From positions 70,249-134,248 of the forward strand of contig DASSFI010000080.1 in the NCBI GenBank assembly GCA_035694465.1: 64,000 bases of DNA, written 5' to 3'. Positions 1-64,000 of this stretch are shown here, one piece after another. The DNA comes from Pyrinomonadaceae bacterium. GTDB taxonomy: Bacteria > Acidobacteriota > Blastocatellia > Pyrinomonadales > Pyrinomonadaceae. The position numbers were made by a program, and so were the translations under genes. The notes beneath the pieces are model-generated. The model had not been told where the DNA came from and searched no databases. It worked only from the letters and a program-made list of their open reading frames with translations. The stretch's first letter is position 1. Each line of letters starts with the position of its first letter.

Positions 1-914
1 TCGCTTGCGCGACGTTTTTCTTGATCATCGCCGGGGCACTCGTCACCAGTAACGATGCGGGACTGGCAACACCCGACTGGCCGCTTTCAAACGGACAAGT
101 CTTCCCAAAGATGGTGGGTAACCTCTTTTGGGAACATGGTCACCGGATGGTTGCGACTACCGTCGGTATGCTGACGATAGCTCTCCTAGTCTACATTCTC
201 GTGAAAGAGACGCGATCGTGGGTGCGGAAACTCGGCGTCTTCGCGCTGTGTACGGTGATTGCTCAGGGATTACTTGGCGGATTGACAGTGAAGTTGATGC
301 TGCCGTTGGCAGTTTCAAGCGCGCACGCAACGCTGGCCCAACTTTTCTTCTGCACGACCGTAAGTATCGCAGTTTTTACTTCGCGAAGCTGGATGAATGC
401 GATGCCGTTGCCTGAAGAGAAGGGAAGTTTCCCGCTCCGTTATTTATGCACTGCAGCGCTCATAACGATCTTTTTACAGTTGATTCTCGGTGCAACGTTG
501 CGTCATTCGGCGACTTGGGATCGGCATCTGCCGACTGAGTTGATACTGGCGCATATCGGCGGTGCCGTCGCAGTGACGTTAATGCTCGGGACTGCGTGTT
601 TGACAGTTTTGCGACGTCACTCGGAAACGCGATTTCTAACGCGGCCGGCGACCATAGCACTGACACTTCTGGTCGTTCAATTGGGACTCGGTATCGCGGC
701 CTACATGACGCGGCTGGCGTCGCCAGGTGATCCGCAGCCGCTGAATCCGATGATCGCGATCACCGTCGCTCACGTCGCATGTGGCGCGCTCGTGTTTGTC
801 ACGACGATTGTTTTGACCTTACGGACGTATCGAGTCTTGCCGTCGGCAACTGCCTTGAGTGATGTTTTACAGGATTACAGGATGAGACAAGATTTACATG
901 TTAATCCTGAATAA
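1..914 (+). CDS. ctaA: Heme A synthase (COX15/CtaA family); 5' end lies outside the window
   Basis: The frame is open from nt 3, so the TTG at 21 is probably internal. Polytopic membrane protein with TPDWPL and EHGHR motifs typical of CtaA. First gene of a same-strand oxidase string. Confidence 0.8.
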   Translation, partial: ACATFFLIIAGALVTSNDAGLATPDWPLSNGQVFPKMVGNLFWEHGHRMVATTVGMLTIALLVYILVKETRSWVRKLGVFALCTVIAQGLLGGLTVKLMLPLAVSSAHATLAQLFFCTTVSIAVFTSRSWMNAMPLPEEKGSFPLRYLCTAALITIFLQLILGATLRHSATWDRHLPTELILAHIGGAVAVTLMLGTACLTVLRRHSETRFLTRPATIALTLLVVQLGLGIAAYMTRLASPGDPQPLNPMIAITVAHVACGALVFVTTIVLTLRTYRVLPSATALSDVLQDYRMRQDLHVNPE

Positions 915-928
915 TCTTGAAATCTTGT
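869..928. repeat. Family C repeat cluster (CAGGAT / ACAAGATTT units, both orientations)
   Basis: acaggattacaggat at 869-883. acaagattt (887-895) is complementary to aaatcttgt (920-928), and caggatt (870-876) to aatcctg (903-909). Overlaps the ctaA stop. Confidence 0.7.
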
Positions 929-971
929 AAAAACTAACTGCGCGTTTTCTGGATGTTTGTAGGATTAATTA

Positions 972-1892
972 ATGGAAGAGTTTGCTATCGATTTACGAAG
1001 TTCGGCGGTCGACGTGGTCGAGCGGACGCGCTTGTCATTTCGCGAACGTGTCGCGGCGTATGCTGAACTGACGAAGCCACGGATCACGTTCTTAATCGTG
1101 CTGACGTCGGCGGCGGGATTTGCGCTTGCATCGCGGAGCGGTATCGATTACCTCGCGATGTTTCGCGCGTTGCTAGGGATTGGTCTCTTGTCTTCCGGAA
1201 TCGCGACGCTGAACCAGTACGCTGAACGCGATCTCGACGGCTTGATGCGTCGCACGGCAACGCGGCCTCTTCCGTCAGGCAAACTGGCGCCGTGGGAGGC
1301 ACTCGCCTTCGGAGCCGGTATCACGATCCTGGCTGAGATCTATCTGCTCGTTCTCGTGAATCCGTTGACTGCGCTACTCGGGCTGACGGTAATCGCGGGC
1401 TACGTCTTCGCGTATACGCCGCTCAAAACGCGCACGACCTTATCTACACTCGTCGGAGCTTTTCCCGGCGCTGTACCACCACTGATCGGCTGGACCGCCG
1501 CGCGAGGCTCAATCAGTCTCGAGGGCTGGATACTTTTTGCGATTCTTTTTCTCTGGCAGTTCCCGCACTTTCTCGCTATCGCCTGGATGTATCGCGAAGA
1601 CTACGGCCGTGCCGGCATTCTGATGCTGCCGGTCGTCGAACCCGATGGCAAAGTGACCGCGCAACAGATCGTCGTCTACACGCTTATGCTGTTGCCGATC
1701 AGTCTGCTGCCAACGCTGATGGGAATGTCAGGACGGATCTACTTCTTCGGAGCAATCGTGCTCGGACTGCTATTTCTCTACAGCAGTCTTCGGGCGGCAT
1801 TTTCGATGTCACGACAACATGCGCGTCGCCTGTTGCTGGCGTCAGTACTCTACTTGCCGCTGCTGTTTATCTTGATGGTGTTGAATAGTTAG
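972..1892 (+). CDS. ctaB: Protoheme IX farnesyltransferase (heme O synthase)
   Basis: 306-aa UbiA-type prenyltransferase with NQYAERDLD (NxxxDxxxD) motif and many TM helices. Lies between ctaA and the oxidase subunits. Confidence 0.85.
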   Translation: MEEFAIDLRSSAVDVVERTRLSFRERVAAYAELTKPRITFLIVLTSAAGFALASRSGIDYLAMFRALLGIGLLSSGIATLNQYAERDLDGLMRRTATRPLPSGKLAPWEALAFGAGITILAEIYLLVLVNPLTALLGLTVIAGYVFAYTPLKTRTTLSTLVGAFPGAVPPLIGWTAARGSISLEGWILFAILFLWQFPHFLAIAWMYREDYGRAGILMLPVVEPDGKVTAQQIVVYTLMLLPISLLPTLMGMSGRIYFFGAIVLGLLFLYSSLRAAFSMSRQHARRLLLASVLYLPLLFILMVLNS

Positions 1893-1928
1893 ACCGCAGA
1901 TAACGCAGATTAAAAACAGATCTGAATC
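1893..1928. repeat. Diverged Family A-like element (CGCAGAT units)
   Basis: accgcagataacgcagatt followed by the palindrome cagatctg. Fills the ctaB-ctaC gap. Confidence 0.5.
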
Positions 1929-1944
1929 AAAGGAGATGTAACCG

Positions 1945-2796
1945 ATGGGACGAGTTCTTGCGGTTATTATCTGGATTATCACCCTGTTGTCAGTGCTGCT
2001 GTTCGTAGCCGGTAAGTGGTGGTTTCCGGAGGCTATTTCCGAGCATGCTCCAGCCCTCGATCGCCAGTTCCTAATCACGATACTGGTTGTCGGTATTTCT
2101 TTCACCGCGGCCCAGGTCGGTCTGGGCTACGCCGTCTGGAAATTTCGCGACACGGGCTCGCGTAGCGATCGTGCAACTTACTCCCATGGTAGCAATCGTC
2201 TCGAAGTGCTTTGGACGGTCATTACCGCAATCGTTTTTATCACGTTGGGATTGATGGGCCAGAGTGTCTGGGCTTCGTTGAGACTCCACGACGCGCCGGC
2301 CGGTTCGTATTCAGTCGAAGTGGTCGCGCAACAGTTTCAGTGGAACTTCCACTATGCCGGCAAGGATGGCAAGCCCGGACGCACCGATCCGAAGTTCATC
2401 GACGATGGCAGTCTCAACTTCATCGGTCTCGATGCGACGGATCCCGCGGGTGCTGACGACGCCGTAACCTCGGCGCTTGCGATTCCGGTCAACCGTCCGG
2501 TCGAACTGCGTCTGCGTTCAAAAGACGTCATTCACAACTTCTGGGTGCCACAACTGCGCTTCAAACAGGATCTGGTTCCGGGCATGGAAATCAAGGTCCA
2601 CTTCACCGCCAACAAAGTCGGAAAGTATGAACTGGCGTGCGCAGAACTGTGCGGGCAGCTTCACTTCAAGATGAAGAGCTACATGCTCGTGCTCCCCGAA
2701 GAAGAAATCCAGCAGTTGCAAGCCCTGCCGCAGGAGCAATTCCAGGCAAAGATGGTTGAACTGCTGGCGAAGTATCCATTGCCGACCTACAAATAG
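1945..2796 (+). CDS. ctaC: Cytochrome c oxidase subunit II (CuA subunit, no fused cytochrome c)
   Basis: AGGAG 8 nt before the ATG. Two N-terminal TM helices, then a cupredoxin domain with CuA ligand pattern HNFWVP...CAELCGQLHFKM. No CxxCH motif. Confidence 0.9.
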   Translation: MGRVLAVIIWIITLLSVLLFVAGKWWFPEAISEHAPALDRQFLITILVVGISFTAAQVGLGYAVWKFRDTGSRSDRATYSHGSNRLEVLWTVITAIVFITLGLMGQSVWASLRLHDAPAGSYSVEVVAQQFQWNFHYAGKDGKPGRTDPKFIDDGSLNFIGLDATDPAGADDAVTSALAIPVNRPVELRLRSKDVIHNFWVPQLRFKQDLVPGMEIKVHFTANKVGKYELACAELCGQLHFKMKSYMLVLPEEEIQQLQALPQEQFQAKMVELLAKYPLPTYK

Positions 2797-2819
2797 AGAA
2801 GACGACGAGGAGACAACAG

Positions 2820-4706
2820 ATGTCAGCTGAGACTCACGAGGGCGTGCACCGGCACCCGGCACCGACGAGCTTCATCCGCAAGTACATCTTTAGTATCGAC
2901 CACAAGGTCATCGGCATTCAGTACATCATGCTCGCGCTCGCAGCGGTGCTGGTCGGTATGGCGATGTCACTGCTGATGCGACTGAACTTGTCGTGGCCTG
3001 GTACGCATTGGCCCATTCTGGAAACCTTGTTTCCGACGGGCGCGCCAGGCGGTGTGATGACGCCGGAGTTCTATCTATCATTGGTCACGATGCACGGCAC
3101 CATCATGGTGTTCTTCGTTCTCACCACCGCGCCACAGGGCGGCTTCGGAAACTACTTCCTGCCGATCCAGATCGGCGCCGAAGACATGGCCTTTCCGGTG
3201 TTGAACATGTTGTCGTTCTGGGTCACCCTCGTGGGCTTCATCGTGATCCTGCTCGCGATCTTCGTCGAAGGTAATGCCTCACTCGGACAGGCTTTCTCTG
3301 CGCTTGGACCATCATTCACCGGCGGCAGCGGCACGGTTGGACCAATCGGCGGCTGGACCGGTTACGCGCCGTTGAGCGCGCTCGGCAAGATTGCCGGACC
3401 AGGCCAGGGCGCCGGCATGAATCTCTGGGTGATCAGTATCGCCATCTTCTGCGTCGGCTCACTGCTGGGCGCGTTGAACTTCATTACTACGCTACTGAAT
3501 ATGCGCACCAAGGGCATGACGCTGATGCGCATGCCGTTGACTTGCTGGGCGTGGTTCACCACTGCGGTGCTGGCGCTCTTGTCGTTTCCAGTGCTCCTCG
3601 GCGGCGGCATCCTGTTGCTGCTCGATCGCATCGCGGGGACGAGCTTCTTCATTCCGAGTGGTCTGTACGTAAGCGGCCTGCTTTCCGGCAGTAATCCAAA
3701 CTTCCCATTGCATACCGGCGGTTCGCCAATTCTCTGGCAGCACTTGTTCTGGTTCTTCGGACACCCGGAAGTCTATATCGCCATCCTCCCGGGCATGGGC
3801 GCAACGTCGCACATACTCGCCACCTTCGCACGCAAACCGGTCTTTGGTTATCGCGCGATGGTGTTCGCCATCTTTGCGATCGGACTACTCGGGTTCTTCG
3901 TGTGGGGCCACCACATGTTTATCAGTGGTATGAGTCCTTACTCGGCAATCGCATTTTCAGTATTGACGCTCTCGATCGGCGTGCCGTCAGCAGTGAAAAC
4001 ATTTAACTGGCTGGGTACGTTGTGGGGGGCACGTATTCGTTTTACGACGGCGATGTTGTTTGCACTCGGTTTCGTTTCGTTGTTCGTCGCCGGTGGTATC
4101 ACGGGATTGATTCTCGGGCAGAGTTCGCTGGATCTGGCGATGCACGACACCTATATCGTCACCGCACACTTCCACCTCGTGATGGGTGTGGCGTCGATCT
4201 TCGGAATGTTTGCAGCGCTCTACTTCTGGTTCCCGAAGATGTTTGGGCGATATATGAGTGAGGGTATTGGCCGGATTCACTTCTGGCTCACGTTCATCGG
4301 CGTCTACACGATCTTTGTTCCGATGCACATCATGGGAATCGTCGGCATGCCACGCCGCTATTCAAGCTTCGGTGAATATGAATTCCTGAAGACGTTGCAT
4401 CCGCTGGTGCTGCTCGTGTCAGTGGCGGCAGTGATCACAATCTCGGCGCAACTGCTTTTCTACTTCAACGTTTTCTGGAGCATCTTCAAAGGCAAGAAGG
4501 CGCCGGATAATCCGTGGGACGCAACCACCCTCGAGTGGACCACTGCGACACCACCGCCACACGATAATTTTGCGGGAGTGTTACCGACGGTCTATCACGG
4601 TCCTTACGAGTTTGCAGTTCCCGGAGCTCCGAACGATTTCATAATGCAAACTGATAGTGGGGCCGAAGTGCCGGACGGGCATGGCCACAATGGTAACCAG
4701 CACTAA
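2820..4706 (+). CDS. ctaD: Cytochrome c oxidase subunit I
   Basis: 628 aa, at least 12 TM helices, subunit I signatures WFFGHPEVY and GHHMFISGM. Confidence 0.95.
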   Translation: MSAETHEGVHRHPAPTSFIRKYIFSIDHKVIGIQYIMLALAAVLVGMAMSLLMRLNLSWPGTHWPILETLFPTGAPGGVMTPEFYLSLVTMHGTIMVFFVLTTAPQGGFGNYFLPIQIGAEDMAFPVLNMLSFWVTLVGFIVILLAIFVEGNASLGQAFSALGPSFTGGSGTVGPIGGWTGYAPLSALGKIAGPGQGAGMNLWVISIAIFCVGSLLGALNFITTLLNMRTKGMTLMRMPLTCWAWFTTAVLALLSFPVLLGGGILLLLDRIAGTSFFIPSGLYVSGLLSGSNPNFPLHTGGSPILWQHLFWFFGHPEVYIAILPGMGATSHILATFARKPVFGYRAMVFAIFAIGLLGFFVWGHHMFISGMSPYSAIAFSVLTLSIGVPSAVKTFNWLGTLWGARIRFTTAMLFALGFVSLFVAGGITGLILGQSSLDLAMHDTYIVTAHFHLVMGVASIFGMFAALYFWFPKMFGRYMSEGIGRIHFWLTFIGVYTIFVPMHIMGIVGMPRRYSSFGEYEFLKTLHPLVLLVSVAAVITISAQLLFYFNVFWSIFKGKKAPDNPWDATTLEWTTATPPPHDNFAGVLPTVYHGPYEFAVPGAPNDFIMQTDSGAEVPDGHGHNGNQH

Positions 4707-5352
4707 GAAAGTAACGAGCAAGGGGATCGGTTCGGGTGGTAAATTTCCCGGGCCGAACGGTAAGAAGCCAGGCGGGAATGGGTTTCACGGCGGTGGCAAT
4801 CGGCCAAAACGGCCCACCAGTTACCGCCTCACGATGTGGATGGTGCTGGCCGCCATCATCATGATGTTTGGAGCGCTTTCGGCGGCGTACGTCATGGTTT
4901 CCGAAGAGGAACGGAAGCCAGTTCCGATGCCACGCATGTTCTTCGTGAGCACGGCACTGATCCTCGTGAGCAGTGTGACGTTTCAGCGGGCTAAAAGATC
5001 TTTGCAACAGGATCGTCCGGGCGCTTACCTGAGATGGTTATTGGCGACGCTGGGGCTCGGAATCAGCTTTCTGGTGTCGCAGCTCGTTGGTTGGCGCGAG
5101 CTTGCGAGAGCCGGTGTTTATTTTTCCGGACATCCGCGCAGTACGTTTTTCTATCTCGCGACGGCATTGCACGGAGGACATCTGCTCGGCGGCATTGGCC
5201 TTGTGCTTTACCTCGTTATCAGGCGGGTAAGACCGTTGTGGCAATTGCACGCGGAGAAGAACACGGCGTGGACCAGAGTTGTCGGGCTTTACTGGCATGC
5301 GATGGATGGGATTTGGATTTGGTTATTCGCGCTCTTATTGATCTTTAAGTAG
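4681..5352 (+). CDS. Heme-copper oxidase subunit III family protein, paralogue 1
   Basis: ATG at 4681; the track ORF starts at GTG 4657, and either start overlaps the ctaD end. Gly/Lys/Pro-rich N-terminal tail, then TM helices ending in the subunit III motif LYWHAMDGIWIWLF. Confidence 0.7.
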   Translation: MATMVTSTKKVTSKGIGSGGKFPGPNGKKPGGNGFHGGGNRPKRPTSYRLTMWMVLAAIIMMFGALSAAYVMVSEEERKPVPMPRMFFVSTALILVSSVTFQRAKRSLQQDRPGAYLRWLLATLGLGISFLVSQLVGWRELARAGVYFSGHPRSTFFYLATALHGGHLLGGIGLVLYLVIRRVRPLWQLHAEKNTAWTRVVGLYWHAMDGIWIWLFALLLIFK

Positions 5353-5385
5353 ACGCGGATAAACGCGGATTGGGAACGGATTTTT
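5353..5385. repeat. Phased ACGCGGAT / ACGGAT units
   Basis: acgcggat aa acgcggat tgggA acggat ttttt, between subunit III paralogues 1 and 2. Confidence 0.5.
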
Positions 5386-5387
5386 AA

Positions 5388-5948
5388 ATGAATACTGCAA
5401 TCAAAACTGAGGATGCACTAGGGTCACGATATCGGACCGGGATGCTCGTGTCGCTGGCTTCGATTGTGATGTTGTTTACGTCGCTCAGCAGCGCGTACGT
5501 CGTGCGTTCGGGCGTCATGATCGATTGGTTCCCGATTGCCCTGCCACGAGTGATGTTTGGCAGCACGGCGCTGATTCTCCTCAGTAGCGTATCGATTGAA
5601 ATTGCGAGGAGAAAACTCAAGCAAAACGTAACGGGAAGTTATTCACGTTATCTGTTGCTGACTACTGCTCTCGGCATTGGGTTTCTAGTTTCACAGCTAA
5701 TCGCCTGGCGACAGCTCACGAAGCAGGGAATTTATCTCGCGAGCAATCCGTACAGCTCGTTTTTCTACCTGCTGACCGGTGCGCACGCAGTGCATCTGGC
5801 CGGTGGTTTATTCGCCCTTTGTTTTTTGTGGTTTCGTTCGCGGAATCAAGTAGTGCGGCAGGCGACTGCCGATGCAGTTTCGATTTACTGGCATTTTATG
5901 GACGCTCTTTGGATCTACCTATTCCTACTCCTATTACTTTGGAGGTGA
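5388..5948 (+). CDS. Heme-copper oxidase subunit III family protein, paralogue 2
   Basis: 186 aa, 5 predicted TM helices, C-terminal IYWHFMDALWIYLF motif. Clearly similar to paralogue 1. Confidence 0.7.
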   Translation: MNTAIKTEDALGSRYRTGMLVSLASIVMLFTSLSSAYVVRSGVMIDWFPIALPRVMFGSTALILLSSVSIEIARRKLKQNVTGSYSRYLLLTTALGIGFLVSQLIAWRQLTKQGIYLASNPYSSFFYLLTGAHAVHLAGGLFALCFLWFRSRNQVVRQATADAVSIYWHFMDALWIYLFLLLLLWR

Positions 5949-5952
5949 CAGG

Positions 5953-6633
5953 GTGAGCACTGAAGCACGTGCGGGACATTTTCCCGCAGCGGATTGGGAA
6001 GGCGGGGCTTTTCCTTATCGCGTGGGCCATCGCAAGTTGGGGATGTGGCTGTTTATCGTTTCCGACTCGCTGACGTTTTCGGCGCTATTGATCGGCTATA
6101 GCTATTTGCGCGCCTCAAACGTCTGGCCGACTCCGTTTCCTTTCTACCCAAGCATCGTCTTTTCGTCGGTGATGACTTTCTGCCTGCTGTCGTCGAGCTT
6201 GACGATGGTGTTTGGCGTGTCCGCATCGAGTAAGGGCGATAAAGCAAAAGCGAGGAAGTGGATTCTGGCGACAATTTTCTTCGGTCTCGCGTTCATCATT
6301 CTCCACTTGATCGAATGGAATCACCTGCTTCACGAAGGACTGCGGCCGTTCTATCTGCCCGAACACTGGGTGCAGGCTTTCACGACGACTGACGGCGTTC
6401 CACCTTCGCCGCTCTTCGGCGCGACCTTCTTTGCCATTACCGGATTGCACATGTTCCACGTCGCCACCGGAGCCATTTATCTGGCAGTGGTAGCCGCGCG
6501 TGTGAATAAGCTCAACCACGAAGACGTCGAGATCAGCGGCCTTTACTGGCACTTTGTCGACCTCGTCTGGATGTTTGTGTTCCCACTGATTTACATCATG
6601 TCAGTGGATGTTGGCCATCACACCGGTTTGTAA
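5953..6633 (+). CDS. ctaE: Cytochrome c oxidase subunit III (third subunit-III-family gene)
   Basis: In-frame GTG at 5953, 7 nt after GGAGG at 5941-5945; the track ORF start at 5872 would overlap the previous gene. C-terminal LYWHFVDLVWMFVF motif. Confidence 0.75.
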   Translation: MSTEARAGHFPAADWEGGAFPYRVGHRKLGMWLFIVSDSLTFSALLIGYSYLRASNVWPTPFPFYPSIVFSSVMTFCLLSSSLTMVFGVSASSKGDKAKARKWILATIFFGLAFIILHLIEWNHLLHEGLRPFYLPEHWVQAFTTTDGVPPSPLFGATFFAITGLHMFHVATGAIYLAVVAARVNKLNHEDVEISGLYWHFVDLVWMFVFPLIYIMSVDVGHHTGL

Positions 6634-6651
6634 GGGCGGAGGAGAACCGAA

Positions 6652-7014
6652 ATGACTGCACACGCACACGCTGAAGAACATTTCGCCGGTAGCAACAAAC
6701 TGTTCATCTCGATCTGGGTTTGGCTCGTAGTACTGACGCTCGTCGAGATTTTCCTCGCCTACAAGCCCATGCCGATCCATCTCATGCTGGTGGTGCTGCT
6801 GGGACTCTCAATCATTAAGGCAGCGCTTATCGTGGCGTATTTCATGCACTTGAAATATGAACGACTGAGTTTGATTCTCACCATTGTGCCGATGCTGGTC
6901 GTTTGTATTATGCTGTTGTTTGTGTTTTTCCCGGATAGTTTCCGTTCGGCCGGGCTGCGGTATCAGTTCAAGGAGCAACCGCCAGTTGCACCCGCGCCGG
7001 TGGAGGAGCCGTAA
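6652..7014 (+). CDS. Prokaryotic cytochrome c oxidase subunit IV family protein
   Basis: 120 aa, 3 TM helices, AYFMHLKYE motif as in bacterial COX4 family proteins. GGAGG-like site (ggcggaggag) upstream. Confidence 0.7.
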   Translation: MTAHAHAEEHFAGSNKLFISIWVWLVVLTLVEIFLAYKPMPIHLMLVVLLGLSIIKAALIVAYFMHLKYERLSLILTIVPMLVVCIMLLFVFFPDSFRSAGLRYQFKEQPPVAPAPVEEP

Positions 7015-7250
7015 TGAAGTCGAGTTATTGGCGAGTTTTAGTTTTAGTCGTCGTGGCAGTTGCCGTTGTGCTGTTGGCCAGTGGTCATACCGATGCGCAG
7101 TGCTCGATGTGCCGCACGGCTCTGACCAGCGCCAGCAACACGAAATTTATTCGCAACTTCAATATCGGCGTGCTGGTATTGTTGGCGCCTCCCGTCGCGA
7201 TCTTCTGTTCGATCTTCGTCGTGCTGAGAAAATATAGAAGCCACGGATGA
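7014..7250 (+). CDS. Small membrane protein with CSMC motif (hypothetical)
   Basis: The ATG overlaps the subunit IV stop (TAATG). N-terminal signal/TM helix, a CxxC pair, then a C-terminal TM helix. Confidence 0.45.
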   Translation: MKSSYWRVLVLVVVAVAVVLLASGHTDAQCSMCRTALTSASNTKFIRNFNIGVLVLLAPPVAIFCSIFVVLRKYRSHG

Positions 7251-7462
7251 GTGACGATAACCCTTTAGCGCTCGATGTAGAAAAACGCACGACGAGGGGA
7301 CGTGTTTGTCCGCGCTGCGGCGGCAAGATCATCCCGTCGGATCGTGCTGTCTATCAATCGGGCGCAGATCCAACCGGATCTTTTCCGTTGTGGACGTGTG
7401 AAAGATGCGGGTACGAGGAAGTAGGCGAACGCCGCAAGCCGGCGGGAAAAGCAAAGCACTAA
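7247..7462 (+). CDS. Zinc-ribbon mini-protein (hypothetical)
   Basis: ATGA start/stop overlap with the previous ORF. Two CxxC pairs (CPRCGG ... CERCGY). Confidence 0.45.
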   Translation: MSDDNPLALDVEKRTTRGRVCPRCGGKIIPSDRAVYQSGADPTGSFPLWTCERCGYEEVGERRKPAGKAKH

Positions 7463-7475
7463 ACTAATCAATCTG

Positions 7476-7847
7476 ATGCGCAAAGAACTCGGACTCCTGA
7501 ACATTATCTGCATACTGGCCGCGCTCGGTTTTGTAGTGATGGCGCTTGTCAGCGTTATCTCATCGGGCGACTTTCTCACCATCGACAATCTCTTCATCAT
7601 TACCGTGAGCCTCATGATGGCGCTGTTGTTTGCCGTCAACCCATTGCTTTATCTCAAGTCAGAGGGGCGTTTGCCCTTGCCGGGCATGAAGAAATCGATT
7701 GCAGCGCCCGCAGGTGGCGGTGAGTGGGGCCAGATCAAGTCGCAAGCGCCGCCTCTACTCGACGCCAAGGGTCGCGCCATGCCACCCGACGTGCGCGCCA
7801 TTGTCTCTCAAATGGACAGCCATAAAGAGGCACAAAAGACAGTTTAG
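7476..7847 (+). CDS. Hypothetical 2-TM membrane protein
   Basis: Same-strand ORF tightly packed in the operon, with two hydrophobic helices. No recognisable domain. Confidence 0.4.
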   Translation: MRKELGLLNIICILAALGFVVMALVSVISSGDFLTIDNLFIITVSLMMALLFAVNPLLYLKSEGRLPLPGMKKSIAAPAGGGEWGQIKSQAPPLLDAKGRAMPPDVRAIVSQMDSHKEAQKTV

Positions 7848-7849
7848 AG

Positions 7850-8278
7850 ATGAGTGATTTCATCTCTTATTTGCCACACCTGAATGCTTGTCTCAATGGG
7901 ACCAGTGCCATCCTGTTGTTTTTGGGTTATAGGTTTATTCGAGCGGGGAATGTTGCTGCACATCGTACATGTCAGGTTTCCGCACTCGTAGTTTCCATAC
8001 TCTTTCTCACTTCCTATCTCACTTATCACTACTATCACGGCACTACGCGTTTTCAGGGGGCTGGCCTGGCGCGGCCGGTTTACTTCACGATCCTGACAAC
8101 CCACACGATTCTCGCAATCGTAATCGTTCCGCTCGTGGCGTTAACTTTTTTCCGAGCATTGCGAGGTGACTTCGCGCGACATAGACGGATCGCACGCGTC
8201 GCGCTGCCGCTCTGGTTGTACGTGTCGATCACAGGCGTGATCGTTTATCTTATGCTTTACCAGATTTATCCTTCCTGA
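7850..8278 (+). CDS. DUF420 (CtaM-like) membrane protein
   Basis: 142 aa, 4 TM helices. N-terminal LPHLNACLNGTSAILLFLGY and YHYYHG resemble the DUF420 family commonly linked to aa3 oxidase genes. Confidence 0.7.
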   Translation: MSDFISYLPHLNACLNGTSAILLFLGYRFIRAGNVAAHRTCQVSALVVSILFLTSYLTYHYYHGTTRFQGAGLARPVYFTILTTHTILAIVIVPLVALTFFRALRGDFARHRRIARVALPLWLYVSITGVIVYLMLYQIYPS

Positions 8279-8289
8279 CACGTACGCCG

Positions 8290-9093
8290 ATGGCTGTTCC
8301 TGGTTCAAAACCAATTCTATTTCTGGCAATTTTGTTTGTGGCGGCGACGTGTCTCGCCTGGTACTTCTCGTGGTTTGGTCGCGAGTTGTCCGATGCAGAT
8401 ATTTCGAAGTATCTCGCCGACGAGAAGAGCCCGCGACATGTCCAGCACGCGCTGCTCCAGGTTCAACAACGCATGGAACGTGGCGATACCAGTGCAAAGA
8501 ATTGGTATCCGCAAGTAATCAGCCTCAGCGGCAGTTCGGAGACTGAGTTTCGACTGACCGTGGCGTGGCTAATGGGTTTTGATAACAAGTCATCAGAGTT
8601 TCACGAGGCGCTGCTGAGGTTACTGCGCGATCCGGAACCGATTGTTCGTCGCAACGCCGCGCTCGCACTCGTCAGATTCGAGGACAGCAGTGGACGGGAA
8701 GAACTCGTTTCAATGCTCAAACCATACGTGTTGAAGGCGCCAGCGGATGGAGTAGTTGCGAGCAGCATGCATGAAGGATCAACGGTAGGACGCCGCACGC
8801 CCCTCGCTAGAATCGACTTGCCGGATGGAAAAGTAGCTGAACTGCGTTCGCCGTTACCAGGGCGCGTCAACAAGATCTTGAAATCGAATGGATCGCCAGT
8901 GTCAAAAGACGAAGATCTGTTGAGTCTGAATTCGGATGAAGACAGTGTTTGGGAGGCTCTACGCGCGCTTGCAATTGTCGGAACGGCAGAGGATTTACCG
9001 GTGATTCAAAGTTACACAGAAACCGGCTCTGGACGCGTCAAGGAACAAGCCGGACTGACGGCAACGGCCATTAACCACAGATTACACAGATAA
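8290..9093 (+). CDS. Membrane-anchored HEAT-repeat protein with lipoyl/biotinyl-like barrel-sandwich segment
   Basis: N-terminal TM helix and a HEAT-like DPEPIVRRNAALALVRF. The segment VLKAPADGVV...LRSPLPGRVNKI resembles a barrel-sandwich hybrid fold. The last codons (HRLHR) are encoded by a Family A repeat. Confidence 0.5.
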   Translation: MAVPGSKPILFLAILFVAATCLAWYFSWFGRELSDADISKYLADEKSPRHVQHALLQVQQRMERGDTSAKNWYPQVISLSGSSETEFRLTVAWLMGFDNKSSEFHEALLRLLRDPEPIVRRNAALALVRFEDSSGREELVSMLKPYVLKAPADGVVASSMHEGSTVGRRTPLARIDLPDGKVAELRSPLPGRVNKILKSNGSPVSKDEDLLSLNSDEDSVWEALRALAIVGTAEDLPVIQSYTETGSGRVKEQAGLTATAINHRLHR

Positions 9094-9123
9094 AAATCCG
9101 GATTTCATCCGTATCATCCGCGG
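9073..9123. repeat. Family A inverted pair with degenerate right arm
   Basis: Left arm aaccacagattacacagat (9073-9091). Right arm atccgtatcatccgcgg (9107-9123) differs from the consensus mostly by T-to-C. Lies between convergent genes. Confidence 0.65.
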
Positions 9124-9129
9124 CCGGTT

Positions 9130-9501
9130 TTAGACAGGAGGTGCAGGCGGTGAATCGGGTAAGACGATCCCGTGCACGGCTTCCCAGTCATCCGTTGGCA
9201 CCATCTCGATCGCATCCCACGGACAACCATCGAGAAAGGCACCGTCAGGACCTTTACTGGTGCACTTCTGGCAACCAATGCACAGATAGGGATCAACTTC
9301 GATTCTGCCGAACGGAGCGTGATCTTCGTCAGGCACCCAGAACATGCATGCTTCGATCGGACAATACTCGACACATGCGGGTGACCCGGAGCAGCCGGTG
9401 CAACAATCAGTAGTAATCGCAAGTATGCGTGGCCGCTTCTTGCGTGTGGCCTTTCCGTCGCCCTCCGACATAGGCCAGTGTTTTTCCACGATGTCGAACA
9501 T
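9130..9501 (-). CDS. 4Fe-4S dicluster ferredoxin-domain protein
   Basis: Two cluster motifs: CCTGCSGSPACVEYCP and CIGCQKC...CPWDA. Confidence 0.8.
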   Translation of the reverse strand: MFDIVEKHWPMSEGDGKATRKKRPRILAITTDCCTGCSGSPACVEYCPIEACMFWVPDEDHAPFGRIEVDPYLCIGCQKCTSKGPDGAFLDGCPWDAIEMVPTDDWEAVHGIVLPDSPPAPPV

Positions 9502-9658
9502 CCGCTAACCCTCGCGTTTTGTTAGTTGATCGCGGTTCGACTCTAACATAGCTTTGCGGAATTCCTCAACGATTTGTGTCGACGCCTTTCTCAGCCTGCT
9601 GCGGAATAGCACTAGCGTCAGAAAAGCCCGGTAGATAACAACATTGGGAGGAATACAC

Positions 9659-10423
9659 ATGCAGGTAGTCACGGGAGTATTCAAATCAGAAAATAACGCT
9701 GAAGCTGCTGTCAATCAGTTAAGAAGTCTGGGAATTCCTGAAAAAAGAATCGGAATTGTCCGGCCGGGCAATAGGCCGGAACGGCTCGAGGCGGGTGTGC
9801 CGGTTACTGATACTGAAGAGCCTGGAATGGGACGCGCCATGGGCGCTGCGGTCGGAGGCGCAATGGGCGCCGCTGGTGGCGCTACCGCCGGTCTGGCCGT
9901 CGCAAGTCTGGTCGTGCCCGGTATTGGACCATTGCTCGCATTTGGAATGGTCGGTGCGGGATTGCTGGGCATTGTCGGAGCGGCTGCGGGTTCTGCCGTT
10001 GGCGACAGCGTCGAACAAGAGTTGGGCGAAGGTATTCCTCACGAAGACGTCTATCTTTATGAAGACGCACTGAGACACGGGCATTCAGTAGTGCTGACCT
10101 ATGCGGACGAGGGCGATCAGGCTAACAAAGCCGCGAAGGCGATCCATACAGCCGGCGCTGAAGACATCGAAACACTGCGCGAAAATTGGTGGCAGGAATT
10201 GCGTGACGGCGAGCGGAGTCATTACGGTGAAGAGTTTGAGCGGGACGAACCGAATTACCGGCGTGGTTACGAAGCGGCGCTCCATCCGAAGCGCAGAGAA
10301 AAGGCTTATTCCGAGGTTGAAGATGAACTTCGCACCGCTTATGCCAACACAGTGCTTGACAGACCGTTTCAGTCCGGGTATGAACGCGGGTCAAATCATC
10401 GTTCGAGACGGGAGACTCGCTAA
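9659..10423 (+). CDS. General-stress-type protein (YflT/GSP17M-like N-terminus) with glycine-zipper membrane segment
   Basis: ATG at 9659, 7 nt after GGGAGG. N-terminus VVTGVFKSENNAEAAVNQLRSLG, then a Gly/Ala-rich hydrophobic stretch and an acidic C-terminal half. Confidence 0.55.
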   Translation: MQVVTGVFKSENNAEAAVNQLRSLGIPEKRIGIVRPGNRPERLEAGVPVTDTEEPGMGRAMGAAVGGAMGAAGGATAGLAVASLVVPGIGPLLAFGMVGAGLLGIVGAAAGSAVGDSVEQELGEGIPHEDVYLYEDALRHGHSVVLTYADEGDQANKAAKAIHTAGAEDIETLRENWWQELRDGERSHYGEEFERDEPNYRRGYEAALHPKRREKAYSEVEDELRTAYANTVLDRPFQSGYERGSNHRSRRETR

Positions 10424-10426
10424 CGT

Positions 10427-10591
10427 TTGAAGGACTTTCTGCTGAACGCTGCCGTCCTTATCATCATCCTTGGCGGCAGCGCATTCATTACTAGTTGGTT
10501 TGCGCGAACGATGTACGTTCGCTGCACAGCTTGCGGCACTCTCAATGCGCGCCGGCGCACGGAGTGCCGCTCGTGTAACACCACACTTTAA
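10427..10591 (+). CDS. Possible 54-aa TM plus zinc-ribbon mini-protein
   Basis: Below the 60-aa cutoff of the ORF track. TTG 4 nt after the previous stop. One hydrophobic helix, then CTACG...CRSC. Confidence 0.25.
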   Translation: MKDFLLNAAVLIIILGGSAFITSWFARTMYVRCTACGTLNARRRTECRSCNTTL

Positions 10592-10604
10592 GCGCCCTGG
10601 TTTT

Positions 10605-10654
10605 ATCCACAGATTACACAGATTGATTTATTTGAATCTGTGTAATCTGTGGAT
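10605..10654. repeat. Family A perfect inverted repeat (20-bp arms, 10-nt loop)
   Basis: atccacagattacacagatt gatttatttg aatctgtgtaatctgtggat. Confidence 0.9.
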
Positions 10655-10680
10655 AAGAATCTCAATTGCAGGACGACATC

Positions 10681-12414
10681 ATGACAACACCAATACCTCC
10701 GGAATGGCGCACGCACGCCGAAAGCACCGATTATCGCGAAACACCAAATTACGACGATACGATCGCCTTTGCACGGCGGCTGGCCCACGCGTCGTCAATC
10801 ATCGAATATGAGGGGTTTGGCTTCAGCGGACAGGGCCGGGAATTACCGCTCATAATCGCCTCCGAGACGCAAACCTTTACCGCCGCCGCAGCGAAGACTG
10901 AAGGAAAAGCCGTGGTCCTGATCCAGGCTTGTATTCACTCCGGTGAACCTGACGGTAAAGACGCCGGGTTTGCACTCCTGCGCGATATAGCGATCACTCA
11001 AACCGTCACTGGGATCCTCAACAACGTGGTGTTGCTCTTTATCCCGATCTACAACACCGACGGTCACGAAAGATCCAGCCCCTACAACCGCATCAATCAG
11101 AACGGACCGGTTGATATGGGCTGGCGCACCACCAGCACTTACCAGAATCTAAATCGCGATTACATGAAAGCCGACACGCCCGAAACACGTGCCTGGCTGA
11201 GCCTCTGGCATCAATGGCAACCCGATCTGTTCATCGATTGTCACGTCACCGACGGCGCCGATTACCGTTGTAACATCACGTTTCATCACGAACACCACGA
11301 CGGAGTCGACGACGCCGTGCTTGCCTGGGAGCGAGATGTCTTTGACGACAAGGTTGCATCTGCAACGGAAGCCGCCGGCAACGTGATCTCCTGGTATCTC
11401 GAGTTTATTGATAATCGCAATCTTGAGCTCGGTACGAGAGACTTCAACGGCTCGCCGCGATTTTCCACCGGCTATGTACCGCTGCGGAATCGTCCGGGGA
11501 TTTTGATCGAAACTCACATGATCAAAGACTACCGCTCGCGGGTCATCGGCACTTACGATTTTCTCAAAGCCGCGCTGATCGAAGTTAATCGTGATCCGGA
11601 TCGATTACGAACGATCGGACGCGAGGCAGACGAACGCACCATTGCCGCAGGAAAGACTTTCGATCCGGATGAGCGTTTTCCGCTTGATTTCGATTTGACC
11701 GACACGCCAACGCCATTTGCACTCAAGGCCTTCAACTACGAGACGAAGCAAAGCGATGTGTCAGGTGATCTGCGCGTGATTTACGGACGCGAGCCACTGG
11801 ATTTGACCGTGCCGATCTATCAAACGTTTCGTGTCAAAACAGCCGTTGCCCCGCCGCTCTATTACATCGTGCCGGCGCAGTGGAAGGAAGTTATTGGTGT
11901 GCTTAAAGCACACGGTGTGCAAATGAAGACCCTCGCCGCGTTTACTTCGCTCGAGATTGAGAGTTATCGGTTTACTAATGTGATGTGGCCGCGTGAACCA
12001 TTTGAGGGCAGGCACATGCCACACTTTGATGTGGAGAACACTGTCGAGACGAGAGTTTTTCCTCCCGGCTCTGCGGTCGTGCCTGTGGGACAGAAGTTGG
12101 GTCGCGTGATTCTGAATTTACTTGAACCGCACGCACCAGACTCGCTCGCCCGTTGGGGCTTCTTCAACGCCATCTTCGAAGAGAAGGAATACGCCGAACA
12201 CTACGTGCTCGAAGACCTGGCTCGCGAGATGATGGCTAACGATCCGGCCCTGGAGCAGGAGTTCAGGCAGCGTCTTGCGCGGGACGCAGAGTTTGCCGCC
12301 AGCCCCTCGGAGCGCTTGCGGTTTTTCTACAAACGTTCACCCTACTGGGATCCGCAAATGAATCTTTATCCAGTAGGGCGAATCATTCGTGATTTCGATC
12401 TGCCACTAGTCTAA
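10681..12414 (+). CDS. M14-family zinc carboxypeptidase-like protein
   Basis: HSGE (HxxE) zinc motif in ACIHSGEPDG, then NTDGHE and IDCHV as in M14 peptidases. ATG at 10681 preferred over the TTG at 10666. Confidence 0.75.
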   Translation: MTTPIPPEWRTHAESTDYRETPNYDDTIAFARRLAHASSIIEYEGFGFSGQGRELPLIIASETQTFTAAAAKTEGKAVVLIQACIHSGEPDGKDAGFALLRDIAITQTVTGILNNVVLLFIPIYNTDGHERSSPYNRINQNGPVDMGWRTTSTYQNLNRDYMKADTPETRAWLSLWHQWQPDLFIDCHVTDGADYRCNITFHHEHHDGVDDAVLAWERDVFDDKVASATEAAGNVISWYLEFIDNRNLELGTRDFNGSPRFSTGYVPLRNRPGILIETHMIKDYRSRVIGTYDFLKAALIEVNRDPDRLRTIGREADERTIAAGKTFDPDERFPLDFDLTDTPTPFALKAFNYETKQSDVSGDLRVIYGREPLDLTVPIYQTFRVKTAVAPPLYYIVPAQWKEVIGVLKAHGVQMKTLAAFTSLEIESYRFTNVMWPREPFEGRHMPHFDVENTVETRVFPPGSAVVPVGQKLGRVILNLLEPHAPDSLARWGFFNAIFEEKEYAEHYVLEDLAREMMANDPALEQEFRQRLARDAEFAASPSERLRFFYKRSPYWDPQMNLYPVGRIIRDFDLPLV

Positions 12415-12421
12415 TTTAACA

Positions 12422-12467
12422 GACGCCCGACGAGTGATCGCTGGCCTTCAAATTACTGTCGGGCGTC
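12422..12467. terminator. Stem-loop between convergent genes (possible bidirectional terminator)
   Basis: gacgcccgac (12422-12431) is perfectly complementary to gtcgggcgtc (12458-12467), with a 26-nt loop. No clear U tract. Confidence 0.4.
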
Positions 12468-12496
12468 GAGCAGGGCAAACAGTGTGTAGTTTGCCT

Positions 12497-12649
12497 TTAT
12501 ATGACCGTTCGTCGGCCTCCGATAATGTTGATAAGCAGCACCACGAGCGCCAACACCAGCAGGATATGTATGAACCCACCAACGGTGTAGCTGCTCACCA
12601 CGCCGAGTAACCACAGCACCAAAAGAATTACAAAAATCGTCCAAAGCAT
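12497..12649 (-). CDS. lmo0937-family small membrane protein (50 aa)
   Basis: Missed by the ORF track. AGGAGG upstream of the ATG. Product is MLWTIFVILLVLWLLGVVSSYTVGGFIHILLVLALVVLLINIIGGRRTVI, two TM helices typical of this family. Confidence 0.6.
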   Translation of the reverse strand: MLWTIFVILLVLWLLGVVSSYTVGGFIHILLVLALVVLLINIIGGRRTVI

Positions 12650-13013
12650 TTCGTCTTCCTCCTTTTGTCGACCACGCCCAAGTTTCGTTGGTACAAAAGC
12701 AATCGCTCTCGTTTTAGCAACGACTATGCCATTTTTGTTTCTGGGCTTTTTGGAAGGAATGTGCGACGGAAGCGTATGAAAATGTATCAGTCAGGAACTA
12801 CGGATGGTACGGATTTTAAAATACCGAGGAAACGCGGAACGATCCGAAATCATCTGTTCTCAAGTTCTGTTGAATCTGTGTTAAAGTTGTGACAGCAGTC
12901 GCGCGGGTCCTTCCATCGAAGTTCCGTCGCTTTACAACCCCGATTTTTTGGTTCTTGAATCTGTGTCTAGCCGGCCTGAGGTGCACTCTGCCGGATCATT
13001 TGGAGGTTTGTTT

Positions 13014-14780
13014 ATGCCCACCCCCAGCCCACGGGTATCCGTTCGCACACGGAAAGTCGCCATCGTTGGCCTCTCAGTCATCATTCTTACCGTCGTCGTT
13101 GCAGCCTCGATCGCGGTTTATCAATGGCAGCAATCACCAGTTCAAAAGATTAATTACTCCCAGCTTTATACGCTTGCAGAAACCGGCGGCGCCGTTTCAC
13201 TTTCCGTTGAAGGCGAGACTTTAACTGTCAACAAGACAGATGGCTCGCGCGTCGAAGCGACGGTCACAGGCGAGACTACGCAACATGAAGTGGTGCAGCT
13301 TTTCCGGAAGAACAACGTGCCGGTCGAGTTTCGGCCACTACAGCCAGGACCGCTATCAACAATTGTCAGTTGGGTGCTGCCGATTCTGACGCTGGGTTTA
13401 ATCGGATTTGCGAGTTGGCGCGTCTACTCGAGCATGAGTGGGCGTGGTTCGTTTGAGCTGGAGAATCACAACGGGAAACAGGATGTCGGCTTTGACGATG
13501 TTGCCGGTGTCGATGAGGCGCGGGCTGAGCTAACGGAAACGATTGAGTTTTTGCGCAATCCGGAACGCTTTAGCCGGCTGGGCGGCCGTGTTCCGCGTGG
13601 CATTCTGCTTTACGGTCCTCCGGGAACAGGCAAGACGCTGTTGGCCAGGGCTGCAGCAAAGGAAGCGGGTGTGGCGTTCCTTTCAGCGTCAGGCTCGAGT
13701 TTCCAGGAGAAATTTGCCGGTCTGGGCGCCGCGCGCGTGCGACATCTGTTTGCGAAGGGAAGAAAGCTTTCACCCTGCATTATCTTCATCGACGAAATTG
13801 ACGCGCTCGGACGGCAGCGTGGGCGCGGTGGCGATTCCGCCTCTGCCGATCAGGATCAGACGTTGAACCAGTTGCTGGTTGAGATGGATGGGTTCGATCA
13901 GTCAAGCGCGGTGGTTGTGATTGCGTCGACGAACCGGCCGGACATTCTCGACAAGGCACTCACGCGTCCGGGACGTTTTGATCGAGAGATCGCAGTTAAT
14001 CTCGCCGACGTTTCGGGACGTGAAGCGATTCTTAAAGTTCACGCGCGCAACCTCAAACTCGAAGAAGGTCTCGACCTGCAATGGATCGCACGTGGGACTC
14101 CCGGATTTTCCGGTGCAGAGCTCGCGAATCTCATGAACGAAGCCGCCATCGCTGCGACTCGTGATGATGCTCCGGCCGTCGCTCGCAAGCACGTCGAGAT
14201 TGCGCGCGATCGCATTTTGATGGGCGCCGAGCGACAGGGCTTCATGATGGATGAGGACGAGCGCTACGCGACCGCGGTGCACGAAGCCGGTCACGTTGCC
14301 GTTGGTTTAGCAGTTGAGAACGGCGACCCGATTCACAAGGTGTCGATCCTGCCTCGTGGACGAGCGTTAGGCGTGACGCAATCGTTGCCCGAGCGCGATC
14401 GGTTTATGAAGAAGCGCGAATACCTCGAAGACCAGATCGCATTGTTGTTGGGCGGTCGTGCCGCGGAGCAGGTGCTGCTCTCGACGATGACGGCCGGTGC
14501 TTCGAACGATATCGAGCGCGCAGTTGAGATTGCGCGCAGGATGGTCAGTGAATTCGGTATGAGCCGGCTCGGCCCGATTCACCTCGGCCAGGCAGATCAA
14601 CAGCGTAGCCAGAGTCTGCTGGATAGAGTTGAAGAAGCAACGAACGAACTGATCAACGAGCAACTCGAGCGCGCCTGCCGGGTTGTGACCGCGGAGCAGG
14701 AGTCGATCGGACGTTTGGTTGGGCTCTTGATGGAACGCGATACGCTCGATGCTGAAGAGATAGCGAGCTGCTTCAACTAG
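13014..14780 (+). CDS. ftsH: ATP-dependent zinc metalloprotease FtsH
   Basis: GGAGG 7 nt before the ATG at 13014. Two TM helices, Walker A GPPGTGKT, Walker B IIFIDEID, zinc site HEAGH. Confidence 0.9.
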   Translation: MPTPSPRVSVRTRKVAIVGLSVIILTVVVAASIAVYQWQQSPVQKINYSQLYTLAETGGAVSLSVEGETLTVNKTDGSRVEATVTGETTQHEVVQLFRKNNVPVEFRPLQPGPLSTIVSWVLPILTLGLIGFASWRVYSSMSGRGSFELENHNGKQDVGFDDVAGVDEARAELTETIEFLRNPERFSRLGGRVPRGILLYGPPGTGKTLLARAAAKEAGVAFLSASGSSFQEKFAGLGAARVRHLFAKGRKLSPCIIFIDEIDALGRQRGRGGDSASADQDQTLNQLLVEMDGFDQSSAVVVIASTNRPDILDKALTRPGRFDREIAVNLADVSGREAILKVHARNLKLEEGLDLQWIARGTPGFSGAELANLMNEAAIAATRDDAPAVARKHVEIARDRILMGAERQGFMMDEDERYATAVHEAGHVAVGLAVENGDPIHKVSILPRGRALGVTQSLPERDRFMKKREYLEDQIALLLGGRAAEQVLLSTMTAGASNDIERAVEIARRMVSEFGMSRLGPIHLGQADQQRSQSLLDRVEEATNELINEQLERACRVVTAEQESIGRLVGLLMERDTLDAEEIASCFN

Positions 14781-14839
14781 GCACAAAGAGGCACAAAAGC
14801 ACAAGACACCCATTTGGGGTTTTTGTGCTTTTTTGTGGC
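14780..14839. repeat. Family B inverted pair between convergent ftsH and pdhC
   Basis: ggcacaaagaggcacaaaagcacaag ... ttttgtgcttttttgtggc. Both stop codons lie in the arms. Confidence 0.8.
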
Positions 14840-16128
14840 TAAACGACGAGGTAGAGTGGATTCTCCAGGATCTTCTTGAATGTCTGCAGGAACTTTGCTC
14901 CGGTGGCGCCGTCGATGATGCGGTGGTCGCATGACATGGTGACGCGCATCATCTGCCGGATTACGATTTCATTATCACGGACGACCGGTTTTGCCGTCAT
15001 CGCACCGATTGCGAGTATTCCGCCTTCTGGCGGATTGATGACCGCGGTGAACTCGTCGATACCAAACATACCGAGATTACTGATCGAGAACGTCGCGCCC
15101 GTGTACTCTTCCGGCTTCAACTTCCGCGAACGCGCCCGTTCTGCCAACTCGCGCACCTCGGCGGCAATCTGGCTGAGTGATTTTTGATCGGCCGCGCGAA
15201 TCACAGGCGTAATCAGACCATCTTCAATTGCGACTGCGACGCCGATGTCGGCGTGTTCGTAATACCTGACAATCTTTTCCTGAAACGACGCATTGACTTG
15301 CGGATGCTGCATCAGAGCGGCCGCAGTCACCTTGATGATGATGTCGTTGATACTGATCTTGAGATCCGGGTCGAGCGCATTGATGCCGCGACGCATCTCG
15401 GCCGCGCGATCCATCTCGATGTCGGTGGTAAGAAAGAAATGTGGTATCGGCCCGAGCGACGTAACCAGACGTTTCGCGATGACTTTGCGGATCTCCGTGG
15501 CTGGTTCGTCTCGATAGGCTGTAGCTCCGAATTGAGTCGCTGCAACACGCGGATAGCTCGGCGCAGCTTCGGCTTTGGGCTGGCTCAATGCCGCCTCGAT
15601 GTCTCGCTTGATGATGCGTCCATTTGGTCCACTGCCCTGGAGCGAACGCAGATCGATACCTGCTTCAGCGGCCATGCGCGCCGCGAGCGGTGAGACAATC
15701 ATGCGACCTGAATCGGATTGTGGTTGACGCCCGTTAACAACCGCTGGCTGAGGTGGAGCACTTGCAGTGGCCGGCTTGGCTGTTGACGCTGGCGCAGGTT
15801 GCGCAGGTGCTTTCTCCGGCTCCGGTTTCTTTTGCTCTTGCGGTTTCGCGGCTGCCGGTGCTTCCGCCAACACAGACGCAATGTCTTCGTTGGGGTCGCC
15901 GATGACGGCGATCAACTGCCCGAGCGGCGCCGACTGTCCTTCACCAATAATAATCTTGCGCAGGACACCGTTTGCGAGTGCCTGCATTTCCATGGTCGCC
16001 TTGTCAGTATCGATTTCGGCGAGCGGCTCGCCCATCGAGACCTTGTCGCCCTCTTTTTTCAACCAACGCGAGATCTGTCCCTCCTCCATGGTTGGGGAGA
16101 GCTTCGGCATGATTACCTTCGTCGCCAT
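14839..16128 (-). CDS. pdhC: Dihydrolipoamide acetyltransferase (E2) of a pyruvate/2-oxoacid dehydrogenase complex
   Basis: Lipoyl domain (EIDTDKATME), Ala/Pro linker, subunit-binding domain, catalytic CDHRIIDG motif. Confidence 0.9.
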   Translation of the reverse strand: MATKVIMPKLSPTMEEGQISRWLKKEGDKVSMGEPLAEIDTDKATMEMQALANGVLRKIIIGEGQSAPLGQLIAVIGDPNEDIASVLAEAPAAAKPQEQKKPEPEKAPAQPAPASTAKPATASAPPQPAVVNGRQPQSDSGRMIVSPLAARMAAEAGIDLRSLQGSGPNGRIIKRDIEAALSQPKAEAAPSYPRVAATQFGATAYRDEPATEIRKVIAKRLVTSLGPIPHFFLTTDIEMDRAAEMRRGINALDPDLKISINDIIIKVTAAALMQHPQVNASFQEKIVRYYEHADIGVAVAIEDGLITPVIRAADQKSLSQIAAEVRELAERARSRKLKPEEYTGATFSISNLGMFGIDEFTAVINPPEGGILAIGAMTAKPVVRDNEIVIRQMMRVTMSCDHRIIDGATGAKFLQTFKKILENPLYLVV

Positions 16129-16148
16129 AATCTGTGCAATCTTTGGAT
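16129..16148. repeat. Family A single arm (variant) in the pdhB-pdhC junction
   Basis: aatctgtgcaatctttggat starts immediately after the pdhC start codon complement. The junction is 26 nt in total. Confidence 0.6.
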
Positions 16149-16154
16149 AGAGTT

Positions 16155-17138
16155 CTAGTCTAAATAAGAAACTTCTCGAACAGCCGCGATTATCCGGTTC
16201 ACATCGGGTATCGCCAGATCTTCGAGGTTCTTCGCATAAGGCATCGGTACGTCAGCACCCGAGACTCGCTTCACGGGAGCATCGAGATAGTCGAACGCAC
16301 GCTCCATGATCTCGGCAGTGATCTCAGCGCCAACACCGCAGATCGGATGCGATTCTTCCGCCACGACAACGCGATTTGTTTTCTTCACTGACTCGATGAT
16401 CGTACCGATGTCGAGTGGACGAATGGTTCGTGGATCGATCACCTCACACGAAACACCTTGCTCTTCGAGTTGTGCGGCTGCTTTCAGTGCGACCGGGACC
16501 ATCAGCGAACGAGCGACGATCGTCACGTCTTTTCCTTCGCGTTTGACGTCGGCGACACCGAGGGGAATCGTGAAATCAGGATCGTCAGGCACTTCGCCTT
16601 TGTTTCCGTACATTCGTTCCTGCTCGATAAACACCACCGGATCGTCGTCGCGAATCGCAGACTTCAGGAGGCCTTTTGCGTCGGCCGGCGTCGACGGCAT
16701 GACGACCTTCAAGCCCGGGAAATATGCGTACCACGACTCGATCGCCTGCGAGTGCTGCGACGAAACCTGAAACGCCGAACCGCCTGGACCACGAAACACA
16801 ATCGGAATGTTGAACTGGCCGCCTGACATGTAGAGCATCTTCGCGGCGGAGTTAATAATTTGATCGGTGGCAAGGATCGAGAAGTTGAAGGTCATGAACT
16901 CGACGACGGGTCTCAACCCCGCCATCGCTGCGCCCACGCCAAGTCCGGCAAAACCAAGCTCGGTGATCGGCGTGTCAATAACTCGCTTGCCGCCAAATTC
17001 GTGGAACAGTCCCTTGGTAACTTTGTAAGCGCCGTCGTACTCGGCGACTTCCTCGCCCATCAGGAAAACTTTTTCATCGCGGGCCAACTCTTCACGGAGG
17101 GCCTGGTTAAGTGCTTCGCGGATCGTAATTGTCGGCAT
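16155..17138 (-). CDS. pdhB: Pyruvate dehydrogenase E1 component beta subunit
   Basis: 327-aa transketolase-like pyrimidine-binding and C-terminal domains, between the E1 alpha and E2 genes. Confidence 0.9.
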
Positions 17139-17143
17139 GATTA

Positions 17144-18226
17144 TTATTTGCGGCCCGGCTCGATTGGGTTGGCATAGACGTCTGTGTACAGTTCCGAAGG
17201 ATCCGGCAACGGACTCTCATCGGCAAAACGCACCGCGTCTTCCACTTCTTCATGGATTTTGTGGTCGATGTCGTCGAGCGTTTTTTGATCGACGATCTTT
17301 TCTTCGAGCAGGGTGGCGGAAAACAATTTGAGCGGATCGCGTTCCTGGTACTTCTCGATTTCTGCCCGCGTGCGATAGTTGCCGGGATCAGACATCGAGT
17401 GGCCCATAAAACGATAAGTGCGAATCTCCAGCAGTGTCGGCAGATAATCCTTACGGGCGCGTTCGACCGCGCGAACCGTTGCTTCACGCACGGCGAGCAC
17501 GTCCATGCCGTCGACAAACTCCGATGCCATTTCGTAAGCGCAGGCTTTCTTGGAGATGTCGTGCAGAGACATTGCCCGGGCGAGGGAAGTGCCCATGCCG
17601 TACTGATTGTTCTCGCAGATGTAAATGCACGGCAGCTTCCAGAGCTGGGCCATGTTGAGCGATTCGTGGAAGGCGCCCTGGTTCACGGCTGCTTCACCGA
17701 AATAACAGAGAGTCACTTGATCGGTGCCCTGGTATTTGGTCGCGAAGGCAGTGCCGGTGGCGAGCGGAATCTGACCGCCGACGATTGCGTGACCGCCGAG
17801 AAAGCCGAGACTCTTGTCGAACATGTGCATCGAGCCGCCTTTGCCTTTTGAGCAACCGGTGGCTTTGCCATAAAGCTCGGCCATGATGGCGCGTGCACTC
17901 ATGCCTTTAGCGAGTGCGAGACCATGTTCGCGGTAGCTTGCCAGTACGTAGTCGTCTTTTCTGACGGCGGAAATCGTGCCGACGCCAACGGCTTCCTGGC
18001 CGATGTACAAGTGACAGAAGCCACCGATCTTACCGGCGACATAAACTTCTGCCGACTTCTCCTCGAAGCGACGGATCAAAAGCATCTGCCGGTAGAGTTC
18101 GATTAGTTGATCGACCTTGAGCCCACTGCTGTTGACTCGGTCTTTCTGATGTTCCTTGGCCTCGTCCCGTTCCTGTTTGAGCAGTTTGGGATCTACATCT
18201 GGGGGTTCGATTGTTTGTTTGCTCAT
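17144..18226 (-). CDS. pdhA: Pyruvate dehydrogenase E1 component alpha subunit
   Basis: ThDP-binding region [19 protein letters not shown]. Start moved to ATG 18226 because the 13 upstream codons are translated Family B repeat. Confidence 0.85.
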
Positions 18227-18241
18227 AAAACGTCGGATTAT

Positions 18242-18383
18242 GCCACAAAGAAGAGTTAGCCACAAAAAGGAACAAAATGCACAAAAACGATTAGTGAGTG
18301 AAGGCGCCCTGGAAATCCTATGAAAAGAAAAATGAACGCCTTCAATGAATAATCATTTTGTGCCTTTTGTGCCTTTTTGTGGC
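18242..18383. repeat. Family B extended inverted structure upstream of pdhA
   Basis: Left: gccacaaag...gccacaaaaaggaacaaaatgcacaaaaac. Right: ttttgtgccttttgtgcctttttgtggc. An inner 7-bp stem gaaggcg/cgccttc is present. Confidence 0.75.
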
Positions 18384-18391
18384 TAAACCTG

Positions 18392-20917
18392 TTAGGTCAT
18401 CATGTCGATCGAACTGAGGCCGGCGCCGGCGACTGTGAGAACTGTTTTGCGTCCGTTTTTATCGTGCTGCATGCGGCGGGCGGCGGCGCTCAGGAGTTCT
18501 TCAGAGGTTTCGCCGTCATCAGGGAAGCAGGCGACACCAAGACTGACTCCAAGGCCGACCATCGTGCCGGTGCGCACCGAGAACAGTTGCTCTTCGACGG
18601 CATTTCGCATGCGCTCGCTGATCGCCGCGGCCATCTTGCTTGACGCCATCGGCATGATGGCTACAAATTCGTCGCCCGCGTAACGCGTCAGAATATCCAT
18701 CTGCCTCAGCTCGCGCCGAACGACACCAGCCACGCTCGCCAGCAATCGATCGCCAATTGAGTGGCCGTATTGATCGTTCACCATCTTGAAGTCGTCGATA
18801 TCCATGCAGACGACAGCGAGCGGCTCTCTGTTCATGCGCTGGCACTCGGCGAGACGCTGTTCCATCATCATGTAGAAACCGCGCGCATTCGGCAGCTCTG
18901 TCAAAGGATCGACGAGGGCACTCTCGCGTGTCTTCTCGTAAGTCAACGCATTGTTCAGGGCACTCGAAGCATGCTGGCAAACTGACTCGAGCAAACGAAC
19001 GTGCTCAGTACTGTATGAAGTGCGACTTTGCGAATACAGAGAGATGGCGCCAAAGGCTCCGTCCTCGCGTTGTAACGGCGAAACCAGCACGCCGCGAAAG
19101 CGCTTCACGACTTCATCCGGAATGCCAATCATGTCCAGATCCGCCGACGCGTTACACATCGATCGTGAATTCGCGATCACCCAGCCGGTAATCCCGTCGC
19201 CGATGTTGATGCGCCGGCGGTTAAACACTTCAACTTCTTCGCCAACAACATGCGCGGCAATCGCTTTACCTGAAGGATCGTCAACAAGGTAGATCACACA
19301 CGTATCGAATGGGACAATCGCACGCAATTTATTTGCGACCAGTGTCACCGTATCGCTGAGATTGAGCGAGGAACCAATCGTCTGCGCGATTTCGTGAAGT
19401 GCAAAAACCTCGCGTTGCGCTTCACTGATGGAGCGGAACGGCGAAACTTCTTCCGCGACTCCCAAAATATCAGGCGCCAGACCCGCATCCGGTTTTGTGC
19501 TGGTCTGCGTGTCGATTGCAGGACTCGACTCAACCTGCTCCCTGATATCCTGCAAGTCGATCAGCCGATCAAACTCTTCGACGTGGTCGGTGAACACCTG
19601 GACTACTCTCGGATCGAATGCGCTACCAACCATACTGCGCAAGAGTGCGAGCGACTCTTCGCGTTTCATTCCTTTGCGATAAGGACGATCGCAACGGGTC
19701 GCATCGTAGAAATCGACTACCGAGATGATGCGGGCGACCAGTGGGATTCCTTCACCCTTGAGACCTTTCGGATAACCGCTGCCATCCCACTTCTCATGGT
19801 GATAACGAACGATGTCTTCGACCGGGTAAGGGAAGTTGACCCGCTTGAGAATGTCGCCACCGACCACCGGGTGGATCTTCATCTTGGCAAATTCAGCTTC
19901 GGTGAGTTTGCCGGGTTTATTGAGAATGTATTCAGGCACAGCGAGTTTGCCGATGTCGTGCAGTAACGCGCCGGCATGCAACGCGCGCAATTCATTTTCA
20001 GTAACCTTGAATAACCGGCCCATCTGTTGCGCGTAAATCTGTGTGCGGCGCACGTGACCGTGAGTCGTCTGATCTTTCGCGTCAATCGCGATTGCCAGCG
20101 ACTCGATCGTATTCATGTGAATGTTTGCCATCTCTTCCGCATGCTGGCGTCGCTCGGCCTCACCGTGGCGAATTTCTTCGAGACGTCGCTCGTTAAAGCG
20201 ATAGAGAAGGTAAACGAGAGCAGAGATCAGCAGTCCGAGAATTGCGTAAGCGAGACTCTTGTTGAAAAACGCTGCGTAGAACAGTACCGCCGAAGCAGCA
20301 CCAGCGAGTTTCGTCGTGAGTGTCCAGACGACTGTTTCGGATGTCGGTACGAACGTGAACTTGCCGGCCTCAAAACTTATGCACCAGGCGGTGGCAATCG
20401 TGCTCAACGCGTATTGGAGCGCCGCCAGCACGAGAAGAGGAATGAGAAAGACATTTAATGGTAGCGCACCTTGGATTGGTCCTTCTGTGAAGATGGTGAT
20501 CAGCGCTCCGTAAAACGAAGCCGCGATGAACGTCGAGACGACAGCCATGCCCGTTTTGAGCAGAACCTCGCGATTGGTTGCAATCCGGTAAGTAGAGACG
20601 AACGCGACGAGAGCGGCGAGCAGCACAGCCGGGCCCGCTGCGTTTGACGGCGGAACGGCGTAGAGCATGACGGCCAGGAGCACAAAAGAATCGGCAATCG
20701 ACTCTCGGCTTCTAAGAGTGCCGTCTTCGCTCATGACGCGCACAGTAAGTGGGCTCGAAGCTATCGTGATGAGGATTAGTAACAGCCAGGAGCCAATTCC
20801 CACGTCGGTGAAAAGGGCCAGATCAACGGTGGTGATGACCGCCGACAAAAGCAAAACGACGCTCACGACAGAGATGGCTGTCATGAGAGCGGTGCTCCTC
20901 CAATTGTTTTTTTGCAT
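18392..20917 (-). CDS. Polytopic membrane c-di-GMP protein: HD-GYP, GAF and GGDEF domains
   Basis: About 8 N-terminal TM helices. HD-GYP motifs (HDIGKLAVPE ... HHEKWDGSGYP), a GAF-like middle, and a GGDEF domain with AGDEF variant and RQMD I-site. ATG at 20917 preferred. Confidence 0.8.
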   Translation of the reverse strand: MQKNNWRSTALMTAISVVSVVLLLSAVITTVDLALFTDVGIGSWLLLILITIASSPLTVRVMSEDGTLRSRESIADSFVLLAVMLYAVPPSNAAGPAVLLAALVAFVSTYRIATNREVLLKTGMAVVSTFIAASFYGALITIFTEGPIQGALPLNVFLIPLLVLAALQYALSTIATAWCISFEAGKFTFVPTSETVVWTLTTKLAGAASAVLFYAAFFNKSLAYAILGLLISALVYLLYRFNERRLEEIRHGEAERRQHAEEMANIHMNTIESLAIAIDAKDQTTHGHVRRTQIYAQQMGRLFKVTENELRALHAGALLHDIGKLAVPEYILNKPGKLTEAEFAKMKIHPVVGGDILKRVNFPYPVEDIVRYHHEKWDGSGYPKGLKGEGIPLVARIISVVDFYDATRCDRPYRKGMKREESLALLRSMVGSAFDPRVVQVFTDHVEEFDRLIDLQDIREQVESSPAIDTQTSTKPDAGLAPDILGVAEEVSPFRSISEAQREVFALHEIAQTIGSSLNLSDTVTLVANKLRAIVPFDTCVIYLVDDPSGKAIAAHVVGEEVEVFNRRRINIGDGITGWVIANSRSMCNASADLDMIGIPDEVVKRFRGVLVSPLQREDGAFGAISLYSQSRTSYSTEHVRLLESVCQHASSALNNALTYEKTRESALVDPLTELPNARGFYMMMEQRLAECQRMNREPLAVVCMDIDDFKMVNDQYGHSIGDRLLASVAGVVRRELRQMDILTRYAGDEFVAIMPMASSKMAAAISERMRNAVEEQLFSVRTGTMVGLGVSLGVACFPDDGETSEELLSAAARRMQHDKNGRKTVLTVAGAGLSSIDMMT

Positions 20918-21060
20918 TGCTGGGGCTCGATCCTTCCGAGAACAGGAGTCGTCTAACGAAAGTTGTGGATTGGTTTGGCGCGCCAGGTATGGTGCCAACA
21001 TTGTTTGGCACGAGGGTAAATATAGCGGTTACAGTGGGTTGGCGTCAAGTCATTAAGGGA

Positions 21061-21129
21061 CGGGATTCACAAGATTTCCGGGATGAACAAGACAGATCCT
21101 GCTTATCCTGTTAGTCTGGTAAATCTTGT
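21061..21129. repeat. Family C repeat cluster
   Basis: cgggatt, acaagattt (21069-21077), ccgggatg, atcctg x2 and aaatcttgt (21121-21129). The same acaagattt/aaatcttgt pair occurs at 887/920. Confidence 0.65.
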
Positions 21130-23157
21130 CTAAAGTTGTGCTGCCAGGGCACTTACGTCGGTTACCGGTTGTTTGCAAACAAAATGCTCACAGACATATG
21201 CCGTCGCCTGAGAGTTGATGAGCGGGCGGTTGGACAGTAGCGGCGTTAACTCATTGTCCCCAAATCCTGGGGCGACCACCTTGTTCGGGAGGTATTTTCG
21301 CCAGGTTTCGGCTAGTAGAAGAGCGATGTCAGACGGATCTTTCCCGACGATCGCCACTTCCCTGGCTGTCGAGAGCAGAAAATCAGCGGCTGAGAGCGCG
21401 TACCCAAAGCCGGAAGGATACCGCCGCGTCTGATCGCCAATTTCACGCAGCACTGCCGTTGCGAGACTGCGATAGTTATCACGGCCGGTGAGTGTCGCGA
21501 GTCTGAGTAAGACGATTGCCGCGACGGAATTTCCCGAAGGAGTCGCGTTATCGAAGTAGTCCTTGGAGCGCACGATGAGGCTTTCATGGTTCTTTCCGGT
21601 GAAGTAGAAGCCGCCGCTCTCATCATCCCAGAACTCTGCAATCATGTGATCTGCAAGCGCGATCGCTTCTTTGAGCCAGCGTGGTTGTCCGGTTGTCTCA
21701 AACAGCGTCAAGAGCCCTTCACTGAGAAATGCATAGTCTTCAAGATAGGCATTAAACTTCGCGCGTCCATCTTTCCACGTTCGCAATAAACTTCCATCTT
21801 TGCGCAAATTCGCCAGCACAAACTCAGCGTTGCGTCGCGCGGCTTCCGTGTAATCAGGACGCTGCAAAATCACGCCGGCCTCAGCAAAACTGGCCAGCAT
21901 CAGACCGTTCCAGGCGGTAAGTATCTTTTCATCCCGATCGGGCTTGATTCGCGTCTCGCGCAACTCAAACAGTTTGCGCCGGCTTTCTTTAAGCGATGCT
22001 TCCAAGTGGGCTTCGGAAATCCCGTGGGTCTTTGCGACCTCTTCTTTGGGCTGTGTGACGTTTGGAATATTCTTGCCTTCAAAATTTCCAGCGGCAGTGA
22101 TGTTGTAGTAAGCCGAGAAAAGCGCGGCGTCCTTTTCACCCAGTGTCTGTTGGATCTCTTCAAGGTCCCAGACAAAAAACTTTCCTTCGTGACCTTCTGA
22201 ATCGGCATCCTGCGTGGAGTAAAAGCCACCGTCGGGGTGAGTCATTTCACGAAGAACATAGTCGAGTATTCCTTCCGTCGTCTCGCGGGCGCTTTGCTCT
22301 CCGCTGACCTGGTAATAGTGCAAATAAAGTCGCGAGAGCAGCGCATTGTCGTAGAGCATCTTCTCGAAATGAGGAACCAGCCACTTCGCATCGGTTGAGT
22401 AGCGATGAAAGCCACCACCAATCTGGTCGTACATGCCGCCATTCGCCATTTTGTTGCACGTGAATCGCACCATCTCGAGTGCTTCGCGATTGCCGGTACG
22501 AACATATGTTCGTAGCAGGAATTCCAACGTCATTGCCGGCGGAAACTTAGGCGCGCCTCCGAAGCCACCGTTGCTCGAGTCGTAATTTCTCACGATGCCG
22601 ACGTACGCCGCATCGAGTAGCTCTGTCTCGATTGGATGATCGGAACCACTAGTCTCGCTCAAACGCTTCAGCTCGGTGATTAACGTCGTCCCACTCTCAC
22701 GGATCTCATCCTGTCGGTCGCTGTAGGCTTCAGCGACACCAATCAGAACTCTCGGAAAACCCGGTATGTTGTAGCGATCCTGCGGCGGAAAATATGTGCC
22801 GCCGTAGAAGGGAATGGCTTCGGGCGTCAGGAACACAGTCATGGGCCAACCGCCGTGGTGTGTCATCATCTGCACCGCGTTCATGTAGATCTGATCGAGG
22901 TCCGGTCGCTCCTCCCGATCAACTTTGATGTTGACGAAGTTTTCATTCATGAGCTTTGCGATCTCTTCGTCTTCGAACGACTCATGGGCCATCACGTGAC
23001 ACCAGTGACACGCCGAATAACCGATACTCAACAGGATCGGCTTGTTCTCACGTCGCGCGATTTCGAAGGCTTCCTCGCCCCACGGGTACCAATCAACCGG
23101 ATTGTTTGCGTGTTGCAGCAGATAAGGACTGGTTTCATTTATCAAATGGTTAGGCAT
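21130..23157 (-). CDS. Thioredoxin-domain protein, YyaL/DUF255 family
   Basis: N-terminus [18 protein letters not shown] and CHWCHVM motif, followed by a long alpha-helical (epimerase-like) region. Confidence 0.85.
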
Positions 23158-23160
23158 AGC

Positions 23161-23217
23161 GACAGATTACACAGATTACGGCGATTGCTCCAATCTGCGA
23201 GATCTGTGTAATCTGTC
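23161..23217. repeat. Family A inverted pair filling a divergent start-to-start gap
   Basis: gacagattacacagat ... gatctgtgtaatctgtc. The gap between the ATGs at 23157 (complement) and 23221 is 63 bp. Confidence 0.85.
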
Positions 23218-23220
23218 GGT

Positions 23221-24897
23221 ATGGAACGCGAAACTTTGGAGTTTGATGTTGTTTTCGTAGGTGCAGGCCCGGCCAATCTCAGCGGCGCGCTCCACCTCGC
23301 CCGACTCGTCAAACAAGACAAATCGCTCGGCGACATTGAAATCGCGGTGATCGAAAAAGGATCGACCGTTGGCGCACACATACTCTCCGGCGCGGTGATG
23401 GACCCCAAAGCACTGCGCGAACTGATTCCTGATTTTGAAGAACAGGGTGCGCCGCTCGAGTCACCGGTGAAGGAAGATCATTTCCTCTATCTCACACCGA
23501 AATTCGCACTGCGATCGCCAATCACACCGCCGCCGCTGAAGAATCACGGTTATTACATCGTTTCGCTCAATCGTTTGACCGCGTGGCTGGGTGAAAAATG
23601 TGAAGAGGCGGGCATCAATATTTTTCCGGAGTTTCCCGGCGCCGATCTGCTCTACGACGAAAACGATCGAGTGCTGGGAGTGCGCACCGGGGATAAAGGC
23701 ATCGATAAGGAAGGGAAGCGTAAACCTAACTACGAGCCCGGTGTCGATCTGCGCGCGAAGGTGACGGTGCTCGGCGAAGGCCCGCGCGGGTCGCTGACAA
23801 AACAACTTATCGAACGGCTCGGATTGGACGACGGTTGCGATCCACAGGTCTACAGTCTCGGCGTAAAAGAGTTGTGGGAACTTCCCGACGATCGATACCC
23901 GGCCGGTCGTGTCACACACACCCTCGGTTTTCCTTCTGACACATCGACGTACGGCGGCGGTTGGATCTATGGAATGCAGAACCGCATACTGAATATCGGC
24001 TACGTGACTGGTCTCGATTACAAAGATCCGCTACTCGATCCGCACGCCGAATTTCAACGCTACAAGACTCATCCATACATCGCGCGTTTGCTCGAAGGCG
24101 GCAAGATGATTCGTTACGGCGCGAAGACCGTCACCGCAGGTGGTTACTTTGCGATTCCACGCATGTATGCAGACGGCGTGCTGTTAGCCGGCGATTGTGC
24201 AGGGTTGTTGAATCCGCAACGGTTGAAAGGAATCCATTCTGCGATCAAGAGCGGCATGCTGGCGGCGGAGGTTATTTTCGACGCGTTGAAGGCACAGGAT
24301 TTCTCTGCCACTAAGTTGGAGCGTTACGAAGAGCTGCTGGACGAAAGCTGGATCATGCCGGAGCTGCACAAAGTGCGAAACTTCCACTCCGGTTTCAGAC
24401 ATGGTCGCTGGCTCGCCCTCGTCAATACCGGTTTGCAATTCTTCCTCGGCGGACGCGCGTGGGGAATAATCGATCGGGATCATGCGTGTCCGGGTCACGA
24501 AGAGATGAAGAAGCTTTCGGCTTACGGTTATCGCGGCGACAAGCTTGAACAGCGCTACACGGATTTGCGTTTTGACGGCAAGCTGACTTTCAACAAAGTC
24601 ACGGACGTTTATCACGCCGCAGTGGGCCATGACGAGGACCAGCCCGCGCACTTACACGTGCTCGATACCAATATCTGCTCGACAAGATGCGCCGAAGAGT
24701 ATGGCAATCCCTGTCAGCGATTCTGTCCGGCGGCTGTTTACGAAATGGTTGACGACGGTGGCAACGGGAAGCGACGCCTGCAGATCAACTTCTCAAACTG
24801 CGTGCACTGCAAGACCTGCGACATCATGGACCCCTACCAGATCATCAACTGGGTAACACCAGAAGGTGGTGGTGGTCCGGATTACAAGGGCATGTAA
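23221..24897 (+). CDS. Electron-transfer flavoprotein:ubiquinone oxidoreductase (ETF-QO)
   Basis: FAD fold VVFVGAGPANL and C-terminal Fe-S motif CVHCKTCDI. 558 aa, typical length. Confidence 0.85.
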   Translation: MERETLEFDVVFVGAGPANLSGALHLARLVKQDKSLGDIEIAVIEKGSTVGAHILSGAVMDPKALRELIPDFEEQGAPLESPVKEDHFLYLTPKFALRSPITPPPLKNHGYYIVSLNRLTAWLGEKCEEAGINIFPEFPGADLLYDENDRVLGVRTGDKGIDKEGKRKPNYEPGVDLRAKVTVLGEGPRGSLTKQLIERLGLDDGCDPQVYSLGVKELWELPDDRYPAGRVTHTLGFPSDTSTYGGGWIYGMQNRILNIGYVTGLDYKDPLLDPHAEFQRYKTHPYIARLLEGGKMIRYGAKTVTAGGYFAIPRMYADGVLLAGDCAGLLNPQRLKGIHSAIKSGMLAAEVIFDALKAQDFSATKLERYEELLDESWIMPELHKVRNFHSGFRHGRWLALVNTGLQFFLGGRAWGIIDRDHACPGHEEMKKLSAYGYRGDKLEQRYTDLRFDGKLTFNKVTDVYHAAVGHDEDQPAHLHVLDTNICSTRCAEEYGNPCQRFCPAAVYEMVDDGGNGKRRLQINFSNCVHCKTCDIMDPYQIINWVTPEGGGGPDYKGM

Positions 24898-24940
24898 TCC
24901 GCAGCTTACGCAGATCAAGAATCTGTGTAATCTGTGGATT
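24896..24940. repeat. Family A inverted pair between convergent ETF-QO and rpoZ
   Basis: aatccgcagcttacgcagat caag aatctgtgtaatctgtggatt. Both stop codons fall inside the arms. Confidence 0.85.
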
Positions 24941-25181
24941 AGACGGCGGGGTTCTTGGCGTCGGGCTTGATATCGAAATGAACGCGGCCGCGCATCACTT
25001 CTTCCAGCGCAATTCGCGTCGGCTTGTGTTTCTGCGGATCGATCTCAATCCGCGGGTTTGCGCCGCGCTGTAACTGCTTGCTGCGCTTGGCTGCGAGGAT
25101 AATGAGACGGTACTTCGAGTCAACTTCCTGACCATTCGTTCCTTCAACTTCACTATCAACTAACTCTGTCGGTATAGGCAC
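24939..25181 (-). CDS. rpoZ: DNA-directed RNA polymerase subunit omega
   Basis: 80 aa with YRLIILAAKRSKQLQRGA. Classic yicC-gmk-rpoZ neighbourhood. Confidence 0.85.
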   Translation of the reverse strand: MPIPTELVDSEVEGTNGQEVDSKYRLIILAAKRSKQLQRGANPRIEIDPQKHKPTRIALEEVMRGRVHFDIKPDAKNPAV

Positions 25182-25206
25182 TCGGTTGCTCCTTCAGTGA
25201 ATGTAT

Positions 25207-25872
25207 CTATGATTGAAATTTCTGAATCACTTCGCGGACGAGTCCCTCCTGGCGCATGCAACGGGCTCGCTCGGCATAAATAATGGACGCAAGCTGTCCG
25301 GCGGCCCTGTCTATCTCGTCGTTGATGATTACGTAATCAAAAGCCGAATACTGTTTTAGCTCTTCCGGCGCATTTCGTAAGCGCACTTCGAGCTCTTTGG
25401 GCGAGTCGGTTCCTCGCGCGATTAATCGTTGCTTCAGGACCTCATATGACGGCGGCAAAATAAAGACGCTCACCGAATCCATCAGCAACTGCCGTACACT
25501 CGCCGCGCCCTGTACGTCTACTTCAAGAATGAGATCAGAGCCGGTAGCGGTTTCTTCGATAATCTGCCGCTTCGAAGTCCCGTAAAAGTTTCCGTGCACG
25601 CAGGCCCATTCTAGAAACTCGCCTGCCGCCACCATCTCGTCGAAAGTTTCAGGGCTAACAAAAAAATACTCGCGGCCATTGATCTCACTCTGACGTGGCG
25701 CGCGAGTGGTGAACGACACAGAATAGCTAAGATTATCCACACAATCCAGCACGTGGCGGATAATTGTGCCTTTGCCGCCGCCTGATGGCGAGCTGACAAC
25801 GAAGAGTGTGCCGCGCGGAGAAGGGTGACTGACTGGTCCAGCCAACTGCAATTCGTTCACTTTACTCGACAT
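25207..25872 (-). CDS. gmk: Guanylate kinase
   Basis: P-loop SSPSGGGKGT and guanylate kinase core. The start overlaps the yicC end by 11 nt. Confidence 0.85.
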   Translation of the reverse strand: MSSKVNELQLAGPVSHPSPRGTLFVVSSPSGGGKGTIIRHVLDCVDNLSYSVSFTTRAPRQSEINGREYFFVSPETFDEMVAAGEFLEWACVHGNFYGTSKRQIIEETATGSDLILEVDVQGAASVRQLLMDSVSVFILPPSYEVLKQRLIARGTDSPKELEVRLRNAPEELKQYSAFDYVIINDEIDRAAGQLASIIYAERARCMRQEGLVREVIQKFQS

Positions 25873-26740
25873 TCTGAACCTGTTCGCGGAGTTTCTCTAC
25901 TTCTGCTTTGATGGCCAGGCCCGCCTCTTTGATGGCGAGGTCCGTCGACTTGGAAAGAGTTGTATTTGCCTCTCGATTTAGCTCCTGGAGCAGGAAGTCG
26001 AGCATTTTCCCCGCCTCACCGGGAGCGTTAAGCGCTTCCTGAAACTGCGAGAGATGACTGCGCAAGCGCACCATTTCCTCGCTCACGTCGCTGCGATCGG
26101 CAAGATAAGCAACTTCCTGGGCCAATCGCACGGGATCTATTTCGATAACCTGTCCGCCTCGGTTCAGCAGTTCTCCAATTCGTTTTTGTAACCGCAGACG
26201 ATACGCATCTGCGAGTCCTGCGGCTGAAGCCTCGATGATCGGAACGAGCGCTTCAATCTTCTGCACGCGGTCGCGGAGTTCCTGCTTGAGTGCGTCGCCT
26301 TCCTGCACGCGCATTTTTTCAAGCTCGTCGAGGGCCTGGTCCAAGGCGCGTTCGAGTGCGCCTGTGATCCGATCGTCGATGCCGTTGCGAGCGGGTTGCA
26401 GGGCGCCGGGAATACGCGCGATGACGTTGATGTCGAGTTCGCCGGCGATATCGAAATCCTGCTGTAGCTGTTTCAACGCACTCACATAACCGGCGATGAG
26501 TGGACGATTGATTTCATATGCGATCTGCGCCACACGTTCGACGCTCACGGTGACATCCACACGACCGCGCGACAGTCGTGAAGTGATTCGCTTTTTAATC
26601 GACGGCTCGAGTGAAGCCAGCTCGGAACCGACGCGCAGGTGGATGTCGAGGAATCGATTGTTAACGGTCTTCAGATCGACAGAGACGGAGTAATCGTCAC
26701 CCGCCACCATCGCCTTGCCGTACCCGGTCATTGATTTCAT
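25862..26740 (-). CDS. yicC: YicC-family stress-induced protein
   Basis: N-terminus MKSMTGYG and conserved C-terminus QELNREANT...K. 292 aa. Confidence 0.85.
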   Translation of the reverse strand: MKSMTGYGKAMVAGDDYSVSVDLKTVNNRFLDIHLRVGSELASLEPSIKKRITSRLSRGRVDVTVSVERVAQIAYEINRPLIAGYVSALKQLQQDFDIAGELDINVIARIPGALQPARNGIDDRITGALERALDQALDELEKMRVQEGDALKQELRDRVQKIEALVPIIEASAAGLADAYRLRLQKRIGELLNRGGQVIEIDPVRLAQEVAYLADRSDVSEEMVRLRSHLSQFQEALNAPGEAGKMLDFLLQELNREANTTLSKSTDLAIKEAGLAIKAEVEKLREQVQNVE

Positions 26741-26742
26741 GA

Positions 26743-28557
26743 TTAACTCTGTGCCATCTGTGGCAACTCCTCTTCCTCATCTGCGAATTGTAGCTCGTAG
26801 AGTTTTTTGTATTGTCCGCCACGCGCCAAAAGTTCGGCGTGCGTTCCGGTCTCGATAATCCGTCCCGCTTCCATCACGACGATCATGTCAGCACGTCGTA
26901 CGGTCGATAGACGATGAGCAATCACTAGCGTCGTTCGATTGCGAACCAGATTGCTGATAGCACTCTGCACCAGGCGCTCCGATTCTGCGTCGAGTGCCGA
27001 CGTAGCCTCATCCAGTATCAGGACAGGCGCATTAACCAGGATTGCACGCGCGATAGCGAGTCGCTGGCGTTGGCCGCCGGAAAGAAAAATGCCCCGCTCG
27101 CCCACAATCGTATCGTAACCATTAGGTAATTCGCGAATAAAATCGTGAGCAAATGCAATTAAGGCAGCCTCTTCGATTTCTTTTTCACTTGCTTCCGGTT
27201 TGCCGTAAGCGATGTTGTGGCGAACCGTGTCGTTGAAGAGCACTGTCTCCTGCGTGACAAGCGCCATCTGTTTTCTCAGACTCGCGATCGATGCGTCGCG
27301 AATGTCCATGCCGTCCCAAAGCACAGCACCGGAAACCGGATCGTGAAAACGAGGCAACAGCTTGGTGAGCGTAGACTTTCCACCACCCGACTGGCCGACG
27401 AGCGCCACCATCGTCCCGGCGGGTATTTTCAAACTCACCTCACGCAAAACCGAGCGCGACTCGTTCCCATAACCAAACGAGACATTCCGCAGTTCGATTT
27501 CCTGCTTTAGTACCGGCAGGTCGCAGGCGTCCGTCTTTTCCGGAATGGCCGCATGCTCGTCCATCACTTCCCAAACGTGATGCGCGGCGGCGAGGGCCTG
27601 CTCCATGCTGTTCTGAAGTCGCGAGAGCTTGCGCATCGGATCGTAACTGCGGAACAGGAAGAAGAGGAATGTAACAAACTGTGCCGTGTTCATGTGATCG
27701 GCAATGATTTCACGTTGACCAAAAAATAAAAGCAGCACGACAAAGAGAATGCCGATCATCTCGATTGTCGGCGGAGAGGCGCCAGCGATACTCGCACTGC
27801 GGAGATTTGCGCGCACGATCCGCTTCGCTACCTCAGTAAAGCGATCCGCTTCGCGTTTCTCAGCGCGATACGCTTTCACGATGCCCTGGTTAGCGAGGGC
27901 CTCCTGAGCAGTGTCAGTTAATTGCTTGCTACCTTCGAAACTCTCCCTTGCGAGATTGCGCAAAGCGCGACCGAACTTCGCGGTGAGAATTGCGATTACC
28001 GGTGCAATTGCCAGCGAGCCAAGCGTGAGCCGCCAACTGTAATAGAAAGACGCCGAGAGAAAGGCGATTAGTGTAAAACTCTCGCGCAGCATGTCGCGAA
28101 TTGTGCTCGTCAGGCCCGTCTCGATGGCGGCGGCACTCGAGACCAGTCTCGAAACCAGGTAATTCGTGCGATGTCTTTCGAAGAATGTGGCTGACTGCGC
28201 GAGGAGATGGCTATAGAGATCCTGTCTGAGTTTAAGCACTGCCGACTGTCCGATTCGCGCCATCAGATAGGTCGATAAGTACTCCGCGATACCCTTGGCG
28301 ATGGTGAAAACGATCAGCAGGATCGAGATCGTCTTCCAGGCTCCGAAGGGCGCCTCGGGAATCAGGCGTTGCAGACCGAAAATCGTCGGAGTACGCTGAC
28401 CTGTGCCTCCCTGCACAAAGGCCTGATCGAAGATAGGCACAATCAAACCGCCGATGGCGCTCTCGAGCACACCTACGACGACCATCGCCAGTGTAGCCAG
28501 TGTGAAGGTCGGCCAGTGAGGTCTCAAATACTTTAACAGGCGGCGAAGATCACGCAT
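26743..28557 (-). CDS. ABC exporter, fused permease/ATPase (MsbA-like)
   Basis: 6-TM exporter domain plus nucleotide-binding domain with GQSGGGKST, LSGGQRQR and ILILDEATSALD. Confidence 0.85.
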   Translation of the reverse strand: MRDLRRLLKYLRPHWPTFTLATLAMVVVGVLESAIGGLIVPIFDQAFVQGGTGQRTPTIFGLQRLIPEAPFGAWKTISILLIVFTIAKGIAEYLSTYLMARIGQSAVLKLRQDLYSHLLAQSATFFERHRTNYLVSRLVSSAAAIETGLTSTIRDMLRESFTLIAFLSASFYYSWRLTLGSLAIAPVIAILTAKFGRALRNLARESFEGSKQLTDTAQEALANQGIVKAYRAEKREADRFTEVAKRIVRANLRSASIAGASPPTIEMIGILFVVLLLFFGQREIIADHMNTAQFVTFLFFLFRSYDPMRKLSRLQNSMEQALAAAHHVWEVMDEHAAIPEKTDACDLPVLKQEIELRNVSFGYGNESRSVLREVSLKIPAGTMVALVGQSGGGKSTLTKLLPRFHDPVSGAVLWDGMDIRDASIASLRKQMALVTQETVLFNDTVRHNIAYGKPEASEKEIEEAALIAFAHDFIRELPNGYDTIVGERGIFLSGGQRQRLAIARAILVNAPVLILDEATSALDAESERLVQSAISNLVRNRTTLVIAHRLSTVRRADMIVVMEAGRIIETGTHAELLARGGQYKKLYELQFADEEEELPQMAQS

Positions 28558-28693
28558 CTCTGGTTGCGAAAATCTCTGATCAGTTGCTATAAGGAAGGTA
28601 GAAGACGGTCCAAAGTCTTAAGAAAGAACTATACTTACCCCCACTTATTTGCGTCAAGGCTGACTGATTTGCTCGATTTCTTCTGGGCGTGAA

Positions 28694-28707
28694 TTCATGC
28701 AAATCTT
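28694..28707. promoter_or_regulatory. TTCATGCAAATCTT box upstream of the OmpR-type regulator
   Basis: Exact 14-mer shared with 37241-37254. Lies about 32 nt upstream of a TATAAT at 28739-28744. Confidence 0.35.
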
Positions 28708-28796
28708 TTCCCTCGGCTGAGTCTGCGTGAAGTTGGGTTATAATGCCCGTCTGAAGTCTCGACGATTTTGGATCCAATCCGACAGGATCAGGACAT

Positions 28797-29525
28797 TTGG
28801 CACAGCAAGCGACATCAAACAACAAGCACGCGGGTAAACGTCTTCTCATAGCTGATGACGATACCGATATGAGACTTCTCCTGGCCGAGTATTTCCGGCG
28901 GCTGGGATTTCAAGTCGAAGAACGAGACAGCGGCAGCGCGGCCCTGGAAGCGACCATCGGCGGGAGATTCGATTGCTTTATCTTCGATGTTTCGATGCCG
29001 GGCATGTCAGGCATTGAACTGCTCAAACGCGTTCGCGACCGTGGCATTCAGACGCCGGCTCTGTTCCTGACTGCACACGATGCCCTGTCAGATAAAGTCG
29101 CGGGCTTCGAAGCGGGCGCAGACGACTATCTGGCGAAGCCATTCAGTCCGCGCGAGCTCGAGTATCGTGTCGAAGCTCTCCTGCGTCGTGGCGGAGCAGC
29201 GCCGCCGGAAACTGATGGCGAGCGCATTGAAGTTGGCGATCTCGTGATCGACAAGCGCCGTCATGAAGTTGTTCGCAACGGTTCGCGTGTCGACCTGACG
29301 CCGCTCGAATTCCAGATTCTCGAACTGCTTGCGTCCGAACCCGGACGCGCATGGTCCAGAAACGCTTTGCTGGATCGGGTCTGGAGCACCGACTACGAAG
29401 GCTATCAACGAAACATCGACCCACACATCAATCGTCTTCGTAAGAAGCTGGAAACAGATCCCAAGAACCCACGTTACGTGTTAACAGTCCGCGGAGTCGG
29501 CTACAAACTGAACGAGATTCCCTGA
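28797..29525 (+). CDS. OmpR-family response regulator
   Basis: Receiver domain (LLIADDD, FDVSMPGMSG, K in LAKPF) plus winged-helix C-terminus (TVRGVGYKL). TTG start. Confidence 0.85.
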   Translation: MAQQATSNNKHAGKRLLIADDDTDMRLLLAEYFRRLGFQVEERDSGSAALEATIGGRFDCFIFDVSMPGMSGIELLKRVRDRGIQTPALFLTAHDALSDKVAGFEAGADDYLAKPFSPRELEYRVEALLRRGGAAPPETDGERIEVGDLVIDKRRHEVVRNGSRVDLTPLEFQILELLASEPGRAWSRNALLDRVWSTDYEGYQRNIDPHINRLRKKLETDPKNPRYVLTVRGVGYKLNEIP

Positions 29526-29683
29526 TGCTCTGGTGGATCGGGACAGCGCTGATAGTGGCGTGGTTTATTCTCTGGATGATTGCTCCGCGCGGGTGGGCTC
29601 CGATGCTCCTGATATCCGGAATCAGCCTCATCATCATCGAGACCGCCGCCTATCGCAGAAGTAAAAGAGCGAAGCGTCGTTGA
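29525..29683 (+). CDS. Possible 52-aa two-TM mini-protein, translationally coupled to the response regulator
   Basis: The ATG overlaps the regulator's TGA (TGATG). Product is MLWWIGTALIVAWFILWMIAPRGWAPMLLISGISLIIIETAAYRRSKRAKRR. Below the ORF track cutoff. Confidence 0.45.
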   Translation: MLWWIGTALIVAWFILWMIAPRGWAPMLLISGISLIIIETAAYRRSKRAKRR

Positions 29684-29821
29684 ATTCGGACTGAATTCGT
29701 ACAACCTGCTGGCAAAATCGTCTTGACCTCACAACTTCCTTCGGCAACAATGCGCCTGTTTATGGCATCTTTTAACTGCTAACCGTTGCTCCCAATTTCG
29801 CAGATCAGGAGTTGTTTCACG

Positions 29822-31393
29822 ATGAGTTTGAGCCGTTTTGGTCGACACCTCGCTTTTGCGCTCAGTGCTTTTCTACTGTTTGCGTCGGTGGCAATTGCCC
29901 AGGGAGACCTTGAGCGAAAGACAGTGGCCATAACTTATCCGTTGGACGAAACCGTGACGGTCAAGTTTCGTGGAACGACGCTTTTGCCGCGGTTGAAGGG
30001 CGAGGCGAAGGTGAAACGCGCCGGGCGCCGTGGTACTCGCGTCGAGTTGAGTATCGACGATCTGCCGCGCGCGTCGGAGTTGGGTGGCATTTACACGACT
30101 TACATTCTCTGGGCCATCTCGCCTGATGGCCACGTCGACAGTCTTGGGGAAATCAAACGCAGCGGCAGCAGTTTCGTTAATTCAAAACTCGATGTCACCA
30201 CACCGCTTCAGACCTTCGCACTGATTCTTACTGCGGAGCCACACTTCCTGATGAAGGTTCCGAGCCGGATGGTGGTGATGGAAAATCTTCCGCCGCAGCG
30301 ACCAAACGGAAGTCAGGTTGAAACTGCGGACGTTCGTTATATCGGTAACTCCAGCGATTATTTTCGCGACGCTCGCGTTCCCGAGTTAGCCGACCAGGAT
30401 TACCGCACCACGCCAGTATCCCTGCTCGGTGCGCGCCAGGCCGTGAATCTGGCAAAGTACGCGGGAGCTGCTGGCGATGCGCCTGACGAATTGCAAACGG
30501 CTGAAGACCAGTTACAGGCCGCCGAGAAGGCGTGGCGCTTGAACCAGCCGATTGCTGAAGTCGATATGGAAGCGCGTCGAGCCACTTCGTCCGGCGCACA
30601 TGCGGAAGAAGTCGCGGTAGCACGAAAAGCAGCGCGGCTGCGTCGCGAAGAAATACGCCGTCGCGACGAGGCAGTCCGCAGCGCTGAACAAACCGCAGAA
30701 GCTTCGCAAAAAGAAGTCGCTCAATTGCGTACCGCACTCGAAAAAGAGCAGCGGGCACGCGAACTGGCCGAACGAGATGCCGGAACGGCAAACGATCAAC
30801 TACGTGAAAAGCGAGTCGAGATTGCACAACTCCGTGATGAGATCGCGTCGCTGCGTTCCGAGGGCGATGCGGCCAAACTGAAGCTCGCGCGTATGGAAGG
30901 TGAGAAGCAGGCCGAAACTGCGCGCGTTGACGCCGAACGACAGGCAACACAGAGGCGTGAAGCTGAAGCGAATCTGAAGGAAACGCTCGCGAAGTACGGC
31001 ACGCTCAAAGAAACTACAACCGGATTTCGTCTGGTACTGCCGGAGACGATTTGGACCAATACTCGAACGGCGACTCTCGCGGCAGCGTCATCTGCTAAAC
31101 TCGAACCGCTGGCCGCTTTGGTGGCCAGCAATCCTGATTACCAGATCCTGATCGAAGCTTACACTGACAACAAAGGTAACGAAGTTTCACTCCAGCAACT
31201 GACTCAGGAACGCGCGCGTGTGCTTTCGGATCGCTTCCAGTCAGCCGGCGTCGACCCAATGCGCATTCAGGCTAACGGCATGGGTGCTTCCAACCCGCTT
31301 GCGCCTAACACCACGGTTGCAGGCCAGAAAAAGAATCGCCGCGTCGAGATAACGTTTACGTCTCAGGTAGCAAAGAGTACGGCGGCGAACTGA
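29822..31393 (+). CDS. OmpA-family protein with signal peptide, DUF4398-like segment and long coiled coil
   Basis: Signal peptide ending VAIAQG. Ala/Glu/Arg/Gln-rich heptad region. C-terminal OmpA-like peptidoglycan-binding domain (NRRVEITF). Confidence 0.8.
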   Translation: MSLSRFGRHLAFALSAFLLFASVAIAQGDLERKTVAITYPLDETVTVKFRGTTLLPRLKGEAKVKRAGRRGTRVELSIDDLPRASELGGIYTTYILWAISPDGHVDSLGEIKRSGSSFVNSKLDVTTPLQTFALILTAEPHFLMKVPSRMVVMENLPPQRPNGSQVETADVRYIGNSSDYFRDARVPELADQDYRTTPVSLLGARQAVNLAKYAGAAGDAPDELQTAEDQLQAAEKAWRLNQPIAEVDMEARRATSSGAHAEEVAVARKAARLRREEIRRRDEAVRSAEQTAEASQKEVAQLRTALEKEQRARELAERDAGTANDQLREKRVEIAQLRDEIASLRSEGDAAKLKLARMEGEKQAETARVDAERQATQRREAEANLKETLAKYGTLKETTTGFRLVLPETIWTNTRTATLAAASSAKLEPLAALVASNPDYQILIEAYTDNKGNEVSLQQLTQERARVLSDRFQSAGVDPMRIQANGMGASNPLAPNTTVAGQKKNRRVEITFTSQVAKSTAAN

Positions 31394-31428
31394 TAGGCTC
31401 TATCCATGCATAGGACCTATTGATTTCG

Positions 31429-33468
31429 ATGTCCCCACTCGACCCGCTCGAAATATTACAGGTCATCGGTTACAGCATCGGCGCGTTGCTGCCGCTGTGG
31501 ATGCTGTTTCAGCTTGTCACTCACCGCAGCAAGTTAACCAGTATCGAACGACTACTGGCCCTCCTCGCTCTCACCATGGGAGGCTGGCACACCAGCAACC
31601 TGGTCGTCACTCTCCACGGCCTTTTCGATCTTGGTCCTGACACATGGACCACGTTGTTGCGCTTCGCAGACACGGTTGCCGTTGTCAGTATCACTTTTGC
31701 CTATTCGTTTTTACTTCACGTTCATCTTTACCTCTGGGCCAACTCACAGGGGCGGACGTTAAATAGAAGCGAACACATTCGCGTTTATCTCTCTTATGTC
31801 CCCACAATCTTTTTGGGCATCGCCGTGCCGCAACTGTGGACCGGCGAGTACGCCCCGATGTTCACGAAGCTCTCGTTCTTCGTGATCCCCTTCGCCTTCT
31901 GGATTGCGTATGTCCTGGGATTGATCGCGTTAACGGAGCTGCTGATCGCGCGAAAGAGCACGAACCGCGGCGAGAAGATAATCATGCGGACGCTCGCTTT
32001 CTCGTTTATCGGCGTCGGCGTGGTGATTTTTGCGGCCCTCGCAGCAGGCGTTGGCGAGGGAACTGTTGCCGGTCTCTACCTCAAGACGATCGCGAATCTC
32101 GGGTCGCTATTGCCTTCAGTTTTGCTGGCTTACTACATCTATCGTTATCGCTATCTCGAGATCATCATCGAAGAGAGTTTGATCGTAGTGACGTTTGCCA
32201 CGGTGGTCTTGACCGTTTACGTATTCGGCATTCGCACGATTGGCGACTGGATGACGCAGCGATACGGCGTTCGACCGGGTCTCGTAGAAGCTTTATTGAT
32301 CCTCGCGCTCGCTTTACTCGCGGCGCCATTACGCGGCTGGCTAGCCCAACGATTTCACAAGCTTTTCGAGCGCGAAGCGGCGCTCTACAAAGAGATTGTG
32401 GCTCGCATCGGTTCGTATGCAGGCCAGTACAAGGATTTATCCGACCTGTTGCATTTCGTAGAAGAACGAACGACAGGTGTGCTCGGACTACGACAACTAA
32501 AGATCTTTATCGAGGATGGTGAGAATCCATCCGAAGCCTGGGTCAAGCAGGTGCTCGAAAAATCGAAAGCGAATGCCTGGGAGGCAGTTGAAGATGAGCC
32601 CGCACTTACGGACCAGGGGTTCAAAATCGCTTATCCATTACGTCGTGAAGATAAGGTAGAGGGATTACTCGCGCTTGACGCGGCTTCTGCCAGTCTCACT
32701 CCCGATGCACGATCGATCATCGGGCTCCTTGCAGATCAGGTAGCGATCGCGATCAACGACTCAAGGCTAACGGAAGAAAACCTGCGACTGGAGCGAGAGC
32801 TTGCGGAACGTGAGCGTCTCGCATCACTCGGACGCATGGCCGCCACCGTCGCGCATGAGATCAAGAATCCTCTCTCCGCCATCAAGTCGATCGCCCAGGT
32901 GATGCGCGAAGATGAAAATCTCCGTAAGGAGTACGAACGTGATCTTGGTCTGATTGTTGGTGAAACCGATCGTCTCAGCCAGAGCGTGACACAGTTGTTG
33001 AGCTTTGCAAGAAAGGAAAGTCCTGCTGGGCAGCCATTGAGTGTTGATGAGTTGCTACGATCCGTAGTCGATCTTTTCAGGGCCAGTGCAAGAGAACAGG
33101 GAGTCGTTTTGGATTGCGAAGTTCAGGTCGAGACAGAGCTGGCGGGAAGATCTGTTTCAGCGTTGCGTGACGCACTCTCGAACCTCTTGCTCAACGCACT
33201 TCAGGCGACACCGCAAGGTGGTAAGGTTGAACTCGTGGCAGCCGCAGCCGGCAACGAGTTATTGATCAGCATTCAGGACAGCGGCTCGGGCGTGCCTGCG
33301 GATCTGCGCGAACGGATCTGGGAACCATTCTTCACCACTCGACAACGCGGCACCGGCTTGGGCTTGGCCATCGTTCGCAAACGTGTTCAGGAAGTCGGCG
33401 GCTCAGCCTCACTCGACGTCAGTCGCAACGGACGCGGCGCCCTTTTTCAATTGCGTCTTCCTCTTTAA
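31429..33468 (+). CDS. Multi-pass membrane sensor histidine kinase
   Basis: 6-7 N-terminal TM helices, a GAF-like region, H-box HEIKNPLSAI, N-box LLLNALQA and G-boxes DSGSGV and GTGLGL. Confidence 0.85.
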   Translation: MSPLDPLEILQVIGYSIGALLPLWMLFQLVTHRSKLTSIERLLALLALTMGGWHTSNLVVTLHGLFDLGPDTWTTLLRFADTVAVVSITFAYSFLLHVHLYLWANSQGRTLNRSEHIRVYLSYVPTIFLGIAVPQLWTGEYAPMFTKLSFFVIPFAFWIAYVLGLIALTELLIARKSTNRGEKIIMRTLAFSFIGVGVVIFAALAAGVGEGTVAGLYLKTIANLGSLLPSVLLAYYIYRYRYLEIIIEESLIVVTFATVVLTVYVFGIRTIGDWMTQRYGVRPGLVEALLILALALLAAPLRGWLAQRFHKLFEREAALYKEIVARIGSYAGQYKDLSDLLHFVEERTTGVLGLRQLKIFIEDGENPSEAWVKQVLEKSKANAWEAVEDEPALTDQGFKIAYPLRREDKVEGLLALDAASASLTPDARSIIGLLADQVAIAINDSRLTEENLRLERELAERERLASLGRMAATVAHEIKNPLSAIKSIAQVMREDENLRKEYERDLGLIVGETDRLSQSVTQLLSFARKESPAGQPLSVDELLRSVVDLFRASAREQGVVLDCEVQVETELAGRSVSALRDALSNLLLNALQATPQGGKVELVAAAAGNELLISIQDSGSGVPADLRERIWEPFFTTRQRGTGLGLAIVRKRVQEVGGSASLDVSRNGRGALFQLRLPL

Positions 33469-33469
33469 T

Positions 33470-33529
33470 CACAAAAAGCACAAGCTGATCTGAAAAGCAG
33501 TCTTGTTTTTCTTTGTGCCTTTTTGCGGC
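33470..33529. repeat. Family B inverted pair after the histidine kinase gene
   Basis: cacaaaaagcacaag ... cttgtttttctttgtgcctttttgcggc. Confidence 0.7.
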
Positions 33530-33607
33530 TACGCTTGGAACTTTATTGAGGCATGTGCGTGATAGCTTCCGACCTGGGGACCGCTATTTGATTGAAGGAG
33601 ACCGACA

Positions 33608-34228
33608 GTGATGAAGAAGCAGATTTTTCTGAGCGCGATGCTGCTCGCATTGTGCCTCGTCAGCAGCCTGACAGCTCAGGCACAGAACACAGATTCGGAC
33701 GAAGCTAATCTCGAGACACAGCTCTTTCTGATCGTGGGTACTAATCAGGACGTCGAAGACGCGCGACTGCCGGCGTCGCTCGATTCCGTCGTGAAGCAAT
33801 TGCGTGCGACTTTGCCATTCAAGAACTACCGGCTGGCCGCAACGTTGATCAATCGAGTGAAGAATGAAGGCCGTTTGGAGCTTAGCTGGATCGGTGGACC
33901 ACTCGCTTCACAATCGGGCGCTTCGTCGAATGTGACGCCGAGTTTTAGCCAGTTTAAAGTGCGGCAGGTAAAAATTTCGCGCAATAGTGAGAATCAAGCG
34001 GTCGTTCAGATGCTTGGTTTCAACTTTGGCGCTCGTGTTCCGGTTCAGACGCCGGGCGCAATCGCCGCGAATGGCGCAGTGGCGCCGTCGGTGAGCTACG
34101 AAAGCACGGGTGTTGCGACTGACATCAGCATGCGTGAGTCAGAACCGGTGATTGTCGGCACGCTCAACGTTGGCCCATCCGGCGATGCCATCATTCTGGT
34201 CGTCTCAGCAAAAAGAACACCGAGATAA
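33608..34228 (+). CDS. Secreted hypothetical protein
   Basis: GGAG upstream and signal peptide ...SSLTAQAQ. No recognisable domain. Sits between the kinase and the NtrC-type regulator. Confidence 0.6.
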   Translation: MMKKQIFLSAMLLALCLVSSLTAQAQNTDSDEANLETQLFLIVGTNQDVEDARLPASLDSVVKQLRATLPFKNYRLAATLINRVKNEGRLELSWIGGPLASQSGASSNVTPSFSQFKVRQVKISRNSENQAVVQMLGFNFGARVPVQTPGAIAANGAVAPSVSYESTGVATDISMRESEPVIVGTLNVGPSGDAIILVVSAKRTPR

Positions 34229-34242
34229 ACGCCGCCAAAGTG

Positions 34243-34258
34243 TGGCACGCAATGCGCT
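34243..34258 (+). promoter_or_regulatory. Sigma-54-like -24/-12 element (weak)
   Basis: TGGCACGcaatgcGCt has GG and GC at the canonical spacing, about 40 nt before the NtrC-type gene. The -12 TTGC is not conserved. Confidence 0.2.
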
Positions 34259-34261
34259 AGG

Positions 34262-34287
34262 AGTTTAGGGCCGCACGGCCCTAAACT
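34262..34287. other. Perfect 11-bp palindrome / stem-loop
   Basis: agtttagggcc gcac ggccctaaact, 10 nt upstream of the GTG at 34297. Confidence 0.6.
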
Positions 34288-34296
34288 ACTCAGGAA

Positions 34297-35748
34297 GTGA
34301 GAAAAGACGCGTTGCGATTAATGATTGTTGACGACGAGGAAGCCGCTCGCTACGGCATGCGACGAGCCCTCTCTACCCTTGGTTACAACATTACCGAAGC
34401 TGGTTCCGCCGAAGCCGCCCGCGCACTCCTAAAACAAACCGAACCCGATCTGCTGCTCCTCGATGTAAACCTACCCGGAATGAGCGGGCTCGACTTTCTG
34501 CGCGAGCTCAAAAGCTCAAACGGCAATGGACCACTCGTGATCATCGTCACCGCACACGGTTCCGAACGCATGGCCGTCGAAGCTGTCAAAGCCGGTGCTC
34601 ACGATTATCTATCAAAGCCGTTCGAACTCGACGATCTCCGCCTAGTCATCAAAAACGCCGCGGAAACAGTTCAACTTCGACGTGAAAATTATTCGTTGCG
34701 ACGCCGGATCGAGGTCGAACGTTCGCAGCGTGGCGCCCTCATCGGCAATTCAGACGCGATGCAGAAAGTGCGCGCGATGATCGACAAGGTGGCGGAGACT
34801 GATGCGACGGTGCTGGTGCGTGGCGAATCGGGTACGGGAAAAGAATTAGTCGCGCGTGAGCTTCACGAGCGCAACAGCGTGAGGCGCAATGCTTCCTTTG
34901 TGGCAGTGAATTGCGCGGCGTTACCTTCAGAACTCATCGAATCGGAGCTGTTTGGCCACGAAAAAGGTGCGTTTACGGGCGCAGCAGCACGTCGGGAAGG
35001 GAAGTTTGAACAGGCCGACAGCGGCACGTTGTTTCTCGATGAGATCGGCGATATGAGCTCCAACGTGCAGGCTAAATTACTGCGCGCGCTTGAAGAAAGA
35101 CGAATCGAGCGACTCGGTGCAAACGAATCGATTCCCGTCGACGTGCGCATCGTGAGTGCGACGCACCGGCCACTCGAACAGGAGATCACGAACGGCAATT
35201 TCCGCGCAGATCTCTTTTATCGTTTGCGCGTTGTCACAGTTGAGATTGCTCCGCTCCGCGAACGACGTGAGGACATTCCGCTGCTGGCAGAAACATTTGT
35301 TCGGCTTGCAGGCGAGCGTTATGAATTACCGCAACGGTCACTCAGCCAGGGCACGCTGAGACGCCTCGTTGAGTACAACTGGCCGGGCAACGTGCGCGAG
35401 TTGAAAAACACGATCGACCGCGCCGTGATCATGGCCGACGGTGACGAAATCGCGCCAAAAGACTTACCAGACGAGATTACGGCGGGAATGTCGAAAAACG
35501 GCATCGTCGAGACGGAGTCGGAAACTGACGGTTTGCAAGTCCCATTTACCGCGGATTTTCGCGAGGATCGACGTGAATTTGAGCGTCGCTACATCACGCG
35601 CTGCCTTGAGTACACGCAGGGAAACGTCACCCGCGCCGCCGAGATCCTGGACATGCACCGCCAGTCGTTGCAACATAAGTTACGCCAACTCGGCCTCGGC
35701 CGGCGCTACGTCTCGGTGAACGAGGCGCAAGATAATCCCGACAGTTGA
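34297..35748 (+). CDS. Sigma-54-dependent response regulator (NtrC family)
   Basis: Receiver domain, AAA+ sigma-54 activator core (GESGTGKE, ESELFGHEKGAFTGA) and C-terminal Fis-type HTH. Confidence 0.9.
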   Translation: MRKDALRLMIVDDEEAARYGMRRALSTLGYNITEAGSAEAARALLKQTEPDLLLLDVNLPGMSGLDFLRELKSSNGNGPLVIIVTAHGSERMAVEAVKAGAHDYLSKPFELDDLRLVIKNAAETVQLRRENYSLRRRIEVERSQRGALIGNSDAMQKVRAMIDKVAETDATVLVRGESGTGKELVARELHERNSVRRNASFVAVNCAALPSELIESELFGHEKGAFTGAAARREGKFEQADSGTLFLDEIGDMSSNVQAKLLRALEERRIERLGANESIPVDVRIVSATHRPLEQEITNGNFRADLFYRLRVVTVEIAPLRERREDIPLLAETFVRLAGERYELPQRSLSQGTLRRLVEYNWPGNVRELKNTIDRAVIMADGDEIAPKDLPDEITAGMSKNGIVETESETDGLQVPFTADFREDRREFERRYITRCLEYTQGNVTRAAEILDMHRQSLQHKLRQLGLGRRYVSVNEAQDNPDS

Positions 35749-35797
35749 AAGAAAAACATCAAGGCAACACTCGACGCAATCGTCCAAGCGGCTCAGG
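35731..35797 (+). repeat. Left copy of 67-bp direct repeat
   Basis: 59/67 identical, ungapped, to 37784-37850. Contains the real stop of the NtrC-type gene and a decayed copy (ATC for ATG) of the methyltransferase start. Confidence 0.85.
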
Positions 35798-37142
35798 ATT
35801 TCCTTGGCCGTCGCTGCACAGGCGTCCGATCTTTGAGTAAGTCTTTGTGTCTGGTATTGAGCGCGTGATTCAAATTCTGGTAGGTCATTCCCAAACTTCG
35901 CGCTGCGTAAGTGATGCTGCCCTGAAACACATCAAGCGCATGTTTTATTAGATCGTGCTCAACCGCGTGTATTTGCTCGTTTAGCGTGCGACCCGAAACC
36001 GGTTTCGCGGCCTCTACCACAACTAAGCGATCTCCTAACTCGCGAAATATAGTCAAGGCAACATCTGCGGCTCGGTTAAGATTTTCGATCTGCTCACACA
36101 GATCGAGCGCGCGCCGAAAACTAGCGAGGGCAACGCCATACTGTCCGAGGCGAGCCAAAGCCGTTCCATGTGTCGTCAATGCTTCAGCGAGCAATGATTG
36201 TCGATCACTGTCTTCAAAAATCCGCACGGACGCTCGTGCAACCTTTTCGGCTTCTTCATTTCGTTTCTCTTTGAGGAACACGCGAGCGCGCGTTTCATCA
36301 ACTTGTCCTGCCGCATATTTGTCTTTGAGGCTGTTAAAGATGCGTCGAGCCTGGTCCAGATGTTCATGAGCTTCCTGGCAATGATTAACTTTGTAAAGAA
36401 GAAAGCCGAGATTGTTCTCGACATTCGCTAAGTAACCTCTGTGATCTGCCTGTTCAAAGTGGTAACTTGCGGCAGCATATTCAACTAGAGAACGATCCAG
36501 ATATTCGCTTGGCCCGTTTGCATCCCATAGATTTTCCAGCACATCTCCAAGAGTTTGATGGTAGCAACCTTTAAGCGTCTCGTTATTTATCTTTTGAAAC
36601 AGAGCGGAACTCTTTGTGAGGATACGCAAGGCTTTATTTTGGTTGTCCGCCCTCTTTTCAATGATTGCTAATCGAAGCACTGCCCTTGCTCTTAACTCGC
36701 TGTCTGTGTTCAAACGTGACAGTGCTTGATTAAGCAGATCGCGAGCTTCATTTACTTCGCCAGTGCGCCAGTAGCAGAGAGCTAGTTCAGTTTGAGCTTC
36801 GGCTATTTTCTTGCGGTATTTGAGCGACTCAAAGGTCGTGAGGCTTTCACTGATTAGATTCTTTGATCTTTCGTGTGCATCTGCGATCTGATTCCTGCAA
36901 CCTATCCACCCAGTCAACACGCCTGCTCTTAAGAGAACCTCAGCACTGGTGCTTTGCTCCAAACCTGTGAGTCTCGGACGTTGGTCCATACGCGGCCAAA
37001 GATCGCTGAGCACTTCCCGCGCTTTGTCATATTCGCCTTTGTCCTCGAAGTCCTTCGCCAGTTCACAACAAAGCTCCGCACGTCCTCCCACGCTGAGGTT
37101 TGGATTTACTAACTCCCGTAAGAGTGAGGCCCGCAATGTCAT
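35793..37142 (-). CDS. TPR-repeat protein with C-terminal Fis-type helix-turn-helix
   Basis: Repeated A-x-x-x-Y/L-A helical pairs throughout. C-terminus GSITYAARSLGMTYQNLNHAL resembles NtrC/Fis HTH. ATG at 37142 chosen. Looks AT-richer than its neighbours by eye. Confidence 0.7.
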   Translation of the reverse strand: MTLRASLLRELVNPNLSVGGRAELCCELAKDFEDKGEYDKAREVLSDLWPRMDQRPRLTGLEQSTSAEVLLRAGVLTGWIGCRNQIADAHERSKNLISESLTTFESLKYRKKIAEAQTELALCYWRTGEVNEARDLLNQALSRLNTDSELRARAVLRLAIIEKRADNQNKALRILTKSSALFQKINNETLKGCYHQTLGDVLENLWDANGPSEYLDRSLVEYAAASYHFEQADHRGYLANVENNLGFLLYKVNHCQEAHEHLDQARRIFNSLKDKYAAGQVDETRARVFLKEKRNEEAEKVARASVRIFEDSDRQSLLAEALTTHGTALARLGQYGVALASFRRALDLCEQIENLNRAADVALTIFRELGDRLVVVEAAKPVSGRTLNEQIHAVEHDLIKHALDVFQGSITYAARSLGMTYQNLNHALNTRHKDLLKDRTPVQRRPRKS

Positions 37143-37213
37143 GTGAGAACTGCTTTTATTCAGAACGCAAGGAAGCTGAACCGCGCGCAAATCTTACGCA
37201 CTCACCCAGTCTC

Positions 37214-37242
37214 TTGCAAGAAAAGGTGCACTCGACTAGCTT
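37214..37242 (+). promoter_or_regulatory. Candidate sigma-70-type promoter for the 59-aa ORF
   Basis: TTGCAA (37214-37219), 17-nt spacer, TAGCTT (37237-37242). Confidence 0.25.
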
Positions 37243-37274
37243 CATGCAAATCTTCGCGTCTCATGCAAATTCTT
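37241..37274. promoter_or_regulatory. Two direct TCATGCAAAT(C/T)TCTT-type boxes (candidate operator)
   Basis: ttcatgcaaatctt at 37241-37254 and tcatgcaaattctt at 37261-37274, starting 19-20 nt apart. A partial gcaaatctt lies at 37187-37195. Confidence 0.4.
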
Positions 37275-37299
37275 TTACATCACTTGGGGAGGCTCACTC

Positions 37300-37479
37300 A
37301 TGTACACTCTACGCCAAACGTGCGCGGCATCTATCCTCAGCTTGGCGCTTGCGATCTCTGCCTTTGCTGGTCAAATAGATTCTCCCGGCTACGTACCATC
37401 GCCGCCACAGCCGCCGGCGGAAACGACGTCAAGCTTAACGATCACACTGATTCTTACGGTCACTAGTTTGATTCGTTAA
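37300..37479 (+). CDS. 59-aa signal-peptide ORF (candidate secreted or anchored peptide)
   Basis: GGGGAGG 7 nt before the ATG. Product is MYTLRQTCAASILSLALAISAFA/GQIDSPGYVPSPPQPPAETTSSLTITLILTVTSLIR, with an AxA cleavage-like site. One codon under the ORF track cutoff. Confidence 0.4.
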   Translation: MYTLRQTCAASILSLALAISAFAGQIDSPGYVPSPPQPPAETTSSLTITLILTVTSLIR

Positions 37480-37783
37480 GCATAAACTACCCAGTATTGA
37501 GGTGGACCAACTCGCGTTTGCGGGGAAGTAAAAGTGCGTCTACATCACACTAAAACTCTTGTATGGATTTGGAAAATTAGATTTTCGGCTAATGCGTTGC
37601 GACGCTCCTTTGAGCCAGATATAAAGCCGTAGCCTCACACAACCGCCCGCAGTGTGGGGCTCGGGGCGTCGCTGTCTTAGGTGAGGGGCAAAGTGACGCC
37701 CCACAGACTACAACTCAAATGCTGAAGTGAAATGCTTCGAATCTTATTCCTTGTCTTCTCCCTCCGTCAAAGTGATAATCACC

Positions 37784-37850
37784 GATAATCCTGACAGTTG
37801 AAAGAGAAACATGAAGGCAAAACTCGACGCAATCATACAAGCGGACCAGG
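37784..37850 (+). repeat. Right copy of 67-bp direct repeat
   Basis: Contains a relic of the NtrC-type gene's last 6 codons plus stop, and the live ATG and first 13 codons of the methyltransferase. Confidence 0.85.
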
Positions 37851-38452
37851 CTGAGTACCTGGACCAACTACTTACGCAAAAAGATCCGTTGCTCGCTGAG
37901 ATGGAAGCTTACGCCGCCGAGCATCGCGTGCCGATCGCCGATCGTGAAGTCGCTCGCTTCATAGAAATCACGGCGCGGCTATCCGGTGCGCGGAAGGCTT
38001 TGGAGATCGGGATGGCGATCGGTTACTCGGTGGTCCATCTGGCGCGCGGCATGGGCGAGCAGGGAAGAGTGGTGACGATCGAGCCGAGTGACGAGATGAT
38101 CAATGCATCGACGGGTTATCTGAAGCGCGCGGGGTTGTTTGATCGGGTCGAAATCAAGCGAGGCAAAGCGTTGGAGGTGATGCCGAGCCTCGCTGAGACT
38201 TTCGATCTGCTTTTTATCGATGCTGTTAAAGAAGAGTATTCGCAGTATCTCGATCTCGGTTTGCCGCGATTGCGCACGGGCGGTGTTGTGATCGTCGACA
38301 ATCTGCTTTGGGGCGGACGAGTCGCGAGTGGTGATACCGAGAGTTCGACAGTCGCCCTCCGAGAATTCAATCCTTACTTCATCAATCATCCGCAATTACT
38401 CGCCGAAGTATTGCCCGTTGGTGATGGGCTTGGGTATGCAGTGAAGGCTTGA
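37811..38452 (+). CDS. Class I SAM-dependent O-methyltransferase (family 3, caffeoyl-CoA OMT/YrrM-like)
   Basis: SAM-binding motif ALEIGMAIGYS and FIDAVKEEY, VIVDNLLWGG typical of this family. Confidence 0.8.
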   Translation: MKAKLDAIIQADQAEYLDQLLTQKDPLLAEMEAYAAEHRVPIADREVARFIEITARLSGARKALEIGMAIGYSVVHLARGMGEQGRVVTIEPSDEMINASTGYLKRAGLFDRVEIKRGKALEVMPSLAETFDLLFIDAVKEEYSQYLDLGLPRLRTGGVVIVDNLLWGGRVASGDTESSTVALREFNPYFINHPQLLAEVLPVGDGLGYAVKA

Positions 38453-38469
38453 TGTCACGCAGTCGGTTT

Positions 38470-38540
38470 CACAGGATGAACAGGATTTCAGGATTGACAG
38501 GATAAATCTTGTAAATCCTGTTACATCCTGTAATCCTGTG
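38470..38540. repeat. Family C repeat cluster: four forward CAGGAT units, aaatcttgt, three inverted ATCCTG units
   Basis: cacaggatgaacaggatttcaggattgacaggat aaatcttgt aaatcctgttacatcctgtaatcctgtg. Confidence 0.8.
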
Positions 38541-38673
38541 AAGCAAACCTTCCACTAAAATCTTGATTAAAGTTTCTTGCGCGTGCTAACTTCCACTCGT
38601 CTCTTCATTTGCGGGTTTCCTCTTGACTCGCGCTGAACTAAAGCGATCGGCATGGGGTTATTGGAGGTGCCTG

Positions 38674-40650
38674 ATGTGGAGTTGCAAGTTTAGACAGATT
38701 CTCGGACTCATCTTGCTGGCGTCGCTGGCATGCGTCAACTACTCATGCACTGTCGCTGCAAGCAACGAAGAATTTTTCGGCAGCACCACTCCACCACAGC
38801 GAAACATTTTCCGATATGTAACCGGCGACGAACCGGAATCGCTCGATCCGGCGATCAGTAACGGCCAACCTGAAGCGCGTCTGTACATGGCGCTCTTTGA
38901 AGGACTCGTCGAATACAATCCGAAAACACTGGAACCCGAACCCGCTCTCGCCGAACGCTGGCACATAAACAACGACTCATCCGAGTACACTTTTCATCTG
39001 CGCACTACCGGTCGCTGGTCCAACGGCGAACCGATCGACGCAAACGACTTTGTTTATACGTTTCGCCGCAATCTATCGAAGTCGACAGCTTCCCGCAACG
39101 CTTACCTGATGGCGTACATCAAGTACGCTCAGGCCTACAATCAGCAACGCGTTTTCGTCCGCGATCCGAAAACCGGTGAATTTCTGCTGGCCAAAGATTT
39201 CGAACAGGATTTCCCACCTGAGCCGCTCAGCATCAGTCCTATTGATCCGGCGAAGAGCGAGTATCAACCCGATCCAAAAGATATAACGCCCGATCCGGAT
39301 TCTGCTTTTCATCACCAGATGCACACCGCGACGAGACTGACGCTTCCCGGCGACGAGAAGTCGCGAAACAAGCGTCTCGATGCAAATCCAAAGCTGAAGG
39401 CTGCGATAGCGGGCAAAGAATTCGTGCCGGTGAAAGCAGAGGATATCGGCGTAGAGGCGCCTGACAAATACACTGTTCGCATCTCGCTGGTTCAACCAGC
39501 GCCGTTTTTCCTCGGGTTGTTGGCACACCAGGTTTTCCGCGTTGTGCCGCGTAAAACGGTCGAGGAGTTTGGTAATAAGTGGGCACTCGCGGAACACATC
39601 GTTAGTTGTGGACCATTCAAGGTCAAGGTGTGGAAACCATATGACCAGTTGGTACTCGAGCGCGATCCGATGTACTGGGACGCTGCGCACGTCGGATTGG
39701 ACGAACTCTACTTCTATCCAGTCATCGACAATTCAACGGTCATGAACATGTACAAGGTGGGCGAACTTGACGCGATTTATAACCACGCCGTGCCGAATGC
39801 GTGGCTGCACATCATGAGTTCCAAAAAGGACTATATGAATCGTGCGGAGGCAGCCATCGAGTATTTGATCATCAACACTACGAAGCCTCCATTAGACAAT
39901 CCCAAGGTTAGAAGAGCATTCAACGCGGCAATCGACAAGAATGCCTATGCCGAGTGGCGACGGATCGTGAAGCCGTTAACCGCATTTACTCCAGAGGGAA
40001 TGTTCCCGGGCTATGAACAACCGAAAGGCGAGGCATTCAATCCGGCAGAAGCTCGGAAGTTACTTGGTGAAGCCGGTTATCCGGTTACCCAAAACTCCGA
40101 TGGCAGTTTCAGTTGTCCCTCGTTCCCGGTGGACCAGGTTGAGTTTATCTACAACAGCCAGCAGGCAAACAAGGCAGTGGTGGAATGGATGCAGGCCCAG
40201 TGGAAACAGAACCTCGGCATCACTGTAAGCTTGCGAAATATGGAGTGGAAAACTTTTCTCGAGGCCAAAGAAAAACTCGACTTCAAAGGCTTCGCTCGTG
40301 GCTCGTGGGGCGCCGATTACATGGACCCGTTTACCTTTCTGAGCCTCTTCTACACCGGTGGTGAGAGTGGCACTGGCTGGCAAGATCCAAAATATATCGC
40401 GATGGTAGATGAAGCGAATCGCACCCTTGACCCGAAACAGCGATACCAGTTGCTCGCAAAGGCTGAAGAGTACTTGATCGAGAACCAGCCGATTATTCCG
40501 ATTGACTCGCCTTCGGTGAATTGGATGAAGAAGCCTTACGTGAAAGGTATGTATCCGAATCCCGGCTCTTTGTATCCGTGGAAGTATGTTTATATCGAAC
40601 GCGATCGAGCCAAGTGGGATTACGGCACCCCGAGTTTGGACGCAGAATAA
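38674..40650 (+). CDS. ABC transporter substrate-binding protein, family 5 (peptide/nickel type)
   Basis: GGAGG 6 nt before the ATG at 38674. Signal sequence and SBP_bac_5-like core (LAERW, VLERDPMYWD). Long, with a Pro/Asp-rich insert. Confidence 0.8.
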   Translation: MWSCKFRQILGLILLASLACVNYSCTVAASNEEFFGSTTPPQRNIFRYVTGDEPESLDPAISNGQPEARLYMALFEGLVEYNPKTLEPEPALAERWHINNDSSEYTFHLRTTGRWSNGEPIDANDFVYTFRRNLSKSTASRNAYLMAYIKYAQAYNQQRVFVRDPKTGEFLLAKDFEQDFPPEPLSISPIDPAKSEYQPDPKDITPDPDSAFHHQMHTATRLTLPGDEKSRNKRLDANPKLKAAIAGKEFVPVKAEDIGVEAPDKYTVRISLVQPAPFFLGLLAHQVFRVVPRKTVEEFGNKWALAEHIVSCGPFKVKVWKPYDQLVLERDPMYWDAAHVGLDELYFYPVIDNSTVMNMYKVGELDAIYNHAVPNAWLHIMSSKKDYMNRAEAAIEYLIINTTKPPLDNPKVRRAFNAAIDKNAYAEWRRIVKPLTAFTPEGMFPGYEQPKGEAFNPAEARKLLGEAGYPVTQNSDGSFSCPSFPVDQVEFIYNSQQANKAVVEWMQAQWKQNLGITVSLRNMEWKTFLEAKEKLDFKGFARGSWGADYMDPFTFLSLFYTGGESGTGWQDPKYIAMVDEANRTLDPKQRYQLLAKAEEYLIENQPIIPIDSPSVNWMKKPYVKGMYPNPGSLYPWKYVYIERDRAKWDYGTPSLDAE

Positions 40651-40679
40651 GCAAGGTAAACACGATCTCCCTTTAACGA

Positions 40680-41606
40680 ATGCTCCGGTTCATTGTCAGA
40701 CGTCTTCTCATAACGATCCCCACGATCCTCGTCGTGATCTCAATCACGTGGGCCCTGATAAAACTCGCTCCCGGAAATTTCTACTCCGGCGAGAAACCAC
40801 TTCCTCCAGCCATCGAGAAAAACATTCGCGAGAAATACGGGCTCGATAAACCGTGGTATCAGCAATACGGGAAGACGATGTGGGGGATTGTTGGTCATCT
40901 CGACTTCGGCACGTCGCTCAAGTACCAGGGCCAGTCGGTCAACACGATCATCAAGCGTTCGTTGCCCGTTTCCGCCGCGGTTGGCATTCTTGCGTATCTG
41001 CTGGCGCTGATCGTGGGTGTGACCGCGGGTTCGATTGCGGCACTCAAACAAAACACGAAGTGGGATTACTCGTCGATGGCTTTGGCCATGCTGGGTATTT
41101 CGATACCCAACTTCGTTCTTGGTCCAATATTGGTGTTGGTGTTTTCGCTAACTCTTTACTGGCTGCCGCCTTCGCGTTGGGAGGGATTCCCGAGTCGAAA
41201 CCTGGTGCTGCCGGTGCTAACGCTTTCGGCGCTCTACATGGCTTACATTGCGCGACTGACGCGCGCGGGCATGCTCGAAGTGCTGCGATCGGATTACATC
41301 CGCACGGCGCGAGCAAAAGGATTGAGTGAGCGCGATGTGCTTATTCGTCATGCGCTGCGTGGCGGGTTGATGCCCGTAGTTTCATACACCGGACCGGCGC
41401 TGGCGTTTTTGTTAACAGGAACGGTCGTGGTTGAAAGAATCTTCGCGTTGCCGGGGCTGGGAAACTATTTTATTCAGGCATCACTCAATCGCGACGAGCC
41501 GCTGATCATCGGCATCGTCGCGTTCATTGCGATCACGTTGTTGTTGATGAATTTGCTGGTCGATATCGCCTACGCGTATCTCGATCCGCGCGTGCGATAT
41601 CAATAA
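40680..41606 (+). CDS. Opp/Dpp-type ABC permease (OppB/DppB-like)
   Basis: N-terminus MLRFIVRRLL, 6 TM helices, YIRTARAKGLSERDV loop motif. Confidence 0.85.
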   Translation: MLRFIVRRLLITIPTILVVISITWALIKLAPGNFYSGEKPLPPAIEKNIREKYGLDKPWYQQYGKTMWGIVGHLDFGTSLKYQGQSVNTIIKRSLPVSAAVGILAYLLALIVGVTAGSIAALKQNTKWDYSSMALAMLGISIPNFVLGPILVLVFSLTLYWLPPSRWEGFPSRNLVLPVLTLSALYMAYIARLTRAGMLEVLRSDYIRTARAKGLSERDVLIRHALRGGLMPVVSYTGPALAFLLTGTVVVERIFALPGLGNYFIQASLNRDEPLIIGIVAFIAITLLLMNLLVDIAYAYLDPRVRYQ

Positions 41607-41619
41607 CCTCAATTTGACG

Positions 41620-42636
41620 ATGGCGACTGAGAAGAATCCAGATCACGAAGACCTGGTCCACATCGGACCGGAAAACGCAGTGGCGGAAGCCGACGTGCAT
41701 CCGGACGAAGCGGGAACGTTTGTGCGCGGCACCTCATTGTGGCGTGACGCCTGGCGCCGTCTTTTGAAAAACAAACTTGCAGTGGTTGGCCTGGTTGTAG
41801 TGATAGTTGTGACGATCGCTTCAATCATTGGTCCAACCGCGATCAAAGCCATCTTTGGTTTTACTCCTGACTTTATTCCGACAGGAGACGTCAACGCTAC
41901 ACGTTCGCTTCCTCCGTTTACCGGCCCAAACGGTCAATTCACCTGGACGCATCCGATGGGAACTGACAATGCCGGTCGCGATCAGTTCGCGCGCGTGCTT
42001 CAGGGTGGGCAGATCTCGCTGTTCGTGGGAATTCTCTCGACACTCGTCTCACTCTTGATCGGCGTCACTTACGGCGCAGTGGCGGGTTATCTTGGCGGAC
42101 GGCTCGACAACGTGATGATGCGAATCGTCGACGTGCTCTATTCGCTGCCTTACGTGATCGTCGTCATCGTCTTGCTATCCATGTTTCGCAGCCAGACACC
42201 GCGAGGACAGTTAATCCTGCTGTTCATCGCGCTGGGTTCCGTCTCCTGGTTAACGATGGCGCGGATCGTTCGCGGCCAGGTGCTGTCGTTGAAGAACCAG
42301 GAATTTGTACTCGCCGCACGCGCCACCGGAGTTTCGACGCCGCGAATTATTTTTCGACACTTGATTCCCAACACACTGGGTCCCGTGATCGTTTACGCAA
42401 CGCTGACGATTCCACAGATCATGTTGACCGAAGCGTTTCTCTCGTTTCTCGGATTCGGAGTCCAGGCGCCAATCGCTTCGTGGGGCAGTCTCGCCGCAGA
42501 CGGAATTCAGAATATCGCCATCTTTCCGTGGCAACTGGTTTTTCCCGGAGTGACGATGGCGCTGACACTCTTTTCACTCAACTTCCTCGGCGATGGTTTG
42601 CGCGACGCCCTGGATCCGCAGATGAGAACTGTATAG
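41620..42636 (+). CDS. Opp/Dpp-type ABC permease (OppC/DppC-like)
   Basis: OppC-type N-terminal region and the loop motif EFVLAARATGVSTPRIIFRHLIPN. Confidence 0.85.
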   Translation: MATEKNPDHEDLVHIGPENAVAEADVHPDEAGTFVRGTSLWRDAWRRLLKNKLAVVGLVVVIVVTIASIIGPTAIKAIFGFTPDFIPTGDVNATRSLPPFTGPNGQFTWTHPMGTDNAGRDQFARVLQGGQISLFVGILSTLVSLLIGVTYGAVAGYLGGRLDNVMMRIVDVLYSLPYVIVVIVLLSMFRSQTPRGQLILLFIALGSVSWLTMARIVRGQVLSLKNQEFVLAARATGVSTPRIIFRHLIPNTLGPVIVYATLTIPQIMLTEAFLSFLGFGVQAPIASWGSLAADGIQNIAIFPWQLVFPGVTMALTLFSLNFLGDGLRDALDPQMRTV

Positions 42637-42642
42637 ACCTCT

Positions 42643-43650
42643 ATGAGCTCAGACGGCAATCTTCTCGAAGTAAAAAATCTGCGCACGTACTTCGAAACAG
42701 ACGATGGTCTCGTCAAAGCCGTTGACGGTATTTCGTTTCAACTCAAGCGCGGCGAGACGCTCGGAATCGTCGGCGAGTCAGGCTCGGGAAAGTCAGTCAC
42801 CAATCTCTCGATCATTCGTCTCATCCCCGAACCGCCGGGCAAAATCGCAGGTGGCGAAGTGATCTTCAACGGCACTGATCTTCTGCTTTTGCCGAATGAT
42901 GCAATCCGCAAGATCAGAGGACGTCGTATCGCGATGATCTTTCAGGATCCGATGACGTCACTCAATCCGTACATGAAGATCTCCAGACAGTTGATGGAGA
43001 TGACGGAGTTGCATCTCGGCCACACAAAAGCACAAGCCCGCACTCACGCTATTCGGATGCTGGAAACAGTCGGCATTCCCGATGCTCAGGCACGCGCCGA
43101 CAGTTATCCGCACGAATTCTCCGGCGGTATGCGACAGCGCGTGATGATTGCGATGGCACTCTCGTGCGAACCGGAGCTACTGATTGCCGACGAGCCAACG
43201 ACGGCGCTCGACGTTACCATTCAGGCACAGATTCTCGAGCTCATCAAAAAGCTGAAACGCGAAACCGGCACGAGCGTGATTCTGATAACTCACGATCTCG
43301 GCGTGGTGGCGGGAATGACGGACCACGTCATCGTGATGTACGCCGGAAAGATCTTCGAGCAGGCACGCACAAACGAGTTGTTTGCACGACCGGGAAATCC
43401 GTACACGAAAGGTTTGCTTCGCTCAGTGCCCGATCCGACGGACGAACAAGGCAAGCTCTACCAGATTCCGGGTCTGCCGCCAGACGTCGCCCATCTCAAA
43501 CCCGGTTGTCCGTTTGCACCGCGTTGCGATCGCGTCCAGGACGTTTGCAAACGAGAGTTTCCACCGTTTGTCCAGCTCAACGCCGATCACTATTCGCTCT
43601 GTCATTTTGCGCAGGAAGTTTACAGCGAGTCAGGTGGTACACCCGCATGA
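42643..43650 (+). CDS. Opp/Dpp-type ABC ATPase (OppD/DppD-like)
   Basis: [16 protein letters not shown] and [12 protein letters not shown], plus the C-terminal oligopeptide-transporter extension with Cys residues. Confidence 0.9.
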
Positions 43651-44696
43651 GCGCGCTCCTGTCGATCAAAGATCTGAAAGTGCATTTTGATCTGGGCGGT
43701 GGTGGACCACTAGACAAGTTGTTCAATGCCAACTCGGTCAAACGTGTGGTGAAGGCCGTTGACGGAGTTTCGCTCGATATTCTTGAAAAAGAAACTCTCG
43801 GACTCGTCGGTGAATCGGGTTGTGGGAAGTCGACTTTGGGCCGCGCTATCTTGCGTCTCACTGAACCGACCGCAGGCCAGGTGCTTTATCGCGACCGCGA
43901 TCTCGCACACTTGTCGCAAAGACAGTTACGCGAACACCGCCGTCATCTTCAGATCATCTTTCAGGATCCTTATGCGTCGCTCAATCCGCGCATGACAGTC
44001 GGTCAGATTGTTGGCGAACCGCTTCAGACTTATGGGCTGGCGCGTGGAAGAGAAGCTGAGCAACGCGTACAGGAATTACTCGAGACAGTTGGTCTGAGTA
44101 AACGATTTATCAAACGATACCCGCACGAGTTTTCGGGGGGTCAACGACAACGCATCGGCATCGCGCGAGCACTCGCAGTCGATCCTGACTTCATCGTTGC
44201 CGACGAACCGATTTCAGCATTGGACGTCTCCATCCAGGCTCAGATCATGAACCTGCTCGAGAAACTGCGTCGAGAAAAGAACCTCACGTATCTTTTCATC
44301 TCACACGATCTGCGCGCCATCAGACACGTTTCAGATCGCGTCGCGGTGATGTATCTCGGCAAGCTCGTCGAAATCGCTGATGCCAAAACGATTTACGATG
44401 AGCCGTTGATGCCTTACACCAAAGCGCTCATTTCGGCGGTACCCGTTCCCGATCCTCAGGTAGAAGCGTCCAGACAGCGTATAATGCTGGAGGGCGACGT
44501 GCCTTCGCCGATCAATCCTCCGTCCGGTTGCCGGTTTCACACACGATGCCCCTACGCGATCGACGCATGCAAGGAGGTGGTTCCTCAGTTAGTTGAGATC
44601 AAGCCCGCGCATTTTGCAGCTTGTATCAGAATCAGCCCGGCGCAGCCTCATATCGAGGGCGTCGCTCCCGGCGCCGCACCCGGATTGCCACAATAA
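43647..44696 (+). CDS. Opp/Dpp-type ABC ATPase (OppF/DppF-like)
   Basis: The ATG at 43647 overlaps the previous TGA (ATGA). [29 protein letters not shown]. The 161-codon upstream extension in the track is Arg-rich and looks non-coding. Confidence 0.9.
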
Positions 44697-44715
44697 AGCA
44701 CAAAGTCACAAAGAA

Positions 44716-44732
44716 ATCTGTGTAATCTGTGG
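44716..44732. repeat. Family A single arm preceded by Family B-like units
   Basis: cacaataaagcacaaagtcacaaagaa, then atctgtgtaatctgtgg, directly after the oppF-like stop. Confidence 0.65.
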
Positions 44733-44861
44733 TTTGAAAGCCTCCGGTTATTAATCGTTTAGCACTAGAGTGAACTCCCTCGTGTGCGGATGAAGGTAGT
44801 GCAGATTCCCGTGGCATTCCCATAAGTTGTTTCATGCCACGCACTTGAAGCCCAGACACGC

Positions 44862-46553
44862 ATGGTTAATAACTCCCCCATTGCCCTGAGACCTCAGGAA
44901 CATCGCGAAGACGCCCCGCCTTCCTGGCCAGAAGTTCAGGATTCGCTGGCGGAGTCTTCGGCGCTGGCCTTGTTACTTGTTGACGGACACCAGCCTCCGG
45001 CGGTGGTGGTGTCGAACAACAACTCGATCTGCCAGACCTTTCAGAGTTCCCCTGAACATGCAGGGCTATGCGACCCGTATTGCGGGGCCGCTCATGCAAG
45101 AGCCGTCAAAGCCGGCGAAGTGGTCGAGTACAGGTGTCACGCCGGACTTTCGTGTTTCGCGAAGCCGGTGCAACTGGCGGGCAAGCGGAGTTTGGCGGTT
45201 ATCGGCGGCCGCGCTTTTGTGAAGAGTTCGGATTATCAGAACTTGATGGAACGGTTTCGGACTGGTGATTTACAAGAACTGGCTAAGGAGAATGTGTTTG
45301 GAAACATTCTTTTCTCCGAACCACAACGGCTGGGGGAATTGGCGGAACGAGTCGATCGAGCCGCGCACCGGCTAAAGAGTGCGTCGTCGAATGGAACCGG
45401 TTTGAATCAGGCGCCGCCGAGTGAACCGAGTAAGTTGCCGGTGAAAGCATTGCCAGAGCCGGTTGTTAAGGATGAGTCACACCAGGATCTCGAACTTGAA
45501 GTGCAACGCTTGCGACGTGAGTTGGAGCATCGCTCGCGGTTTTCCGATTCATTACAGCATTTTCTCGAGCGCATAAGCTGCGCCGATCCGGTTAAGACTT
45601 ACAACTCGATCATTGCGAGTTCAAAGGAACTGCTGCAATCGGAACGCGCTTCGTTGATGGTGTGGAATGAAACTGAAAACAAGCTCGTGCTTAAAGCGGC
45701 GGCAGGATTGTCGACGACGCCGGAGTCGATTTCACCGGTACGCGTAGGCGAAGGGATTTCGGGAGAAGTGATCGATACGGGCAAAGCGGTAATGGTCAAG
45801 GATCTGCGCATGGCAGGCCGTACACCGGCGCCTGCTGAGCGCAAGTACAAGACAAACTCATTTATCAGTTATCCGATCATCATAGGCGGCCGCAAGGTTG
45901 GCGTATTGAACGTGACAGACAAGTCAGGCGGTGGCAGTTACGACGAAGTCGATCTCTCGTTGCTTGAAATTATTGGACCACAAGTCGCACTTGCACTCGA
46001 GCGTGCCGAATGGCAGGAACGTGCGACTGAGTTTCAACTCATGTCGATCACTGATTCGCTGACTGCGCTGCCGAATCGTCGTTATCTCGAAGAGCGTCTG
46101 GCAGAAGAACTCAATCGATCGAGGCGTTACGACTACCCGATGAGCTTTCTGATGATCGATATCGACGACTTCAAGGCCTACAACGATAAGAATGGGCATC
46201 AGGCAGGCGATCTCGCATTACAGATTGCGGCGCACTGTTTGAAAGGCGCGTTGCGCGCCGTTGACGTGGCGTCGCGGTATGGTGGCGAAGAGTTCTGCAT
46301 TCTGCTGCCGCAAACGGGAATAACTGAAGCCGGCGCGATCGCGGATCGCATCAGGCATCGCGTTTCGACGACGCATTTTCCACACGGAAAATCGCAGCCG
46401 CTCGGAAGAGTGACGATCAGTGTTGGGGTGTCGACGTTTATGAAGAATGTCGATTCGCCTGAAAACATCATCGCCGCTGCTGACCGGGCGCTGTATCAGG
46501 CGAAGAGCATGGGGAAAGATCGGGTTGAGTTTTACGGAGAAGGATCTGCGTAA
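44862..46553 (+). CDS. Diguanylate cyclase with PocR-like sensor, coiled coil, GAF and GGDEF domains
   Basis: N-terminal Cys-rich region with YRCHAGLSCFAKPV (PocR signature), a GAF region, and a GGDEF domain with canonical GGEEF and RAVD I-site. Confidence 0.85.
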   Translation: MVNNSPIALRPQEHREDAPPSWPEVQDSLAESSALALLLVDGHQPPAVVVSNNNSICQTFQSSPEHAGLCDPYCGAAHARAVKAGEVVEYRCHAGLSCFAKPVQLAGKRSLAVIGGRAFVKSSDYQNLMERFRTGDLQELAKENVFGNILFSEPQRLGELAERVDRAAHRLKSASSNGTGLNQAPPSEPSKLPVKALPEPVVKDESHQDLELEVQRLRRELEHRSRFSDSLQHFLERISCADPVKTYNSIIASSKELLQSERASLMVWNETENKLVLKAAAGLSTTPESISPVRVGEGISGEVIDTGKAVMVKDLRMAGRTPAPAERKYKTNSFISYPIIIGGRKVGVLNVTDKSGGGSYDEVDLSLLEIIGPQVALALERAEWQERATEFQLMSITDSLTALPNRRYLEERLAEELNRSRRYDYPMSFLMIDIDDFKAYNDKNGHQAGDLALQIAAHCLKGALRAVDVASRYGGEEFCILLPQTGITEAGAIADRIRHRVSTTHFPHGKSQPLGRVTISVGVSTFMKNVDSPENIIAAADRALYQAKSMGKDRVEFYGEGSA

Positions 46554-46562
46554 TCTGTGGAT
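46544..46562. repeat. Family A single arm spanning the GGDEF gene stop
   Basis: atctgcgtaatctgtggat. The intergenic gap to the next ATG is only 17 nt. Confidence 0.7.
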
Positions 46563-46570
46563 GGATTTAG

Positions 46571-48832
46571 ATGAGTAGTCGGAATGAAAATTTCCGCCGC
46601 GTTCTCGGGCGAGTGGTGCAGCAGGACTTTGTCGGTCGTGCTGCCGAACTCAATCGGATCATGGCGCACGCCGAACCTGCCAGGGCAGGGCGTGGGCTGC
46701 TATTGCTCATGGAACCTTCGGCCGGTGTCTCCGAACTTCTGCGTCAGGCTTACGATCGAATTTTCAACCGTCGTTCCGAAGTCATACCAATCTATTTCGC
46801 GATCACGCGCAACGAGACGACGGCAGTTAGCGCTGCCATCGAATTTCTCAACACCTTTCTTCAGCAATACATCGCCTATCGCCGCGATGAGCCGGTCGTC
46901 TCTGATGCACCGTTAACATTGCACGACCTCGTCGAACTCGCGCCGGCCGCGGATCTCGAATGGATCGAACAACTCGTCGAATCGTATAACCGTCTGCGCT
47001 TCAGTAACGACGACAAAGCGCTCGTGCGTTTCTGTCTCGGTGCGCCGCAAAGAATCCCGGCGGTGCGCGGGCGCGCTTTCGTCATGCTCGACGGCTCGCA
47101 ACTCGCGGAGTATCTCAACGGCGCGGTGGTGCTGGGCACTGAAATACTCAGAGTGTTTGCGCGTGGAGGCTTTTCCTTTGTACTCGCCGGACTGCGTCGC
47201 CAGATACTCGAAGCCGCACACGACGCAAATTACAACTTCGAACTGCTCGACATTCTGCGTCTCGAACAACTCGACGCCGCGGAAGCAGCGAAACTCGTCG
47301 AACACGTCGCGCGACGCCAGCAAGTAGCAACCAGCGAGGCGGCGCGCGATCTGATCGTGCAACAGTTTGCCGGTAGTCCATTCTTCATCAACATCTATCT
47401 TCAGGCAGCGCGCGAGAAACACGCACCGTTAAACTCGTATCTCGATTGCGAACGACTCTACGTCGACGAGCTTTTCGGCGGTCACATTCATCGTCACTTT
47501 GCGGATCTGCTTGAAGAGATTTCGCCTCGTCTCGATACGCGCCACCTCTTGATCCGCCTGCTCTGGGAAGCTGTAGCAGGCGAGGATCCGATTTCGTCGT
47601 TTGAGCTTTGGCGTAAACGTCTGCACATGGCCGCTACCGAGCTCGAAGATCTTTTGCATCGATTGCATGTGCAGGAATTTGTTAACTGGGACGAAACCAC
47701 GATCGAAGCCGGCAGCGGTTCCCAAGCGTGGAAAGACTATTTGAAGATTCGTTATCGCCTCGACGTGTTGAGTGAACCGCGTGCCTTGGTCGTTGCAGAC
47801 ATGCTGGCCGACTCGCTCAAACGCGCACCACACACGATGGCGCGTCATTACAAGCAGATCGCAAACGCAGGTCTGCGTGATTTGATCTCCAGATTCAATT
47901 GCCAGCAAGTACCGGCCGTGCTTTTCGATTACAAGACTTTCAGCGAGAAGTATAAAGGCGCCGAGAGTGAAACCATTGTTTCTGGTCTCGCAGCCGAGAC
48001 TGACTCCTTGAAGCTTCCGCAAACCATCCACCTCGCGACCTGCTCGGCATTTATCAGTGACATGCGACAGCTCTGCGAAGACGAGCACTGCCTCGTCGCG
48101 CACACGTTTGAAGGAGCGACGTACACAGACGCGCAGGAAGTGATCTGGCTGGCTGCTGACATTGAGTCGAAGCTTGAAGTCGATGTTGCTGTTGCTCGCG
48201 CCTGGTGCGACAGGTTTGAAAGTATGGCCGAACGGCTCGGTTTCAGCCGTTACCAGATCTGGTTGATTTCCAACGAAGGATTTTCGGCAGACGCGAGTAA
48301 CCTCTTGGAGCGGCGCAAGGCGCTCGGTTCGAGTCGCCAGCAACTGGAACTGCTCGCATCGCGTGTGCGCGATAGCGTACATAGCGCAGTGGTCGAAACT
48401 GAAGGTCCCGATGAATTCATGATGGTGGTGCCGATGGGTGAGGACAACGAACTCATTGCTGCGAGCACTGCTGAGCAGATTGCGAAGCGACTAACTTTTC
48501 GTCCGGAGGCCATTAATCAGATAAAAACAGCCATTGTTGAGGCTTGTATAAACGCTTCCGAACATAGTTTCAGCCCGGATCGAAAAATTTATCAACGTTT
48601 TCGCGTCGAAAGTGATAGATTAGTCATCACTATTTCGAGTCGCGGCATCGTGCCGACCAATCTTAACGGCACGAAAAGCGGAGCAGAAGCCAAAGAGGTG
48701 GCGGAAGAGAGACGCGGTTGGGGACTTAAACTCATCCGGACACTCATGGATGAGGTCGAGTTTGAACGGGTCGACGACGGCACCAGTTTGCGCATGACGA
48801 AATATCTGCGGCCTCAAAAAGAGAGCGCGTAG
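46571..48832 (+). CDS. Large signalling protein: degenerate STAND/archaeal-type ATPase-like N-terminus, DUF234-like middle, C-terminal RsbW/SpoIIAB-like HATPase_c domain
   Basis: N-terminus FVGRAAELNRI...LLLLMEPSAGVSELL matches the FVGR-E-L...GxxGxGKS layout but lacks the GK. C-terminus has the N-box EACINASEHS and G2-like RRGWGLKLIRTLMDEV. Confidence 0.7.
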   Translation: MSSRNENFRRVLGRVVQQDFVGRAAELNRIMAHAEPARAGRGLLLLMEPSAGVSELLRQAYDRIFNRRSEVIPIYFAITRNETTAVSAAIEFLNTFLQQYIAYRRDEPVVSDAPLTLHDLVELAPAADLEWIEQLVESYNRLRFSNDDKALVRFCLGAPQRIPAVRGRAFVMLDGSQLAEYLNGAVVLGTEILRVFARGGFSFVLAGLRRQILEAAHDANYNFELLDILRLEQLDAAEAAKLVEHVARRQQVATSEAARDLIVQQFAGSPFFINIYLQAAREKHAPLNSYLDCERLYVDELFGGHIHRHFADLLEEISPRLDTRHLLIRLLWEAVAGEDPISSFELWRKRLHMAATELEDLLHRLHVQEFVNWDETTIEAGSGSQAWKDYLKIRYRLDVLSEPRALVVADMLADSLKRAPHTMARHYKQIANAGLRDLISRFNCQQVPAVLFDYKTFSEKYKGAESETIVSGLAAETDSLKLPQTIHLATCSAFISDMRQLCEDEHCLVAHTFEGATYTDAQEVIWLAADIESKLEVDVAVARAWCDRFESMAERLGFSRYQIWLISNEGFSADASNLLERRKALGSSRQQLELLASRVRDSVHSAVVETEGPDEFMMVVPMGEDNELIAASTAEQIAKRLTFRPEAINQIKTAIVEACINASEHSFSPDRKIYQRFRVESDRLVITISSRGIVPTNLNGTKSGAEAKEVAEERRGWGLKLIRTLMDEVEFERVDDGTSLRMTKYLRPQKESA

Positions 48833-48864
48833 AGATCAAGCGGGTCGAGTAACAGAAAAATCAA

Positions 48865-48891
48865 TTTGCGTTTTTAGTGCCTTTTCGTGGC
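48865..48891. repeat. Family B single arm (variant)
   Basis: tttgcgtttttagtgccttttcgtggc, upstream of and overlapping the STAS ORF start. Confidence 0.55.
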
Positions 48892-49303
48892 TACATTCGA
48901 AGCAGGAGGGAGCTATCGAGTGGATACACCAAGTGGAGGGCTAGTACGCTCGCACTGTGTTGGCACCACCGCTGTTGTTTACGCTAGCGATTACCTTAAC
49001 AAGCTAACCGGTGAAAAGATTGAGCGTGAGTGTCGCCGGCAACTCAGTTGCGGTTGCCGTGCACTAGTCATCGACTTTAGCGACACCAAACTAGTTAACA
49101 GCATAGGGATCTCAATTCTCCTCGGCATCATCGACGTTGCTGAAAAAAGCGGCGCCCGGATTGCCTTTTCGGAAGTCAACAATCAAACAGTCCAGTTGTT
49201 CGAAATGCTTGGACTGACCCGCCATGTTGTACTCGCGAAGGACGAACGAGAAGCACTGATCAATCTTTCGCGTTTTGAGGCTACTACTCCCGTAGTCCAT
49301 TGA
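48887..49303 (+). CDS. STAS-domain protein (anti-sigma-factor antagonist type)
   Basis: VIDFSDTKLVNSIGISILLG matches the SpoIIAA/RsbV phospho-serine region (Ser in NSIG). An alternative GTG start at 48920 lies 9 nt after AGGAGGG. The first codons overlap a Family B repeat arm. Confidence 0.75.
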   Translation: MATFEAGGSYRVDTPSGGLVRSHCVGTTAVVYASDYLNKLTGEKIERECRRQLSCGCRALVIDFSDTKLVNSIGISILLGIIDVAEKSGARIAFSEVNNQTVQLFEMLGLTRHVVLAKDEREALINLSRFEATTPVVH

Positions 49304-49307
49304 ACAC

Positions 49308-50576
49308 ATGGAGCCTTCAACCCAGAAACTCATCCACACATTTGGAGCCCTCGCCGACTTAGGACAGGAAATTGCCGGCACCGGCGATTTCAACGAGATG
49401 GTGCGGACGTCAATGCACCTCCTGCTCGGCACGCTCGCGCTGCGACGTGGCGCGGTGGTCGAATGCAATGGACCTGGACCACTGCGTTGTGTATCGATCT
49501 GGGGACTCGGCGATCAGTTCTTCAGCGGCGTCGATATTGATGAACCCGAGATGAAGGCCTTTCTCGCCGGCGAGATCTCCGATTCACTCGTGCAGAATAC
49601 TTCGAGCTCGAATCCGTTTCTCGGTCGTTATCGCGAAGCGCTGGCGGGCGAGGGAATCGAACTCGTGCTGCCGATGATCGTGCGCGGTGAAGTTACAGGG
49701 TTAGTGCTGCTTGGCGGGAAGGCGAGTGGTGAGGAATTTTCGAACGACGATTTCGACACCATTCGCGCGATGGTTCGTCATATCGGCGTCGGCATTCACA
49801 CGCATCGACTGCTCGAACAAGTGGCCCAACGCGCCGAAGAGAATCGCAGACTGTACGATGAACTGCGCGCGATCTATCGCGATACCGTGCAGGCTTTCGC
49901 GGCGGCGATCGATATCAAAGACAAGTACACCCAGGGTCACTCGGAACGCGTCGGCAGGTACAGCGAGATCATCGCGCGTGAAATGGGTTGGAGTGAAGAA
50001 GAAGTCGAAGGAATCCAGATCGCAGGTTACCTGCACGACATCGGAAAACTGATTGTCGACCGCGACATCATCAACGCGCCTTATCACATCGATGCGAAGA
50101 GTTCGAGTGAGTTGAATCGGCATCCAGCCGCCGGTTACGAGATTCTTTCGCCGATCAGGCATCCTTACGCGGACATTCCGTTGATGGCGAAATACCATCA
50201 CGAGCGACTCGACGGTCGTGGCTATCCGGACGGGTTAACGGACGAGCAGATTCCACTCGGCGCGAAGATCGTGTCGCTCGCGGATTCATTCGATGCAATG
50301 ACAACCGATCGGCCGTACCGGCGTCGTCGATCGTTCGAAGATGTTGTACGCGATCTGCGGGAGAGTAGTGGTAAGCAATTCGACGGCAAGGTCGTCGCCG
50401 CGTTCGCGAGAGCGATCCTGAAAGAGGTCAAGGGGGAAACAAAAGAACGACGGGTAACGAAGATGCTCGGCAAAGGCTATCTCGAAGGCGAACAAGTCGC
50501 CACCCTACTCACTGATCTCATCACCGATCTCGAAAACGAGGTCACCCGAAAAAGCGCAACCGCCCAAACTACTTAA
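49308..50576 (+). CDS. GAF plus HD-GYP c-di-GMP phosphodiesterase-type protein
   Basis: Starts 4 nt after the STAS stop. HDIGKLIVDRDI ... HHERLDGRGYPDGL motifs follow an N-terminal GAF-like domain. Confidence 0.85.
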   Translation: MEPSTQKLIHTFGALADLGQEIAGTGDFNEMVRTSMHLLLGTLALRRGAVVECNGPGPLRCVSIWGLGDQFFSGVDIDEPEMKAFLAGEISDSLVQNTSSSNPFLGRYREALAGEGIELVLPMIVRGEVTGLVLLGGKASGEEFSNDDFDTIRAMVRHIGVGIHTHRLLEQVAQRAEENRRLYDELRAIYRDTVQAFAAAIDIKDKYTQGHSERVGRYSEIIAREMGWSEEEVEGIQIAGYLHDIGKLIVDRDIINAPYHIDAKSSSELNRHPAAGYEILSPIRHPYADIPLMAKYHHERLDGRGYPDGLTDEQIPLGAKIVSLADSFDAMTTDRPYRRRRSFEDVVRDLRESSGKQFDGKVVAAFARAILKEVKGETKERRVTKMLGKGYLEGEQVATLLTDLITDLENEVTRKSATAQTT

Positions 50577-50582
50577 CCCACA

Positions 50583-50609
50583 TTCTGTGTTTTTGTGCCT
50601 TACTGTGGC
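50583..50609. repeat. Family B single arm (variant) between convergent operons
   Basis: ttctgtgtttttgtgccttactgtggc. Contains the stop of the FHA gene. Confidence 0.55.
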
Positions 50610-51478
50610 TGGATCCGGATCGTGAAATTGCAGATCGCAATCCTCTGATCCGCCGTGACCTCGGTCGGAGCTTCCCGCGTTAATTCTTTCCCATTAACAA
50701 GCGTCGGATTGCGGCCCTTCGCCACCACCCAGTAGCGCCCCTCGTTGTCTCGCGAGAGCACTGCATGCACGCGACTGACTTCCGGATCACCCTTGATCGG
50801 CAAATCCACCGAGATACTTCGTGAACCTCGCCCGATCGTTATCTCATTCTTCATGATCGGCACCACCGCTTCGCGCACGCCGTTCTGCCAGATCTCAACC
50901 TGAAAAAGCGGCGCCGCTTTCGGTCGCACTACTGTCTGCTCGCTTTCACTCACATCCGAAGCACGCTCGACCACCGTGTCGTTGAGACTAAACGCCGGCG
51001 CTGTGCGTGAGGGATCCACACGCGGCGTCACCATCGTGTGTCCGCTTTCGGTTTCATCCCAAACTGCCTGCACCCGAAACTCGCCTTTGTTGAGCGTTCC
51101 GTCAACACGCAGCTCAACTGCGAACGATTTGACTGCGAGTTGAGTTTGCCCGCTCAATTCGCGCGCCCGCTCCGACAAAACATGAAAGAGACCCTGCTCG
51201 AGTCCACGTCGTTTATCACCCTGCCATTCCTTGTCGTCGTCGGCGCTCAGGTAAACAATGTACTCGCGCGGAATGTAAGTTGGGCCACCTGGCGGCGTGA
51301 ACATCTCGCGCTGCATCGCCGCTTCGACTTCGCGCGCAATCTTCACCAAGAACTCTTCCCAAACGCGCCGGGGTTTAGCGTGCTCGTCAGCGGCTTCGAG
51401 TAGATCCTCGCCGGTTTCACCATCTATCCATTTTCTAATCGATTCCAGCAGACCCAAGCTATCGCTCCTTCTCCGCAC
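50600..51478 (-). CDS. FhaA-like protein: DUF3662-type N-terminal domain plus C-terminal FHA domain
   Basis: C-terminus ITIGRG...VSRVHAVL...NPTLVNG is a canonical FHA pattern. The N-terminal half resembles the FhaA N-domain. Confidence 0.8.
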   Translation of the reverse strand: MRRRSDSLGLLESIRKWIDGETGEDLLEAADEHAKPRRVWEEFLVKIAREVEAAMQREMFTPPGGPTYIPREYIVYLSADDDKEWQGDKRRGLEQGLFHVLSERARELSGQTQLAVKSFAVELRVDGTLNKGEFRVQAVWDETESGHTMVTPRVDPSRTAPAFSLNDTVVERASDVSESEQTVVRPKAAPLFQVEIWQNGVREAVVPIMKNEITIGRGSRSISVDLPIKGDPEVSRVHAVLSRDNEGRYWVVAKGRNPTLVNGKELTREAPTEVTADQRIAICNFTIRIQPQ

Positions 51479-51483
51479 TCAAT

Positions 51484-53037
51484 CTAATCAAACTTAACGT
51501 ATCGCTTGTTGACCCAGCCACGGTCCGACGAATAGGGATCGGTCTTCGGTCTGCCGTGTTGCACCACCTGCACTTCATACCAGTTGCTATTGCTATCAGC
51601 GCTCAAGACTTTCACTTTTGAACCCGACTCAGCCAAGCCAATCGGCAAATTCGAGCTGTTCGCCACTGGCCGCAGATTGACGTCGGTAGTGGTAACGCCT
51701 TCACGACCAATTATCACCGGCTCGACATTTTGAGCAATCGGAGCAAGCGGATTCCAGCGCGTCGTTACATACTTGTGGGTCGCGAGCAGCATGCCGGAGA
51801 ACGCGAGGATCAACCCAACGGCAACGAGAGCACGACGCTTTTTACTGGCCGGCAAGACTGATTCAACCGTCGACATCTTCTGCGGCCGTCGTTCACTTTG
51901 CGCAGCCTCCATTTCCTGACGTGCACGCATTTCCATCTGCCGTTGCACTTCGCGATTGATGGGAACCACGATACGCGGACGTTTGCCCGTATCGAGATCG
52001 GCAGGCTCAATCCGCGGTACGTCGAAGTGGGGTCGAGGCGGCGCCGCTTCAGTAAACTCCTCTTCAGGTTCTACCGAAAGATCCTCGCTCGGCTTGCGTC
52101 TCATTTCCTGGACCACGGCGGCGGGAACCATCTGGAGCGGCTTCGTGGCCGGCAGACCCGCGTCGGCGATGTCGTCCCAGAATTCTTCAACCGTTTGATA
52201 ACGTGCTTCAGGACGATTCTGCGTCGCTTTCTCCAGCACGCGCACGACTGACTTCGCCCAGGGAGTGTTATTGATTTGCGCCGGTAATTCAGTGATCGCA
52301 TGCTGCGCAAAGCGACGCGGTGATTCTCCAGCCAGGAGTGTGTAAGTCGTTTTTGCGAGTGAATAGATATCAGCGGCCGGTGACAGGTGATCGTGACGTA
52401 TTCGCAAGCCGCTCGTATCGAGCTGACCGGTCTGCATCAACGGATTATGTTCCGGTGCTGAATAGATGTTGGTTCCCACTCGCGTGATCGCGCCTTCAGT
52501 GGCATCGATGCGAGCGACGCCGAAGTCGGCAATCTTGACGAGTTCTTTGTCGGCAGTCAGCAACAGGTTTTGCGGTTTGATATCTCGATGAATGACGCCA
52601 CATTTGTGCGCGTGCGCGAGACCGGAACAGACCTGTTCGAGATAGAACAAGGCTCGCTGAAGGGATAGCGGCCGCGTCTTGGTGAGTGCAAAAAGATCGC
52701 CGCCGGGAAGATACTCGAGCACGATGTAGTGAAAAGTGGTGCCCGTGAGATCGATGGCAGTGCCGTGTCCGAGACGATTTATTACATTTGGATGACGGAC
52801 GCGATCGAGCGCCACTGCTTCATTTTGAAAATTTGTGACGAGAGTTCGCTCCAGTTCCGCGTCTGGTTCGTCCTGGAGATGTAGATTTAGAGCCTTGATA
52901 ACGATTGTGCGCGGAGCACCTTCGACAGCAGCATTATCATTCGCGACGTAGATCTCGGCATAGCTGCCACGTCCGAGGCATTCGACGATATCGTAGCGAC
53001 CGTCGAGTCTGCTGTTTTGAAGTCTCAGTTCAGCCAT
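51484..53037 (-). CDS. Transmembrane Ser/Thr protein kinase with extracytoplasmic SH3b-like domain
   Basis: Hanks kinase motifs GRGSYAEIY, VIKAL, HRDIKPQNLL, DFG and APE. One TM helix. C-terminus VNLRPVANSS...NWYEVQV...GWVNKRYV is SH3_3-like. Start moved to ATG 53037 because the upstream codons are repeat-encoded. Confidence 0.85.
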   Translation of the reverse strand: MAELRLQNSRLDGRYDIVECLGRGSYAEIYVANDNAAVEGAPRTIVIKALNLHLQDEPDAELERTLVTNFQNEAVALDRVRHPNVINRLGHGTAIDLTGTTFHYIVLEYLPGGDLFALTKTRPLSLQRALFYLEQVCSGLAHAHKCGVIHRDIKPQNLLLTADKELVKIADFGVARIDATEGAITRVGTNIYSAPEHNPLMQTGQLDTSGLRIRHDHLSPAADIYSLAKTTYTLLAGESPRRFAQHAITELPAQINNTPWAKSVVRVLEKATQNRPEARYQTVEEFWDDIADAGLPATKPLQMVPAAVVQEMRRKPSEDLSVEPEEEFTEAAPPRPHFDVPRIEPADLDTGKRPRIVVPINREVQRQMEMRARQEMEAAQSERRPQKMSTVESVLPASKKRRALVAVGLILAFSGMLLATHKYVTTRWNPLAPIAQNVEPVIIGREGVTTTDVNLRPVANSSNLPIGLAESGSKVKVLSADSNSNWYEVQVVQHGRPKTDPYSSDRGWVNKRYVKFD

Positions 53038-53044
53038 TTTTATT

Positions 53045-53070
53045 GCCACAAAAAGGCACAAAAGCACAAG
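53045..53070. repeat. Family B single arm (consensus-like)
   Basis: gccacaaaaaggcacaaaagcacaag, in the PP2C-kinase junction. Confidence 0.75.
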
Positions 53071-53089
53071 ATCGCACGCTTAGATGCAG

Positions 53090-54595
53090 TTAGGGAGCAT
53101 TGCTGTTGGTGGGAGGTTTGGTTAGCTCGTCGTAGTGGTTGAGCACCTTCCATCGATCCTTCTGCGTTTTCACACTGATCATGCTCAAGCCAAAAATCGC
53201 TTCCTTCTTAACTGTGGCGTTAGTGGGCGTAGGATTGAGATTCGACTTGGCGATGGCCGCGTCAAAAGCCTTGGTCGCCTCCTCGGTGTTTCCGGTCAGA
53301 AGATTTGCGCGACCGTAAAGATACAAAAATTCCGCATTCGGCGATTCAAGTGCATTCTGAACTCCGGCAGTCACCAATTCCTTTCCGACGTCACTCGCCA
53401 GCCACGCACGCGGATCCTGATCGACCTGGCGCCGCGCTCGCTCAAATTTCACAAAAGGCTCTTCGGGCGATGGAGTGGTAACGGGTGTTGCCGCCGGAGT
53501 CGGTTCGACCTTGGACGCGAGGAAGGGAATTCGTTCCTTGAAACGAGCGCCCGCATAAAACGCTCCGCCAATCAGTAGCAACACGAGCACTACAACAAAC
53601 GCCTTCGCCGCGCCACCACCGCTTTGTGCCGCCCCTGGTTCGGCTACGTTGAGTGGTTCGCTTGAAAGTGGTGTTACCTGAGCCGGTTCACTTGCCGGCG
53701 CAGGGAAGGCGATTCGCGAGGCCGGCAGGAACGTCGTGTCACCAAGTGCTGACCCATTGCCGGATTGTGCGGCGGCATAAGCTCGCTCTGTTTCGGGCGA
53801 GATCGTCGGTTCGAGATCGGCTGATCGCTCGTCGGCCCTGAGATGTTCGCCGACACGGATGGCGACGACGGTCAAGTTGTCTTCAGCGCCGCGATCGTAG
53901 CAACGTCGTTTGAGTTCACTGCACAGTTCGTCGAGGTTGTTGCTGACGACCATCAATTGGCGCAGTTCGTTATCAGAGACGTGACGTGTGATGCCATCCG
54001 TACAGAGCAGAAACTCCGTGCCGTCGTCGACCTCTATCGTCTTCATATCGACTTCGACGCCTTGTTCTGCGCCGAGAGCGCGACTGATCACGTTCTTGCT
54101 GGGATGATTTGCGGCCTGTTCCGGCGTCATGCGTCCGGCGCGTACTTCTTCTTCGACGATCGAGTGATCTTCAGTTTCGCGATGCAGTTGTCCGTCAGGA
54201 GTCAGCCGGTAGAGTCGCGAGTCGCCGACGTGACCGAACGTAGCGACGTTGCCCTTTAGATGAAGCGCAACAATCGTCGTCGCCATCATGGAAAACTTCG
54301 CGTGCTCCTGGGCCATCTGGTGGATCGAAGCGTTGGCGCGCTGGATCGCGAGCTCCATCAGGTCTTCAATGTCAGCGCCTTCAGTTTGATGACGAAACGC
54401 TTCATCGAGCACTTCGATCGCGGTTTGGGATGCGACTTCACCCGCTTCGGCGCCGCCAACGCCATCAGCTACCGCGAAGATTTGGCGCTCGCGGTCGTGC
54501 AAAAGGGCGTCCTCATTCAATGGTCGCCGTTCGTTCAGTCCGCGATCTGTAAGCGCTGCGGATTGGACCGCAAAGGTCCTGGTCTCTTCGCTCAT
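53090..54595 (-). CDS. PP2C-family Ser/Thr phosphatase with TM helix and extracytoplasmic helical domain
   Basis: NEDALL, FAVADGVGG and LLCTDG motifs. A TM helix (VVVLVLLLIGGAFYAGA) is followed by a helical, TPR-like tail. Confidence 0.85.
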   Translation of the reverse strand: MSEETRTFAVQSAALTDRGLNERRPLNEDALLHDRERQIFAVADGVGGAEAGEVASQTAIEVLDEAFRHQTEGADIEDLMELAIQRANASIHQMAQEHAKFSMMATTIVALHLKGNVATFGHVGDSRLYRLTPDGQLHRETEDHSIVEEEVRAGRMTPEQAANHPSKNVISRALGAEQGVEVDMKTIEVDDGTEFLLCTDGITRHVSDNELRQLMVVSNNLDELCSELKRRCYDRGAEDNLTVVAIRVGEHLRADERSADLEPTISPETERAYAAAQSGNGSALGDTTFLPASRIAFPAPASEPAQVTPLSSEPLNVAEPGAAQSGGGAAKAFVVVLVLLLIGGAFYAGARFKERIPFLASKVEPTPAATPVTTPSPEEPFVKFERARRQVDQDPRAWLASDVGKELVTAGVQNALESPNAEFLYLYGRANLLTGNTEEATKAFDAAIAKSNLNPTPTNATVKKEAIFGLSMISVKTQKDRWKVLNHYDELTKPPTNSNAP

Positions 54596-56283
54596 TGCAC
54601 AGCCTCCAGCTTAAGGGGAGAAGAACTCTTAGCCACCGGCTTTTCTATCACGACCTTGTCGCGTGCATTTCGATTTGAAAATGCCATCAGCATCCCCAGC
54701 ATTGCAAAGCTCGTAATCAGACTGAAACCACCATGGCTGACGAAAGGCAAGGTGATTCCCGTCATCGGCAAAGCTCTTAAAATACCGCCAATATTCACTA
54801 AAGCCTGAAAACCAACAAACGCTGTTAGACCTGCTGCGCACAGCTTCGTAAACATATCACGCGCCTCCAGCGAAGTGCGAACTCCAGCGACCACGAAAAT
54901 TATGATCGCCAGGATAATTACAGCACCTCCAGCGAGGCCGGTTTCTTCGGCAATTGCGGCATAAACGTAGTCAGAATCGGCAATCGGAATTACTTCGGGG
55001 AAACCCAGACCGAAACCACGCCCAGTGGTTCGACCTGATGCAATACCCCACTGCGCCTGGGCCGGTTGAAACGCGAGCTTGTCGAACCAGATATCGACGT
55101 TCACCGTCTTCTGCATTGCGGGACTCTGATCGGCAAGCTCCTTCATCTTCGGATCCTTGCTGAGTGATTCGTCATACTCTTTCTTCCACCACGAAACTTC
55201 CGGCGAAGGCGGATCGAAACCGTCGAGCCAAAGGTGGAAACGCTGCTGGATACGAGACGGAAGTGCCGCGCTGATCGGTCTCGCGACGGTCGGCAGGAGT
55301 GGAACCTTTTCCTGAATGTCGCGAGGTAGTGCGCCGACAACGAGGATTCCGATAACAATCACGACAGAACCGACAAATAACAGAAGCTGAGGCCAGCGTC
55401 GCACTGCGACGAGATAAAGCGTCGTGTAAGCACCGCTGAAGATCAGCATCTGCCCGAAATCTTTGAGGGCAAAGAACGGGATGAAAGGCATCACCGCCAT
55501 CACGAGAAGCGGCACGATGTCGCGCGCTCGCGGAATGCCCCAGTACGTTTCAGCGAGATCTTTGTAACGAGCGGTCAGAATACCGGCGAAGCCGACCAGG
55601 AATGGAATCTTCGAGGGCTCCCATGGCGTCATGTTGCCGAGTGCTTTACCGGCGCTCGAGGTGACGACCGCGATCGCGAGCGGTACGAGTGTGAACAGCA
55701 CGATGATGAAACTGTTGCGTTGCAGCCATAACAGAAAACCGTCGCGCACGCAGAACGAATAGGCAATCGCAAATGCGAGGAACGAAAAGACGGGGATCCA
55801 CGTGTAGCTCGAAGTGATTGCGTTCCAAAGCGAGTAATTCGATTCTTTCTTCGGGATCTGGTCGATGGCGATCGGTTGCGCAGGTGTGGGTGGCAATCCC
55901 ATTAGCTGCTTCTTGACCGGATCGTAGTTCTCCATGATGTAACGCGTGCGCAGTGCGTCCATCTTTTCTTCACGCGCCTGTGATTTGTTGCGAGCGTTAT
56001 ATTCCGGATCGCTATAGAGGCGATACTGGATCAACATACCGAACGAGAAGAGCAGGATGGCGGTTGTGTAGAGCACCCAGTTACCGGCGAAGCGTTTACT
56101 ACGCGAGAGCCAAAGAGCGATGAAGATCAGGGGAACGAACATCATCAGGTCGCGGACGGCGCCGATGATCGAAGTCTCATACCCACGCAACAGACCGGCG
56201 CGATGCACGGCAAAGTATCCGGCGATCTCGAGGCCGAGGATCATCAGGATGATCAGTAAATGTGATGACGCGCGATTCTTCAT
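54592..56283 (-). CDS. SEDS-family peptidoglycan polymerase (FtsW/RodA), enlarged (563 aa)
   Basis: 10 or more TM helices and C-terminal LPFVSHGGFSL motif. Its stop overlaps the PP2C start (ATGA). Confidence 0.8.
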   Translation of the reverse strand: MKNRASSHLLIILMILGLEIAGYFAVHRAGLLRGYETSIIGAVRDLMMFVPLIFIALWLSRSKRFAGNWVLYTTAILLFSFGMLIQYRLYSDPEYNARNKSQAREEKMDALRTRYIMENYDPVKKQLMGLPPTPAQPIAIDQIPKKESNYSLWNAITSSYTWIPVFSFLAFAIAYSFCVRDGFLLWLQRNSFIIVLFTLVPLAIAVVTSSAGKALGNMTPWEPSKIPFLVGFAGILTARYKDLAETYWGIPRARDIVPLLVMAVMPFIPFFALKDFGQMLIFSGAYTTLYLVAVRRWPQLLLFVGSVVIVIGILVVGALPRDIQEKVPLLPTVARPISAALPSRIQQRFHLWLDGFDPPSPEVSWWKKEYDESLSKDPKMKELADQSPAMQKTVNVDIWFDKLAFQPAQAQWGIASGRTTGRGFGLGFPEVIPIADSDYVYAAIAEETGLAGGAVIILAIIIFVVAGVRTSLEARDMFTKLCAAGLTAFVGFQALVNIGGILRALPMTGITLPFVSHGGFSLITSFAMLGMLMAFSNRNARDKVVIEKPVAKSSSPLKLEAVQ

Positions 56284-56285
56284 TT

Positions 56286-56304
56286 ATCTGTGTAATCTGT
56301 GGAT
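56286..56304. repeat. Family A single arm filling the PBP-SEDS junction
   Basis: atctgtgtaatctgtggat in a 23-nt gap. The adjacent small hairpin ggatact/agtatcc reaches into the PBP stop. Confidence 0.8.
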
Positions 56305-56306
56305 AC

Positions 56307-58142
56307 TCATTTGAAGTATCCAAGGTCCTTCGCTTTCAACACGAGCGCGGCGGCAATCGGCGCCGCAGATCTTGATCCGTAACCTCCGCCTTCGACAATC
56401 ACCGCCATCGCGAGCTGTGGTTTCTCCAGTGGCGCAATGCAGAGGAACCAGCCGTCAATGCGCGGGTTGTCGTTGTCCATGATTACTTCGTCGTACTCGC
56501 GAATGATGTTGCCTTTATTATCCTTCTCGATCTTGTGTCTCGTCTTTGGCTCGCCAGTTTTTGGATCGTAAACCGGCTGGACTTTTTGCGCCGTTCCAGT
56601 TTTACCACCTGTGTTGATGCCCGCCGCTTTGACCGGTCCAAACACACCACGAGCCGTGCCGCTTGGACCACCCGTAACCAATCCCATGATCGATCGCAGC
56701 CGCGCTGCCGTCTGCGCGGTCATCACCTGATTGAACATCTCAGGCTTCACGTTGTACTCGATTCGCGGCTTCATCAACTTGCCTTCCATATTCCCGATTG
56801 CTGACGCCGCGAGTGCCATCTGTAGCGGTGTCATCTGTCCGGCATAACCCTGACCGTATCCCATCAGCGCCAGATCGTAACGAGTAACTTGCTTGCCGGT
56901 AACGATCGTGGCTTCGCGAGGCGCCAGCGCGCGTTTGACCGCGTCGGTGCTGGCGTCAATGATCTGCGGCAGCTTTCGGCCCCGCAACGCTTCCGATGGA
57001 GTGTCGTAAGCACCGATGCCGAGCAACTGTGCCGCGCGTTTCAATTTTTCCGCGCCAAGCTTTACACCCATTTGCGCGAAGTACTGGTTACACGAAACCT
57101 CATACGCATGATCGATCTTGATGCGCCCGTGAACTTCACCTGCTCCACCATCGTCGTAGATCACGTTCGCACCGGGCGCTGCGTAGTAACCACCACCACT
57201 ACAGGTGAACTCCGTATCCTGTTCACCCGCGAGAAATGCGGCAGTCATTGTCACTGTTTTGAAGGTCGAGCCAGGGATGTAGTAAGCGCCAAGTGCCCGA
57301 CTCACGAGCGGATTGTCACGCTGGTTTGCTTCGAGACGAATCCAGGTTGCTTCGTCGTCAACTTCGGCGAGGCTGTAAGAAGGCTCACTGTAAAGCGCGA
57401 GTATGTCGCCCGTCTGGGGATTCAGAATTACAACTGCGCCGTGTTTTCCTTTCAACTGATCCACCGCAGCTTGTTGCAGCGTGCGATCAATCGTCAGACG
57501 GACGTCCTGATTGCCTCTGAACTCCACCGCTTGACCCTTAACCACCTCGAGCGCTTCCGGTAACGCCCCACTCTGAACTCCAAACAACGCTCGTTCCAGA
57601 CCCGGATCACCACGATCCGATCCGAAGATGTGGGCCATCGCCTTGTCCATCGGATACTCGCGCTGAATGTTGCCACTCGAATCACGTTTGTAGAAAGCAA
57701 GCGGTTGGTCCACACGCCCACTGCGATCAAAGATCCAACCGCGTAGGGTCGATTCTGAAAGACGCCGTCCGCGCAGATCCTTGTAGCTCAACTCCTGAAA
57801 CTTCTCGTTTCGTTCAGCCGCGTAATGCGCCCAGTAAATGTGAAACGAGAACAGTCCGATTGAAAGCAGGACGAACAACCATCGCAACGCTTTCAAGCCG
57901 CGATTCGTAGACGTCGAGCCGAGTCTCTTTCTGACTGCTTTCGGAAGATCTTCGGGAATGGGTGAAACTGTTTGCCGCCGACTCCGAACGAGTCCCAGCA
58001 ACAACAGCAGGATGATGAATCCAAATCCGCCGACGTAGATTAAGGTCAACAGCGCAGGCGTTCTTTCCAGCACGGGTGGGGTAGAAACAGGAGAGGGAGA
58101 GGCGGTTTGAAAGAGAAGTAAAAGTAATATGACCAGGTTCAT
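56307..58142 (-). CDS. Class B penicillin-binding protein (PBP2/FtsI-type transpeptidase)
   Basis: N-terminal TM helix and the active-site triad motifs STFK, SCN and KTGT. Confidence 0.9.
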   Translation of the reverse strand: MNLVILLLLLFQTASPSPVSTPPVLERTPALLTLIYVGGFGFIILLLLLGLVRSRRQTVSPIPEDLPKAVRKRLGSTSTNRGLKALRWLFVLLSIGLFSFHIYWAHYAAERNEKFQELSYKDLRGRRLSESTLRGWIFDRSGRVDQPLAFYKRDSSGNIQREYPMDKAMAHIFGSDRGDPGLERALFGVQSGALPEALEVVKGQAVEFRGNQDVRLTIDRTLQQAAVDQLKGKHGAVVILNPQTGDILALYSEPSYSLAEVDDEATWIRLEANQRDNPLVSRALGAYYIPGSTFKTVTMTAAFLAGEQDTEFTCSGGGYYAAPGANVIYDDGGAGEVHGRIKIDHAYEVSCNQYFAQMGVKLGAEKLKRAAQLLGIGAYDTPSEALRGRKLPQIIDASTDAVKRALAPREATIVTGKQVTRYDLALMGYGQGYAGQMTPLQMALAASAIGNMEGKLMKPRIEYNVKPEMFNQVMTAQTAARLRSIMGLVTGGPSGTARGVFGPVKAAGINTGGKTGTAQKVQPVYDPKTGEPKTRHKIEKDNKGNIIREYDEVIMDNDNPRIDGWFLCIAPLEKPQLAMAVIVEGGGYGSRSAAPIAAALVLKAKDLGYFK

Positions 58143-58151
58143 CCAGTTTCG

Positions 58152-59042
58152 CTACTCACTTTTACGCAATCGTACTTCCACGTCTCCGAATCCGACGACG
58201 TCGCCGTCTTCAATCAGTCGCGACTCACCGTAGGCGATGCGCCGGCCATTGATAAACGTTCCATTTGTTGAACCGGTGTCGGCGACGAGCAGTGTTCCTT
58301 CGGAAGTCATCAAGAGCGCGGCGTGTATTTTTGAAACGCTCGAGTCGTTTACGGTTAGATCGTTATCGGAAGCTCGTCCCACATTCAGCCGCCTGCCGCC
58401 CGGCTTAAAGATCAATGGGACTTCACGAGTTCCGGACGGGGTGGTGGTGCGTGCGATCACCTGAATGTCAGGCATCGTCGGCGCAGCGCCAGGAATCGGC
58501 ACGCCCGTCTTCGCGGCACGCGCCTCTTCGTCCTGCCGTCTCAGGTCTTCTTCGAATTCACCGAAGTTTGGATCAACCGAGATTCCGGTCGTGAAAATGT
58601 CGACTTCAGCTTCGACCTCGACAGGCCCGAGTGTGCGATAGCGATGGTCGTTGATGTGATCGATCGCGGCGGCCAGAACTTCGTTTTTCAGGTCGTTGAG
58701 AATTTCCGGCGGTGCTTCGGAATGAGTGCCCCACTCGACTTTGAGCACGAGATGATGTGGCGCGATTCTGCCTTTTCGACCTTCGTCTCTGACGCGCTCA
58801 TCGATCAGTCTCTTCATTCTTTCGATGAGCTTCGAGGTAGTGAGCCCGCTGCGAGGTTCGACGGTGCGGCCGAGTCTACGGTCTACAACGCTGCCCATGC
58901 CTTCGAGCACGCGCCGCAAAAGGCGTTCGGGCAAAGCTTCCTCGCGCTTCTTTTTTGCGGCTTGCTCTTCCTTGAGCTTGCCTGTCGGGTCGTCAGAGTC
59001 AGTCATGAATAGCCAATACGAGTTTTCTCGCGAGCGGTTCAT
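58152..59042 (-). CDS. FhaA-like protein: DUF3662-type N-terminal domain plus FHA domain
   Basis: C-terminus LNVGRASDNDL...VSKIHAALL...GSTNGTFINGRRI is an FHA pattern. An alternative ATG lies at 59006. Confidence 0.8.
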   Translation of the reverse strand: MNRSRENSYWLFMTDSDDPTGKLKEEQAAKKKREEALPERLLRRVLEGMGSVVDRRLGRTVEPRSGLTTSKLIERMKRLIDERVRDEGRKGRIAPHHLVLKVEWGTHSEAPPEILNDLKNEVLAAAIDHINDHRYRTLGPVEVEAEVDIFTTGISVDPNFGEFEEDLRRQDEEARAAKTGVPIPGAAPTMPDIQVIARTTTPSGTREVPLIFKPGGRRLNVGRASDNDLTVNDSSVSKIHAALLMTSEGTLLVADTGSTNGTFINGRRIAYGESRLIEDGDVVGFGDVEVRLRKSE

Positions 59043-59100
59043 GCTGCCCGCCCAAATCCCACGACTAAGGGGTGGTGTTCGTGCGTATTCTAGCCGAGGT

Positions 59101-59149
59101 ATCCACAGATTACACAGATTTTATTTCTAAATCTGCGGAATCTGTGGAT
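59101..59149. repeat. Family A inverted pair downstream of the 1580-aa gene
   Basis: atccacagattacacagatt ttatttcta aatctgcggaatctgtggat. Confidence 0.85.
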
Positions 59150-59155
59150 AAAGCT

Positions 59156-62100
59156 TTAGAAGGTGAGCTTCAGTGAGAATCTTAGCGTGCGTGGGCCCCC
59201 GAAACTGTAAAACGAAGGAAATCCTCCGCCCGCGAGATTTCGGCCACTCATCGCCGTTGACTGTCCAAACGCCAGGTTCGGAGTAAACGAGTCTCCGGCG
59301 AATGTGTTTCCAATAACCAGATCATTCCCTGACAAGTCCTCAAAATTCGCCCGATTGAAGAGATTGAATGCGTCGGCCTGAAATTGGAGAGCAACAGTTT
59401 CAGAGAGGTTGAACTTCCGCCTCAACGCCAGGTCAACCTGGTAGAACTGAAATCCTCGCAAGGCATTCCGCGCTAAGTTTCCCTGTTGCAGATCCGCCGG
59501 CACAATGAATGCCCCCGGATTCAGTCTTCGACCACCAGCTACTAACGGATCGGAAAAATACGCCGGATTACCCGCGGCAACATCTGGACGCAGCGCCGCA
59601 ACACCGAAGGTTGTCGGAAACAGGTAGACAACGTTCAGCGGTTTTGCTGAGCGCATATTGAAGATTGAATCAAGCGCCAAGTTGCGCGTGAGCTTGTTTC
59701 CGATTCCTTTCCGCAAGGGAGCCGGCAGTTCGTAAGAAATCAATCCGGTAACCTGGTGACGAATATCGAAATCGGATGGACCACGATCAAACGCCGGATC
59801 GCTGCTCGTCATGATCACTCGCCGCGTTGAGTCTTCAGTAACGTTATCAGACGAGCGGGCCAACGTGTAAGAAGCGAGTACGCCGAATCCTTCCCGCATC
59901 GGACGTTCAAACTTAACCTGCAATGCGTTGTAGTCAGACTCGCCACGATTTCTCGTTAACCGGAGAAAGTTGAAGTCAGGATTCTGGTTCAGCAGTGTTT
60001 CGGTGAGTAAGAGCCTTCTTCCGGCCGAGCCTAAATACGTCGCCGAGAGCGACTGGTTTGCTCCCAACCCCTGCTGCAGAGACGCATTCCAGTTGATTAC
60101 GTACGGTCGTTTCAGTTGCGGATCGAACGCTACCAACGGCAAGTCGCCGGGGCTCGCTATTAATGTTGGAAACGGTGAATTGAAGACCGCAGCGCCTGAC
60201 ACGAACGGAATCGAGTTTGCAAAGAGGTCGCCTGAGCGATCCTGTCCGGTGTCGTAAACAAGACCCACACCGCCACGAAAGACGAGTTCTCGATTGGAGC
60301 GGTCCGAAAGCTGATACACAACTCCCAGCCGCGGTGCGAAGTTCAGGAACGTCGTCTTCCAGAGCGAACCTCCCGCACTCGCGAGTTTGAGTGTGGATGG
60401 ATCGTCAACCTGATCCACGGCAAAGGCGTGGCCGGTTGACGGTGGTGGCGCGAGATCCCAACGCACACCGTAAGTGAGCGTCATCCGTTGCGACTGTTTC
60501 CATTCATCCTGAGCGTAGAGTGAAAAACTCTTGAACACAGGATTCTGTCGATCGACGAAGCTGAGTTGATTTACTCGCGTGGCAACTCCCGTGATTGCCT
60601 GGTCCACACCGTTGAATAGCACGTTCTCTTCAGAGGCACGCAAACCGATCACGGGCGAGAGTCTGCGAAAATCACCGCCGAATCTGAATGAATGATTTCC
60701 ATCGACTTTTACCACCGATCCCAACACGTTGAACTGGCGCTGCAGATTTGATTCTTCACCGCCATTCATCCAGGCCGCGTTTCTCGAATTGAGATCGAAG
60801 GCAAACGCAGCAGTAGAGAAGGGGCTCACCGGTACAGATGCACCGCCAAAATTGTCGAAGGCATAAGCACTGGTAACGCGTGCGCGGCTATAGCTCGCAC
60901 GCAGCTCAAAAATCGTTGAGGATGAATAAGTATGAGTGATCGATCCGTTCAGCATTTGCGAACGACTGTGGATGCGATTCGTTGTATTGAGTGAAAAACC
61001 GCTCGGTCCACGTTGCGTAGCATCGGAATCTGCGAAGTTGTAACGCGCATTCAGCGCCGTGCTGCTGTTGAACATGTGGTCAATCTTCAAGCTGCCCACA
61101 TCGTGCCGCGCTGGATTTGCAAAACTCGAAGCAAACTCCGCAAAGCCATCCGGTCTTACGGATCCATTTGGAAACGGAAATGTCTCGAGATATGAGCGCA
61201 GCTCCGCCGGAGACGCCGCGCGCGAACTCAACGAAGGCACGTCAGTCACGCCCACCATCGGTTGACGGAAGCGAAGTCCTTCGTATGACGCAAAGAAGAA
61301 GGTTTTGTCGCGTTTGATTGGGCCACCGAATGTGCCTCCAAAAGAGTTCAATCTCTTCGGTGGTTGTTTCAGACTACGACTATTAGCAAACCAATCATTC
61401 GCATCGAGTGCGTCGTTACCAAAGAAGTGAAACACCGAACCGTGAAATTCGTTGGTCCCGGCACGAGTGACCACTTCAACCTGGGCGCCCGGGCGTCCGT
61501 ACTCGGGTTGTAGTGCAACAGTCTTGATATTGAGCTCCTGAACTGAGTCGTATGAGGCGAGAGAGTTTGCTCCACCACTCGCCGTGAGTGCCGGCACATT
61601 ACCTGCTGCCGAAGCTCCCGGAGATTCACCACCGGCGGCGATGCCAAAGTTTGCATTCACTCCGTCGACCGTTAATCCGTTCATCGTCGATCGTTGGCCA
61701 TTGACGGAGTAAGTAGCTTGGTATCGTTCGACTCCCGAATTGGGATTCACAGGACTCACGCCGGGCGACAAGATGACGAGAGGGAGGAAGCTTCTTCCCT
61801 GAAGGGGAAGATCTATGATCTGATTGACTCTGACTGTCGTGCCAAGCGCCGTGCCGGTCCCCTCCACCAGGTAGCCGCCGGCAGCTGTAACTTGCACAAG
61901 CTCTTGAATACCCGGAGCCACCGTTCCCGGCAGCGCTTCGACTGGAACCTCGACTTTCTTCGGTGCTTCGGTGCCGGTAAACGCCACTTCATCGATCGCG
62001 ACAAACGAGGTGTACTGAGTCATCAACTTAAAGTTCAAACCAACTTCGGCAATCTCTTCCTGCTTCTGCCTCGTCACCACCTGGTCCTCGACACTTGCGA

Positions 62101-63898
62101 GTTCTTCTTCCATAAGATCGTCAATGCGCCGGCGACCCCAGAGTGTGGCCAGCACGTCGTGATCGGATTGCGAATCGGGAAACTCGACCGGAATGTCGCG
62201 CACAAAATCCTGTCCGGCATATTTTCCTTTCAAGCGCAGCGTTCCTTTTGCACCATTGGAGTAACGACCGGAGAAAATCACCGGCTTGACTCCGAAGAGA
62301 TCGGGAACGCGTTTCGGATAAACGTCGCTGACCGGCAAGTCCGTCCAATCGATCGAGATGTCGGTCAAGAGCGGGTTGCGAATTCGTTCGTTGAATAGTT
62401 GGGCCACTTTCGAGGTGTCGCCTGCGCCTGTGATGTAGTCGACCTCACCGCGGCCGTATTCGGCCATCTTGTCTAACAGGTAGCGATTCGGCGCCGGACT
62501 GAAACCCATCGCGAACACGCGCGCATTTTTATGCTTCTGCACTTCGCTGAGGATCTCCATGTCGTTGCCGACCTGGCCGTCCGTCAAAAAGCAAACGATG
62601 CGCACGTGGTCTTGAGAGTCTGATGGTTCCAAAGCCGCCTTGATGGCGGTCATCATTTCGGTGCCGCCAGAACTTTCGTGATCTTTAAGAAAATCTTTGG
62701 CCTTGCGCAGATTGTCACGGGTGGCGAGCACCGGTTCCGGAAACAAAATCTGCGTTTCACCCGCAAACGTGATCAGATTGAATGTGTCGTGCGGGTAAAG
62801 ATTTTTGAGAGCCAGATTCACAGTCTCTCTGGCCTTCTCGAACGGAAAACCATCCATCGAGCCCGAGGTATCGAGTACAAAGACGAGTTCTTTCGGCATG
62901 ACATCTTCAGCGGTAACGCGCTGGGGTGGCTGTAGGATGAGAGTGAAGAAGCCACCCCTTTCGGAGCGATGGGTAAGGACGGCATCGTTGATAGTGTCAC
63001 CGGCTACACGATAAGTGAGGACAAAATCTTTGTTTGGAATGGTGTTGTGGTCTTTCAAACGCACCACCGCACGTTTCTCGTTGACTTGCTGAACGTCGGT
63101 TTCGTGAGTTGTCGAGTTGAGCCCAACGAGCGGCACACCTGCATCCAAATCGATTTCGAGCGAGATATCGTGACCGGCACGCACTCCTTCGGTCGCGCTG
63201 GGAGGAGAAGTTCGTGAGGCGTCATTTTCCTGATTCGAGGGGCTGGCTGGTTCCGGTTGTTCTTCGGCGACCGGCATATATCGTGGTCCAACAACCATCG
63301 GAAACACCCACTCGTAAGAACCGTTTTCGTATTTCAGAGTTTCGACATAACTAATCACAATGCGAATGCTTTGACCCGGCATGATGTTGGCGACCTGTTG
63401 GGTAAAAATATTCGGTCGTTCCTGGTCCAACAGGCTCGCAACTCTGCCGATTTGTTTAGCGGCGGCGTAGGCGGCTTTCGCCTCTTCACGGCGCATTATC
63501 TTTCCTTTAATAACGCGCTCTCCAATCAACATCGTCAGATCGTCGACCGCGGCAGCCTGTGGCAGCGGAAATGTGTAGACGGCCTCGATCTTTTCCTGGG
63601 AGTTGTTCTCAAAATCCTGGGTGACAGTTACGCGTGACAGAAACCCGCTGACCTGCGCTTTTACGGAAGTGTGTTTTAGCGGGCACTCACTAACTGGCTT
63701 TCCATCCTGACCAAGAATTTGCAGCGCGCCCGGCGACTGCTGCTGCGCCTGCGCTTGCGACTTCTCGTTGGCGGCAGACACTCGCTCGTCGTGCGCAAGG
63801 TTGGAAAGCATTAAGACGACCGTTAGGGAGATCGCAGTGAGTCCAATCCATTTCAGAATTGATCTGCTACGCATAGTCTTGTCCTTATCTGCGGACAC
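59156..63898 (-). CDS. 1580-aa fusion: signal peptide, VIT domain, vWA domain, then TonB-dependent-receptor-like plug and beta-barrel
   Basis: aa ~60-200 are VIT-like (VKAQVSGFLSRVTVTQDF...YTFPLP). aa ~335-510 are vWA with MIDAS DTSGSMDG. From aa ~665 come the Oar-type motifs SVNGQR, DGVNAN and PEYGRPGAQVEVVTRAGTNEFHGS. The protein ends ...LRFSLKLTF, a C-terminal Phe as in outer-membrane barrels. Confidence 0.8.
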   Translation of the reverse strand: MSADKDKTMRSRSILKWIGLTAISLTVVLMLSNLAHDERVSAANEKSQAQAQQQSPGALQILGQDGKPVSECPLKHTSVKAQVSGFLSRVTVTQDFENNSQEKIEAVYTFPLPQAAAVDDLTMLIGERVIKGKIMRREEAKAAYAAAKQIGRVASLLDQERPNIFTQQVANIMPGQSIRIVISYVETLKYENGSYEWVFPMVVGPRYMPVAEEQPEPASPSNQENDASRTSPPSATEGVRAGHDISLEIDLDAGVPLVGLNSTTHETDVQQVNEKRAVVRLKDHNTIPNKDFVLTYRVAGDTINDAVLTHRSERGGFFTLILQPPQRVTAEDVMPKELVFVLDTSGSMDGFPFEKARETVNLALKNLYPHDTFNLITFAGETQILFPEPVLATRDNLRKAKDFLKDHESSGGTEMMTAIKAALEPSDSQDHVRIVCFLTDGQVGNDMEILSEVQKHKNARVFAMGFSPAPNRYLLDKMAEYGRGEVDYITGAGDTSKVAQLFNERIRNPLLTDISIDWTDLPVSDVYPKRVPDLFGVKPVIFSGRYSNGAKGTLRLKGKYAGQDFVRDIPVEFPDSQSDHDVLATLWGRRRIDDLMEEELASVEDQVVTRQKQEEIAEVGLNFKLMTQYTSFVAIDEVAFTGTEAPKKVEVPVEALPGTVAPGIQELVQVTAAGGYLVEGTGTALGTTVRVNQIIDLPLQGRSFLPLVILSPGVSPVNPNSGVERYQATYSVNGQRSTMNGLTVDGVNANFGIAAGGESPGASAAGNVPALTASGGANSLASYDSVQELNIKTVALQPEYGRPGAQVEVVTRAGTNEFHGSVFHFFGNDALDANDWFANSRSLKQPPKRLNSFGGTFGGPIKRDKTFFFASYEGLRFRQPMVGVTDVPSLSSRAASPAELRSYLETFPFPNGSVRPDGFAEFASSFANPARHDVGSLKIDHMFNSSTALNARYNFADSDATQRGPSGFSLNTTNRIHSRSQMLNGSITHTYSSSTIFELRASYSRARVTSAYAFDNFGGASVPVSPFSTAAFAFDLNSRNAAWMNGGEESNLQRQFNVLGSVVKVDGNHSFRFGGDFRRLSPVIGLRASEENVLFNGVDQAITGVATRVNQLSFVDRQNPVFKSFSLYAQDEWKQSQRMTLTYGVRWDLAPPPSTGHAFAVDQVDDPSTLKLASAGGSLWKTTFLNFAPRLGVVYQLSDRSNRELVFRGGVGLVYDTGQDRSGDLFANSIPFVSGAAVFNSPFPTLIASPGDLPLVAFDPQLKRPYVINWNASLQQGLGANQSLSATYLGSAGRRLLLTETLLNQNPDFNFLRLTRNRGESDYNALQVKFERPMREGFGVLASYTLARSSDNVTEDSTRRVIMTSSDPAFDRGPSDFDIRHQVTGLISYELPAPLRKGIGNKLTRNLALDSIFNMRSAKPLNVVYLFPTTFGVAALRPDVAAGNPAYFSDPLVAGGRRLNPGAFIVPADLQQGNLARNALRGFQFYQVDLALRRKFNLSETVALQFQADAFNLFNRANFEDLSGNDLVIGNTFAGDSFTPNLAFGQSTAMSGRNLAGGGFPSFYSFGGPRTLRFSLKLTF

Positions 63899-64000
63899 AC
63901 CTCGCCGTCGTGCTGGCTGAACAAAAGCATGCCGCTACCGAGAAATCACTAAGTTGTTTTTATGTTGAGACCGAGAAAACGCGAGGTCTCAGGAACGTAA

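Follow-up and report, generated by a model that had tools for sequence, protein, structure and literature searches.

A four-gene cassette joining a c-di-GMP cyclase and an HD-GYP hydrolase through a STAND-fused, RsbW-like hub protein: a probable partner switch without a sigma factor

Introduction

The RsbW/SpoIIAB-type proteins of Bacillus are stand-alone domains of ~140-160 aa with a DxG G1 box, and they operate with a cognate sigma factor and PP2C phosphatases. STAS-type proteins also regulate diguanylate cyclases (PMC8457831; 10.1101/2024.11.25.625174). The output of HsbA is not confined to a sigma factor and includes direct binding of a cyclase (10.1101/2024.11.25.625174; PMC8457831), and the cyclase of the SiaABCD system is bound and activated by the unphosphorylated switch protein (PMC8457831). 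Which mycobacterial RsbW homologues are active can be predicted from whether the N, G1 and G2 motifs are present, and kinase-negative homologues exist that still act by binding (PMC7693655).

The operon considered here lies in a 64-kb stretch of DNA from a soil acidobacterium of the Pyrinomonadaceae (the window) and places an RsbW-like protein and a STAS protein between two enzymes of c-di-GMP metabolism. The initial annotation cited HsbA acting on HsbD as precedent; this is valid, but BgrV-BgrR, SiaC-SiaD (PMC8457831) and HsbA-CfcR (10.1101/2024.11.25.625174) are precedents too. Partner-switch control of cyclases is thus already known, and what is new is the STAND-fused hub, the HD-GYP arm and the absence of a phosphatase. 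In the literature searched, we found no description of the four-gene set, which had been suspected to be undescribed, nor of a STAND/ATPase_2-type module fused to an RsbW-like domain. We argue, with a probability of roughly 0.6, that the four genes form one unit setting c-di-GMP turnover via a sigma-less, partner-switch-like circuit around the hub; the cassette would then switch both synthesis and breakdown of c-di-GMP.

The four genes

Re-derivation from the ORF list, Pfam and the translations returned the four same-strand ORFs (563, 753, 138 and 422 aa), domains and motifs as first described:

44862..46553, + strand: gene 1, PocR-GAF-GGDEF diguanylate cyclase, 563 aa (ORF, Pfam, NCBIfam, motifs)
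46571..48832, + strand: gene 2, the hub protein ('bigW'), 753 aa (ORF, AF2 model, Foldseek)
48887..49303, + strand: gene 3, single-domain STAS protein, 138 aa, GTG start (ORF, Pfam STAS)
49308..50576, + strand: gene 4, (GAF-like)-HD-GYP c-di-GMP phosphodiesterase, 422 aa (ORF, Pfam HD_5, motifs)

The cyclase matches the Pfam families PocR (2.7e-15), GAF_2 (1.7e-16) and GGDEF (1.9e-47), and NCBIfam TIGR00254 (GGDEF) at 4e-52:

44925..45284, + strand: PocR sensory domain, aa 22-141 (Pfam PF10114, 2.7e-15)
45591..46004, + strand: GAF domain, aa 244-381 (Pfam GAF_2, GAF, GAF_3)
46035..46529, + strand: GGDEF catalytic domain, aa 392-556 (Pfam, NCBIfam)

Its PocR domain is rich in cysteine (NNNSIC...LCDPYCG...RCHAGLSC) and aligns with those of distant cassettes, with a stand-alone PocR protein (L168) and with the cyclase of locus L169. 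The canonical GGEEF and I-site reported initially are both present in the translation, where RAVD is followed after five residues by GGEEF; of the 153 upstream genes homologous to it, 140 retain GGEEF and RxxD. Gene 1 is not an orthologue of SiaD, since it scores 165.6 bits against a model cut-off of 290.

The hydrolase encoded by gene 4 (Pfam HD_5, 1.8e-32) carries the motifs HDIGK and HHERLDGRGYP, and HD.GK and HHE...G.GYP are found in 121/121 homologues. As judged from their translations, both c-di-GMP enzymes keep their catalytic motifs. The N-terminal domain matches GAF families below the gathering thresholds, and in the L166 homologue Pfam does call GAF:

49392..49799, + strand: GAF-like domain, aa 29-164 (Pfam GAF_2 9e-4, GAF 2.4e-3, both below gathering)
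49896..50393, + strand: HD-GYP catalytic domain, aa 197-362 (Pfam HD_5, HD)

Gene 3 (Pfam STAS, 1.1e-09) probably starts later than called, at an in-frame GTG at 48920, because this codon is preceded by AGGAGGG at 48904-48910 (a possible ribosome-binding site) and the STAS genes of relatives are called at 106-128 aa. The protein would then be of 127 aa. Gaps of 17, 54 and 4 nt hold for the ORFs as first called, but that between hub and STAS genes is more likely 87 nt. Similarly, the phosphorylatable serine noted in LVNSIGIS is conserved, being invariant in 148/148 cassette STAS proteins within the motif T-x-L-V-N-S-I-G-I-S-I-L-L and aligned with Ser58 of SpoIIAA, but it is probably Ser61 rather than Ser72.

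Architecture of the hub protein

Pfam recognizes only HATPase_c_2 in the hub (8.3e-18, residues 631-744). By AF2 modelling (pLDDT 88, pTM 0.70) and Foldseek, it is a fusion whose parts are a P-loop module of STAND/ATPase_2 type, a domain weakly similar to restriction endonucleases and a GHKL domain of RsbW/SpoIIAB type, with a long helix as a further part of the architecture:

46619..47770, + strand: STAND/ATPase_2-like P-loop module with a helical/winged-helix part, aa ~17-400 (Foldseek, motif tables)
47891..48385, + strand: middle alpha/beta domain, aa ~441-605 (sub-model, Foldseek, column conservation)
48410..48820, + strand: RsbW/SpoIIAB-like GHKL domain, aa 614-750 (Pfam HATPase_c_2 8.3e-18, Foldseek)

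The 'giant kinase-like partner' of the initial annotation does have an RsbW-like C-terminus, but it is a STAND/ATPase_2-like NTPase module fused to such a domain, and the two enzymes are linked by this hub, not simply by a kinase-like/STAS pair.

The best structural match of the STAND module is the PAB2304 Walker ATPase (2qen; E 3.7e-8, TMt 0.63), and Apaf-1, NB-ARC and Cdc6/Orc1 are further Foldseek matches. Pfam AAA_16 reaches only E 0.0029 on the hub itself; some distant homologues do score above the ATPase_2 and AAA_16 cut-offs. The Walker A motif has degenerated to G52-V53-S54, its lysine having been lost in the lineage of the window's hub, and Walker B reads D174-G175. The sub-model of the middle domain has a pLDDT of 93.6, and Foldseek matches it to EndoMS (5gkj; E 0.014, prob 0.98), AF1548, MspJI and Cap4, though no match is better than E 0.001. 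Together with a partly conserved E-I-D/E-S-K motif, these make the domain weakly PD-(D/E)xK-like.

Conservation and co-variation of the cassette

The hub family comprises 246 clusters (50% identity) at E<1e-30, full length in most. We surveyed 169 loci, representing 12 clusters at 45% hub identity, of which 90 had enough flank to score all four genes; 85 of these 90 hold the full set. Upstream of the hub gene, GGDEF is encoded in 116/119 loci and PocR in 114/119; downstream, STAS is present in 140/145 and HD-GYP in 109/112. Median gaps are ~3 nt (cyclase-hub), ~70 nt (hub-STAS) and ~7 nt (STAS-HD-GYP).

These genes might not form a system at all, and could be unrelated signalling genes held together by inherited synteny, or an anti-phage module of STAND-nuclease type lying beside c-di-GMP genes. 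Within Blastocatellia, conservation is indeed uninformative: the whole 20-kb region, including Opp and FhaA/STPK genes, is syntenic, so that the majority of the 169 loci cannot be counted as independent and the effective sample is ~10 contexts. Moreover, STAND and nuclease-like folds are frequent in defence proteins, and Avs3 joins Cap4 among the weak Foldseek matches of the middle domain. However, the cassette survives where all flanking genes differ. The full set is found in at least eight unrelated genomic contexts (L082, L086/87, L088-90, L098, L111/143/148, L166, L167 and L172), with hubs there only 24-40% identical. The initial annotation stood to fall if the genes did not co-occur in relatives; they do so even in distant ones, and the recurring arrangement is not chance. 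In addition, the genes are tightly spaced and co-vary module by module (see below), and the locus is chromosomal, amid housekeeping genes and inherited vertically. The hub, cyclase and STAS proteins have no PADLOC match; those of the HD-GYP protein, to Cas3/Cas10 models, are weak and concern its HD domain only (best E 2.4e-5). The co-occurrence and unrelated-context data largely refute this reading, which we consider very improbable. The four genes thus remain joined across very distant relatives even though their neighbours differ, and are probably one signalling unit.

Incomplete cassettes are instructive about the inner organization of the unit. One locus (L168) has a stand-alone PocR protein, hub and STAS and neither enzyme, and the loci L083/84 have hub, STAS and HD-GYP and no cyclase. 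In L169 the hub relative has no recognized GHKL domain (HATPase_c_2 E 0.14) and in L171 its GHKL motifs have decayed; both retain the PocR-GAF-GGDEF gene and have neither STAS nor HD-GYP. Where cassettes are interrupted (L094, L117, L096, L136, L161 and L165), the break always falls between the hub and STAS genes. This pattern of presence and absence identifies two evolutionary pairs: the STAND module belongs with the PocR-cyclase, and STAS (plus HD-GYP) with the RsbW-like domain. The very tight spacing of the STAS and HD-GYP genes ties these two together.

Kinase or scaffold?

The C-terminal domain is a close structural match of RsbW (6m36; TMt 0.94), to which it aligns at 5e-9, and it matches the NCBIfam RsbW model at 2.2e-16, below cut-off. 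Both its N box (E657/N661) and its G2 box (RRGWG) are preserved, and Ser690 replaces the G1-box aspartate. That aspartate contacts adenine in the GHKL (Bergerat) fold, and its loss abolishes ATP binding in other GHKL proteins. Across the family, position 690 is S in 163/262 sequences, N in 96/262 and D in 0/262, and kinase activity is therefore not a given.

The RsbW-like domain might accordingly neither bind ATP nor phosphorylate; the hub would then simply keep STAS, perhaps together with the enzymes, in a complex whose assembly would be set by PocR/GAF ligands, or by NTP on the STAND module in relatives with an intact Walker A. No phosphatase would be required, which suits the finding that PP2C occurs in no unrelated context, and kinase-negative RsbW homologues working through binding are known (PMC7693655). 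The residue aligned with Arg20 of SpoIIAB is also not conserved, being Ala/Ser. Set against such a scaffold are the near-invariance of the N-box Glu/Asn and the G2-box RRGWG down to 23% identity, which is unexpected if nucleotide binding has been lost (E657, G692 and R715 never vary among the 261 sequences without a gap; N661, G716 and G718 are kept in 258-259/262), and the invariant phospho-acceptor serine of STAS. The odds that the hub truly acts as a kinase, through an unusual nucleotide pocket, rather than binding STAS without phosphorylating it are about even; as an account of the whole locus, the pure scaffold is possible but doubtful.

Output of the switch

As first noted, the operon encodes no sigma factor and no RsbU-type phosphatase. 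A convergent cluster adjoins it:

minus strand: FhaA-like FHA, STPK, PP2C, FtsW/RodA and PBP genes

The PP2C of this cluster had been proposed as the missing phosphatase. This finds no support: only in the Blastocatellia-like clade do the two lie side by side, and the gene belongs to its own FhaA/STPK/RodA/PBP cluster.

In a canonical arrangement, the hub would sequester an alternative sigma factor whose gene lies elsewhere, to be freed by STAS, and the cyclase and HD-GYP genes would be co-transcribed simply as part of that response. The resemblance of the C-terminal domain to RsbW/SpoIIAB would fit, and partner-switch components are not always adjacent to their sigma factors; the neighbourhood inspected covered flanks of 5-10 kb plus the window. 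Nevertheless, no sigma-70-family gene occurs in the ~10 independent contexts or among the other Pfam families listed for the window, the hub modules co-vary instead with PocR-cyclase and STAS/HD-GYP, and the Arg20 position, important in SpoIIAB for sigma-F binding, is not kept. This arrangement is improbable. Since neither a sigma factor nor a PP2C accompanies the set in the unrelated contexts examined, the c-di-GMP enzymes, already suggested as targets, are the most plausible outputs.

The sigma-less circuit that we favour can be drawn as follows, its protein interactions all derived from gene order and co-variation. The PocR/GAF sensor-cyclase would dock on the N-terminal module of the hub and convey a ligand or redox signal. 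This signal would alter the holding of STAS by the RsbW-like domain and probably also the phosphorylation of the invariant serine by that domain. Released or phosphorylated STAS may then bind the GAF-HD-GYP enzyme, and possibly the cyclase too, as HsbA, BgrV and SiaC bind cyclases. One input would thereby switch synthesis and hydrolysis of c-di-GMP reciprocally, the two enzymes replacing a sigma factor as output.

Comparison with known systems

HptB-HsbR-HsbA-HsbD of Pseudomonas aeruginosa and HsbA-CfcR of P. putida likewise have a phosphorylatable single-domain STAS protein, which is under the control of an RsbW-type kinase domain that sits in a multidomain protein. HsbR, however, has a receiver and a PP2C domain, and hence kinase and phosphatase in one protein, whereas the kinase-like domain of the window's hub is fused to a STAND NTPase and a phosphatase is absent. 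HsbA also acts on FlgM/RpoS anti-sigma circuits, unlike the proposed cassette, and the HptB system has neither an HD-GYP partner nor a PocR sensor and differs in the state of its G1 box.

BgrSTUWV-BgrR of Sinorhizobium meliloti uses its STAS protein, BgrV, to control a dedicated cyclase, BgrR, and the output is not a sigma factor (PMC8457831; PMC13438883). STAS phosphorylation is reversible there as published; the cassette has no phosphatase, its hub is fused to a STAND module and an HD-GYP arm is added. SiaABCD of P. aeruginosa is, like the cassette, a single four-gene operon with a kinase, a STAS-like switch protein and an I-site GGDEF cyclase (PMC8457831), but SiaC is DUF1987 rather than Pfam STAS, SiaA is a PP2C phosphatase, and neither a phosphodiesterase nor a STAND module is present.

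Mycobacterial RsbW1/RsbW3 and UsfX, the last among the Foldseek matches of the hub, are likewise GHKL anti-sigma-like proteins and act by binding, not phosphorylating (PMC7693655). They regulate SigF. Motif decay in the hub is limited to one G1 residue, its N and G2 boxes being near-invariant. The N-terminal part recalls the ATPase_2 (PF01637)/PAB2304-type STAND-like Walker ATPases; distant hub relatives match ATPase_2, AAA_16 and AAA_22, and GK[ST] and DD/DE are retained in them, but in the window's hub Val53 stands where the Walker A lysine was lost and Gly175 where the second Walker B acid was. With RsbW-RsbV and SpoIIAB-SpoIIAA of Bacillus, finally, the cassette shares the fold and N/G2 motifs of the hub C-terminus and the position of the STAS serine, but its RsbW-like domain is part of a fusion of 753 aa and has Ser/Asn at the G1 box, its STAS protein reads 'N-S' where Bacillus STAS proteins have 'D-S', and it includes neither a sigma factor nor a phosphatase.

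The cassette and its surroundings

The cassette consists of four genes on one strand. A PocR-GAF-GGDEF cyclase and an HD-GYP hydrolase lie at its two ends, and between them are a protein that we call the hub and a small STAS protein.

Genes of the cassette, from ORF calls and Pfam
44862-46553, plus strand: gene 1, cyclase, 563 aa, with PocR, GAF and GGDEF domains
46571-48832, plus strand: gene 2, hub, 753 aa, with HATPase_c_2 (residues 631-744) as its only Pfam domain
48887-49303, plus strand: gene 3, STAS protein, 138 aa from a GTG start, with a STAS domain
49308-50576, plus strand: gene 4, hydrolase, 422 aa, with HD_5/HD domains and a sub-threshold GAF

The intergenic gaps are, in order, 17, 54 and 4 nt. 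Read from the translations, the cyclase has RAVD followed after five residues by GGEEF, the STAS protein has LVNSIGIS, and the hydrolase has HDIGK and HHERLDGRGYP. ORF calls, Pfam and translations recovered all of the ORFs, gaps, domains and motifs of the initial annotation, and only the start of the STAS gene has been amended. The STAS ORF contains a second in-frame GTG at 48920. Because AGGAGGG (48904-48910) precedes this codon and the STAS genes of relatives are called at 106-128 aa, the true start is probably GTG 48920 rather than the first GTG at 48887, giving a protein of 127 aa, a gap of 87 nt to the hub gene and a conserved Ser at residue 61. A scan for sigma-70 promoters and terminators gave no signal above shuffled sequences. 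No riboswitch, of the c-di-GMP or any other type, emerged when 44300-51000 was scanned with Rfam; the sole match was a chance snoRNA (E 0.8).

Among genomes the best match has 96% identity; metagenome-assembled genomes of Pyrinomonadaceae (Acidobacteriota, Blastocatellia) make up the close relatives. Upstream of the cassette lie genes of an Opp/Dpp-type ABC transporter; downstream, and convergent to it, is a gene cluster, followed by a very long ORF.

Features downstream of the cassette
50600-59042, minus strand: genes for an FhaA-like FHA protein, STPK with SH3, PP2C with TPR (53090-54595), FtsW/RodA and a PBP transpeptidase
59159-63898, minus strand: very long ORF of 1580 aa at the end of the window, covered by the bulk Pfam scan

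The downstream cluster resembles the actinobacterial fhaA-pstP-rodA-pbpA-pknB cluster, although the host here is an acidobacterium. In one syntenic relative (L001) a second FHA gene lies just past the PBP gene.

Conservation in unrelated genomic contexts

A genome scan returned 80 loci with hub identities of 52-96%, and the four genes were in order in every one. The Opp and FhaA/STPK flanks were conserved as well. As the whole region is syntenic within Blastocatellia, these loci prove little by themselves; they were set aside as evidence and more distant material was added, from a metagenome scan that started with distant hub relatives (80 loci) and from direct look-ups of distant representatives. 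Co-occurrence was then counted over 169 loci, each entering a count only where its contig leaves enough flank. A GGDEF gene lies immediately upstream of the hub in 116 of 119 loci (with PocR in 114 of the 119), STAS lies downstream of the hub in 140/145, and HD-GYP comes next in order in 109/112. The complete set of four genes is present at 85 of the 90 loci with enough flank. At 45% hub identity the loci form 12 clusters; the distant loci include complete cassettes with entirely different neighbours.

Distant loci: hub identity to the window, and flanking genes
L086/87: 25%; priA-def on one side, fmt on the other
L088-90: 24.5%; secDF, and recJ
L082: 25.5%; histidine kinase and sigma-54 activator, and PilZ/ftsY/smc
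L167: 27%; secretin/TPR, and metallo-beta-lactamase
L166: 33%; TIR/TPR/sigma-54 activator, and hybrid kinase
L172: 31%; sigma-54 activator, and PIN
L111/143/148: 34%; STPK/sigma-54 activator on one side
L098: 40%; other flanks

The initial annotation had called for such a neighbourhood survey and had named a failure of the four genes to co-occur in relatives as a refutation. Since the cassette is kept amid unrelated neighbours, that refutation does not apply.

Several of the distant contexts, unrelated to one another, have a sigma-54 activator gene beside the cassette, often upstream of the cyclase gene and divergent from it.

NtrC-type response regulators with a sigma-54 activation domain that adjoin the cassette
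L082, 1403-2767
L111, 4309-5736
L166, 3326-4780
L172, 2170-3597

A scan for TGGCAC-N5-TTGC upstream of the cyclase genes of distant loci found no convincing sigma-54 promoter. At L082 a gene for a stand-alone PilZ protein, a c-di-GMP receptor, directly follows the cassette on the opposite strand (12019-12411, minus strand).

Partners that are absent

No sigma-70-family gene was found among the listed families of the window or in any context inspected, and neither the operon nor the neighbourhoods inspected in unrelated contexts contain a PP2C phosphatase of the RsbU, RsbP or SpoIIE type. The initial annotation had described an operon lacking both, and on this point Pfam and the neighbourhoods agree with it. 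Its further suggestion, that the convergent PP2C gene supplies the missing phosphatase, is unsupported, because this gene belongs to an FhaA/STPK/RodA/PBP cluster of its own that is syntenic with the cassette only in a Blastocatellia-like clade. A role as an anti-phage defence system was also considered and rejected, since hub, cyclase and STAS have no match in PADLOC; the HD-GYP protein matched Cas3/Cas10 models only weakly, through its HD domain (best E 2.4e-5).

The hub protein

The hub belongs to a large family, with >1,400 matches in a collection of 5.8 billion proteins. At E<1e-3 the homologues form 1,166 clusters (50% identity), and at E<1e-30 there are 246, mostly of 710-780 aa. They are largely full length and have no dedicated annotation, the source names being only 'ATP-binding protein', 'AAA family ATPase' or 'RsbW'. 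In metagenome-assembled genomes of soil Pyrinomonadaceae/Blastocatellia the hub is near-universal.

AlphaFold2, given 41 diverse sequences, yielded a confident model (pLDDT 88, pTM 0.70). For the N-terminal ~400 residues Foldseek ranks PAB2304 (2qen, E 3.7e-8), a Walker-type ATPase, first among PDB structures, with further matches to Apaf-1, NB-ARC and Cdc6/Orc1. As modelled, this part of the hub is a STAND/ATPase_2-like module, with a helical/winged-helix part after the P-loop NTPase fold. Its nucleotide-binding motifs depart from the canonical GK[ST] and hhhhD[DE] in the window, where Walker A reads G52-V53-S54, with Val53 in place of the Lys, and Walker B reads D174-G175. The acidobacterial clade to which the window hub belongs has lost the Lys and shares the D174-G175 form of Walker B; the Lys is kept in 33 of 249 family sequences, mostly distant ones. 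Relatives at 23-33% identity retain both GK[ST] and a Walker B DD/DE, and match Pfam ATPase_2, AAA_16 and AAA_22; two of them (P0239 and P0272) pass the ATPase_2 gathering cut-off of 33.2 with 37.8 and 39.2 bits. The window hub itself reaches 18.6 bits against AAA_16 (E 0.0029), under the cut-off of 32.6.

Residues ~441-605 form a separate and confident fold (pLDDT 93.6). Because its Foldseek matches, to restriction-endonuclease-like proteins, are weak (best E 0.014) and a (D/E)xK-like motif is kept only in part, no function has been assigned to this middle domain.

A 585-aa ATPase_2-like relative of the N-terminal part (P0277; L170, 3363-6758) adjoins an AAA_35/AAA_22 protein and an STPK. There are no PocR, STAS or c-di-GMP genes at this locus, so the STAND module is also found in unrelated contexts.

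The GHKL domain and its probable STAS partner

The C-terminal domain of the hub is a GHKL domain of the HATPase_c_2 type (Pfam 8.3e-18; PDB match to RsbW 5e-9), and in Foldseek it superposes on RsbW (TMt 0.94), SpoIIAB and UsfX. It falls under the NCBIfam equivalog cut-offs for RsbW and SpoIIAB. The N box and the G2 box (R715-G-W-G718) are intact, with E657 and R715 invariant and N661, G716 and G718 present in 258-259 of 262 sequences. The G1 box has no DxG. Position 690, which aligns with the D of RsbW 'ADEG' and SpoIIAB 'RDEG', is Ser in the window hub, and across the family (n=262) it is Ser in 163 sequences, Asn in 96 and Asp in none. In the Bergerat fold of GHKL proteins the G1-box Asp hydrogen-bonds adenine N6, and several of these proteins no longer bind ATP once it is mutated. 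To our knowledge, all characterized GHKL kinases have this adenine-reading Asp.

The STAS protein scores 38.4 bits against Pfam (cut-off 22.6) and lies below the NCBIfam ant_ant_sig cut-off. Ser at the position of SpoIIAA Ser58 is invariant in all 148 cassette STAS proteins and sits in a strongly conserved T-x-L-V-N-S-I-G-I-S-I-L-L. The residue before it is always Asn, where RsbV and SpoIIAA have Asp.

The chances that the hub would phosphorylate STAS in a nucleotide-dependent manner, or would be a pseudokinase that binds STAS and leaves it unmodified, are roughly balanced. The invariant Ser and the intact N and G2 boxes argue for phosphorylation and against mere binding. The pseudokinase reading gains from the loss of the G1 Asp throughout the family, from the lack of any phosphatase in the operon and the inspected contexts, and from the documented existence of RsbW homologues devoid of kinase activity (PMC7693655).

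As Asn or Ser replaces Asp family-wide while the Mg- and phosphate-binding motifs stay, it is also conceivable, if unlikely, that the pocket has switched to a guanine nucleotide, either GTP, which is the cyclase substrate, or c-di-GMP. In that case hub and STAS would provide the feedback sensor of a c-di-GMP homeostat or toggle that regulates itself, with cyclase and HD-GYP physically coupled in it and the STAND module as a second, ligand- or NTP-gated input. Were this so, the hub would be a GHKL 'kinase' of non-adenine specificity, and the same second messenger would be both input and output of a partner switch.

The enzymes

GGEEF and the RxxD I-site are present in 140 of 153 cyclase homologues. 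Six others are fragments at contig ends with the motif cut off, and the remaining seven, of the L111/L166 clade, have AGDEF and keep RxxD (L092, L093, L111, L132, L143, L148 and L166). By co-occurrence, the STAS gene is linked to a cyclase gene whose product, having GGEEF and RxxD, is predicted to be active. Against the SiaD model the cyclase scores 165.6 bits, short of the cut-off of 290 for SiaD orthology, and none of the four cassette proteins reaches an NCBIfam equivalog model. The hydrolase of the window matches HD_5 (1.8e-32) and has both the HD metal-binding and the GYP motifs; HD.GK and HHE...G.GYP are found in 121/121 HD-GYP homologues.

Separate from the cassette, the window also encodes a fused phosphodiesterase/cyclase.

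Fused enzyme elsewhere in the window
18395-21001, minus strand: single chain of 869 aa with HD_5/HD-GYP (aa 305-466), GAF (546-684) and GGDEF (695-850)

Modular co-variation

Several loci have only part of the cassette, and of all the results these variants tell the most. L168 has a stand-alone PocR protein of 233 aa with hub and STAS, and neither enzyme; L083/84 have hub, STAS and HD-GYP without the cyclase. At L169 (2769-6647) a 548-aa hub relative, in which the GHKL domain is not recognized (HATPase_c_2 E 0.14), adjoins a PocR-GAF-GGDEF gene, and STAS and HD-GYP are absent. L171 (3810-8298) is a Blastocatellia paralogue, a second hub copy with intact Walker A and decayed GHKL motifs (EACLSLSAI, RGVWR), which still has a PocR-GAF-GGDEF gene beside it but neither STAS nor HD-GYP. 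Insertions or rearrangement, where they split the cassette, always do so between hub and STAS, and the hubs at these loci have intact GHKL motifs. Five loci without STAS were considered as degenerate hubs, which is ruled out by their intact GHKL motifs; in close relatives, insertions separate the hub gene from the STAS gene. The gaps have medians of about 3 nt between cyclase and hub, 70 nt between hub and STAS, and 7 nt between STAS and HD-GYP.

Locus variants, position of the break and gene gaps all fit two tightly coupled pairs. One unites the PocR-cyclase and the STAND module, the other STAS-HD-GYP and the RsbW-like domain, and the hub fusion joins the two pairs physically. Gene coupling points to HD-GYP as a STAS partner at least as strongly as to the cyclase.

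A proposed switch whose output is enzymatic

To the observed anatomy, conservation and co-variation of the cassette can be added the contacts and activities that we infer for its proteins. The reading we prefer, with a probability of about 0.6, is a partner-switch circuit without a sigma factor that has the enzymes as its output. The N-terminal module of the hub would communicate with the PocR/GAF sensor-cyclase. The RsbW-like domain would hold STAS and probably phosphorylate it, and the target of free or modified STAS would be the GAF-HD-GYP enzyme, possibly also the cyclase. In this way c-di-GMP synthesis and degradation would be switched together.

The cassette bears on how a specific cyclase is coordinated with a specific phosphodiesterase in 'local' c-di-GMP signalling; the partner-switch links to c-di-GMP known to us concern cyclases only. 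Here a single STAS/RsbW-type switch, built on a previously unannotated STAND-RsbW fusion, would govern both a synthase and an HD-GYP hydrolase. The cassette offers a compact four-protein system for studying enzyme-directed partner switching, and its natural variants, which differ in whether Walker A is kept and whether GHKL has decayed, predict the contacts that matter. The invariant G1-box substitution raises the question of nucleotide specificity in GHKL kinases, and the hub would exemplify the recruitment of STAND NTPases to second-messenger control rather than to defence or cell death.

Comparison with known systems

Literature searches for the architecture of the cassette found no description of it in the library searched. 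Cyclases under STAS-type control are known from HsbA-HsbD, BgrV-BgrR and SiaC-SiaD (PMC8457831), and HsbA-CfcR provides another (10.1101/2024.11.25.625174). STAS control of cyclases is therefore established and the concept is not new. Compared with the Hsb, Bgr and Sia systems, however, the cassette has no phosphatase, its hub has a family-wide substitution in the G1 box, and it adds a STAND-RsbW fusion as the hub, a PocR sensor, and an HD-GYP arm coupled to STAS.

Follow-up and report, generated by a model that had tools for sequence, protein, structure and literature searches.

A predicted Oar-type TonB-dependent transporter of Pyrinomonadaceae carrying a VIT-vWA module in place of its carboxypeptidase-regulatory-like extension

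TonB-dependent transporters of the Oar-like subclass, which consist of a carboxypeptidase-regulatory-like domain (CarboxypepD_reg), a plug, and a PF25183 barrel, are abundant in Acidobacteriota and Myxococcota, and Acidobacteriota encode dozens to hundreds of them. The role of N-terminal extensions (NTEs) in TonB-dependent transporters is still debated. In every solved TonB-dependent transporter known to us, the N-terminus, the TonB box, and the plug lie on the periplasmic side. The SusC-type NTE (Ig-like), the FecA/FpvA-type STN domain, AMIN, and the MxcH-type extension (NF038079, in which TonB_C forms the N-terminus of a TonB-dependent transporter) all lie after the signal peptide and ahead of the TonB box, facing the periplasm. 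In Bacteroides, the CarboxypepD_reg NTE is found not only on transporters but also on TonB homologues, and it has been read as an element of complex formation (bioRxiv 10.1101/2023.07.07.548152). The Oar protein of Myxococcus (MXAN_1450) exports PopC, and a survey of 34,893 TonB-dependent transporters in the same study distinguished five N-terminal architectures, none of which includes a VIT or vWA domain (PMC6434023).

The gene described here lies on the minus strand of a 64,000-nucleotide window, by which we mean the whole analyzed stretch of DNA from a soil acidobacterium of the family Pyrinomonadaceae. It occupies a single uninterrupted frame (59156..63898, stop included) that encodes 1580 aa from a GTG start. 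A first-pass annotation had described this frame as one 1580-aa protein joining a VIT-vWA module to a TonB-dependent plug and barrel; the single protein and the intact frame stand, but the product is likely 1572 aa long, starting at the ATG at 63874 (Met9; probable real gene 59156-63874, minus strand). This start is preferred because a Shine-Dalgarno-like AAGGA (63882..63886, minus strand, read from the sequence) precedes it by 7 nt and because it agrees with the NCBI-annotated product P0001 (1572 aa, 100% identity). In GTG numbering, which is kept throughout, the motifs DTSGSM (aa 343-348), SVNGQR (731-736), DGVNAN (745-750), PEYGRPGAQVEVVTRAGTNEFHGS (798-821), and LRFSLKLTF (1572-1580) were all found on re-reading at the places first given for them. 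The translation begins with a predicted Sec signal peptide (63773..63874, minus strand; aa 9-42, MRSRSILKWIGLTAISLTVVLMLSNLAHDERVSA) with a basic n-region, a hydrophobic core of ~17 residues, and a VSA/A cleavage site.

The region from aa ~59 to 656 is an ITIH-like VIT-vWA module with a complete MIDAS. On the minus strand, the VIT domain spans 63347..63679 (aa 74-184; Pfam PF08487, E 4.4e-34) and the vWA domain 62444..62890 (aa 337-485; Pfam PF13768, E 2e-18, and PF00092, together with a Foldseek match to ITIH1). The DxSxS element of the MIDAS reads DTSGS (62858..62872, minus strand; aa 343-347), and the MIDAS is completed by T413 (62660-62662) and D440 (62579-62581) on the same strand. All five residues (D343, S345, S347, T413, and D440; D-S-S-T-D) are invariant in 72/72 family modules, bearing out the intact MIDAS noted at first reading. 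The post-vWA region (61931..62443, minus strand; aa 486-656) comprises a beta-sandwich, two long helices, and the conserved tail ...YTSFVAIDEV..PKKVEVPVE. Pfam and TIGR03788 confirm the domains of the module, which had been thought to end at about aa 640, but the conserved region reaches ~aa 656: the TIGR03788 match extends to aa 670, sequence matches to PARP4/ITIH4 extend to aa ~637, and tblastn matches of stand-alone paralogues stop at aa ~650-656. The AF2 model and the ITIH1 fold match also cover this region.

Two families of described proteins resemble the module. The AF2 model of the N-terminal half (pLDDT 72.5) matches ITIH1 (6fpy/6fpz) in Foldseek over ~610 columns (E 7e-35, TM 0.57-0.64), and the sequence also matches PARP4 (E 7e-31) and ITIH4. 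ITIH1 (6fpy) and PARP4 share the three-part fold and intact MIDAS, but identity is only 15-19% and the present module is bacterial and, as we infer below, periplasmic, whereas the others are extracellular or vault-associated; bikunin or hyaluronan transfer chemistry is not implied by this likeness. The second family is NCBIfam TIGR03788, a marine proteobacterial sortase target in which a VIT-vWA head is likewise tethered to the envelope via its C-terminal end. Residues 77-670 match model positions 3-602 of 629 with 519.5 bits, which falls below the equivalog cutoff of 551.65 bits. Unlike that family, the present protein lacks an LPXTG/sortase signal, has a barrel as its anchor, and belongs to an acidobacterial host. 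No sortase gene occurs among the downstream FHA, PBP, and RodA genes, a statement that covers the downstream side only, as just 100 nt of the window precede the fusion gene.

A putative TonB box, QELVQVTA (61883..61906, minus strand; aa 665-672), was found when this element was sought as the first-pass annotation had proposed, and it begins only ~8 residues past the end of the conserved VIT-vWA region (~aa 656). It falls in a conserved column (xxVxVT[AS]) common to the fusions and to canonical Oar-like transporters, in which it directly follows CarboxypepD_reg (alignment A4; consensus VTVT). The plug domain (61454..61873, minus strand; aa ~676-815) is predicted from comparison of the family profile A4 with the PDB, which retrieved FusA (4zgv, residues 65-202, E 1.6e-13) and FepA (1fep, residues 28-157, E 2.5e-5), and its Gly/Ser-rich insertion (aa ~752-783) is held in common with FusA. 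Pfam Plug (PF07715) matched neither the whole protein nor the junction segment; canonical Oar-like neighbors likewise lack this match, so its absence is uninformative. The remainder (59159..61453, minus strand; aa 816-1580) is assigned to PF25183 (OMP_b-brl_4; E 1.9e-134, 450 bits against a cutoff of 30, model positions 1-85 and 124-830 of 838) and to PF00593 (E 1.6e-11). The AF2 model of this C-terminal half is of low confidence (pLDDT 54; plug <50) and served solely to confirm the class of transporter: its top 50 Foldseek matches in the PDB are all TonB-dependent transporters. By these profile and fold matches, the barrel is of the TonB_dep_Rec type with 22 predicted strands, and the Oar-type plug and barrel first recognized by eye are well founded. 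The C-terminal Phe is invariant in 13/13 aligned sequences.

CarboxypepD_reg (PF13620/PF13715) was detected neither on the whole protein nor on aa 620-918 even at E up to 10, whereas canonical Oar-like neighbors match it at E 2e-17 to 2e-20. The likeness to Oar and its subclass thus comprises the PF25183 barrel, PF00593, a TonB box after an N-terminal extension, the plug motifs, and the C-terminal Phe, and canonical Oar-like neighbors of the related loci L036 and L021 align with the protein end to end, although barrel identity is only ~25%. The difference lies in the extension. These matches predict a true TonB-dependent transporter of the outer membrane, belonging to the Oar subclass and made as a single polypeptide, in which the usual CarboxypepD_reg extension of ~80 aa has been swapped cleanly for a VIT-vWA module of ~600 aa; alignment A4 and Pfam agree with the earlier proposal of such a replacement, the module sitting directly before the TonB box. 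Compared with other N-terminal extensions, this one is ~7-fold larger and of a different fold, a VIT beta-sandwich plus a Rossmann-like vWA domain with MIDAS.

The fusion is represented by >120 full-length collinear homologues from independent assemblies (58-100% identity), which form >120 clusters at 90% identity and ~8 at 50%, and it is present in 12 species-representative genomes among the best 80 loci. All named homologues belong to Pyrinomonadaceae, Pyrinomonadales, or Acidobacteriota and bear the automatic names "TonB-dependent receptor" or "VIT domain-containing protein". Genomic context was read in the relatives P0004 and P0080. Literature searches on VIT or vWA combined with TonB-dependent transporters returned no relevant paper, so that the first claim of an undescribed fusion holds as far as publications are concerned, but the architecture is not rare in databases and has been given generic names by automatic annotation, so that one of the refuting conditions set by the first-pass annotation applies in part. 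A chimeric assembly, a lost stop between adjacent genes, or a non-functional relic might be suspected from the related loci L015, L036, and L047, where stand-alone VIT-vWA genes lie directly upstream of Oar-like transporter genes. However, the junction is shared by the >120 independent full-length homologues, and the frameshift or join near the junction for which we checked is absent. Moreover, a second signal peptide, a Gly-rich linker, a C-terminal domain, and CarboxypepD_reg have left no trace at the joint, base composition is level on both sides of it, and conservation extends to the MIDAS, the TonB box, and the terminal Phe alike. An assembly artefact is ruled out by the collinear homologues from independent assemblies, and we regard the artefact or relic explanation as a whole as extremely improbable. 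The adjacency at L015, L036, and L047 does make read-through conceivable as an evolutionary event, and it is a plausible origin of the fusion. In a tree of the N-terminal modules (without bootstrap), the fusion modules form their own clade with all fusions together, and in a neighbor-joining tree of the barrels (without bootstrap) at least three deep lineages occur. Weighing the grouping in the former against the lineages in the latter, we favor a single origin over several independent fusion events.

Among paralogues of the module, the closest are acidobacterial VIT-vWA proteins that stand alone; they are 800-1000 aa long, share 55-63% identity with it over aa 1-656, and possess a signal peptide, the VIT-vWA module, and the conserved tail as in the fusion. 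Past the position equivalent to aa ~656, where the fusion has its TonB box, plug, and barrel, they differ in having a Gly-rich linker, sometimes TonB_C, and then a conserved C-terminal domain of ~90 aa that yielded no Pfam match and no significant sequence match in the PDB. A TonB-family (TonB_C) gene lies immediately upstream on the same strand in 21/61 of these paralogues (confirmed by Pfam in 21/21), and TonB_C is found within the VIT-vWA protein itself in 14/61; Pfam detected TonB_C in 11/59 stand-alone tails, with a best E of 7e-20. The two arrangements appear complementary, since they occur together at only one locus among the 61. For the remaining 27/61 paralogues, the available DNA reveals no link to TonB. 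An Oar-like transporter gene is present within 0-2 genes on the same strand at 7/61 stand-alone loci, an adjacency that is modest, and Oar-like transporters are very abundant in Acidobacteriota. The fusion (L004) and a pair of TonB and stand-alone genes (L030) coexist in one metagenome-assembled genome, SMAG_U11306, and distant relatives of the module bear the periplasmic Secretin_N domain. Stand-alone acidobacterial VIT-vWA proteins with a TonB association have apparently been undescribed so far. No TonB-like gene adjoins the fusion at any of 13/13 fusion loci, the window included, and the Ton link thus rests on the paralogues and not on the fusion.

Because the parts N-terminal of the TonB box face the periplasm in TonB-dependent transporters, and because the same module is fused to TonB_C and Secretin_N, we infer that the module is periplasmic. 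Of the two topologies first put forward, the periplasmic one is therefore favored and surface exposure is unlikely. A surface-exposed head, for example one threaded through the barrel during assembly, would act as an adhesin or ligand trap in uptake or adhesion, in keeping with vWA domains as classical extracellular adhesion modules. Such a head would also be reminiscent of the vWA adhesin CglB on the Glt outer-membrane platform of Myxococcus, where gliding involves a vWA adhesin that works together with an outer-membrane barrel and a Ton-like motor (PMC12204202). However, the TonB box directly follows the module, a plug is present, and paralogues carry the same module on periplasmic domains. 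Beyond the uniform topology of the solved transporters, we know of no export route by which a 600-aa N-terminal passenger could pass a plugged 22-strand barrel, and surface exposure is accordingly highly unlikely.

A periplasmic module would amount to a large head that binds proteins in a metal-dependent way and is tethered ~10 residues away from the TonB box, where the channel opens into the periplasm. This head may work with the Ton machinery, as its closest relatives, which are secreted, form two-gene units with a TonB-family gene or bear a TonB_C of their own. In this general form only, the probable reading on balance is a real transporter whose binding head lies in the periplasm and is associated with the Ton system. 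Our preferred version of it, offered tentatively and by analogy with the SusC-like NTE, is that a MIDAS-dependent contact couples the transporter to a dedicated partner complex of the TonB family. As with the Bacteroides NTE, the VIT-vWA module also occurs on TonB-type proteins. A further parallel is found in the inner-membrane-tethered vWA 'force transducers' coupled to TolQR/ExbBD-like motors in Proteobacteria, PVC, and Bacteroidetes, in which vWA is likewise tied to the Ton/Tol family of energized envelope-spanning systems (Mol Biol Evol 2025, PMC12204202). These differ from the present protein: their anchor is in the inner membrane, they have no VIT domain, they take the place of TonB_C, and they are not fused to a TonB-dependent transporter. 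The second-preferred version, which is possible but rather less likely, is that the head grips a polypeptide cargo or substrate entering or leaving the channel. It is also conceivable that, with a folded head of ~70 kDa next to the TonB box in the space between outer membrane and peptidoglycan, TonB would reach the box less readily rather than more so.

The head might instead be a handler of periplasmic cargo or substrate only, with no specific role toward a TonB partner. It would then capture a periplasmic protein for TonB-dependent export, as with Oar and PopC, or ratchet an imported polypeptide in the manner of FusB, which catches and ratchets imported ferredoxin at FusA. MIDAS-containing vWA heads typically bind acidic residues of protein ligands, as in ITIH and integrin I-domains. 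This usual binding of proteins, the export of PopC by Oar (PMC6434023), the placement of the head at the channel mouth, and the plug, whose best solved match is the protein importer FusA with its shared insertion, all speak for such a handler. However, no conserved candidate cargo gene adjoins the fusion, the NTE of Myxococcus Oar is dispensable for PopC secretion (PMC6434023), a result that counts against a role for the head, and cargo handling by itself does not account for paralogues that share operons with TonB or are fused to TonB_C. We therefore consider a pure cargo handler doubtful. Capture of cargo by the head is possible, but the data point at least as strongly to a TonB-family link, which the first-pass annotation had not foreseen, and any ligand or direction of transport proposed for the fusion is speculative.

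A downstream FHA-PBP-RodA-PP2C-kinase-FhaA cluster, of which the FHA, PBP, and RodA genes follow the fusion in the window, is present only in close relatives (the window, L001, L002, and L012) and missing from L007, L010, L011, L013, and L014. In L001, the cluster is broken by an opposite-strand gene; this restriction to close relatives and the interruption led us to reject it as a functional partner. Neither a promoter nor a terminator was detected in the 113 nt that separate the fusion from the FHA gene. Upstream, the close relatives L001 and L002 possess divergent ECF sigma-70 and OmpA-like genes, which would fit a head that serves as a trans-envelope signaling extension, analogous to the STN domain of FecA-type transporters, and reports occupancy to an inner-membrane regulator and ECF sigma factor; N-terminal extensions of TonB-dependent transporters are indeed known as signaling devices (PMC6434023). 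However, no STN domain (PF07660) was matched by Pfam on the protein, and neither a FecR-like anti-sigma gene nor an adjacent FecR/FecI pair was identified in related loci. As the sigma gene also lies 1-4 genes off on the opposite strand in close relatives only, and was not seen in L007, L010, L011, L013, and L014, a signaling role is very unlikely.

If the preferred reading of a Ton-associated head is extended to its relatives, a MIDAS head may be delivered to a channel mouth in four ways, namely as the operon partner of a TonB paralogue, by fusion to TonB_C, by fusion to Secretin_N repeats, or by fusion to an Oar-type transporter immediately ahead of its TonB box. The gripped protein, whether cargo or force transducer, could then direct TonB-driven force to protein translocation or to a dedicated transporter. 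That VIT-vWA modules serve outer-membrane channel systems as an unrecognized accessory in the periplasm, and not only in Acidobacteriota, by gripping cargo or a force transducer, is a rather unlikely generalization.

A large MIDAS-containing extension provides a concrete experimental handle on the N-terminal extensions of transporters. If its ligand were a polypeptide cargo, the fusion would bear on protein movement by TonB-dependent transporters, as in PopC export by Oar and ferredoxin import by FusA. The recurrent genetic coupling of the VIT-vWA head to TonB_C proteins yields the testable hypothesis of a new accessory component of the Ton system, and the TonB ties of the paralogues suggest that these acidobacteria may possess an undescribed periplasmic accessory of TonB-powered transport.

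The fusion gene fills window positions 59156..63898 (-) as one unbroken open reading frame of 1580 codons counted from a GTG. From the sequence, the ATG at 63874 (Met9), 7 nt past AAGGA, is more likely to be the start than the GTG, and its 1572-aa product is 100% identical to the database protein P0001, which NCBI names 'TonB-dependent receptor [Pyrinomonadaceae bacterium]'; residue numbering throughout follows the 1580-aa (GTG) version. The first-pass annotation had read this frame as a single protein uniting a VIT-vWA module with an Oar-type plug and barrel. This observation is confirmed by the open frame, the Pfam domains and the homologues, and every motif quoted in its support lies at its assigned position. 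No frameshift or assembly join was found near 61900-62000, where GC content and skews are even, and the joint shows no trace of either a second signal peptide or a CarboxypepD_reg domain. Searching 5.8 billion proteins yielded >120 full-length homologues (1460-1600 aa, 58-100% identity, 97-100% coverage) from many independent assemblies, all with the identical Pfam set. These homologues and the clean junction rule out an artefact.

When a single genome per species was scanned, 12 of the top 80 loci carried the fusion; their genomes bear the labels Pyrinomonadaceae, Pyrinomonadales or, less specifically, Acidobacteriota or uncultured bacterium. Divergent members (loci L010, L011, L013, L014 and L067) fall to 35-43% identity. 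Clustering at 50% left about eight full-length representatives (P0121, P0122, P0125, P0127, P0129, P0131, P0132 and P0171), and the architecture was confirmed by Pfam for two of them. In a neighbor-joining tree of the N-terminal modules, all fusion proteins group together, apart from stand-alone ones (no bootstrap support), which suggests one ancestral fusion event; in the barrel tree, also without bootstrap support, the fusion barrels split into at least three deep lineages.

The head begins with a signal peptide read from the sequence (aa 9-42), followed by VIT (aa 74-184; Pfam, E 4e-34) and vWA (aa 337-485; Pfam, E 2e-18) domains. The NCBIfam model TIGR03788 ('marine proteobacterial sortase target') aligns with aa 77-670 over model positions 3-602 of 629; however, the score of 519.5 bits is just under the cutoff of 551.65, and the LPXTG required of TIGR03788 proteins is absent. 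By sequence, the head also matches human PARP4 (aa 71-637, E 7e-31) and ITIH4/ITIH1, and Foldseek aligns the AF2 model built for aa 40-720 (pLDDT 72.5) with the ITIH1 structures 6fpy/6fpz across ~610 columns (E 7e-35, TM 0.57-0.64). The MIDAS residues D343, S345, S347, T413 and D440 are identical in 72/72 family modules examined. The conserved region ends at ~aa 656 (...FVAIDEV..PKKVEVPVE), and low AF2 confidence at ~aa 641-686 points to a flexible tail.

A TonB box, QELVQVTA, follows at aa 665-672, in a column (xxVxVT[AS]) that is conserved in A4, our alignment of fusion proteins with two canonical Oar-like transporters, and that aligns with the TonB box after CarboxypepD_reg in the latter. 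The Pfam Plug model matches neither the fusion nor canonical Oar-like proteins, but the A4 profile places a plug at aa ~676-815 by its matches to the ferredoxin receptor FusA (4zgv residues 65-202, E 1.6e-13) and to FepA (1fep residues 28-157, E 2.5e-5). An insertion rich in Gly/Ser/Ala (GIAAGGESPGASAAGNVPALTASGGANSLAS; aa ~752-783, window 61550-61645) aligns with a comparable one in the plug of FusA, which imports a protein, whereas FepA and some divergent fusion members (L013, L014 and L067) lack it. This FusA-like plug and the export of PopC by Oar (PMC6434023) are consistent with a head that would handle a polypeptide, cargo or substrate, at the mouth of the channel, a possible role that we place second to partner coupling. 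The barrel (aa 816-1580) matches PF25183 (Oar-type, E 2e-134) and PF00593 (E 2e-11) and ends in an invariant Phe. AF2 modelled this half poorly (pLDDT 54), yet TonB-dependent transporters account for all of the model's top 50 PDB hits. With TonB box, plug and barrel, the fusion has the defining features of that class, but it lacks the CarboxypepD_reg extension that defines the Oar subclass. The domain order places the VIT-vWA module exactly in the slot of this usual N-terminal extension (NTE), a clean swap, as had been proposed.

On the same strand, 3' of the fusion gene, lie six genes (window 50600-59042, (-)) encoding an FHA protein, a transpeptidase PBP, FtsW/RodA, a PP2C phosphatase, a Ser/Thr kinase and an FhaA-like (FhaA_N+FHA) protein. 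Their content appears to resemble that of the actinobacterial fhaA-fhaB-pstP-rodA-pbpA-pknAB cell-wall signalling cluster, here in an acidobacterium. The order is common to the window, L001, L002 and L012, but not to more divergent fusion loci, and in L001 an opposite-strand gene intervenes; we take the cluster as inherited synteny and reject it as a functional partner. The window stops 100 nt upstream of the fusion gene; in close relatives, divergently oriented OmpA-like and ECF sigma genes lie upstream. No second transporter, VIT or TonB-like ORF occurs elsewhere within the 64 kb.

Most scan loci match aa 1-656 only (55-63% identity) and encode stand-alone proteins of 800-1000 aa, found in Pyrinomonadaceae, other Blastocatellia, Bryobacterales and Terriglobia. 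In these, the signal peptide and VIT-vWA module are followed by a Gly-rich linker and a conserved ~90-aa C-terminal domain (consensus of alignment A7, KLHPSIxAVVxRL...GKAEVQVWLTDKS...LKxLGFEV...IGRIxIEKLxALAELxxVRYVxPQ; example L016:2980-3279) with no Pfam match and no significant PDB sequence match. Among 61 such loci (within L015-L081; examples L027:8630-12526, L030:848-4659 and L023:8191-12874), 21 have directly upstream, on the same strand, a gene whose product combines TonB_C with a Gly-rich linker and an N-terminal transmembrane segment (TonB_C confirmed by Pfam in 21/21, best E 5.6e-17). In another arrangement (14/61), TonB_C lies inside the VIT-vWA protein itself, as in L023 and L068; Pfam detects it in 11/59 tails (best E 7e-20), and TIGR01352 is also matched. 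The two arrangements are complementary and nearly mutually exclusive, occurring together in L023 only, and such fusion/neighbor complementarity is a classic signature of functionally linked partners. The fusion (L004) and a TonB plus stand-alone pair (L030) occur together in one metagenome-assembled genome. The TonB_C domains at L023:10001-12874 and L027:8630-9817 also match positions 2-98 of NF038079 (NCBIfam, myxochelin receptor MxcH), which implies that TonB-dependent transporters of the MxcH type themselves begin with a TonB_C-like domain, again a Ton component joined to a transporter N-terminus. A canonical Oar-like transporter gene lies within 0-2 genes on the same strand in 7/61 loci (L015, L021, L034, L036, L040, L042 and L047); at L047:3725-4732, a class A beta-lactamase-family gene (PF13354, E 2e-56) separates the two. 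More distant VIT-vWA relatives (1900-2400 aa) carry Secretin_N, with PF03958 repeats downstream of the module in P0208 (1915 aa) and P0256 (2392 aa); a Secretin C-domain was sought in both at E<=1e-4 and not found. Here too the head is joined to a periplasmic domain, in this case one from an outer-membrane channel.

Among 34,893 transporters, the Oar study (PMC6434023) recognized five N-terminal architectures, none with VIT/vWA; its proteins were required to match Pfam Plug, a match that the fusion lacks. Inner-membrane-tethered vWA proteins have been proposed as TolQR/ExbBD-coupled force transducers (PMC12204202, 2025), although these differ from the fusion in architecture and phyla. Our literature searches found no description of VIT/vWA-transporter fusions, of TonB-linked VIT-vWA proteins or of the TonB and VIT-vWA pairing. 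The architecture is apparently undescribed, as first suggested, but it is not rare in databases, being frequent in soil metagenomes under generic automatic names. The fusion is best called a TonB-dependent transporter with an unprecedented NTE, and belongs within a TonB-linked VIT-vWA family that is itself apparently undescribed.

The first-pass interpretation, which left topology open, is partly supported. We infer that the head is probably periplasmic because, to our knowledge, all solved transporters of this class have the chain that precedes the TonB box in the periplasm, and because paralogues join the same head to the periplasmic domains TonB_C and Secretin_N. Display of the head on the cell surface is, by the same evidence, very improbable, and a role as a signalling extension is also unlikely. 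TonB_C docks on TonB boxes, and the head occurs in an operon with TonB, joined to TonB_C, or joined directly before a TonB box. All three arrangements place it at the TonB/transporter junction, and we read it as a putative Ton-associated, MIDAS-dependent protein-binding head. A partner-coupling role is most closely paralleled by the NTE of Bacteroides, found on transporters as well as on TonB homologues and indispensable in BT1763 (bioRxiv 10.1101/2023.07.07.548152). Our tentative preference is that the VIT-vWA head would likewise couple its transporter to a dedicated TonB-family partner complex.
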